Positions 1 to 24,000 of a stretch of DNA of 24,000 nucleotides are shown here, one piece after another. Made by a program: the position numbers and the translations under genes. Below the pieces are notes generated by a model, which saw only the letters and a list, made by a program, of their open reading frames with translations, did no database searches and was not told where the DNA came from. Within the stretch, counting starts at the first letter, position 1. The number at the start of each line of letters is the position of its first letter. Source of the DNA: an uncultured Actinomycetes bacterium. GTDB taxonomy: Bacteria > Actinomycetota > Acidimicrobiia > Acidimicrobiales > RAAP-2. The stretch is taken from the NCBI GenBank assembly GCA_963778465.1, contig CAVZUK010000003.1, forward strand, positions 581,328 through 605,327, in the 5' to 3' direction.

Positions 1-171
1 GTCATCGCCTACCGGTCCGAGGACATGAGGGCCGCCGAGGAGCAGCACCGGGCGGTGGCCGTCGCGCTCCGCCGGCGGAGCGCCGTAGAGGCGTCCAATC
101 GGATGCGCGAGCACGTGGAGTGGGCCGGGTGCCTGGCGCTCGATCGGCTCCGCGAGCGCCTCGCACCGTGA
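1..171 (+). CDS. 3' end of a GntR/FadR-type transcriptional regulator (FCD-domain C-terminus), 5'-truncated by the window edge
   Basis: Frame 1 is open from base 1 to TGA at 169-171 with strong GC3 bias. Translation is VIAYRSEDMRAAEEQHRAVAVALRRRSAVEASNRMREHVEWAGCLALDRLRERLAP. The H-x3-V/I-x2-A-L-x-RR-x5-A-x3-M-x2-H pattern resembles the last helices of FCD ligand domains. Too short for certainty. Confidence 0.4.
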   Translation, partial: VIAYRSEDMRAAEEQHRAVAVALRRRSAVEASNRMREHVEWAGCLALDRLRERLAP

Positions 172-292
172 CGGCCCCGGTCTCGGGACCCGGCGCAGGG
201 CCCCTGGCCTCGGGTCTCGGCGCGAGCGGCCGGGCGTAGGCTCGGGCCTTCCCCTCCCGACCGGGTGCACGGGGAGGGGGCAGGGAGCCCAC

Positions 293-1102
293 ATGAGCGA
301 GCACGCGACACCCTCGGACACGCCGTCCGGGCAGGCGACGGGCGTCCAGTCCGTCGCGGTGGCGCTCGACCTGCTCGACTGCCTGGCCACCGAGCCACAG
401 CTCGGCGTGACCGAGCTCGGGCGCCGCATCGGAGTCCCGAAGAGCACCGCGCACCGAATACTGGCCACCCTTCGCTCCAAGGGCTATGTCGAGCGGGTGC
501 CGGAGTCCAGGGCCTACCGGCTCGGCATTCGCCTGCACGAGCTCGGTGCGCTCGTGGCCAGCCGGAGCCAGCTGAGGGACATCAGCCTCCCTCTCCTCGA
601 GTCGCTGCGGGCCCAGACCGGGGAGACGGTGCACCTGGCCGTGCCGGAGGGCGACCAGATGTTCTACGTCGAGCGGTTGGAGAGCTACCAGGGACTGCGC
701 TTCTCCTCCAGGGTCTCCCGGCTCCGGCCGATCCATCTCACGAGCTCGGGCAAGGCGGTTGCGGCGTTCAATCCCTCGGTGGCCGAGGCGGCGTGCGCCC
801 GGGGCTTCGAGCAACGCACGCCCAGGACGATCCGCTCCAAGTCGCAGTTCCTCCGTTGCCTCTCGGAGACCCGCGCCCGCGGCTACGCCTTCAGCATCGA
901 GGAGGACGAGCCCGGCCTGGCCTCGGTGGCGGCCCCCGTGTTCGACCGCACGCGCGTGGCGCGGGCCGCCATCTCGGTCGCGGGTCCGGTGACCCGGGTG
1001 TCTGGCGAGCACATCGGGCAGATGGCTCGTCGAGTGCAGGCCGCTGCGGCCCGGCTGATGACGCTCGAATCGGTGTGGTGGGGAGGCTCCGGGTACCGCT
1101 GA
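293..1102 (+). CDS. IclR-family transcriptional regulator
   Basis: 269 aa. N-terminal winged HTH (VAVALDLLDCLA...LGVTELGRRIGVPKSTAHRILATLRSKGYVER) and C-terminal IclR effector domain (GETVHLAV..GDQMFYVERLES, SSGKAVAAF, GYAFSIEEDEPGLASVAAPVFD). GGAGGGGG Shine-Dalgarno sequence at 273-280. Sits directly upstream of the catabolic operon. Confidence 0.9.
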   Translation: MSEHATPSDTPSGQATGVQSVAVALDLLDCLATEPQLGVTELGRRIGVPKSTAHRILATLRSKGYVERVPESRAYRLGIRLHELGALVASRSQLRDISLPLLESLRAQTGETVHLAVPEGDQMFYVERLESYQGLRFSSRVSRLRPIHLTSSGKAVAAFNPSVAEAACARGFEQRTPRTIRSKSQFLRCLSETRARGYAFSIEEDEPGLASVAAPVFDRTRVARAAISVAGPVTRVSGEHIGQMARRVQAAAARLMTLESVWWGGSGYR

Positions 1103-1151
1103 GGGTCGTCACCCGGAGTTAATAATCGCTCACCAGGGACAATGTACGATT

Positions 1152-1188
1152 GTTCCGCCCTGCGGTCCATCGTTCCGCCAGGTGGAAC
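1152..1188. promoter_or_regulatory. Candidate operator in the operon leader: GTTCCGCC direct repeat plus a 17-bp near-palindrome
   Basis: GTTCCGCC occurs at 1152-1159 and 1172-1179, 20 bp apart. The second copy is the left arm of GTTCCGCC-A-GGTGGAAC (1172-1188), with 7 of 8 arm positions complementary. A further GTTCC lies at 1195-1199. The site is between the IclR gene and the first operon gene, next to a locally AT-richer stretch (GTTAATAATCGCT at 1117-1129). Confidence 0.3.
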
Positions 1189-1323
1189 ACTGGGGTTCCC
1201 ATGGTCCCGCAGCCACCGCATCCTTGCGCGACCTGGCGGCAAACAACGGCACGGACGGGTGACATGGTCGTCGGCCCCGGATCGGGGCGGTCGAGCACGA
1301 GAGGCGGAGGGACGAGCAGCCCC

Positions 1324-3207
1324 ATGAGCGGCGGGACGTTTCGCAACCCATACGACATCGAAACGCCGGCCGGCGCCGAGGGTTGGGAGTCGATGTACCC
1401 CGACTACCTCCTCTTCAGTGGGGACATGCGGGACCGTGACGAGAACAAGCTCTGGTTCTTCGACCAGATGCACAACCCCGAACCGCTGTACCCGTTCGAC
1501 CTGATGATGCCGGAGAGCTGGCTCGTCTCGCTCAACCAGTACACGACGAGGATCTGGCGCCTGCCCACCGCGCTCGGGATCGAGCACCGCATCGTGAACG
1601 GCTACCTGTACCTCAGCCCCAACGTCATCGACGACCCGGCGATGATCGCCGAGCGCGAGCCGGTCTTTGAGCAGCGCGCCCGCTATTACTTCGAGAACTG
1701 GGACGAGATCTACGACCAGTGGGTCAAGAAGGCCACCGACTGCATCGACCGTCTGAAGACGATGCACTTCGAGCCCCTCCAGGAGTGCGAGCCCGACGAG
1801 ACGGTATTCGGCCGGCGAGGCACCTCGACCGCCTTCGACCTGCTTGTGAACTACAGCCGGCTGCTCGAGAACATGCACGAGATGGCCTACTACCACTTCG
1901 AGATGCTCAATCTCGCCTACGGCGCCTACCTGACCTTCCTCGAGTTCTGCCGCGCCCACTTCCCGGCCATCACCGACGACCTCGTGGCGCGGATGGTGGC
2001 GGGGATCGACGTGATCCTCTACCGGCCCGACCAGGAGCTGCGCAACCTGGCGGTGCGTGCCGTGGAGCTCGGCGTGGGGGACGCCATCTCGGCCGCGGAG
2101 GATCCAGATGACGTCGTCGCGGCCCTCGGGCGCTCGGGCGAGGGCAAGGAGTGGCTGGCCGAGCTCGAGCGGGTCAAGGACCCGTGGTTCTACTACTCGA
2201 CGGGCGCGGGCTACTGCCACGCCAACCGGGCCTGGATCGACGACATGAGGCCACCGTTCGCCGCCCTGCGGGACTACGTGGCCCGGGTGCAGGCCGGGGA
2301 GAGCCTCGTGCGGCCCCTCGAGCATCTCCGATCGGAGCGTGAGCGCATCGCCCACGGCTACCGGGACCTTCTCGACGACGACGCGGCGGCCGCCTTCGAC
2401 AGCCTGCTGGCGCTCTCACGGCAGGTGTTCCCGTTCGTCGAGAACCACAACTTCTACGTCGAGCACTGGCACCACTCGCTCTTCTTCAACAAGGTGCGCG
2501 AGCTCGGCGGCGTCCTCGTGGCCGGCGGTTTGCTCGACCGCGACGACGACATCTTCTTTCTCCACCGCTACGAGGTGTACCGCGTGCTCTACGAGATGGA
2601 GGCTCGTTGGGCCCTGGGCGTTCCGACGCGCAGCGAGCGCATCTGGCGAGACGAGGTTGCGCGCCGGCGACGGATCTACTCGGCGTTGGAGGCCTGGAGC
2701 CCCCCGCCCGCCCTCGGCCGCCCGCCGGAGCGCGTGACCGAGCCGATCACCGTCACGCTGTTCGGCATCAATTCGGAGACGGTGGAGCGCTGGCTCGCCG
2801 CAGAGAACGCCGGCGCGGGCATGAGCGAGCTCGAAGGCCTGGCGGCGTCGCCCGGGGTGGCGGAGGGCCCGGCGCGTGTGGTGCACTCGGTCGCGGAGCT
2901 CGAGGACCTGGTCGACGGGGACATCCTCGTGTGCCCGCTCACGGCGCCGAGCTGGTCCATCGTGTTCGCACGGATCGCCGCAGCGGTCTCCGACGGCGGC
3001 GGCATCATGTCCCATGCGGCCATCGTGTCGCGCGAGTACGAGCTGCCCGCCGTGGTGGCCACGGGCGTGGGCACGAAGGTCATCCGCAGCGGCGACTTCT
3101 TGAGGGTCGACGGCAACACGGGCAAGGTGACCATCCTCGAGCGTGCGGCCGAGCCGGCCGAGCCGGCCGAGCCGGCCGAGCCGGACGAGGCGGCGGCGGT
3201 CCGATGA
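1324..3207 (+). CDS. Phenylphosphate synthase alpha (PpsA)-like subunit: N-terminal substrate-type domain plus C-terminal PEP-utilizing-enzyme mobile (phospho-His swivel) domain
   Basis: C-terminus carries the PEP-utilizer mobile domain: GLAASPGVAEGPARVV...GDILVCPLTAPSWSIVFARIAAAVSDGGGIMSHAAIVSREYELPAVVATG, with the catalytic His in GGIMSHAAI. The N-terminal ~480 aa (GWESMYPDYLLF...LWFFDQMHNPEPLYPFD...IEHRIVNGYLYLSP...YHFEMLNLAYGAYL...GIDVILYRPDQEL) matches my recollection of the PpsA-specific region rather than genuine PEP synthase. I chose the start at ATG 1324 (MSGGTFRNPYDIE) because GGAGGGA lies about 12 nt upstream, it gives 627 aa (about 69 kDa), and the 58 residues upstream of it (from the ORF-track ATG at 1150) are low-complexity. 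Confidence 0.85.
   Translation: MSGGTFRNPYDIETPAGAEGWESMYPDYLLFSGDMRDRDENKLWFFDQMHNPEPLYPFDLMMPESWLVSLNQYTTRIWRLPTALGIEHRIVNGYLYLSPNVIDDPAMIAEREPVFEQRARYYFENWDEIYDQWVKKATDCIDRLKTMHFEPLQECEPDETVFGRRGTSTAFDLLVNYSRLLENMHEMAYYHFEMLNLAYGAYLTFLEFCRAHFPAITDDLVARMVAGIDVILYRPDQELRNLAVRAVELGVGDAISAAEDPDDVVAALGRSGEGKEWLAELERVKDPWFYYSTGAGYCHANRAWIDDMRPPFAALRDYVARVQAGESLVRPLEHLRSERERIAHGYRDLLDDDAAAAFDSLLALSRQVFPFVENHNFYVEHWHHSLFFNKVRELGGVLVAGGLLDRDDDIFFLHRYEVYRVLYEMEARWALGVPTRSERIWRDEVARRRRIYSALEAWSPPPALGRPPERVTEPITVTLFGINSETVERWLAAENAGAGMSELEGLAASPGVAEGPARVVHSVAELEDLVDGDILVCPLTAPSWSIVFARIAAAVSDGGGIMSHAAIVSREYELPAVVATGVGTKVIRSGDFLRVDGNTGKVTILERAAEPAEPAEPAEPDEAAAVR
3148..3183 (+). repeat. Perfect 9-bp tandem repeat (GCCGAGCCG) x4 encoding (AEP)4 at the C-terminal tail of the PpsA-like gene
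   Basis: Copies at 3148-3156, 3157-3165, 3166-3174 and 3175-3183 are identical. They translate to AEPAEPAEPAEP, immediately before the stop/start overlap with the next gene. Confidence 0.95.
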
Positions 3208-4334
3208 GCCAGGTGCACATCGACTCGGAGCGCAAGTTGTTCGGGCCCTCGCCCTACGTCCGGGCGACCTACGCATGCGGACCCGACGACGTCGGCGAGG
3301 TCGGGGGGAAGGCGGTCGGCCTGGGGTCGCTCCTGCGTGCCGGCCAGACGGTGCCCAGGTCCTTCGTCGTCACCTCTTCGGCCTACCGCCGCTACCTGGT
3401 CGGTCGCACCGGCTCCGGCGAGCTCGACGGGGAGCTGCGTGGGCTACCCCCCGAGCTGGCCGACGCCGTCGCCCACGCCTACGGGGTGCTCTGCGACGAA
3501 CGCGGGGCCTCCCTGCCGGTGGCCGTCCGCTCGAGCGCCACGGTCGAGGACTCCGCCGAGTCGAGCTGTGCCGGGCAGTTCCGGACCTTCCTCGGGGCGA
3601 GGGGCGTCGAGCAGGTCCTGGAGGAGGTCGAGCGCTGCTGGATGTCCGCCCTGGACCCCCACGTCGACTCCTACCGCAGCGCGAGGGGTGCCGGCGACGC
3701 GGACGACGCGGTGGCGGTGATCGTCCAGGAGCTCGTGGACGCTCGGGTCGCCGGGGTGATGTTCACGCAGCACCCCCATACCGGGGACCGATCGCTCCTC
3801 GTCATCGAATCCAGCTACGGCCTCGGCGAGGCGGTCGTCGGGGGCGAGGTGACGCCGGACCTCTTCGAGGTGAACAAGGTGACCCGGGAGATCCAGCGGC
3901 GGTCCCGCGGCTCCAAGGCCGTCGAGCACCGTCTCGATCCCGACGGGAGGACCGTCGAGCGCCGGGACGTCGATCCCCGACGGCGTGACGAGTGGTCCCT
4001 CGGCGACGACCGGATCGCCGCTCTGGCCTCGATGGCCTCGGATCTCGAGTCCAAGATCGGTCGGGGCCTCGACATGGAGTGGGCCATCGGGACGATCCGC
4101 ACGGGCGGGACCGCGGCGGACGGCGAGATCTCCGAGCTCTTCGCGCTGCAGGTCCGGCCCATCACCTTCGCCACAGGACCCGGAGGAGCGGGCGCTCCGG
4201 CGGCCGCGGGTGGCCGCGGCGGTCCTCCGGTTCCCCGAGGGGACGCCATCGGCACGATCCTCGGGCACCTGAGCGCCGCCCCCTCCTCGGCCGACTCTTC
4301 GGCCGACGCCTCCGAGGGCGACGACCGACGATGA
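3204..4334 (+). CDS. Phenylphosphate synthase beta (PpsB)-like subunit: PEP/pyruvate-binding (ATP-grasp) domain of the PEP synthase / pyruvate phosphate dikinase family
   Basis: 376 aa (about 40 kDa). Motifs: GGKAVGLGSLLRAG, VAVRSSATVEDSAESSCAGQF, AVAVIVQELVDARVAGVMFTQHP, SLLVIESSYGLGEAVVGGEVTPDLF. ATG 3204 overlaps the upstream TGA (ATGA, 3204-3207). The Gly/Ala/Pro/Ser-rich C-terminal tail is low complexity. Confidence 0.85.
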   Translation: MSQVHIDSERKLFGPSPYVRATYACGPDDVGEVGGKAVGLGSLLRAGQTVPRSFVVTSSAYRRYLVGRTGSGELDGELRGLPPELADAVAHAYGVLCDERGASLPVAVRSSATVEDSAESSCAGQFRTFLGARGVEQVLEEVERCWMSALDPHVDSYRSARGAGDADDAVAVIVQELVDARVAGVMFTQHPHTGDRSLLVIESSYGLGEAVVGGEVTPDLFEVNKVTREIQRRSRGSKAVEHRLDPDGRTVERRDVDPRRRDEWSLGDDRIAALASMASDLESKIGRGLDMEWAIGTIRTGGTAADGEISELFALQVRPITFATGPGGAGAPAAAGGRGGPPVPRGDAIGTILGHLSAAPSSADSSADASEGDDRR

Positions 4335-5704
4335 GCCCGCGCGGTTCCTCCGGAGGCTCCGGCGGCCGGCAACCCTTCGAGCTGTCGGGGTCGGAGTCGC
4401 TCGCGGCGGTGGCCACCGGCGAGCGGTCCGTCAGCGAGATCGTCGGCGGGCTGCTCGAGCGGGTGCGCCAACTCGACGGCGAGATCGGCGCCTTCCGGAT
4501 CTGTGACGCCGATGCGGTCCAGCGCCTTGCCAAGGACCTGGACGACACCGTCGCCGGGCCCCTCTGGGGCCTGGCCGTGGGGGTGAAGGACGTCATCGAC
4601 ACCGCGGACCTCCCGACCGGCTACGGATCCCCGCTGTTCGCCGACCACCGGCCGAGCGAGGACGCACGAGCCGTGGCGACCCTGCGCCGGGCGGGGGCCA
4701 TGGTGCTCGGCAAGACCGAGTCGACCGAGTTCGCCATGTACCAGCCCACCCGGACGCGCAACCCGGTGGATCCGGCTCGGACGCCGGGTGGGTCCTCCAG
4801 CGGGTCCGCGGCCGCGGTGGCGGCCGGCATGGTGCCCGTCGCGCTCGGCACCCAGACCGCGGGATCCGTCGTGCGCCCCGCCGCCTACTGCGGGGTCTAC
4901 GGCTACAAGCCGGCATGGGGCTGGAGCTCGACGGAGGGAATATGGCGGCTGTCCGAACGTCTCGACACGCTCGGGATGTTCGCGAGGACCGTCGCCGACC
5001 TCGAGCTGCTCCACCGAGCGCTCGTCCACGAGAGCCACGGCGGCCCGTCGAGGCCGACCTCACAAAGACGGCCGACCTCTCTCCCTCGGCGCGCCGCCGT
5101 GCTCTCGGCGGGGTCCTGGGGCGACGTGGACCACGACGTCCTCGAGGCCCTCGACCGGGTGGCCGGTCGCCTGGAGGACGGCGGGTGGCGGGTCTCGGAG
5201 CTGGCCATGCCCCACACGTGGCATCGCCTGCCCGAGCACCACCAGATCGTCATGGCGGTCGAGGTGGCCAAGAACCTCCACGGGACCCTCGGACCCCGGG
5301 TCGAGCTGATCTCGGAGGGCGCCCGGCGCATCGTGGAGCAGGGGGACGCCCTACCGGCGCGCCAGTACCTCGCCGCGCTCGAGGCCACCGAGGAGGCCCG
5401 GAACCACCTGGTGCCCCTGGCGGAGGCCACCGACGTGGTCCTCGCCCCGAGCGCCCTCGGCGTCGCGCCGCTCGGGCTGGACGCGACCGGCGATCCGGTG
5501 ATGTGCCGCGCCTGGACGCTGCTCGGGGTGCCGGCGGCCAACGTCCCCTTCCATCGGCGGAGCGACGGCCTCCCGGTCGGGGTGCAGGCCATCGCCCCGC
5601 ACTACGACGACCCCGCCTTTCTCGGCGATCTCTCGTCCCTCGAGACCGCCCTCAGTCAGGAGGCCATCGGCCAGGAGGCCATCAGCCAGGAGGACAGCCC
5701 ATGA
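4331..5704 (+). CDS. Amidase-signature (AS) family amidase
   Basis: 457 aa. Catalytic Lys context GVKDVID, signature GGSSSGSAAAVAAG, nucleophile context GTQTAGSVVRPAAYCGVYGYKP. ATG 4331 overlaps the upstream TGA (ATGA, 4331-4334). Confidence 0.9.
   Translation: MSPRGSSGGSGGRQPFELSGSESLAAVATGERSVSEIVGGLLERVRQLDGEIGAFRICDADAVQRLAKDLDDTVAGPLWGLAVGVKDVIDTADLPTGYGSPLFADHRPSEDARAVATLRRAGAMVLGKTESTEFAMYQPTRTRNPVDPARTPGGSSSGSAAAVAAGMVPVALGTQTAGSVVRPAAYCGVYGYKPAWGWSSTEGIWRLSERLDTLGMFARTVADLELLHRALVHESHGGPSRPTSQRRPTSLPRRAAVLSAGSWGDVDHDVLEALDRVAGRLEDGGWRVSELAMPHTWHRLPEHHQIVMAVEVAKNLHGTLGPRVELISEGARRIVEQGDALPARQYLAALEATEEARNHLVPLAEATDVVLAPSALGVAPLGLDATGDPVMCRAWTLLGVPAANVPFHRRSDGLPVGVQAIAPHYDDPAFLGDLSSLETALSQEAIGQEAISQEDSP
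5657..5695 (+). repeat. 15-bp tandem repeat (CAGGAGGCCATCNGC, 2.6 copies) at the amidase 3' end, each copy containing an AGGAGG Shine-Dalgarno-like core
   Basis: CAGGAGGCCATC at 5657-5668 and 5672-5683, and CAGGAGGAC at 5687-5695. Encodes QEAIGQEAISQED. The last AGGAGG (5688-5693) lies 7 nt upstream of the ATG of the next gene (5701). Confidence 0.9.
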
Positions 5705-6732
5705 ACTACGACTTCGTCAACGTCTGCCGCGAGGAGCTCAGGCTGTGCGGCGTCCACGAGGGCGAGGCGGTGGCGATCTTGAGCTCGGACGGCCCCGACG
5801 AGCTCATGGGACATGCCGCAGCCTTCATGCAGGCAGCCAAGGAGCTCGGGGCGCTCCCCTACCACGTGCGGGTGCCGGCGCAGCGGGGCAAGAGCGCGGC
5901 CACGTGGGACGTCGGGCAGACACCGCTGCAGGGACACGCGCCGGCCATGGCCGCCTTGAAGGAGGCGGACCTCGTCATCGACCTCGTCTTCATGCTCTTC
6001 TCCAAGGAGCAGCTGGAGATCCAGGCCTCGGGCACGCGGATCCTGCTCGCGGTGGAGCCCCCCGACGTCCTGACTCGGCTCCTGCCGAGCCCCGAGCTGC
6101 GGGAACGCGTCGAGTTCGCCGGTGAGCTGCTGACCTCCGCCGAGAGCCTGCGGGTGCAGCACGAGAACGGCACGGACCTCGTGTACCGGCTCGGCCGCTA
6201 TCCCGTGATCACCGAGTGGGGTTACACCGACGAGCCGGGCCGTTGGGACCACTGGCCGTCGGGATTCCTCTTCACCGGCGCCCACGACGACGGCGTCGAC
6301 GGGATGATGGTGCTCAGCCCCGGCACGATCATCTACCCGTTCAAGTCCTACGTCCGCACGCCCATCACGCTCCGCGTGGAGGAGGGTCGGATCACCGGCC
6401 TGTCGGGAGATCTCGATGCCGAGCTCATGCGGGACTACATGGACCAGTTCCGGGACCCCGACGGCTACGCCATCTCGCACATCGGCTGGGGCCTCAACGA
6501 GAAGGCCCTCTGGTCCGGTCCGGTGATGGACACAAGGGGCATCGGCCAGGAGGGCCGCTCCTTCTACGGCAACGTGCTGTTCGCCACGGGACCCAACCAG
6601 GAGCTGGGCGGCACCAACGCGTCGCCGTGCCACCTCGACATCCCGTTGCACGGGTACTCGCTCTCCCTCGACGACCGTCCCGTGATCCGTCACGGCGACG
6701 TCGTGGTCAAGGAGATGCAGCCGCGCAGCTGA
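5701..6732 (+). CDS. NicX-like 2,5-dihydroxypyridine 5,6-dioxygenase family protein (M29 aminopeptidase-like fold)
   Basis: 343 aa. Long colinear blocks match my recollection of Pseudomonas putida NicX: GTRILLAVEPPDVLTRLLP, DEPGRWDHWPSGFLFTG, ISHIGWGL, FYGNVLFATGPNQELGG, PCHLDIPL. The H (ISHIGWGL) and H-x-D (CHLD) positions recalled as the NicX Fe(II) ligands are present. ATG 5701 overlaps the upstream TGA (ATGA, 5701-5704). Confidence 0.85.
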   Translation: MNYDFVNVCREELRLCGVHEGEAVAILSSDGPDELMGHAAAFMQAAKELGALPYHVRVPAQRGKSAATWDVGQTPLQGHAPAMAALKEADLVIDLVFMLFSKEQLEIQASGTRILLAVEPPDVLTRLLPSPELRERVEFAGELLTSAESLRVQHENGTDLVYRLGRYPVITEWGYTDEPGRWDHWPSGFLFTGAHDDGVDGMMVLSPGTIIYPFKSYVRTPITLRVEEGRITGLSGDLDAELMRDYMDQFRDPDGYAISHIGWGLNEKALWSGPVMDTRGIGQEGRSFYGNVLFATGPNQELGGTNASPCHLDIPLHGYSLSLDDRPVIRHGDVVVKEMQPRS

Positions 6733-6764
6733 AACGACCGACCGTCTGAGAGCAGGAGGGCCAA

Positions 6765-8264
6765 GTGACGAATCTGGAAGCAGGGGCGGCGATCGCTCCT
6801 GGCAAAGGCCGGGACCGATTCGGGAACATCGAGACACGCGGGATCGACATGATCCCCGAGGTCGAACGCAGGTCCAAGCCCCACGAGCTCTTTACCGTGT
6901 TCTTCGGGCCGCAGTTCGGCTACGGGAACATGCTCTTCGGTGCCCTGGCCATCGCCTTCGGCCTCGGGTGGTGGGGAGCCTTCTCCGCCATCACCGTGGG
7001 CTCGCTCGTCGGGTCGCTCGTCTTCCTGGCCGTGACGCCGGTCAGCCCCAAGACGGGCACCAACACGCAGGTGTCGAGCGGTGCGGCCTTCGGCGTGAGG
7101 GGACGTCTCCTCGGCTCCGGCATCACCTGGTTCATCGCCATGGGCTTCTTCGTCATCCTCGTCTACACCTCGGGCGAGGCGATCATCTACACCTTCAATC
7201 GTTGGTGGGGCACCTCGACCAGCCTCACCGCGCTGTCGGTGGCGATGATCGCCGTGATCATCGTCACGTGCGTCTCGGCGGTGCTCGGTCACCGCACCCT
7301 CGAGCGCAGCGTCCGGGTCATCACGATCGCCTCGATCATCGTCGGCATCGGCCTCTTCGGCGTCTTCGCCAACAAGTTCCACGTGACGAGCGGCGGCAAC
7401 TACCTCCTCGGCAGCTTCTGGCCGACCTGGTTCCTGTCCGCCACGACCGCGGCGTCCCTCCCGATCTCGTGGGGTCCCTTCGTCGGCGACTACGGCCGGT
7501 ACATCCCGGCGACCGCCTCCCCCCGCCGGGTGGGCCTCGCCGGGTTCCTCGGGATCTTCCTCGGCTGCTGGGTGGCGATGGTGGCGGCCGCCTTCGCGGC
7601 CACGGCCTTCACCAAGGACGCGGGCAACTTCGTTCCCGGCATCACCGCGGCGGCCCCGACCTGGTTCCTGCTGCCGATGCTCCTCGTGCTCGGGCTCGCC
7701 TCCAACATCGCGAGCGCCGGCATGTCGCTCTACAACGCGGCGCTCGACATCGGCTCGTGGCCGTTCTTCTACCGGGTCAAGCGCTGGCAGATCGCGGTGG
7801 GCCTGAGCGCCATCGCCTTCGGCCTGACCTACCTCCTGGTGGTGGCCACCAACTTCCTCACCAACCTCGAGGCGTTCGTGACGATCATGGTGGTGACCGC
7901 CACGCCGTGGATGGTGTTCGTCGGGATCCACTACCTCATGAACCGGGGGCAGTACTCGCCCGGCGACCTCCACGCCTTTGCCATGCCGGGGGTGAGGGGC
8001 CGGTACTGGTACTGGAAGGGCGTCAACGTACGGGCCGTGTTCGCCTGGGGCGTCGGCGTGGCCCTCGGGCTGATGTTCTCCACCACCAGCCTGTTCACGG
8101 GTCCGCTGGAGAGCTCCGTGCAGGGAGTCGACCTGTCGTGGCTGATGGCCGGCGTCGGCGGCGGCCTCGTCTATCTGCTGCTCATGACGGTCTTCGCCGA
8201 CCGCCGGAGCGAGGTGCCCGACGTGACCGCGGCCACCGCGGAGAAGATGGGCGCCGTCCCGTGA
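6765..8264 (+). CDS. NCS1-family purine/cytosine-type permease
   Basis: 499 aa polytopic membrane protein. The N-terminal cytoplasmic segment NIETRGIDMIPEVERRSKPHELFTVFFGPQF is typical of CodB/FCY2-like NCS1 transporters, and about 12 hydrophobic segments follow. GTG start at 6765 is preceded by AGGAGGG at 6753-6759. Confidence 0.85.
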   Translation: MTNLEAGAAIAPGKGRDRFGNIETRGIDMIPEVERRSKPHELFTVFFGPQFGYGNMLFGALAIAFGLGWWGAFSAITVGSLVGSLVFLAVTPVSPKTGTNTQVSSGAAFGVRGRLLGSGITWFIAMGFFVILVYTSGEAIIYTFNRWWGTSTSLTALSVAMIAVIIVTCVSAVLGHRTLERSVRVITIASIIVGIGLFGVFANKFHVTSGGNYLLGSFWPTWFLSATTAASLPISWGPFVGDYGRYIPATASPRRVGLAGFLGIFLGCWVAMVAAAFAATAFTKDAGNFVPGITAAAPTWFLLPMLLVLGLASNIASAGMSLYNAALDIGSWPFFYRVKRWQIAVGLSAIAFGLTYLLVVATNFLTNLEAFVTIMVVTATPWMVFVGIHYLMNRGQYSPGDLHAFAMPGVRGRYWYWKGVNVRAVFAWGVGVALGLMFSTTSLFTGPLESSVQGVDLSWLMAGVGGGLVYLLLMTVFADRRSEVPDVTAATAEKMGAVP

Positions 8265-9109
8265 GCTCGCCGACGTCGGTGTACTTCCGCTCCGGCGATC
8301 TCCGGATGCACGCCGCGCACCACCGCGGCGCCGGAGGGCTGCCCCTGGTCGTCGTGCCGGGCATCACGACCCCGGCGGGGGCGTTCGCCTTCGCCGCCGA
8401 ACGGCTGGCGGCCTTCGCGGGCGACGTCTACGTCCTCGACATGCGCGGTCGCGGCTACTCGGAGCGGTCGCCCTCGGGCACCCACCGGGCGTCCGACTAC
8501 GCGCAGGACGTCCTCGCGCTCGTCGAGGACCGTGGGCTCGAGGGCGCGGTGCTGGTCGGCCATTCGCTGGGAGCCCGGGTGGTGGCGGCCGCCCGGGCGC
8601 GCTTCCCGGGCTGCGGATCGGGGGTCGTGGCGATCGACCCGCCGATGTCGGGCCCCGGCCGCCGGCCCTACCCGATTCCGCTCGACCGCTTCATCGACGG
8701 CATCCACGGGGCCCGTTCCGGCCTCGGCGAGCAGCAGGCTCGCGAGCACTACCCGACCTGGACCGACGACCAGGTGGCCGCCCGTGGGCAATGGCTCGGC
8801 TCGTGCGACGAGATCGCCGTCGTCGAGAGCTACTCCTGGTTCCACCTGGAGGACTTCCCCCCGGTCTGGAAGGAGGTGGAGCCGCCGGCACTCCTCCTCT
8901 ACGGCGACGAGAGCCCTGTCGTGACGGCGAGCGACGCGGCCGAGCTCGGGGCCGCCAACCCGCGTGCCGCCCTCGCCTCCGTGGCGCACAGCGGCCACAT
9001 GATCCCGTGGGACAACCTCGAGGAGACCCTCCAGCAGATCGAGCTGTTCACCACGAAGCTGGTGACCGACACGACGCACCCGACGACCAACCGACCAGGG
9101 GGTACGTGA
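8261..9109 (+). CDS. Alpha/beta-fold hydrolase (candidate N-formylmaleamate deformylase-type, NicD-like role)
   Basis: 282 aa. PLVVVPGITT (oxyanion region), nucleophile elbow GHSLGA, C-terminal catalytic His context AHSGHMIPWDN. GTG 8261 overlaps the permease TGA (GTGA, 8261-8264). The specific NicD-like role is inferred only from the neighbouring NicX-like gene. Confidence 0.8.
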   Translation: MSSPTSVYFRSGDLRMHAAHHRGAGGLPLVVVPGITTPAGAFAFAAERLAAFAGDVYVLDMRGRGYSERSPSGTHRASDYAQDVLALVEDRGLEGAVLVGHSLGARVVAAARARFPGCGSGVVAIDPPMSGPGRRPYPIPLDRFIDGIHGARSGLGEQQAREHYPTWTDDQVAARGQWLGSCDEIAVVESYSWFHLEDFPPVWKEVEPPALLLYGDESPVVTASDAAELGAANPRAALASVAHSGHMIPWDNLEETLQQIELFTTKLVTDTTHPTTNRPGGT

Positions 9110-9110
9110 C

Positions 9111-9713
9111 TTGACCTCGACCATCGAAGAGGCGCCGCGCTTCGCGCTCGAGACCGAAGTCGAACGCCGCGCCGTGGCGTGGATTGCGCCCTACAGCCAG
9201 GCCTGGCACCTCGAGCGAGCACGGGACTGGCTGGTGTACCTCGACGGGGACTCGACCCTCGAGATGCGGCTCGCCGTCGTCACGCACGACATCGAGAGGA
9301 TGTTCCCCGGCGGACCGCGCTTCGACAAGCGCCACGGTCGGTGGGACGACCCCGACTACCTCTACGCGCACGCCTCTCGGTCTGCCGAGGTGGTCGGCGT
9401 GTGGATCCACGGCGAGGGCCTGGCCGACGGCCTCTCGGTGAGCGAGGTCCGTCGCCTCATCACCCTGCACGAGTTCGGGGGCATCGACGGAGCCGACCTG
9501 GTGCAGGCGGCCGACTCGCTGTCGTTCCTCGAGACCCTCCAAGACGTCGTGTGCAGCTGGGTACGCAAGGGCGAGTGCGACGTGGCCCAGGCGCGGGCCA
9601 AGCATCAGTACATGGCCGACCGGATCCGGATCGCCGAGGCCAAGCGGCTTTCCGAGCCGCTCCTCGAGAGCGCGCTCTCGTCCCTGGACGATCTCGCGCT
9701 GCTCGAGGCGTGA
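9111..9713 (+). CDS. Hypothetical protein with HD-like metal-binding motifs (arrangement reminiscent of DUF4202 / HD superfamily)
   Basis: 200 aa with good GC3 bias. Motifs: VVTHDIERMFPG, ITLHEFGG, AADSLSFLE. TTG start at 9111 lies 1 nt after the hydrolase TGA (9107-9109), suggesting co-transcription. Both the start codon and the family assignment are uncertain. Confidence 0.5.
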   Translation: MTSTIEEAPRFALETEVERRAVAWIAPYSQAWHLERARDWLVYLDGDSTLEMRLAVVTHDIERMFPGGPRFDKRHGRWDDPDYLYAHASRSAEVVGVWIHGEGLADGLSVSEVRRLITLHEFGGIDGADLVQAADSLSFLETLQDVVCSWVRKGECDVAQARAKHQYMADRIRIAEAKRLSEPLLESALSSLDDLALLEA

Positions 9714-9768
9714 CATGAGACCTATGACCTCGACGCACTACATGGCAACCAGCCGGGGAGGATGAGCA

Positions 9769-10188
9769 ATGTTCGACCGGATCCTGTTAGCCGTTGACGG
9801 CTCCGACCACTCCAACCGTGCGCTGGCGCGCGTGATCGAGCTGGCGGGGGAGAAGGACGGCGAGGTGCGGGTCGTCAACGTGCACGAGATCCATTGGGTC
9901 GCACGTGCCGTACCGACGTCCCGGGACGAGGACACCCCAGAGGCCACCGGGCTGGTGGCCGACACGCTCAAGCAGCTCGAGGGTGCGGGGGTCAAGGCGT
10001 CGGGGGCCGTCCGCCAGTCGCTGTCGGGGCGGATCGCCGCCGAGATCTGCGAGGAGGCGGCCGACTGGGCAGCCTCGGTCATCGTCCTCGGGACCAGGGG
10101 CCACACCGACCTGGAGAGCGTCCTCCTCGGCAGCGTGTGCCACCGCGTGCTGCACCTCGCCAAGGTTCCCGTCCTCGTGGTCCCCTGA
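9769..10188 (+). CDS. Universal stress protein (UspA family)
   Basis: 139 aa. MFDRILLAVDGSDHSNRAL...VIVLGTRGHTDLESVLLGSVCHRVLHLAKVPVLVVP (G-x2-G-x9-G-S ATP-binding motif). GGGGAGGA Shine-Dalgarno sequence upstream. Confidence 0.9.
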   Translation: MFDRILLAVDGSDHSNRALARVIELAGEKDGEVRVVNVHEIHWVARAVPTSRDEDTPEATGLVADTLKQLEGAGVKASGAVRQSLSGRIAAEICEEAADWAASVIVLGTRGHTDLESVLLGSVCHRVLHLAKVPVLVVP

Positions 10189-10240
10189 CCATCCGCGGTA
10201 CGGGCGGCACGCTCGGGCGCGGCTCGGGACCGGCGACCGC

Positions 10241-11854
10241 TCAGGGCGCGGAGACGGGCGCAGAGAATTGCCGACGCAGCTGCTCCTTCAGGATCTTGTT
10301 GAGCGTCTCGTTCCGAGGCAGCCGCTCGACGATCTCGAGCTGCTCGGGGATCTTCTGGGTCATGAGCCCCGCCTCGCGGCAGAACCGTCGCAGCTCGTCG
10401 AACGTGAGGGCCTCGGCTCCGGGCGACGGCTCGACGACCGCGCACACCCGCTCGCCGGTCGAGGGGTCGGGCAGCCCGATCACGGCCACCGCGCCCACCT
10501 GGGGATGGGTGTAGAGGAGGTCCTCGACCTCCTTGGCGCTGACGTTCTCTCCCTTGCGGATGATGATGTCCTTGATGCGCCCCGTGATCACGAGGTGCCC
10601 GTCCGCACGGAGGTGCCCGACGTCCCCGGTGCGGAACCATCCCTCGTCGTCGAAGGCCTCGGCGGTCTGGGCCTCGTCGACGTAGCCCTTGCAGACCATC
10701 GGACCCCGCACCCGGACCTCGCCGTCGACGCCGACGGGGCACGCGTTCCCCTCCGGGTCGACCACCCGCAGCTCGGCCCCCGCGACCGCCCTTCCGTCGG
10801 TGTTCGCGAGCTGCTCGTCCTCGTCCCACGGGCGCCCCATGGCGAGCATCGGCACCTCGGTCATGGCGTACCCGTGCACGGTGCGGACACCCATCTCGCC
10901 CAGCACCTCGTAGAAGATCTCGGGTGGCTTGGGGGCACCCCCACCCGAGAGCAGACGGAGGCTCGGGATGAGCACCTCTCCGGGGCGCTTCCGCTGCTCC
11001 GCCAGGTACGCCGCGTAGAAGGCCGTGCTGCCACCGCCGACGGTGACGCCGTGGCTGGCAAAGAGCTCGATGGCCTGTGCCGGCCGGAAGGCGTCGACGA
11101 GCACGGCGGGGATCCCGTCCATCAGCATCATGACGAGGTAGTCGGGCCCGGCGATGTGGGTGAAGGGAAAGGCGATCGAGCCCACGTCACCCTCGCCCAG
11201 GCCGAGCGCCAGAGCCAGCGCCCGACCACCGGCGAGCAGCGTCTCGTCCGTGTGGCGCACGCCCTTCGGGGCCGACGAGGTCCCCGAGGTGTAGTAGATC
11301 CAGCGGACCGGCTCGTCCCCGACCGGCACGTCCCCGTCGCGTATCTCCCCGTCGGGCACCTCCCCGTCCGGTGTCGCACCGGGAGCGGGAGGAAGCGGCG
11401 AGGCGCTCGGCTCGAAGAGATCCTCGCCCATGACGAGGATCTCCGGTGGCGACTCGAGCTCGGCCGAGATCCCCCTGGCCATCGCGGCGTAGTCGTGGCG
11501 ACCGAACCGCGCCGGCACCACGAAGAGCGACGGCCGGAGCTGGTCGAGCACGAAGCGCACCTCGCGCTCGCGGTAGACGTGGAGGATCGGGTTCTGCACC
11601 GCGCCGAGCCTCGAGAGTGCGAGGGACAGCGCGACCGTGTCGATCCACGTCGGGAGCTGCCAGGAGACGACCGTGCCCTCCACCACGCCGGCGGCTGCGA
11701 GGTTGCCGGCGGCGTCGACGGCCCGCTGCCGGAGCTGGCCGACGGTCAGCGATCCTCCGGTGCCGTCGAAGAGGAACGGGAGGTCCGGGTCGACCTCGGC
11801 CCGCCGTTGCAGGAGCCCCCAGATGCTGCGTGCGTCGTGGATGGTCTCGGGCAT
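10241..11854 (-). CDS. AMP-dependent acyl-CoA synthetase/ligase (ANL superfamily)
   Basis: 537 aa. AMP-binding motif YYTSGTSSAPKGVRHT, HGYAMTE, WFRTGDVGHLRADGHLVITGRIKDIIIRKGENV. Lies downstream of, and co-directional with, the TetR gene (61-bp gap). Confidence 0.9.
   Translation of the reverse strand: MPETIHDARSIWGLLQRRAEVDPDLPFLFDGTGGSLTVGQLRQRAVDAAGNLAAAGVVEGTVVSWQLPTWIDTVALSLALSRLGAVQNPILHVYREREVRFVLDQLRPSLFVVPARFGRHDYAAMARGISAELESPPEILVMGEDLFEPSASPLPPAPGATPDGEVPDGEIRDGDVPVGDEPVRWIYYTSGTSSAPKGVRHTDETLLAGGRALALALGLGEGDVGSIAFPFTHIAGPDYLVMMLMDGIPAVLVDAFRPAQAIELFASHGVTVGGGSTAFYAAYLAEQRKRPGEVLIPSLRLLSGGGAPKPPEIFYEVLGEMGVRTVHGYAMTEVPMLAMGRPWDEDEQLANTDGRAVAGAELRVVDPEGNACPVGVDGEVRVRGPMVCKGYVDEAQTAEAFDDEGWFRTGDVGHLRADGHLVITGRIKDIIIRKGENVSAKEVEDLLYTHPQVGAVAVIGLPDPSTGERVCAVVEPSPGAEALTFDELRRFCREAGLMTQKIPEQLEIVERLPRNETLNKILKEQLRRQFSAPVSAP
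11315..11374 (-). repeat. Imperfect 15-bp tandem repeat x4 encoding the pentapeptide repeat DGEVP-DGEIR-DGDVP-VGDEP inside the ligase gene
   Basis: The plus-strand core (G/C)TCCCCG(T/A)C recurs at 11315, 11330, 11345 and 11360 with an exact 15-bp period. It lies just N-terminal to the P-loop (WIYYTSGTS). Confidence 0.8.
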
Positions 11855-11915
11855 CGGTGTCGGTTCGGAGTGGGCGTCGGGGTCGCTGTCGGTGGGAGCG
11901 GAGTGGTCGGACGGT

Positions 11916-12578
11916 TCAGCGACGGTCTCCGGGCCTCGGCTCCGCCGACGGAGCCGGCGCCAGGGGTGCCGGTTCCTCGGCGACTCCCAGCACTGCTTTC
12001 ATGGCATGGAGGGCTCGTTGGGCCGCCCGGTGGTCGCCGCGCAGCTGTGCGGCCGGCTTGATGGCCGACGCCAGCGCCTCGATGGTGAAGGCCAGCTGCT
12101 CGGGGTCGGCCCTGTCCGGCAGGGCGCCGTCCTGAACGGCCCGCACGATGTCGGCGACCAGCGTGACGTGCCAGAGCTGGACCGCCGCGGCCACCGCCTC
12201 GTGAATCCGGCCCTCCCGGCTCGCGTACTCGAAGGACGACGTGGCGATGAAGCAGCCTCCAGGAAAAGGAGGATTCTCGGCGTACGAGGTCCAGGTGTCG
12301 CAGATGGCGAGCAGCCTCTCGATGCCGGGCGTCTTGCCGGCGACCGGCTCCCAGACGTTGGCGCGGAAGATCTCGGCCGCCAGGTCGACCGTCGCCAGCT
12401 GGAGCTCCTCCTTGCTGCCGAATTGGCCCAGGACCCCCGCCTTGCTCATCTCGAGGTCGCCGGCCAGGCGCCCGATCGTGACCGCTTCGAGGCCGTCGAC
12501 CGACCCGATGTCCGCGGCGCGGCGCAAGATCAGCGCCCTCGTCTCGCGGGCATCGGCAACCGATCGGCGTCCTGACAC
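11916..12578 (-). CDS. TetR/AcrR-family transcriptional regulator
   Basis: 220 aa from GTG at 12578 (VSGRRSVADARETRALILRRAADIGSVDGLEAVTIGRLAGDLEMSKAGVLGQFGSKEELQLA is a canonical TetR HTH). The ORF-track ORF extends to 13073, but those upstream residues are not TetR-like. Confidence 0.85.
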   Translation of the reverse strand: MSGRRSVADARETRALILRRAADIGSVDGLEAVTIGRLAGDLEMSKAGVLGQFGSKEELQLATVDLAAEIFRANVWEPVAGKTPGIERLLAICDTWTSYAENPPFPGGCFIATSSFEYASREGRIHEAVAAAVQLWHVTLVADIVRAVQDGALPDRADPEQLAFTIEALASAIKPAAQLRGDHRAAQRALHAMKAVLGVAEEPAPLAPAPSAEPRPGDRR

Positions 12579-12590
12579 GTAGGACAGTCT

Positions 12591-12611
12591 AGTGCCCGCC
12601 GGCACTTGACG
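12591..12611. promoter_or_regulatory. Candidate TetR operator (AGTGCC-N4-GGCACT) overlapping a -35-like TTGACG
   Basis: Perfect 6-bp inverted arms at 12591-12596 and 12601-12606 with a 4-bp spacer. TTGACG at 12606-12611 is followed about 18 nt later by AAAAAT (12630-12635) and then three ATGs (12636, 12642, 12651). The site lies in the 57-bp gap between the TetR start and the divergent ORF. Confidence 0.3.
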
Positions 12612-12635
12612 AACGAACGATCGGACGCCAAAAAT

Positions 12636-13139
12636 ATGAGGATGAGGCAGATGGAGCAGACGGACCGGACGGGACGGAACGGAAGGAAGCGGTCGAGGCC
12701 GATCGTGCTGCGACGTGCGTTGGAGGGTTGGCACGCCCGTCGCGTCGATCGCCAGGCGGCAGCCCAGATCGAGCGGGGCGTGCTGGAGGTCGTCCGGGAC
12801 CTGGCCGCGGTCGGCGGGCAGATCGGCCAGGTGGTCGACCTCCAGCGGCAGTCGGGACAGCCGATCCGGGGGGCCGGCGCCATCTCGCTGACCACGGGTG
12901 GCTGGAAGGTGATGCTCGCCGGGGTGGCGCCGCGGCCTCGCCAGGAGCTCGCGGCCGCCGCGGCCGGTCCGCTGCGCCTGGGAGGCGCCGGCCGCTACGG
13001 CCGGTACTGGTGGATCGAGGTCCACGGCAACCCCGACGCCCTGCCGGGCCCCCTGGTGCTCGTCGGGTCCCACCTCCGGACCCTGCCGGTGGCGGCGACC
13101 CGGATCGGCCGCCGGCGCCGGGAGGGCGACGAGGGCTGA
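12636..13139 (+). CDS. Hypothetical protein, no family recognised; divergent from the TetR gene
   Basis: The frame shows clear GC3 bias and plausible composition (…IERGVLEVVRDLAAVGGQIGQVVDLQRQ…GRYWWIEVHGNPDALPGPLVLVGSH…). The start is ambiguous among TTG 12606 and ATG 12636/12642/12651. The N-terminus is Arg/Lys-rich. Confidence 0.5.
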   Translation: MRMRQMEQTDRTGRNGRKRSRPIVLRRALEGWHARRVDRQAAAQIERGVLEVVRDLAAVGGQIGQVVDLQRQSGQPIRGAGAISLTTGGWKVMLAGVAPRPRQELAAAAAGPLRLGGAGRYGRYWWIEVHGNPDALPGPLVLVGSHLRTLPVAATRIGRRRREGDEG

Positions 13140-13157
13140 CGCGAGGTCGGCCCAGGC

Positions 13158-13814
13158 CTACGTCTCCTCGCTCTCCCAGCGGCGCCGGGACACCCACCGC
13201 GAGAGCGGATCGAGCGCGTAGTAGACGGCGAGGACAGCCTGGAGCACCAGGAAGGCATACGGGCTCAGGAACGCCACGCCGACCGCGGCGGTGTAGAGGA
13301 TCACGCCGACCGTGAAGAGCACCGTGGCCGTGTACCGGTCGGCCTCGGGGAACGTCGGCAGCAGCAGTCGCCGTCGGTGGGACGCGTACAGCCAAAGGGC
13401 GCTCCAGGCGTAGGCGTTCGCCGCCATCGTCAGGCCATAGAAGATCGCCGCGGTCTCCGCCCCCTGGTGCCGGTGCAGCGCCTCGCCGAGGACGCCCGTG
13501 GGGTAGGGGAGGAAGGCGATGGTCATGAGCAGCAGGAGGTTCAGATAGACGAGGCCGCGGTCGACGCGCTCGATGTGGTTGAAGATCGAGTGGTGGTTGA
13601 GCCACATGATGCCGATGATGGCGAAGCTCACGACGTACGCGGCCAGCGACGGCCAACGCTGGGTGAGCTGCTTGGTCAGGTCGTCGTAGTGGCTCGGCTG
13701 TGCGATGGTGAGGACGAGCAGCGTGATGGCGATGGCAAAGATGCCGTCGCTGAACGCCTCCACCCGGGCCTTGCTCAGCCCGTTCACTCTCGGCCCCCGG
13801 TCATGGCCCATCAT
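13158..13814 (-). CDS. TMEM175/DUF1211-family membrane protein (putative K+ channel)
   Basis: 218 aa from ATG 13814. Signature [19 protein letters not shown] near the N-terminus, then about 6 TM segments ([35 protein letters not shown] and others). The 5' extension in the ORF track (to 13988) is not family-like and would overlap the divergent gene. Confidence 0.85.
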
Positions 13815-13875
13815 CGCCGCGTCGGCGGGGCCTACGCTTCGTGCACTGACCGGCGCTGGGACGAGAGGAGCCCCC

Positions 13876-14580
13876 ATGGCCGACGTGAGGATCCCGACCC
13901 GACCCCGTGACCTCCCCGGATACGTGGCCGTCCCGACGGGGGACGGGCCGTGGCCGAGCGTCGTGGTGATCCACGACGCGCTCGGCATGAGCGCCGACGT
14001 CCGCCGTCAGGCCGACTGGCTGGCGGAGAGTGGCTACCTCTCGGTCGCACCCGACCTCTTCGCCTGGGGCAACAAGATGGTCTGCGTGCGGTCCGCCTTC
14101 CGGGACCTGAGCGCGCGGCGGGGGCGGCTCTTCGACGACGTGGAGGACGTCCGCAGATGGCTCGTCGACGACGGGCGGTGCACCGGTACGGTCGGCGTGA
14201 TCGGGTTCTGCATGGGCGGCGGGTTCGCGCTGCTCCTCGCACCGGATCACGGCTTCTCTGCGTCGAGCGTCAACTACGGGGTGGTGCCCAAGGACGCGGA
14301 GCGGATCCTCGCGGGCGCCTGCCCGATCGTCGGTAGCTTCGGGGCCAAGGACCGGACGTTGCGAGGTGCCGCCGAGCGCCTGGAGGCCGCGCTCACCGGC
14401 CTCGGTGTCGACCACGACGTCAAGGAGTACCCCGACGCGGGCCACTCCTTCCTCAACGACCACGACAGCAGGATGTTCGCGGTGGCGGGGGCCCTCATGG
14501 GCGGCGGCTACCACGACCCCTCCGCGCAGGACGCGAGGCGCCGCATCGTCGCCTTCTTCGACCGGCATCTGCGCACCTGA
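13876..14580 (+). CDS. Dienelactone hydrolase family protein
   Basis: 234 aa. [25 protein letters not shown], nucleophile region [16 protein letters not shown]-terminal [19 protein letters not shown] Shine-Dalgarno sequence at 13863-13870 before ATG 13876. Confidence 0.9.
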
Positions 14581-14615
14581 GGCGAGCCCCCCGCACGGTC
14601 GCCCGGCCGCGGTCG

Positions 14616-16040
14616 CTAGCCCGCTCCCGACATCCCGAGCTCTGACGACCCGAGCGGTTCGAAGCTTCCCGGCGAACGCCGGGCCTCGAGCCTGCGCAGC
14701 GGGAAGTACACGAGCGCCGCCACCACGAATCCGACGTAAAAGGAGATGTCGGCTCCGTCGAGAGCCTTGGCCGCCGGCCCGACGAGCAGGCCCGTGTTCA
14801 TAAAGGGAACCATCGCGCCAAAGCCGACGATCAGGGCCACCAATGCCGACCAGCCGGACACCAGCCGACGGAAGTCCATGAGATGTGAGAGACGGGTCGG
14901 GGTGAGCGAGCTGCGCACGTAGTGCCAGTCGATGAGGAGGACGGCAAGGAACGGCGCGATCCAGTACGCCGAGAAGAGCAGGATGTTCTGGAAGCGGATC
15001 GAAGTGTCGCCCCCGTGGATCCAGAGGATGAGGAAGAACGCGAGCACGGTGCCGACGAGGGCGCTGCGGTTCCGCCGGAGCCGGATGCCGCCCGCCTGGA
15101 TCGCGAGTGAGCCCGAGTAGTCGTTCATGGCGTTGCTCGCGATGGCGCCGACGACGATGGCGACGAGCGCGAGGACGCCCAGGGCTCCGCCCCCCATGAG
15201 CGTCTTCACCCCGGCCGCCGTCTGGTCGGTCAGGGTCCTGGCCCCCGCCAGCCCGATCGCGTACATCCAGACGAACGAGGCGACGAGGCCGGCCAGTGTC
15301 AGCATCAGGAGCGGCGTGCGGGGGGTGTTCCGGGGCTGGTAGCGGCTGTAGTCGGCCGCGTAGCTGGCCCAGCTGAACGATCCGCTGAAGGCGATCGTCG
15401 TCATGAGCACGAAGGCTCCCACCTCCGCCCCACCGTGCACGGTGCCCTGCATGGGGAGGTTCCCGTGCTGGAGGATCTTGACCGAAAGGACGACGAAGAG
15501 GACGCTCAGGACGGCGCTCCCCCACTGCTCCAGCTGGTGGATGAACTCGTAGCCGAGGAAGCCGACGGCGCCTTCGAGCGCCAGCACGATCAGCACCCCG
15601 ACGGCGAAGGGCACGTGGAACAGGAGCTGTGCCGCCTCGCCCCCGAAGAGCCCGACGAGGGCGTCCCAGGCCACCGAGCTGAGCCACTGCACGGCCGCCG
15701 GGACGGCGATCGTGCGGCCGAAGGGCAGCCGGGCGAGCGGCAGCTGGCCCATGCCCGTCTGGGGGCCCCACGTCGCGAGGTAGGCCACGGGCAGGGCGCC
15801 GAGGACCACGCCGACCACGATGGCCGCCAGGCCAGGCCAGAAGCCGAGCCCCAGGGTGACCGCCAGCGTCCCGGTGAACACGGCGGAGAGCTCGAGGTTG
15901 GGTGCGAACCAGACGGTGAAATTCCGCCAGGAGGCTCCGTACCGGGCGTTCTCGGGGACGGGGGCCATCCCGTGGGTCTCGAGGACCAGGTCGCCGTGGC
16001 GGGCCGGCTTCGTGCCTTCGAACACGCTCGCCTGCGGCAT
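14616..16040 (-). CDS. NCS1-family purine/cytosine-type permease (second, divergent paralog)
   Basis: 474 aa from ATG 16040, with GGAGGA upstream. LETHGMAPVPENARYGASWRNFTVWFAPNLE matches the NCS1 N-terminal motif. Polytopic membrane protein. The ORF-track 5' extension to 16277 is low-complexity. Confidence 0.85.
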   Translation of the reverse strand: MPQASVFEGTKPARHGDLVLETHGMAPVPENARYGASWRNFTVWFAPNLELSAVFTGTLAVTLGLGFWPGLAAIVVGVVLGALPVAYLATWGPQTGMGQLPLARLPFGRTIAVPAAVQWLSSVAWDALVGLFGGEAAQLLFHVPFAVGVLIVLALEGAVGFLGYEFIHQLEQWGSAVLSVLFVVLSVKILQHGNLPMQGTVHGGAEVGAFVLMTTIAFSGSFSWASYAADYSRYQPRNTPRTPLLMLTLAGLVASFVWMYAIGLAGARTLTDQTAAGVKTLMGGGALGVLALVAIVVGAIASNAMNDYSGSLAIQAGGIRLRRNRSALVGTVLAFFLILWIHGGDTSIRFQNILLFSAYWIAPFLAVLLIDWHYVRSSLTPTRLSHLMDFRRLVSGWSALVALIVGFGAMVPFMNTGLLVGPAAKALDGADISFYVGFVVAALVYFPLRRLEARRSPGSFEPLGSSELGMSGAG

Positions 16041-16054
16041 CGATCCTCCGTGTC

Positions 16055-16122
16055 TCTCGGTCAGGGGCGGTCTCGGTCCGGGACCGCCTCGGTCAGTGGC
16101 GCTGGGCCGGTCGCTCTCGGTC
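16055..16122. repeat. Periodic CTCGGTC direct repeats (three 16-bp units plus a fourth copy) in a 268-bp divergent intergenic region
   Basis: Units TCTCGGTCAGGGGCGG (16055-16070), TCTCGGTCCGGGACCG (16071-16086) and CCTCGGTCAGTGGCGC (16087-16102). A fourth CTCGGTC lies at 16116-16122. Embedded palindrome CGGTCC-G-GGACCG at 16074-16086. Confidence 0.7.
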
Positions 16123-16308
16123 GGTGGTCGGCATCGACCGACGCCGGGATACCCGAAGCGTACGGCGGGCCAGGGGTGGCGTCGCGCCCGGCGGCCGCTC
16201 GGAGCGGCAAGGCCTGCGCTCGGGGGCCGGCCGGTAAGCTGGCGGGGTTCGCTGGCCGACGAGGGACCGATGGTCACGGGTGTGATCCTCGGAGGGAGGG
16301 TGCCGAGC

Positions 16309-17808
16309 GTGCAACGACAGGAACGCGATCAGGCGCTGCATCCGGCGGACCAAGCCTTCGTGGCGATGGACCGCCGGAACAGCCCGATGAACATGTCCGT
16401 GCTGGTGATGCTCGACGAGTCGCGCGGCTCGCTGGAGGAGTGGCGGCGGTATCTCGACTCCCGGCTCGACCGGGTGCCCCGGTGGCGACAGAGGGTGGTC
16501 ACCCTGCCCCTCGGCATCGGCCGGCCGGTCTGGGTGGATGACCAGGAGTTCGACATCGCCAACCACGTCCAGGGCGTCCGGCTGGACCTCGACGGTGACG
16601 ACGTCCTCCACGAGCTGGCGGCGCGTCTGCACGGTGCGAGGCAGTCGATGCGGCACTCGCCGTGGCTCATCACGGTCGTGGACCAACCCTCTCGCCAATC
16701 CCTGGCCATACGGGCGCACCACGTCCTGGCCGACGGGGTCGGGAGCGTGGAGATCGGGCAGGCGATCTTCGACCTGGCGGGACTTCAGGTCGAGGACGGC
16801 CCTGCGGATGGCTCCGCCGAGGAGTCGCCTCCGGCTGCCGCCGTGGAGCCCGCGGCGTCGTCGGGTGCGGCGGAGCGGCTACGGGCCGACATCGTCCAGA
16901 ACGTCGAGGTGGTGCGCTCGCTCGCGTCGGATCGGATGGCGATGGTCCCGAGGGTGGTGGAGACCGTCCGGCGGCTCCCCACCCGCCTGCAGTCGAGTGC
17001 GCTCACCGGCGTGCTCGAGCTCGCCAAGGGCGTGGTCACCGGGCCGGTCGTGGCGCTCGGCTCCCCCTTCGCCCGGCGGGTGGGCCCCGGTCGGCACTTC
17101 GAGGGGCTCCACTTCCCGTTGGATCAGGTCAAGCGCATCAAGGACGCCGCCGGGTGCAAGGTGAACGACGTGGTCCTCGCGGTCGTGACCTCCGGGGCGC
17201 GGGCCGTCTTCGACGTCCACGGCCTGCCCGACCGCTCGCGCCTCCGGATCGCCGTGCCGGTCGACGTGCGCCAACCCGAGGACCCGACCTTCGGCAACTA
17301 CCTCTCGGTCCGGCGGATCGAGGCACCGATCTCCCCCATCCCCAGCCTCGCCCACGTCTCGAGCGTGGCCGACGCCGGGCGAGCCTCGGTCGAGGGCGAG
17401 ATCGATCTCAGCTTCCACGAGTTCATGAACATGGCGGAGCTGCTCCCGCCGTTGGCCGTCCGCACGATGGCCCGGGCGGTCGCCCGGCTCCCGCTCTTCG
17501 ACGTCTTCGTCTCGAACATCCCCGGACCACCGCCATTGAGTGTCCGAGGCGCGAAGGTCGTCGACATCATTGGCAACCTCCCCTCGGGACCCCGCACCCC
17601 GATCGCGGTCTGTGCCTGCAGCTACGACGGGACGATGTCGATCAGCGTGGTCGCCGACGACAGGGGCCAAGACGATGCGTCCACCCTCCGGGACGCCATG
17701 GCGGCTGCCTTCGACGAGCTCCGCGCCGAGGCCGACGAGAGGCTCGCCCCTGCCGTCAAGGGCAGGGGCAAGCGCACCGATCGCGAGCCGGTGTCACCCC
17801 GGGCCTGA
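16309..17808 (+). CDS. WS/DGAT-family wax ester synthase / diacylglycerol O-acyltransferase
   Basis: Catalytic HHxxxDG motif (IRAHHVLADGVGS), N-terminal LHPADQAFVAMD...MNMSVLVMLD, and a C-terminal DUF1298-type region (NDVVLAVVTSGARAV...VSNIPGPP). I prefer GTG 16309 (GGAGGGAGGG at 16291-16300, 8-nt spacing). ATG 16270 is an in-frame alternative. Confidence 0.85.
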   Translation: MQRQERDQALHPADQAFVAMDRRNSPMNMSVLVMLDESRGSLEEWRRYLDSRLDRVPRWRQRVVTLPLGIGRPVWVDDQEFDIANHVQGVRLDLDGDDVLHELAARLHGARQSMRHSPWLITVVDQPSRQSLAIRAHHVLADGVGSVEIGQAIFDLAGLQVEDGPADGSAEESPPAAAVEPAASSGAAERLRADIVQNVEVVRSLASDRMAMVPRVVETVRRLPTRLQSSALTGVLELAKGVVTGPVVALGSPFARRVGPGRHFEGLHFPLDQVKRIKDAAGCKVNDVVLAVVTSGARAVFDVHGLPDRSRLRIAVPVDVRQPEDPTFGNYLSVRRIEAPISPIPSLAHVSSVADAGRASVEGEIDLSFHEFMNMAELLPPLAVRTMARAVARLPLFDVFVSNIPGPPPLSVRGAKVVDIIGNLPSGPRTPIAVCACSYDGTMSISVVADDRGQDDASTLRDAMAAAFDELRAEADERLAPAVKGRGKRTDREPVSPRA

Positions 17809-19077
17809 CCTCCGGCGCACGATCGCGTCCACCACGGCCCGCGCCACGAGCCGCTTGTCGGCCAGGTCGACGGGCTGCTCGCTCCCGTCGGCACCGATGA
17901 TGACGACGGCATTGGTATCGCCCTCGAAGCCGACGCCGGGCTGAGAGACGTCGTTCGCCACGATGAGGTCCACGCCCTTGCGGCGGAGCTTTGCCGCCGC
18001 GTTGTCGTGCAGGTCGTTGGTCTCCGCCGCGAAGCCGACGAGCACCTGCCCGGGCCCTCGTCGCTCGCCCAGGCCCGCCAGGATGTCCGGTGTCGGCTCG
18101 AGGACGAGGTGGGGGACCCCGTCGGCCTTGCTGATCTTGGTCGCCGCTGCGGCCTTGGGCCGGAAGTCGGCCACGGCGGCGGCCATCACCACCACGTCCG
18201 CCGAGGCGCTGCGGGCCGATATCGCACTCTCCATCTCCGCTGCCGTGTCGACGCGCACGATCTCGATCCCCGTCGCCGTCGGCAACGACACCGTCGTGAT
18301 CAACGTGACCAGGGCGCCCCGCGCGGCCACCTCGTCGGCGATGGCATGACCCTGCTTGCCCGACGACCGGTTGCCGACGAAGCGAACCGGGTCGATGGGC
18401 TCTCGGGTGCCCCCGGCGCTGACCAGCACCCTCGCTCCGGCCAGGTCGTGTCGCCGCGGTTCCTCGCCCGGAGCCGCGGCCGGGAGGGCGGCCACCAGCG
18501 CGGCCAGGACGTCCTCCGGTTCGGCCAGGCGCCCGGCACCCGAGTCCCCGCCGGCCAGACGCCCGACGCCGGGGGGCACGATGTGGACACCGCGGCGCCG
18601 GAGGACCTCGAGGTTGTCCACCACTGCGGGGTGCTCCCACATCTCCGTGTGCATGGCCGGGCAGATCACGACCGGCGCCCGCGTCGCGAGGAGCGTCGCG
18701 CAGAGGAGATCGTCCGCCAGACCGTGGGCGTATCGGGCTATCAGATGTGCGGTGGCCGGCGCAACGAGGATGACGTCCGCGCTCTGGCCGAGGTGGGTGT
18801 GGGGGATGGGATCCGCGTCATCGAAGAGGGAGCGGCGAACGGGCTCGGAGGCCAGCGCGGAGAAGGTCACGTCGCCGACGAAGCGGCCGGCCTCGTCGGT
18901 GAGCACCGGGACGACGATCGCGCCGGCGTCCACCATCCGGCGACAGAGCTCGACCGCCTTGTAGGCGGAGATCCCCCCGGTGACACCCAGCACGATGCGC
19001 CGACCGAGCAGCTCGGCGAGCTCCTGCCCGGCAGGGTCCGAGGAATCCGGGATCGGTCCGTCGTGGTCGTTGCTCAC
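17794..19077 (-). CDS. coaBC: Bifunctional phosphopantothenoylcysteine decarboxylase / phosphopantothenate-cysteine ligase
   Basis: 427 aa. N-terminal flavoprotein domain (RIVLGVTGGISAYKAVELCRRM, VILVAPATAHLIARYAHGLADDLL, PAMHTEMWEHPA) and C-terminal CoaB domain (VLVSAGGTREPIDPVRFVGNRSSGKQG, AAAVADFRP, GFAAET). Its 3' end overlaps the convergent WS/DGAT 3' end by 15 nt. Confidence 0.95.
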   Translation of the reverse strand: MSNDHDGPIPDSSDPAGQELAELLGRRIVLGVTGGISAYKAVELCRRMVDAGAIVVPVLTDEAGRFVGDVTFSALASEPVRRSLFDDADPIPHTHLGQSADVILVAPATAHLIARYAHGLADDLLCATLLATRAPVVICPAMHTEMWEHPAVVDNLEVLRRRGVHIVPPGVGRLAGGDSGAGRLAEPEDVLAALVAALPAAAPGEEPRRHDLAGARVLVSAGGTREPIDPVRFVGNRSSGKQGHAIADEVAARGALVTLITTVSLPTATGIEIVRVDTAAEMESAISARSASADVVVMAAAVADFRPKAAAATKISKADGVPHLVLEPTPDILAGLGERRGPGQVLVGFAAETNDLHDNAAAKLRRKGVDLIVANDVSQPGVGFEGDTNAVVIIGADGSEQPVDLADKRLVARAVVDAIVRRRSGPG

Positions 19078-19168
19078 GCACTGCCCCCTCGGGTTCGACG
19101 CAACGGCTCAGTGCGGCGATGATCCCACAGCCGCGTTGACCGGTGCCATCGGCGGCCTCGCGCTCGGG

Positions 19169-20029
19169 TCACCGCAGCGGCTCGAGCACCCGGGCGAGCG
19201 GCTCCATCACGGAGGGGGACAGGGGCGGCATCAGGTAGACGATGGCGAGGTCCAGCCCCTCACCGGCGAGCGCGTCGACCTGCTCGGCGGTCTTGACGAG
19301 GTCGTCGTCGAATCCCGAGGCCAGCCAGACGTGGCTCGAGAGGGTGATCTCCCCCGGGTCCCGCCCGACGTCCGCGCAGTGGGCGTGCAGGACGTCCCGC
19401 TTGCGTGCGAAATCCTCCGGCGTTCCGCCGAGGAAATTCCAGTGCTGGGCGAAACGGGCGGCGGTGCGCAGCGTCCTTCGCTCGCCGTTGCCGCCGACGA
19501 CGATCGGCGGGTGGGGAGTCTGGCGAGCCTTGGGCTCGCAGCGGGCGTCGGCCATCCGGTAGTAGGCGCCGGAGAAGTCCGTGGTCCGCTGCGAGAGCAG
19601 CCCGACCAGTACCTCGCAGGCCTCCTCGAACCGGTCGCTGCGCTCTCGGGGGCTTCCGAGCTCGATGCCGTAGGCGGAGGACTCCTGCTCGTTCCAGCCC
19701 GCGCCGACGCCGAGCTCGAGGCGGCCGCCCGAGACGATGTCGATGGTGGCGGCCATGTTCGCGAGCACGGCCGGGTTCCGGTACGGGATGCCCGTCACGA
19801 GGGTGCCCAGGCGTAGCCGGCGGGTCGCCTGGGCGAGCGCGGCGAGCATCGTCCACCCCTCGAGGCAGGGACCGCCGGGATCCGGCTGCCCCCTCGGCGA
19901 CCAGATGGGGTAGAAGTGGTCGAAGAGCCAACCCGACTCGTAGAGGTCGATGCCGTCGGCCTCCCTCCACACGGCCAGGATCTCTTCCCAGGTGGTGTCG
20001 TGGTTGGCGGTCTTGAACGCGAAGCGCAT
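19169..20029 (-). CDS. Luciferase-like monooxygenase (LLM) class, probable F420-dependent oxidoreductase
   Basis: 286 aa from ATG 20029 (GAGGAGG upstream). MRFAFKTANHDTTWEEIL...GWLFDHF...LGTLVTGIPYRNPAVLANMAATIDIVSGGRLELGVGAGW is typical of the small LLM/F420 TIM-barrel class. It is embedded in a 790-aa composite ORF that is not a single gene. Confidence 0.85.
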   Translation of the reverse strand: MRFAFKTANHDTTWEEILAVWREADGIDLYESGWLFDHFYPIWSPRGQPDPGGPCLEGWTMLAALAQATRRLRLGTLVTGIPYRNPAVLANMAATIDIVSGGRLELGVGAGWNEQESSAYGIELGSPRERSDRFEEACEVLVGLLSQRTTDFSGAYYRMADARCEPKARQTPHPPIVVGGNGERRTLRTAARFAQHWNFLGGTPEDFARKRDVLHAHCADVGRDPGEITLSSHVWLASGFDDDLVKTAEQVDALAGEGLDLAIVYLMPPLSPSVMEPLARVLEPLR

Positions 20030-20095
20030 CGTGCCTCCTCGCCTCTCGTGCGTCGCGGGTTGGGACGCAGTGCCGTCTCCCGGCATCATGGCATC

Positions 20096-20494
20096 GTGAC
20101 CGATCGCGCGACGCTGCGCCGATGGCTGCGGGCCTACGAGGACGCCTGGCGAGCGCCCGGCACGGAGACCCTGGCAACGCTCTTCACGGAGGACGCGAGC
20201 TACCTGCACTCTCCGTACGAGGAGCCCGTCTCGGGTCTCGAGGCGATCCGCCGGATGTGGGAGCGCGATCGTGGCGGTCCCGACGAGGTCTTCACGTTCG
20301 CCGCGGAGATCGTCGCGGTCGACGGGTCGGTGGCCGTCGTCCGTGCCGAGGTCCGCTACGGCGATCCGGTCCGTCAGGAGTACCGGGACCTCTGGGTCCT
20401 GCGGTTGGGGGCCGACGGGCGCTGCAGCGAATTCGAGGAGTGGCCCTACTGGCCGGGTCGCCCCTACGTCCCCGATGCCGAGTCGTCCGGCTGA
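20096..20494 (+). CDS. NTF2-like / SnoaL-like domain protein
   Basis: 132 aa from GTG 20096. LRRWLRAYEDAWRAPGTETLATLFTEDASYLHSPYEEPVSGLEAIRRMWE...VAVVRAEVRYGD...YRDLWVLRLGADGRCSEFEEW has the alpha+beta cone pattern of SnoaL/DUF4440 proteins. No clear Shine-Dalgarno sequence, so it may be leaderless. Family call is moderate. Confidence 0.6.
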   Translation: MTDRATLRRWLRAYEDAWRAPGTETLATLFTEDASYLHSPYEEPVSGLEAIRRMWERDRGGPDEVFTFAAEIVAVDGSVAVVRAEVRYGDPVRQEYRDLWVLRLGADGRCSEFEEWPYWPGRPYVPDAESSG

Positions 20495-21055
20495 GTCCCA
20501 CGGCCGCGGGATCCCGCCCCGAGCTCGGCGAGGATGGAGCGGGTGGCCGGGGGGATCTCCTGCTCGCTGCCATCGGGCATCCGCCGAGCTCCCGAGCCGG
20601 CGAGCGTCTCGACCTCTTCGACCGCCGGCCACCACAGCTCGCTGACCTCCACTGGGTCCGGCGATGCCGCGAACTCCGGGTCGCTCGACCATCCCAGTAC
20701 CGGCGTGAGGACGTACGCACCGCCGGTGCGCGGCGACAGGTGGCCGACGATCGTCACCGCCTCCGGCGCGAGGCCCGTCTCCTCCCGTGCCTCCCGCAGG
20801 GCGGTCGCGGTCGGGTCGGTGTCGCCCCGCTTTCGCCGCACCACCCGGGAAGGTCCAGGCGCCCGGGAAGGTCCGCATCCCCTGGCTGCGACGAGTGAGG
20901 AGCACCCGTGGGCCGCGGCGGTCCGGTGCAGCGTCGCCAGCCGGCGGACCGCTCGAGAGGAGGACCAGGACCGCGGCTCGGGGCCGTTCGTCGGCGGGGC
21001 CGGGTCCGTCACCCGACCGGGTCGACCGGGCCAGGGCGGCGAGCCACGGAGGCGG
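20464..21055 (-). pseudogene. NudL-like (CoA pyrophosphatase-type) Nudix hydrolase, reading frame broken by a 1-nt frameshift inside the Nudix box; in frame with the upstream ArsC domain
   Basis: The N-terminal half is in the ArsC frame: PPPWLAALA...PRAAVLVLL...GPRVLLTRRSQGMRTFPGAWTFPGG (ends at 20840). The C-terminal half is in the +1 frame: GDTDPTATALREAREETGLAPEAVTIVGHLSP...YVLTPVLGWSSDP...DPVEVSELWW (TD begins at 20820, stop at 20464-20466). The 19 nt between them (20821-20839, containing a C4 run at 20825-20828 and a T3 run) is one base too long. Confidence 0.7.
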
Positions 21056-21454
21056 CAGGAGATCCTCCAGCAGCCCGGCGGCGCGTCGCTCGATCTCGTC
21101 GCGGATGGGCCGGACCTCTTTGGTCGACAGCCCTGCGGGGTCCGGTAGGTCCCAGTCCACGTACCGCTTCCCTGGACAGACGGGGCAGGCGCCCCCGCCT
21201 CCCATCGTGACGATGACGTCGGCCTGCCGGGCCATCTCGTCGGTGAGCTGGCGCGGCGACCGTTGGGAAAGGTCGATCCGCCTTTCCCTCATGACCTCTA
21301 CGACGGCGGGATCGATGGCCTCGCCCGGCGAGGTACCCGCCGAGAGGACCACGAGACGACCGGCGGCGAGTCGTTCGAGGATGGCTGCGGCCATCTGGGA
21401 CCGGCCGGCGTTGTGCCTGCAGAGGAAGAGGACGGTGGGCCGGCTCGCGGTCAT
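21056..21454 (-). CDS. ArsC-type arsenate reductase / low-molecular-weight protein-tyrosine phosphatase domain (no stop codon before the Nudix region)
   Basis: 133 aa from ATG 21454 (GGGGGAGG upstream). CX5R(S) P-loop VLFLCRHNAGRSQMAA, VLSAGTSPG, DVIVTMGGGGACPVCPGKRYVDWDLPDPAG, IRDEIERR. The frame stays open past the end of the domain. Confidence 0.8.
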
Positions 21455-21533
21455 GGGAAGACCTCCCCCTTGATTTTGGGGCCGTATTTGGCTCTGCGAC
21501 CACACTCTGGGACTGCCGTGCAGCAAGAATGGC

Positions 21534-23378
21534 ATGATCAAGCCGGTGTCCCGACGTCCCCGTGCCGATCCAGAGCGTTACCCCGCCATCGAGGACCACG
21601 CGGTGATCGGCGACCTGCACACAGTCGCCCTGGTAGCCACCGATGGCACGATCGACTGGTGCTGCCTCCCGCGGTTCGACGCCCCAGCGGTCTTCGCGTC
21701 ATTGCTCGATGCCGAGCGAGGAGGGGCCTTTTCGGTCGCCTGCGACGCGTTGAGGACCAAGCAGCAGTACATGCCCGATTCCAACGTCCTCGTGACGAGG
21801 TTCCTGGGCGAGCACTCCGTGGGCGAGGTCATCGACTTCATGGTCCCTCATGACCGTGGTCACCTCGTCTCCGCACACTCCAACGTGCTCGTTCGCCGAC
21901 TTCGCGCCGTGCGAGGGACCGTGGCCTTTCGCGTCAACTGCCGTCCCGCCTTCGACTTCGGTCGGGCGGAGCATTCCGTCCATCCTCTCGAACACGGAGG
22001 GGTGCTCTTCGAGGGAGCGGGCGTGGAGATGGTCCTTCGGAGTACGCACCGGCTCTCCGTCGAGGGTCCGGCAGCAACGGCGGACCTCAGTTTGCGCTCG
22101 GGTGAAGGCGTCGATCTCATCCTGGAATGGGGTGGTCGGATCCGCCCAATGGTCGACCACGAAGCGGACCTGGCGTACGAGAGGACCCTCGCCTTCTGGA
22201 GAGGTTGGTTGCGTCGCTCTCGCTACCAGGGTCGCTACCGGGAGATGGTGGAACGTTCGGCCCTCGTGCTGAAACTCCTCGTCTATCAACCGACGGGTGC
22301 CTTGGTCGCCGCACCGACGACGTCGCTACCCGAGCTCCTCGGGGGCGGACGGAACTGGGATTACCGCTACACATGGATTCGCGATGCCGCCTTCACCCTC
22401 TATGGCCTCATGCGCCTGGGTTTCGTCGACGAGGCGGCGGCCTTCATGGGCTGGCTCGAAGACCGGTGCCGGGAGGCGCCACCCGAGCACGGACTGCAGG
22501 TGCTCTACAGGATCGACGGCAGCCCCGAGGTGCCCGAGATGGTTCTCGACCATCTCGAGGGCTATCGGGGATCGCGACCCGTCCGCGTGGGAAATGCCGC
22601 CGCCGACCAGCTCCAAATCGATATCTACGGGGAGCTGATGGACTCGGTCTATCTGTTCAACAAGCACGGTCACCCGATCGCTTACGACCTTTGGGTGGCC
22701 CTCTCGCGGCAGCTGGACTGGCTGGAGAAGCACTGGGAGCAACCGGACGACGGGATCTGGGAGACCAGGGGAGGCCGTCGGCGGTTCACCTATTCGGCCC
22801 TGATGACCTGGGTGGCCTTCGAGCGCGCCATGAGGATCGCCCGGCAGCGTGGTCTGCCTGCCCCCATCCTGCGTTGGCGTGACGCTGCCGACAGCGCCTA
22901 CGCCTCGGTGCAGGAGGCCGGATGGAATCCGTCCCGCCGCTCCTACGTCCAGCACCCGGACACCACGGCGCTCGACGCCTCGTTGCTGGTGATGCCTCTC
23001 GTGAAATTCGCCGGCCCGAGCGATCCGCGGTTCTTGGCCACGCTCGACCGGATCAGCGAGGAGCTCGTGACCGACAGCCTGGTCCGGCGCTACGAGACGG
23101 ACGGCTCCGACGGGATCGACGGCGACGAGGGCACGTTCAATCTCTGCTCGTTTTGGTACGTCGAGGCGCTGACTCGGGCCGGCCGGATCGGCGAGAGCCG
23201 CTACGTCTTCGAGAAGATGCTCACGTTCGCCAACCACGTCGGCCTCTTCGCAGAGGAGATCGGTCCGGCCGGGGAGGCCTTGGGCAACTTCCCCCAGGCC
23301 TTCACCCATCTGGCACTGATCAGCGCGGCGGCCAACCTCGACCGGGCTCTCTCCGATCGCTCCCACGCACTCCTTTAG
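21534..23378 (+). CDS. Glycoside hydrolase family 15 protein (glucoamylase / actinobacterial trehalase-like)
   Basis: 614 aa. N-terminal YPAIEDHAVIGDLHTVALVATDGTIDWCCLPRFDAPAVFASLLD, catalytic-domain motifs NWDYRYTWIRDAAFTLYGL, GIWETRG, DASLLVMPL, EGTFNLCSFWYVEAL, PQAFTHLALISAA. Confidence 0.9.
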   Translation: MIKPVSRRPRADPERYPAIEDHAVIGDLHTVALVATDGTIDWCCLPRFDAPAVFASLLDAERGGAFSVACDALRTKQQYMPDSNVLVTRFLGEHSVGEVIDFMVPHDRGHLVSAHSNVLVRRLRAVRGTVAFRVNCRPAFDFGRAEHSVHPLEHGGVLFEGAGVEMVLRSTHRLSVEGPAATADLSLRSGEGVDLILEWGGRIRPMVDHEADLAYERTLAFWRGWLRRSRYQGRYREMVERSALVLKLLVYQPTGALVAAPTTSLPELLGGGRNWDYRYTWIRDAAFTLYGLMRLGFVDEAAAFMGWLEDRCREAPPEHGLQVLYRIDGSPEVPEMVLDHLEGYRGSRPVRVGNAAADQLQIDIYGELMDSVYLFNKHGHPIAYDLWVALSRQLDWLEKHWEQPDDGIWETRGGRRRFTYSALMTWVAFERAMRIARQRGLPAPILRWRDAADSAYASVQEAGWNPSRRSYVQHPDTTALDASLLVMPLVKFAGPSDPRFLATLDRISEELVTDSLVRRYETDGSDGIDGDEGTFNLCSFWYVEALTRAGRIGESRYVFEKMLTFANHVGLFAEEIGPAGEALGNFPQAFTHLALISAAANLDRALSDRSHALL

Positions 23379-23386
23379 AGCGGGAG

Positions 23387-23438
23387 CCGCAAGCACACCG
23401 GACCCGCAGCGGGGTAGCGCCGTCCGGGCGGCTTGCGG
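23387..23438. terminator. Possible bidirectional terminator hairpin between convergent genes
   Basis: CCGCAAGC (23387-23394) pairs with GCTTGCGG (23431-23438), and the inner CCGGAC (23398-23403) pairs with GTCCGG (23422-23427). Located 9 nt after the GH15 stop and 25 nt before the FHA gene stop. There is no U-tract, so the call is weak. Confidence 0.3.
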
Positions 23439-23462
23439 TACCTACCATCCGTCGGTCGGCCA

Positions 23463-24000
23463 TCAATTGGCACCGAAGTGGGAGTCGAACACGAGCTCAC
23501 GGCTGCCCACTCCGATACGCGTCCCCGGTTCGATCGGGGTGGGCTCCTCGGGGGGAAGCTGCTGCCAATCGGAGGCGTCCGAGCGGCGGATCCGCGTGCC
23601 ATTGCGCGACCCGGCATCCTCCACCCTGACCTGCCAGTCGACGACGAGCACGACTGCGTGCACTCGTGACAGGCGCCGCTTCGGGTCGTCGATCATGAGC
23701 GGGCGCGCCACTCCCGTTCGGACGAGATCCGACACCTCCGGCTCCCTGCCGATGACGTAGCTCCCGTCGAGCACGAAGGTCGCGCCGTCGTCGAGGACCA
23801 GCACGCCGAGGGGAGGCCGGACGCCGGACACCAGGTTGTGTGTCTGTTGGACCATGGCGATTCCACAGAACGCGCAGAACCGGGCATTTGGGTCGTTGAA
23901 GTGTCCACGTGCGCAGACGATTCCCTGAACGACGGGTCCACCTTGCTCGTCGGGAGCGGGGCCCGGACCCGCCGGCCCACCACCGGCGACCGGAAGCGGG
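23463..24000 (-). CDS. FHA-domain protein with an upstream zinc-ribbon motif, 5'-truncated by the window edge
   Basis: FHA core: YVIGREPEV...RLSRVHAVVLVVDWQVRVEDAGSRNGTRI. The frame remains open upstream of the ORF-track Met (23855) to base 23999. It reads ...PLPVAGGGPAGPGPAPDEQGGPVVQGIVCARGHFNDPNARFCAFCGIAMVQQTH..., giving a C-x2-GH...C-x2-CG zinc ribbon, so the gene continues beyond the window. Confidence 0.85.
   Translation of the reverse strand, partial: PLPVAGGGPAGPGPAPDEQGGPVVQGIVCARGHFNDPNARFCAFCGIAMVQQTHNLVSGVRPPLGVLVLDDGATFVLDGSYVIGREPEVSDLVRTGVARPLMIDDPKRRLSRVHAVVLVVDWQVRVEDAGSRNGTRIRRSDASDWQQLPPEEPTPIEPGTRIGVGSRELVFDSHFGAN

Follow-up and report, generated by a model that had tools for sequence, protein, structure and literature searches.

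A split dikinase gene pair at the head of a putative maleamate-pathway operon in an actinomycete, probably acting on 3-hydroxypyridine

Which hydroxyl compound is phosphorylated by the products of two adjacent genes resembling ppsA and ppsB of phenylphosphate synthase? The genes lie at positions 1324-4334 of the window (the whole stretch of DNA analysed here, 24 kb in length), and were described in an initial annotation as an orphan pair, split and permuted relative to single-chain dikinases, surrounded by genes of aerobic metabolism and probably acting on something other than phenol. The host of the window is an actinomycete, with a GC content of ~71%.

The two subunits and the catalytic histidine

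Both genes are on the + strand with the boundaries first described for them, as seen from a GC3 frame plot and the translations, and the ATG of the second overlaps the stop codon of the first (ATGA).

1324-3207, + strand: large subunit of the dikinase (Orf10/PpsA/CreH/HpeH type), 627 aa, with a substrate-binding and a His swivel domain
3013-3015, + strand: codon for His564, the catalytic residue, at the end of S-D-G-G-G-I-M-S-H (S556 to H564)
3204-4334, + strand: dikinase small subunit (Orf9/PpsB/CreI/HpeI type), 376 aa, ATP-grasp nucleotide-binding component

Pfam places a PEP-utilizers mobile domain at the C-terminus of the large subunit (residues 531-600, E 2.8e-19) and a PPDK_N (ATP-grasp) domain in the small one (residues 32-322, E 3.7e-71), and the NCBIfam model PRK08296.1-5 matches the large subunit from end to end with 801 bits (cutoff 578). 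The large subunit carries the motif GGIMSHAAIVSRE with His564, which corresponds in alignment to the catalytic His region of rifampin phosphotransferase (RPH). Its S556-D-G-G-G-I-M-S-H564 fits the T/SxxGGxxxH motif described for HpeH, CreH and PpsA, in which a Met rather than a regulatory Thr occupies position -2 (PMC12167813). Both the His and this Met are invariant in 86/86 homologues of the large subunit, one of them a bona fide PpsA. The genes, their domains and this conservation bear out the initial description of a split PpsA/PpsB-like pair of 627 and 376 aa with a conserved catalytic His.

The AF2 model of the large subunit (pLDDT 85) superposes on RPH (PDB 5FBT, 5HV1) over ~610-640 columns that take in both the RIF-binding and the swivel domain (E 1e-16; RPH-Lm), while PPDK and Enzyme I match it in the swivel domain only (~120-150 columns). 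The modelled N-terminal fold is thus that of an RPH-type substrate-binding domain, not a PEP/pyruvate TIM barrel. The small subunit matches the crystal structure of HpeI (9GOJ, E 2e-42), and its ATP-grasp domain is homologous to that of RPH. Unlike the window pair, RPH is built as one polypeptide that begins with the ATP-grasp domain; it is only ~17% identical and serves antibiotic resistance rather than catabolism. The initial annotation had the His swivel domain last in single-chain relatives, which is right for RPH; in PEP synthase, however, NCBIfam puts the His domain centrally (profile positions 355-461 of 798).

The large subunit aligns, in each case over 96% of the length, with PpsA of Azoarcus KH32C (42.5% identity), the Cre-like subunit from R. 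ruber (43.7%) and the Hpe/Acv-like one from R. leguminosarum (44.9%). Compared with the window, PpsA and PpsB of the canonical Azoarcus sp. KH32C cluster give E 5e-167 (42% identity) and E 6e-54 (39%), respectively. Judged by its domains, motif, sizes, homology and fold, the pair belongs with the PpsAB/CreHI/HpeHI subfamily of small-molecule dikinases, and would share the reaction that defines this group, the transfer of phosphate from ATP to a phenolic or enolic hydroxyl with AMP and Pi as products.

A putative operon of the maleamate pathway

The pair is no orphan, being the first cistrons of a putative maleamate-pathway operon together with an amidase, NicX, an NCS1 permease, a hydrolase and a 200-aa protein with a probable HD fold.

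1-168, + strand: GntR/FCD regulator gene truncated by the left edge of the window, so that its 3' end alone is included; counterpart of 3hpd orf7
293-1102, + strand: IclR-family transcriptional regulator (Pfam HTH_IclR and IclR_C)
1151-1189, no strand: candidate operator, an inverted repeat with arms 1151-1165 and 1175-1189
4328-5704, + strand: amidase-signature amidase (Pfam Amidase, E 3e-77)
5698-6732, + strand: NicX/HpdB 2,5-dihydroxypyridine 5,6-dioxygenase (PDB 7CN3 match)
6765-8264, + strand: NCS1 family permease, candidate substrate importer (Pfam Transp_cyt_pur, E 2.5e-46)
8306-9109, + strand: alpha/beta hydrolase (Pfam Abhydrolase_1 and Abhydrolase_6)
9111-9713, + strand: 200-aa homologue of 3hpd Orf8 with a probable HD fold, candidate phosphohydrolase (AF2, Foldseek, hhalign)
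9769-10188, + strand: universal stress protein, last gene on the strand (Pfam Usp, E 7e-31)

The Fe(II) dioxygenase noticed earlier among the flanking genes is confirmed, as the product of 5698-6732 matches the solved NicX structure 7CN3 over residues 9-339 (E 3.3e-96; phmmer against PDB). The hydrolase is 45% identical to the Pseudonocardia ammonioxydans gene listed as hpdC in the description of the 3-hydroxypyridine (3hpd) cluster, which suggests the HpdC/NicD role of an N-formylmaleamate deformylase. The amidase, which keeps its position after the kinase pair in the close subclade, would be the maleamate amidase; in P. ammonioxydans an isochorismatase-like (NicF-type) HpdD takes the place of this amidase-signature enzyme. 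The NCS1 permease gene is likewise kept in the close subclade.

Close relatives of the locus, with 74-95% identity (L001, L002 and L008-L017), share the order GntR-IclR-kinase-amidase-NicX-NCS1-hydrolase-Orf8 homologue, with a divergently oriented set of Moco, Fer2, SRPBCC and FAD genes upstream of GntR. The closest of them, L008 (kinase 95% identical), has this four-component hydroxylase immediately upstream of its GntR-IclR genes and is collinear with the window at ~90% nucleotide identity. No hydroxylase genes lie within the window, whose left edge falls inside GntR (residues 169-224 of the 225 of the L001 regulator match it at 55% identity, E 5e-12; tblastn), and the relatives suggest that a four-component Mo-hydroxylase is encoded just beyond that edge. 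The IclR gene stays in the same position in L001, L002, L008-L012 and L014-L016. Inside the inverted repeat at 1151-1189, a perfect palindrome GTTCC-N7-GGAAC (1172-1188), a pattern that occurs exactly once in the window, is also conserved in front of the orthologous gene in L001, L002, L008, L011, L012 and L014, and may be an operator.

The protein encoded at 9111-9713 has no family match in Pfam or NCBIfam (the Pfam HD model is not significant), and a profile search of PDB sequences returned chance matches only. Its AF2 model (pLDDT 93.7) has the HD-domain hydrolases YpgQ 5dqw, 3b57, 3dto and 3djb as best Foldseek matches in the PDB, with TM 0.55-0.64 and probabilities of 0.96-1.0 at weak E-values (0.01-0.5), and hhalign pairs it with the HD proteins found at the CreD position (E 1.2e-4 over 156 columns, probability 55%). 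H33, H59-D60, H87, H120, D129 and D135 are invariant, recalling the H...HD...H...H...D metal ligands of that fold. Fold and motif thus make this protein a candidate HD phosphatase. It is 57% identical to the product of the P. ammonioxydans gene between hpdA3 and hpdC, listed as orf8 in the supplement of the 3hpd paper.

Phylogenetic position and related gene clusters

The initial annotation had expected the large subunit to group with PpsA. It falls instead in a clade of 47 members (bootstrap 100/100) that excludes the phenol kinase PpsA of the canonical Azoarcus sp. KH32C cluster (L003), as well as the Cre-like cresol (L006) and Hpe/Acv-like acetovanillone (L004) kinases. Among the members of this clade, the proteobacterial and Pseudonocardia ones being ~53-58% identical to the window protein, are Salinicola peritrichatus JCM 18795 (L038) and P. 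ammonioxydans NZ_FOUY01000096 (L042). Clusters of Salinicola and P. ammonioxydans, with actinobacterial ones among those named, are listed as orthologous to the 3hpd cluster of Ensifer adhaerens HP1 (bioRxiv 10.1101/2020.01.08.898148), and the locus tags in the supplement identify the homologues in L038 and L042 as orf10 and orf9. Neighbourhoods were counted in loci of at least 15 kb, 34 within the clade and 19 outside. A hydroxylase subunit is found nearby in all 34 clade loci against 2/19 outside, and at least three such subunits in 30/34 against 0/19. NicX (22/34) and the Orf8 homologue (29/34) are both absent from the 19 outside loci.

Through these two clade-mates, the window can be compared with the Ensifer cluster, with which it shares the two-gene kinase (Orf10/Orf9), NicX/HpdB, the candidate deformylase HpdC, Orf8, the GntR regulator Orf7 and, in its relatives only, the four-component hydroxylase HpdA. 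The arrangement differs, as the 3hpd pair adjoins hpdA whereas the window pair heads the maleamate operon, with GntR and an additional IclR regulator between it and the predicted hydroxylase. The window also has an NCS1 permease where Ensifer has an ABC transporter, an amidase-signature enzyme instead of the NicF-type HpdD, and no counterpart of the maleate isomerase HpdE. In a cluster of exactly this type, the same gene pair has already been reported to be indispensable for converting 3-hydroxypyridine (bioRxiv 10.1101/2020.01.08.898148).

Neither the split, permuted order nor the aerobic setting is as unusual as it had seemed, since PpsAB, CreHI, HpeHI, AcvAB and Orf10/Orf9 are all split alike, and CreHI and HpeHI are characterised aerobic enzymes of this subfamily (PMC12167813, PMC9618137). 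HpeHI, the hydroxyphenylethanone dikinase of Rhodococcus rhodochrous GD02, resembles the window pair in its ~70 and ~40 kDa components, RPH-like fold, T/SxxGGxxxH motif with Met at -2 and role in aerobic catabolism (PMC12167813, PMC9618137). It belongs, however, to another clade (~45% identity between the large subunits of the window and the Hpe/Acv-like L004), has Cys where the window has Ser before the catalytic His, and works with a biotin carboxylase and a HAD-type phosphatase rather than a Mo-hydroxylase (in the relatives) and an HD-fold protein. CreHI, the 4-cresol kinase of Corynebacterium glutamicum, is a split aerobic dikinase that shares the Ser before the catalytic His and is clustered with CreD, a phosphohydrolase (PMC7764795); the creD position of the Cre-like cluster L006 is occupied by a gene for an HD-domain protein. 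In contrast to the window pair, to which it is ~43% identical, CreHI is partnered by a P450 system whose target is a methyl group. Gene order also varies between clusters, the ATP-grasp gene coming first in L006.

PpsABC of Thauera and Azoarcus (represented by the Azoarcus sp. KH32C cluster) has the A-then-B order, the subunit sizes and, by homology, the His-phosphate dikinase mechanism in common with the window pair. PpsC, Ppc, UbiD and UbiX are missing from the window, as had been noted for PpsC and the UbiD/UbiX genes: the KH32C PpsC (CBS), PpcABDG, UbiD and UbiX all give E > 0.2 against the 24 kb, and PpsC of this cluster (L003) has no match in L008 either (E > 0.2). A strict phenylphosphate synthase was accordingly rejected, there being no PpsC or carboxylase in the window and the large subunit standing outside the PpsA branch. 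The earlier view that the acceptor is probably not phenol agrees with this, and a hydroxylated N-heterocycle is very probably the acceptor.

Proposed function and its alternatives

In Ensifer adhaerens HP1, knock-outs of orf9/orf10 abolish growth on 3-hydroxypyridine, and both genes are needed together with hpdA1-4 for its conversion to 2,5-dihydroxypyridine; this product alone was detected, no phosphorylated intermediate being seen, and the role of the kinase was left open (bioRxiv 10.1101/2020.01.08.898148). A parallel is offered by the Hpe pathway, in which the kinase is followed by an enzyme that takes the phosphorylated substrate only and then by a dedicated phosphatase (PMC9618137), and for HpeHI the mechanism and a His mutant have been reported (PMC12167813). 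The subunits encoded by the window pair are orthologues of Orf10/Orf9, and probably 3-hydroxypyridine is phosphorylated, the ester hydroxylated and the product then dephosphorylated; 3-hydroxypyridine itself is the most likely substrate.

By homology with PpsAB, HpeHI and RPH, the small ATP-grasp subunit would present ATP, the swivel-domain His564 would accept its beta-phosphoryl group with release of AMP and Pi, and the swivel domain would hand this group to the hydroxyl of the substrate bound in the N-terminal helical domain of the large subunit. Once taken up through the NCS1 permease, 3-hydroxypyridine would be converted to pyridin-3-yl phosphate, and this ester would serve as substrate for C6 hydroxylation by the HpdA-type four-component Mo-hydroxylase predicted to the left of the window. 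The HD-fold protein (9111-9713) would then hydrolyse off the phosphate and so release 2,5-dihydroxypyridine, whose ring would be opened by NicX before removal of formate by the alpha/beta hydrolase and conversion to maleate and ammonia by the amidase. The phosphatase step is weakened by the Ensifer study, in which orf7-orf8 were dispensable for conversion in a heterologous host (bioRxiv 10.1101/2020.01.08.898148), although host phosphatases could have substituted.

The pair might instead act on some other hydroxylated aromatic or N-heterocycle (another pyridinol, a hydroxypyridine carboxylate or a pyrimidinol) that also funnels into 2,5-dihydroxypyridine, as suggested by the limited identity (53-58%) to members from the 3hpd-paper clusters, the different transporter, the subclade's own type of amidase and the acceptance of several related phenols by HpeHI. 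Yet the clade is monophyletic (100/100), the four-component hydroxylase with its separate SRPBCC subunit, Orf8 and NicX accompany the kinase across it, and the 3hpd paper itself counts actinobacterial clusters as orthologous, which makes another substrate unlikely. The detection of 2,5-dihydroxypyridine as sole product in Ensifer, where the authors left the role of the kinase open, would also be explained if the dikinase activated or matured the hydroxylase, for instance through phosphorylation of one of its subunits or of a cofactor. We regard this as highly improbable, since all characterised members of the subfamily phosphorylate a small-molecule phenolic hydroxyl (PMC12167813), the large subunit retains an RPH-like small-molecule-binding domain, and the co-conserved HD-fold hydrolase suits a small phosphate-ester intermediate.

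There is, lastly, a very slight chance that the pair is a true phenylphosphate synthase whose ppsC and UbiD/UbiX-type carboxylase genes lie elsewhere in the genome. Its identity to PpsA and PpsB (42% and 39%) and equal subunit sizes would fit, but the large subunit branches outside PpsA, neither the window nor the 21.8 kb of L008 holds PpsC, Ppc, UbiD or UbiX, and translational coupling ties the genes to an aerobic operon that includes NicX. Among the loci examined, moreover, pps-ppc genes were seen in the canonical L003 only, the in-clade loci carrying the hydroxylase and NicX.

The universal stress protein (9769-10188) is a doubtful member of the pathway. Among the relatives, only L008 has a Usp gene in this position; a Usp homologue lies just downstream on the opposite strand in L011 and L014. 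No maleate isomerase is encoded in the 24 kb window, and other relatives have one at the position of the Usp gene.

Operon and domain organization of the dikinase pair

As the window has a G+C content of about 71%, gene calling relied on a GC3 frame plot combined with ORFs. The two dikinase genes are the first of a + strand operon running from 1324 onwards, listed here with the two regulator genes before it:

1-168, GntR/FCD regulator gene, 3' end, cut by the window edge
293-1102, IclR regulator, before the pair
1324-3207, + strand, gene 1, large subunit, 627 aa
3204-4334, + strand, gene 2, small subunit, 376 aa, its ATG overlapping the gene 1 stop
4328-5704, + strand, amidase-signature amidase
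5698-6732, + strand, NicX, 2,5-dihydroxypyridine 5,6-dioxygenase (E 3e-96 to PDB 7CN3)
6765-8264, + strand, NCS1 permease
8306-9109, + strand, alpha/beta hydrolase
9111-9713, + strand, 200-aa protein of no family
9769-10188, + strand, universal stress protein, its place in the pathway doubtful

In gene 1, Pfam identifies a PEP-utilizers mobile (swivel) domain (residues 531-600), and in gene 2 a PPDK_N ATP-grasp domain. Gene 1 is also spanned end to end by the NCBIfam model PRK08296.1-5 (801 bits), whose family has no name beyond 'hypothetical protein'. The motif GGIMSHAAIVSRE is found in gene 1, and the catalytic His564 (codon 3013-3015) is unchanged in 86/86 large-subunit homologues. The frame plot, both family databases and His564 bear out the coordinates, sizes and motif of the initial annotation.

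The AlphaFold2 prediction for the large subunit (pLDDT 85) aligns with Listeria rifampin phosphotransferase (RPH) over ~610-640 columns (E ~1e-16), with matches to structures of PPDK, Enzyme I and the PEP synthase type confined to the swivel domain. A PEP synthase or PPDK function was therefore ruled out, as an RPH-type domain stands where the PEP/pyruvate-binding domain would be. Domains and model together show the pair to be a split dikinase with its catalytic histidine intact and a predicted RPH-type acceptor domain. With 42-45% identity to the large subunits of reference systems, its identification as a PpsAB-like (phenylphosphate synthase-like) dikinase stands. The architecture is not the unusual one it had been taken for, as split aerobic dikinases of the same subfamily are already characterised, CreHI acting on 4-cresol and HpeHI on hydroxyphenylethanones (PMC12167813, PMC9618137). 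The RPH-like match found here agrees with the published result for HpeHI, in which HpeH has an essential His581 and resembles the RIF-binding and swivel domains of RPH (PMC12167813, PMC9618137), the crystal structure of HpeI being 9GOJ.

Some features of the coding sequences were also recorded. At 3146-3194 an in-frame 9-bp tandem repeat (x5.4) gives the large subunit an (AEP)n C-terminus, directly ahead of the point where the overlapping small-subunit gene starts, and a 15-bp in-frame repeat (x3.1, 5648-5693) codes for part of the amidase C-terminus. A low-complexity tail of ~40-50 aa forms the C-terminus of the small subunit, whose counterparts in two related loci are 30-40 aa shorter (336 aa in L001, 345 aa in L002).

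The remaining genes of the window are unrelated and code for an acyl-CoA ligase-type enzyme, a TetR regulator, a TMEM175-like protein, a dienelactone hydrolase, a second NCS1 permease, WS/DGAT, CoaBC, an LLM oxidoreductase, a GH15 hydrolase and an FHA protein. The second NCS1-family permease (14616-16277, - strand), ~6 kb downstream of the operon, is 24% identical to the operon permease. A 790-aa ORF at 19169-21541 (- strand) joins LMW phosphatase/ArsC-like and luciferase-like (LLM) domains across ~350 aa of implausible sequence, and its GC3 phase shifts twice; this is probably no fusion but a read-through of two or three genes in high-GC DNA, or an ORF containing a frameshift.

Phylogenetic position and gene neighbourhood

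Homologues of the large subunit number in the thousands, the best in the protein collection being 81% identical and the best among GTDB genomes, from an uncultured Actinomycetes MAG (L008), 95%. The latter locus is collinear with the window at ~90% nucleotide identity. In the plasmid collection the best match overall was 49.9% identical. Three reference clusters were taken from plasmids: the canonical ppsA-ppsB-ppsC(CBS)-ppcBDAG-UbiD-UbiX cluster of Azoarcus sp. KH32C (L003), an Hpe/Acv-like cluster (L004) that also encodes a biotin carboxylase and a HAD hydrolase, and a Cre-like cluster (L006) encoding a P450, ferredoxin, reductase, aldehyde dehydrogenase and two HD-domain proteins. A neighbour-joining tree built from 86 large subunits puts the window protein in a 47-member clade (100/100 bootstrap), with all three references outside. 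Neighbours were counted at loci of at least 15 kb only, 34 in the clade and 19 outside.

Neighbours of the dikinase pair at loci of at least 15 kb
Neighbour; in clade; outside
At least 1 HpdA-like hydroxylase subunit; 34/34; 2/19
At least 3 HpdA-like hydroxylase subunits; 30/34; 0/19
Homologue of the 200-aa protein; 29/34; 0/19
NicX; 22/34; 0/19

At the level of the clade, the linkage of the pair to an HpdA-type hydroxylase, to the 200-aa protein (Orf8) and to the maleamate pathway is exclusive.

The pair belongs to the subfamily of two-component dikinases and, within the reach of the window, fits a 3hpd cluster (3-hydroxypyridine catabolism). It is not a phenylphosphate synthase in the strict sense: it lies outside the PpsA branch of L003, and PpsC, Ppc, UbiD and UbiX had no match in the 24-kb window when the L003 proteins were used, in line with the initial annotation. 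Its suggestion that the acceptor is something other than phenol is likewise supported by this branching and by the 3hpd-type neighbourhood. CoaBC (17797-19077) was considered as a hidden UbiX and rejected, because it has DFP and Flavoprotein domains and the L003 UbiX gave no match.

Nor is the pair an orphan, as it had been described, since it heads a NicX operon and the same order of hydroxylase, GntR, IclR, kinase and NicX recurs in a set of relatives (L001, L002, L008-L017). In these, genes for Moco, 2Fe-2S, CoxG/SRPBCC and FAD subunits lie on one strand, and divergent from them run GntR, IclR, the large and small subunits, amidase, NicX, NCS1, hydrolase and the 200-aa protein, often with a maleate isomerase as the last gene. 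From this order, the partner hydroxylase would lie directly outside the window. The maleate isomerase found after the cluster in L001, L009-L012 and L014 is lacking from both the window and L008.

The arrangement around the pair is, judged by gene content, that of the 3hpd cluster of Ensifer adhaerens HP1. In the study of that strain, 3-hydroxypyridine is turned into 2,5-dihydroxypyridine by HpdA1-4, a four-component hydroxylase whose SRPBCC subunit is separate; this conversion and growth require orf10 (PEP-utilising mobile domain) and orf9 ('pyruvate-phosphate dikinase'), conversion does not need orf7-orf8, and no settled role was offered for the kinase (bioRxiv 10.1101/2020.01.08.898148). 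The supplement of that preprint lists orthologous clusters in Pseudonocardia ammonioxydans (NZ_FOUY01000096, our L042) and Salinicola peritrichatus JCM 18795 (our L038), and the 3hpd genes were mapped by locus-tag order through these two loci rather than through the Ensifer sequence: orf10 and orf9 correspond to homologues of genes 1 and 2, orf8 to the homologue of 9111-9713, and orf7 to GntR. The window would represent an actinobacterial variant, set apart by how its genes are ordered and by having an IclR regulator, an NCS1 transporter and an amidase of the amidase-signature type; adding it to a known catabolic cluster changes little by itself. The amidase step appears to be a case of non-orthologous displacement, the amidase-signature enzyme of this subclade (4328-5704) taking the place of the isochorismatase-like HpdD of P. 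ammonioxydans (L042 1662-2414; NicF-type, judged by eye).

Between the IclR and kinase genes lies a perfect palindrome, GTTCC-N7-GGAAC (1172-1188), inside an inverted repeat with 15-nt arms (1151-1189). The orthologous gene in L001, L002, L008, L011, L012 and L014 is preceded by the same box, which is a candidate operator for the IclR or GntR regulator. A scan of the operon for sigma-70 promoters and terminators gave nothing above chance.

The 200-aa protein

The 200-aa protein matches nothing in Pfam or NCBIfam; its family of 430 relatives has no Pfam domain, and every homologue bears the annotation 'hypothetical'. The family is kept alongside the kinase and the molybdenum hydroxylase in both Actinomycetota and Proteobacteria; in proteobacterial clusters its gene directly follows that of the Moco subunit, overlapping the Moco stop codon in L040. 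Members include:

9111-9713, window
8817-9479, L040
17483-18124, L038 (Salinicola)
6924-7532, L042 (Pseudonocardia)

The model of the protein (pLDDT 93.7) is all-helical, and its best PDB matches by Foldseek are HD-domain phosphohydrolases (YpgQ 5dqw, Lin1889 3b57, BH2835 3dto and 3djb; TM 0.55-0.64, probability 0.96-1.0, E-values weak). Residues H33, H59-D60, H87, H120-E121, D129 and D135 are invariant in 23 members, down to 32% identity, and correspond to the H...HD...H...H...D arrangement of metal sites in HD proteins. When profiles were compared between this family and the HD proteins at the creD position of Cre-like clusters, these invariant residues aligned (E 1.2e-4, 156 columns). Support for the HD fold came from Foldseek and this deeper comparison only: BLASTP gave no significant match to either of two HD proteins, hhalign returned E 0.017-0.088 when a shallow profile was set against single sequences, a profile search of PDB sequences brought only chance matches to gelsolin, and Pfam searched to E 10 with 40 members gave weak DUF4202 hits in 16/40 (best E 0.0017) and HD in 1/40. 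With sequence-only searches otherwise negative, the assignment as a predicted HD-fold phosphohydrolase is moderately supported.

A possible role for the kinase

Xanthine-oxidase-family hydroxylases act by nucleophilic attack (Mo-OH) on an electron-poor carbon beside the ring nitrogen, and the 3-olate or zwitterion (pyridinium-olate) of 3-hydroxypyridine puts electron density on C6, para to the oxygen. O-phosphorylation would block the electron-rich olate form, opening C6 to attack, and the phosphate could serve as an added binding handle. The pair would then convert 3-hydroxypyridine and ATP to pyridin-3-yl phosphate, AMP and Pi, the hydroxylase would attack C6 of this ester, Orf8 would hydrolyse the 6-hydroxypyridin-3-yl phosphate to 2,5-dihydroxypyridine, and NicX, the alpha/beta hydrolase and then the amidase would lead to maleate.

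In all characterised sister systems (Pps, Cre, Hpe) the kinase is coupled to an enzyme using the phosphate ester and to a phosphate-removing step. The Hpe pathway is a close analogy to the proposed order of kinase, hydroxylase and Orf8, its carboxylase being specific for the phosphorylated substrate and HpeD removing the phosphate afterwards (PMC9618137). Against a phosphate-ester route, the Ensifer study saw no phosphorylated intermediate and found orf8 dispensable in a heterologous host (bioRxiv 10.1101/2020.01.08.898148). We suggest only tentatively, as a possibility falling somewhat short of probable, that kinase, four-component hydroxylase and HD-fold Orf8 form a conserved module which phosphorylates, hydroxylates and dephosphorylates, with Orf8 as a new, very divergent aryl-phosphate phosphohydrolase of the HD family.

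If true, this would be the first molybdenum hydroxylase requiring a phosphate-ester substrate. The question left by the 2020 Ensifer study is sharpened to why a molybdenum hydroxylase needs a dikinase; the co-occurrence of kinase and hydroxylase across 34 loci, 29 of which also have the HD-fold protein, and the coupling seen in the sister systems would give pyridinol activation a concrete mechanism, with Orf8 a candidate for the missing phosphatase. It is in the role of the kinase and this phosphatase hypothesis that the modest remaining value of the locus lies.

The survey also reveals several large uncharacterised two-component dikinase clades with other neighbourhoods. These well-separated clades (L050-L086, L005 and L007), 48-52% identical to the window protein, are without hydroxylase, NicX, Pps, Cre or Hpe neighbourhoods, and many of their members adjoin IclR regulators. 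The pair of Thermomicrobium roseum lies near a three-subunit enzyme of the xanthine dehydrogenase family and a biotin carboxylase.

Follow-up and report, generated by a model that had tools for sequence, protein, structure and literature searches.

Among solved structures, the best match to the N-terminal domain described here is Cg_ArsC1' of Corynebacterium glutamicum (PDB 3T38), which covers residues 5-128 with E=5.6e-31. Cg_ArsC1' is a thioredoxin-coupled, three-cysteine arsenate reductase of the LMWP type, and 3T38 carries, as a feature of its own, an unrelated N-terminal extension of ~80 aa. The catalytic cysteines of Cg_ArsC1' are C88, C162 and C166, and LMWP-type ArsCs without the Cys pair also exist and work with mycothiol, e.g., Cg_ArsC2 (PMC6514093). 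ArsCs of the same clade are often joined to other domains, the known fusions being ArsR-ArsC, ACR3-ArsC, aquaporin-ArsC, GNAT-ArsC and three-helix-bundle PF21234-ArsC (Pfam columns; PMC6514093). The C-terminal domain described here (residues 134-329) matches the CoA pyrophosphatase structures 1NQY/1NQZ, NUDT7 and 9NXM at E=1e-12 to 2e-15. A reading of the locus made from the letters alone (the sequence-only reading) had named no described ArsC/LMW-PTP-Nudix fusion, and we likewise found none in the literature searched.

A fused ArsC-Nudix gene and its frameshift

The minus strand of the window (the whole 24,000-nucleotide stretch of DNA that was analysed) carries the gene at 20464..21454, where it is interrupted by one extra base; its intact form is 329 aa plus stop. 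The source genome is a 5-contig metagenome-assembled genome with a completeness of 88.6% and a contamination of 5.6%. All features of the gene given below are on the minus strand. A Shine-Dalgarno-like GGGGGAGG (21462..21469) stands 7 nt 5' of the start ATG at 21454, from which the first frame reads through the ArsC/LMWPc-derived domain (residues 1-133, 21056..21454; PF01451 E=1e-23) and continues stop-free into Nudix profile positions 15-41. The latter include the CoA-pyrophosphatase motif LLTRRSqgmRtfpGawtFPGG, of the NuCoA type (LLTRRSQGMRTFPGAWTFPGG, 20840..20902), which is located just 5' of the Nudix box, GGAAK(R)GDTDPTATALREAREETGL (20770..20845). The extra base divides this box, and Nudix profile positions 40-122, with REAREETGL, fall in another frame (ORF 20464..21012). 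At the domain junction, ...D-L-L / P-P-P-W... (21050..21061), we read neither a linker nor an in-frame start codon, and around it there is no stop codon in any of the three frames. The open frame here spans 790 codons (19169..21541), a length that is a high-GC artefact without meaning.

The neighbours of the gene are GH15, a SnoaL-like gene, an LLM oxidoreductase and coaBC, the last located ~1.4 kb downstream on the same strand; in the independent assembly described below, neighbours were traced by exact-protein look-ups along the contig. Neither arsR, acr3, arsB nor an aquaporin gene is near the fusion locus, which bears out the earlier remark that no ars genes flank it. The 80-nt region that the gene shares with the divergent GH15 gene is homologous to the region 5' of a stand-alone Nudix gene in a relative of the same genus (G001).

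The independent assembly, ENA ERZ25039538, is 99.7% identical and carries the same junction. Its contig is 538 kb long and differs from the source assembly by 29 SNPs in 9.8 kb. On this contig a single gene of 329 aa was called (L047:2932-3921), and Pfam found both PF01451 (E=2.6e-23) and PF00293 (E=3.7e-17) in the intact protein. Because this assembly has the same junction, lacks the extra base and encodes one called 329-aa LMWPc+NUDIX gene, we concluded that the fusion is real. The sequence-only reading was thus right that the two domains are fused in one stop-free frame, and the product of 329 aa that it expected after repair of the frameshift is exactly what ERZ25039538 encodes.

The frameshift is private to the source assembly. 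It consists of one extra base in the run at 20831..20833, which reads TTT on the plus strand and AAA in the coding sequence; the sibling assembly has only AA there, and its Lys208 codon is AAG. The base is missing from all three sequences compared, namely ERZ25039538, G001 and a third relative, L208. Programmed frameshifting was rejected by eye, there being no slippery heptamer and the extra base occurring in none of the three relatives. Over 29 kb, the source assembly and ERZ25039538 differ by four non-triplet indels, three private to ERZ25039538 and one to the source assembly, and a three-way comparison showed that G001 agrees with the unshifted version at all four. One of the indels private to ERZ25039538, at window 8504, lies inside the reading frame of an alpha/beta-hydrolase. 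The frameshift is probably a long-read consensus error or, failing that, a very recent null allele.

We regard it as somewhat unlikely that the gene is a real pseudogene in the source strain, i.e., that the extra A is a true mutation and that no working Nudix enzyme comes from the locus. The extra base is found not in a long homopolymer but in a stretch of two or three A, and the two assemblies represent different populations, given their SNPs, both of which are consistent with a true mutation. So is the unusually fast evolution of the Nudix gene in this genus, with an omega of ~0.41 vs a median of 0.147 and an amino acid identity of 71%, outside all 97 neighbouring orthologue pairs. However, comparison of the two assemblies shows roughly one private non-triplet indel every 7-10 kb, and three of the four fall in ERZ25039538, a pattern that fits consensus errors. 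In addition, the Nudix half of the source genome is otherwise undecayed: at columns conserved in outgroups it has 2 unique changes vs 4 in G001, and thus shows no extra decay. Indels between the source genome and G001, together with GC3 phase, put each genome at ~10 shifts per 313 kb; several of these shifts lie at gene ends, and the estimate carries little weight.

Residues of the two halves

The ArsC half matches PF01451 with 83-85 bits vs a cut-off of 23.2, over residues 8-129 and profile positions 1-144. Its CX5R-S loop (C12-RHNAG-R18-S19) is kept, as is the DP acid motif (D104-L-P-D106-P). The sequence and the homologue alignment place the P-loop, C-R-H-N-A-G-R-S, at 21398..21421; its position 13 is Arg where Val is usual, and all ten homologues from the same family or order in the alignment have CVHNAGRS or CVHNSGRS. 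The relay loop (21173..21202), located by the column audit and the alignment with 3T38, reads G-G-G-G-A-C-P-V-C-P in the fusion vs G-C-G-D-A-C-P-V-Y-P in the homologues. That is, Cys86, which maps to Cys162 of Cg_ArsC1' in the 3T38 alignment, has become Gly, Asp88 has become Gly, and Tyr93 has become Cys. The column audit of 119 homologues showed that C86 is 100% and D88 99% conserved. Of the three catalytic cysteines, Cys12 and Cys90 are present and the position of Cys162 is occupied by Gly86. As the Cys162 equivalent and the neighbouring Asp are both lost, the ArsC half is predicted to be unable to run the Cys-Cys-thioredoxin relay. The loss of this cysteine also makes canonical action on arsenate unlikely, as had been suggested earlier, on other grounds, for this domain. 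The three relay-loop changes, C to G, D to G and Y to C, the last giving CPVC, could be directed remodelling instead of decay.

Of the 46 columns with a conservation of 95% or more, the ArsC half deviates at 4, the fully conserved Cys among them, whereas 93 of the 119 homologues deviate at none. Two other near-invariant residues are altered, as S41T and N48D. The kept CX5R-S loop and DP motif and the 42 of 46 conserved columns that are intact are observations that speak against regarding this half as a mere appendage. The scores for NF010053 (63.5 bits vs a cut-off of 215) and TIGR02691 (58.3 vs 174) are below both cut-offs, but canonical ArsCs of the same bacterial family also fall below them, with 69-73 bits, so these scores do not discriminate within the clade. 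A canonical three-Cys ArsC is encoded elsewhere in the source genome (C3:549287).

The Nudix half of the intact form matches PF00293 with 63 bits vs a cut-off of 21.1, over residues 181-284. The Nudix box REAREETGL is present; in the source assembly the PF00293 match is split over two frames. The CoA motif is conserved in G001, L208 and the NudL-type homologues of the same family, and its general form, LLTxR[SA]x3Rx3Gx3FPGG, is what we take to be the PROSITE NUDIX_COA pattern. Homologues of the Nudix half are named CoA pyrophosphatase by NCBI, and the best NCBIfam match is NF007980, CoA pyrophosphatase, at 68.3 bits, below the cut-off of 134; the stand-alone orthologue in G001 is likewise below it, at 66.8 bits. 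The version found in this genus is short, lacking the N-terminal leader and ~25 residues before the C-terminal helix that the same-family homologues have. The first acidic position of the Nudix box is Asp here and Glu in the same-family homologues aligned; E. coli NudL presumably also has Asp at this position.

The three lineages do not differ in the fast evolution of the Nudix gene, and dN/dS is 0.43 for the ArsC remnant vs 0.38-0.45 for the Nudix half. Because the three lineages are equally fast and the ArsC remnant is no faster, dN/dS does not separate a passenger from a partner. That the remnant does not exceed the Nudix half in dN/dS also stands against the appendage interpretation.

The locus in relatives and the search for other fusions

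G001 is collinear with the source genome at ~88% nucleotide identity, with the order GH15 / Nudix (199 aa) / SnoaL-like / LLM. At the syntenic site it has the Nudix gene alone, without ArsC, and the upstream homology reaches the start codon. Codons 4-133 of the fusion (window 21056-21445, 390 nt) are absent from G001, and the break in the blastn alignment with the source genome is at C3:602383/602773. In L208, the C-terminal helix of ArsC is still joined to PPPW, and a 127-nt non-triplet deletion takes out the Cys relay and the DP acid of the ArsC part. Its P-loop region carries the changes L11P and G40R, its Nudix half is open, and a new in-frame ATG stands five codons before PPPW. Among the polarisable changes since the split from L208, those that hit conserved ArsC positions fall mostly in the L208 lineage; this is by reading and in small counts, and it too speaks against a mere appendage. 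Three states occur in one genus: the domain is intact, internally deleted or cleanly absent.

In the wider family, the NudL-type matches in 57 of the 80 other genomes searched lie in open frames whose size is ordinary for a stand-alone gene. The 12 same-family NudL-type sequences that we aligned start at or before the PPW segment and have no ArsC-like sequence, and the ArsC matches in same-family genomes have coordinates away from the NudL-type matches. We found no protein covering both halves among the best 120 of 1506 matches in 5.8 billion sequences, none of the best 120 matches to the Nudix half carried LMWPc, and no fusion was among the top 150 matches in 1.84 billion representatives. A fragment search of the database returned nothing crossing the ArsC-Nudix junction. 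Pattern scans of genome and metagenome contigs, which were dominated by the universal HNAGRSQM motif and returned ArsC loci only, gave 160 ArsC loci, with no Nudix homologue within 3 kb. The LMWPc-Nudix architecture was thus found in one species, in two assemblies; the host of the intact fusion is a soil-type actinobacterium.

Several long matches were examined and set aside. Those in G004 and G008 (query 3-215 etc.) are ordinary stand-alone arsC genes of ~138 aa beside a MIP channel, so their extension is spurious read-through across stops. The long match in G016 contains four TGA stops, and P0374, a protein of 241 aa that matches query 9-201 in one stretch, is an ArsC with a low-complexity tail and no Nudix domain.

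These comparisons bear on an alternative that the sequence-only reading had itself raised, namely that orthologues are always separate and that the read-through here is an artefact of assembly. The first part stood, since outside this species the genes are stand-alone; the second did not, since the junction is present in an independent assembly.

Interpretation and comparison with known systems

We give about an even chance to the interpretation that, in this real fusion confined to one species, the Nudix half is the part that works as an enzyme, whereas the ArsC half is an appendage that is dispensable and eroding. A 130-codon piece of an arsC of the thioredoxin type, without its stop, sits in frame between codon 3 and the 'PPPW' N-terminus of the Nudix gene. 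Because the piece is in frame and stop-free, one 329-aa protein is made, using the upstream region and ribosome-binding site that belong to the Nudix gene. The Nudix half would be the part kept by selection and, judging from its homology, would hydrolyse CoA or acyl-CoA at the pyrophosphate bond, releasing 3',5'-ADP and (acyl-)4'-phosphopantetheine. The ArsC half retains the phosphate/arsenate-binding CX5R-S loop and the DP acid without the first resolving cysteine. Its state in the relatives suggests that it is most likely a dispensable N-terminal appendage under erosion and not a partner enzyme. Either the piece was inserted in a common ancestor of the fused species and L208, or the fusion is older and the piece was deleted in G001.

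An alternative that we consider unlikely is that the protein works in two steps, the relay-stripped ArsC half serving as a cysteine phosphomonoesterase on the product of the Nudix half (3',5'-ADP or 4'-phosphopantetheine) or on the 3'-phosphate of CoA, so that both domains together make a CoA-degrading or recycling enzyme. Such a phosphatase would be consistent with the retention of Cys12, Arg18, Ser19 and the DP acid when only relay residues are gone, with the CoA-pyrophosphatase type of the Nudix half, and with coaBC ~1.4 kb downstream on the same strand. The absence of a linker and of a separate start for the Nudix half also means that both halves would always be made together. The ArsC of S. 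aureus pI258 has measurable phosphatase activity, and mycobacterial MutT1, which joins a Nudix domain to a histidine-phosphatase domain, is an actinobacterial precedent for a phosphomonoesterase acting on a Nudix product. On the other hand, both relatives keep the Nudix half although the ArsC part is missing from G001 and disrupted beyond function in L208, the database searches yielded neither a conserved fusion nor a conserved gene neighbourhood, and S41T, N48D and the P-loop change from Val to Arg are not favourable to catalysis in two steps. It had been proposed from the letters alone that the phosphatase-like domain partners the Nudix domain on CoA-related substrates; this proposal gained no comparative support, as the Nudix half is intact where the other domain is missing or broken. 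The fuller version, in which an ArsC reductase has reverted to a cysteine phosphatase in tandem with Nudix and, with the nearby coaBC, provides a step of CoA turnover or salvage in one protein, is in our view a little more doubtful still.

It is very unlikely that the ArsC half continues to reduce arsenate, either by a mycothiol/mycoredoxin-type mechanism for which the P-loop cysteine suffices or through a new Cys90/Cys93 (CPVC) pair, and that its fusion to Nudix is incidental. Cg_ArsC2 (3RH0) does match the ArsC half, with E=2e-15, and a new Cys stands three residues after Cys90. However, its sequence places the domain in the three-Cys thioredoxin clade, with 3T38 as the best match, and not in the mycothiol clade; the locus lacks the arsenic genes and the aquaporin, whereas the two same-family ArsC loci that were read (G004 and G008) adjoin a MIP channel; the genome encodes a canonical ArsC at another locus; and the domain is lost in relatives. 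Finally, that the junction is an assembly chimera of two separate genes, as might be feared of a five-contig metagenome-assembled genome with such completeness and contamination, is effectively refuted by the same junction in ERZ25039538, by a diverged junction in a short-read Logan contig from another run (L208; SRR8879133) and by the lack of a stop codon near the junction in any frame.

Because a catalytic cysteine is lost and the domain is broken or absent in the nearest relatives, we regard the fusion as a curiosity of gene evolution and not clearly as a new enzyme. Should the ArsC half be only a passenger, the locus offers a natural case of a domain fusion that arises and is lost again. 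If it is a working phosphatase, the protein would be a new two-step CoA-degrading enzyme, and an arsenate reductase reverting to phosphatase chemistry would be relevant to Nudix enzymes, CoA turnover and enzyme evolution. What is known of arsenic resistance is unchanged either way, an ordinary ArsC being encoded elsewhere in the genome. The locus also advises caution with high-GC long-read assemblies, in which a single-base shift or a very long open frame should be verified independently.

Compared with known systems, the fusion shares with Cg_ArsC1' the fold family, the CX5R-S loop, the second relay cysteine (Cys166, here Cys90) and the DP motif. It differs in the replacement of Cys162 by Gly, of the adjacent Asp by Gly and of the P-loop Val by Arg, in a new Cys at +3, and in an ArsC that has no stop and runs into Nudix with no ars genes nearby. 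Like E. coli NudL, D. radiodurans DR1184 (1NQY/1NQZ), NUDT7 and plant NUDT11 (9NXM), it has the LLTxR[SA]x3Rx3Gx3FPGG motif and a Nudix box; unlike those CoA pyrophosphatases, it has an N-terminal LMWPc domain, is short and fast-evolving (omega ~0.4) and scores below the NF007980 cut-off. MutT1 has the opposite domain order and a phosphatase of the SixA-like RHG fold, not LMWP; it acts on 8-oxo-guanine nucleotides and is conserved across a genus. Its model, NF052459, matches the fusion faintly and at the level of the Nudix domain only. The partners in known ArsC fusions are arsenic-related or widespread and are conserved across genera, and in most of these fusions ArsC is C-terminal and keeps all three cysteines, whereas here the partner is a Nudix domain and the ArsC is N-terminal, predicted to be redox-dead and present in one species.

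Structure of the fusion gene

On the minus strand of the window, an LMWPc/ArsC domain of 133 residues (PF01451, E=1e-23) starts at an ATG at position 21454, and translation of this strand showed that its frame reads on, stop-free, into the N-terminal part of a Nudix domain (PPPWLAALA...RVLLTRRSQGMRTFPGAWTFPGG), which includes the CoA-pyrophosphatase motif. The remaining Nudix domain, from GDTDPTATALREAREETGL onwards (Pfam positions 40-122), lies on the same strand in a different frame, in the ORF 20464..21012. When the window sequence was read around the ArsC/Nudix junction, no stop codon was found in any frame. The sequence-only reading had described an ArsC domain fused in frame, without a stop, to a CoA-pyrophosphatase-like Nudix domain; the translation, the Pfam matches and the stop-free junction confirmed this structure.

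The genome behind the window is a metagenome-assembled actinobacterial one (4.8 Mb in 5 contigs, 70% G+C, 88.6% complete, 5.6% contaminated), and the best ArsC matches came from Acidimicrobiales/Acidimicrobiaceae genomes, to which group the organism probably belongs. A 790-codon open frame at 19169..21541 on the minus strand spans ArsC, the Nudix N-terminus, the out-of-frame Nudix part, the antisense of the SnoaL-like gene and then, in frame, the LLM oxidoreductase gene. We rejected it as a meaningful gene, since it is a by-product of the 70% G+C and the single-base shift; automated gene prediction could well turn it into a single giant protein. The 3' ends of the fusion gene and the convergent SnoaL-like/DUF4440 gene overlap by ~31 nt (20464-20494), as they also do in the same-genus genome G001, in L208 (a third relative, on a short-read Logan contig) and in the ENA assembly.

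The frameshift and an independent assembly

An exact-protein look-up of the neighbouring GH15 gene led to a near-identical, independent assembly (ENA ERZ25039538), in which a 538-kb contig carries a single called gene of 329 aa with PF01451 and PF00293 (locus L047). Its translation (P0122) is an intact two-domain protein, the very product that had been predicted for the repaired frame. Across 1121 nt, the L047 DNA has three substitutions relative to the window and is short of one A, the frameshift site being GCG-AAG-CGG in L047 and GCG-AAA-GCG-G in the window. Thus, the fusion genuinely exists, and only the window assembly has the frameshift.

Along 29 kb, identity between the two assemblies is 99.5-99.8%, with four non-triplet indels (window 8504, 11628, 14112 and 20831), which we assigned by three-way comparison with G001. 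The first three (+1, +1 and -2) are private to ERZ25039538 (locus L210), G001 matching the window at each; only the Nudix indel at 20831 is private to the window assembly. The indel at 8504 falls inside an alpha/beta-hydrolase frame of the hydroxypyridine operon that is continuous in the window, and the ERZ25039538 gene call there is just 186 aa long. It therefore seems that neither assembly is free of sporadic consensus errors. Because private frame-breaking indels this dense between near-identical populations fit long-read consensus errors, the Nudix frameshift is probably such an error. A real, very recent null allele is a possible but more doubtful account; the G000 copy (the window's genome) shows no extra loss at conserved Nudix positions. 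That the junction itself is an assembly chimera is scarcely credible, the same join being present in the independent assembly.

Distribution of the fusion

G001 is collinear with G000 at ~88% nucleotide identity, and its Nudix gene has the same neighbours in the same order as in the window: a divergent GH15 gene, a convergent SnoaL-like gene and an LLM oxidoreductase. This Nudix gene is stand-alone, with 199 codons, and starts GTG ACC GCG CCG CCC TCA TGG. Homology with the window extends from the upstream sequence through codon 3, breaks, and resumes at CCG CCT CCG TGG, so that the window holds 390 extra bases, codons 4-133 (21056-21445). The first three G001 codons, M-T-A, form a beginning typical of ArsC proteins, consistent both with a deletion in G001 and with an insertion guided by microhomology. 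L208, found as a 137-aa fragment in a search of 1.84 billion representatives, is a 1.5-kb contig with the same neighbours as the window. It keeps the 5' part of ArsC (MSANRPTVLFPCPHNAGRSQ...RIDLS), and a 127-nt deletion has removed residues ~65-107 and shifted the frame; past the deletion, the ArsC C-terminal helix is in frame with an intact Nudix domain, and a new in-frame ATG stands five codons ahead of PPPW. Separate proteins in all orthologues, with the read-through an assembly artefact, had been named as evidence against a fusion; outside this species the orthologues are stand-alone, but the read-through itself is no artefact, as it recurs in ERZ25039538. Within the genus, the locus thus occurs in three forms, with the fusion intact, with ArsC eroded or with no ArsC at all.

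The three-taxon comparison, which is unrooted, gave branch lengths of 66 (G001), 55 (L208) and 32 (G000). Between G000 and L208, dS was 0.19 in the ArsC remnant (92 codons; L208:394-651 vs window 21056-21454), about half the 0.375 of the Nudix half, on small counts; the ArsC piece could be younger than the rest or exchanged between lineages. G001 carries an extra ArsC gene (C5:2270755-2271216, within L024/L025), which shares 49% identity with the fused domain and lies at the margin of a ~5-kb stretch with no G000 counterpart, and a further one at C5:2479977. The ars gene content differs between the two species.

NudL-type homologues were present in 57 of 80 other genomes of the family, at ~40-50% identity and in open frames whose size is usual for a stand-alone gene; none of the 12 that were extracted and aligned carried ArsC-like sequence, all starting at or before the PPW segment. 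ArsC homologues in the family genomes searched were located elsewhere, and those read in G004 and G008 are stand-alone genes of ~138 aa adjoining an MIP channel. Outside the genus, the nearest Nudix homologue (L035, G096:C62:100323-103724; FPGGATDPTD type, 38-45% identity) lies at the end of an open frame of 700 codons that resembles a carbon-nitrogen hydrolase further upstream; this is a candidate fusion or a high-GC open frame.

With the read-through protein as query against 5.8 billion sequences, no match covered both halves among the best 120 of 1506, and the best 120 matches to the Nudix half were all Nudix-only, many named CoA pyrophosphatase. Among the best 150 matches of the intact protein in the 1.84 billion cluster representatives, only the fragment P0243 matched the Nudix half; the two-stretch matches that we read, P0242 and P0244, are tandem LMWPc proteins and were rejected as fusions. 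A 111-residue junction-spanning query retrieved ArsC C-termini only, no Nudix homologue lay within 3 kb of any of the 160 genomic and metagenomic ArsC loci inspected, and our literature search found no report of an ArsC-Nudix fusion.

Divergence and possible roles of the two halves

The Nudix half keeps its Nudix box and matches CoA pyrophosphatases (1NQY/1NQZ, NUDT7, NUDT11), scoring 68 bits on NF007980, below the cut-off of 134, as does the G001 orthologue (67 bits). It belongs to the fastest-evolving gene of the neighbourhood (omega 0.41, amino-acid identity 71%; 97 reference orthologue pairs had medians of 0.147 and 90.6%, none reaching an omega of 0.40), and the high rate was seen in all three lineages. 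Since it is intact in all three and the sole survivor in two, the Nudix half is most likely the part kept by selection. In the fused species, the ArsC half provides the protein start.

We found no arsenic gene context, as the sequence-only reading had noted, the neighbours being GH15, SnoaL-like, LLM oxidoreductase and coaBC genes. The minus-strand coaBC (Flavoprotein and DFP) and LLM oxidoreductase genes occupy ~17800-20030 and are called in the independent assembly (L209:16838-19073); coaBC lies ~1.4 kb downstream of Nudix on the same strand, the luciferase-like oxidoreductase gene intervening and a convergent WS/DGAT gene following further on. This CoA-related neighbourhood is kept in ERZ25039538; in G001, gene order was checked for the Nudix, SnoaL-like and LLM genes.

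The closest structure to the ArsC half is Cg_ArsC1' (PDB 3T38, E=5.6e-31), a thioredoxin-coupled enzyme with catalytic cysteines C88, C162 and C166 (PMC6514093), which align with Cys12, Gly86 and Cys90 of the fused domain. Among 119 audited homologues, Cys86 was conserved in 100% and Asp88 in 99%. The fused domain departs at 4 of the 46 columns conserved in at least 95% (S41T, N48D, C86G, D88G), and 93 of the 119 homologues depart at none. S41T and N48D are common to L208 and are thus older than the G000/L208 split. The fused domain also has Arg for Val in the P-loop and Cys for Tyr93, making CPVC; its CX5R-S loop and DP acid are retained. At another site, C3:549287, G000 also encodes a canonical three-Cys ArsC. 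Judged by these residues, the fused half cannot sustain a thioredoxin relay.

Given the predicted loss of the relay, the lack of arsenic context and its dispensability in relatives, we give about even chances that the ArsC half is a passenger under erosion. Loss of the relay with a retained phosphate-binding loop might instead mark conversion to a phosphomonoesterase acting on a product of the Nudix reaction, which the sequence permits and the nearby coaBC would suit; the comparative data lend this main rival no support, and we consider it clearly less likely. The functional link that the sequence-only reading proposed between the two domains stays a candidate. A reductase working by an alternative mechanism is more improbable still. 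With ArsC taken as a possible passenger, the locus is chiefly a small case study of how a fused domain can be gained and lost, and the fusion is a novel arrangement of known domain families, confined to one species.
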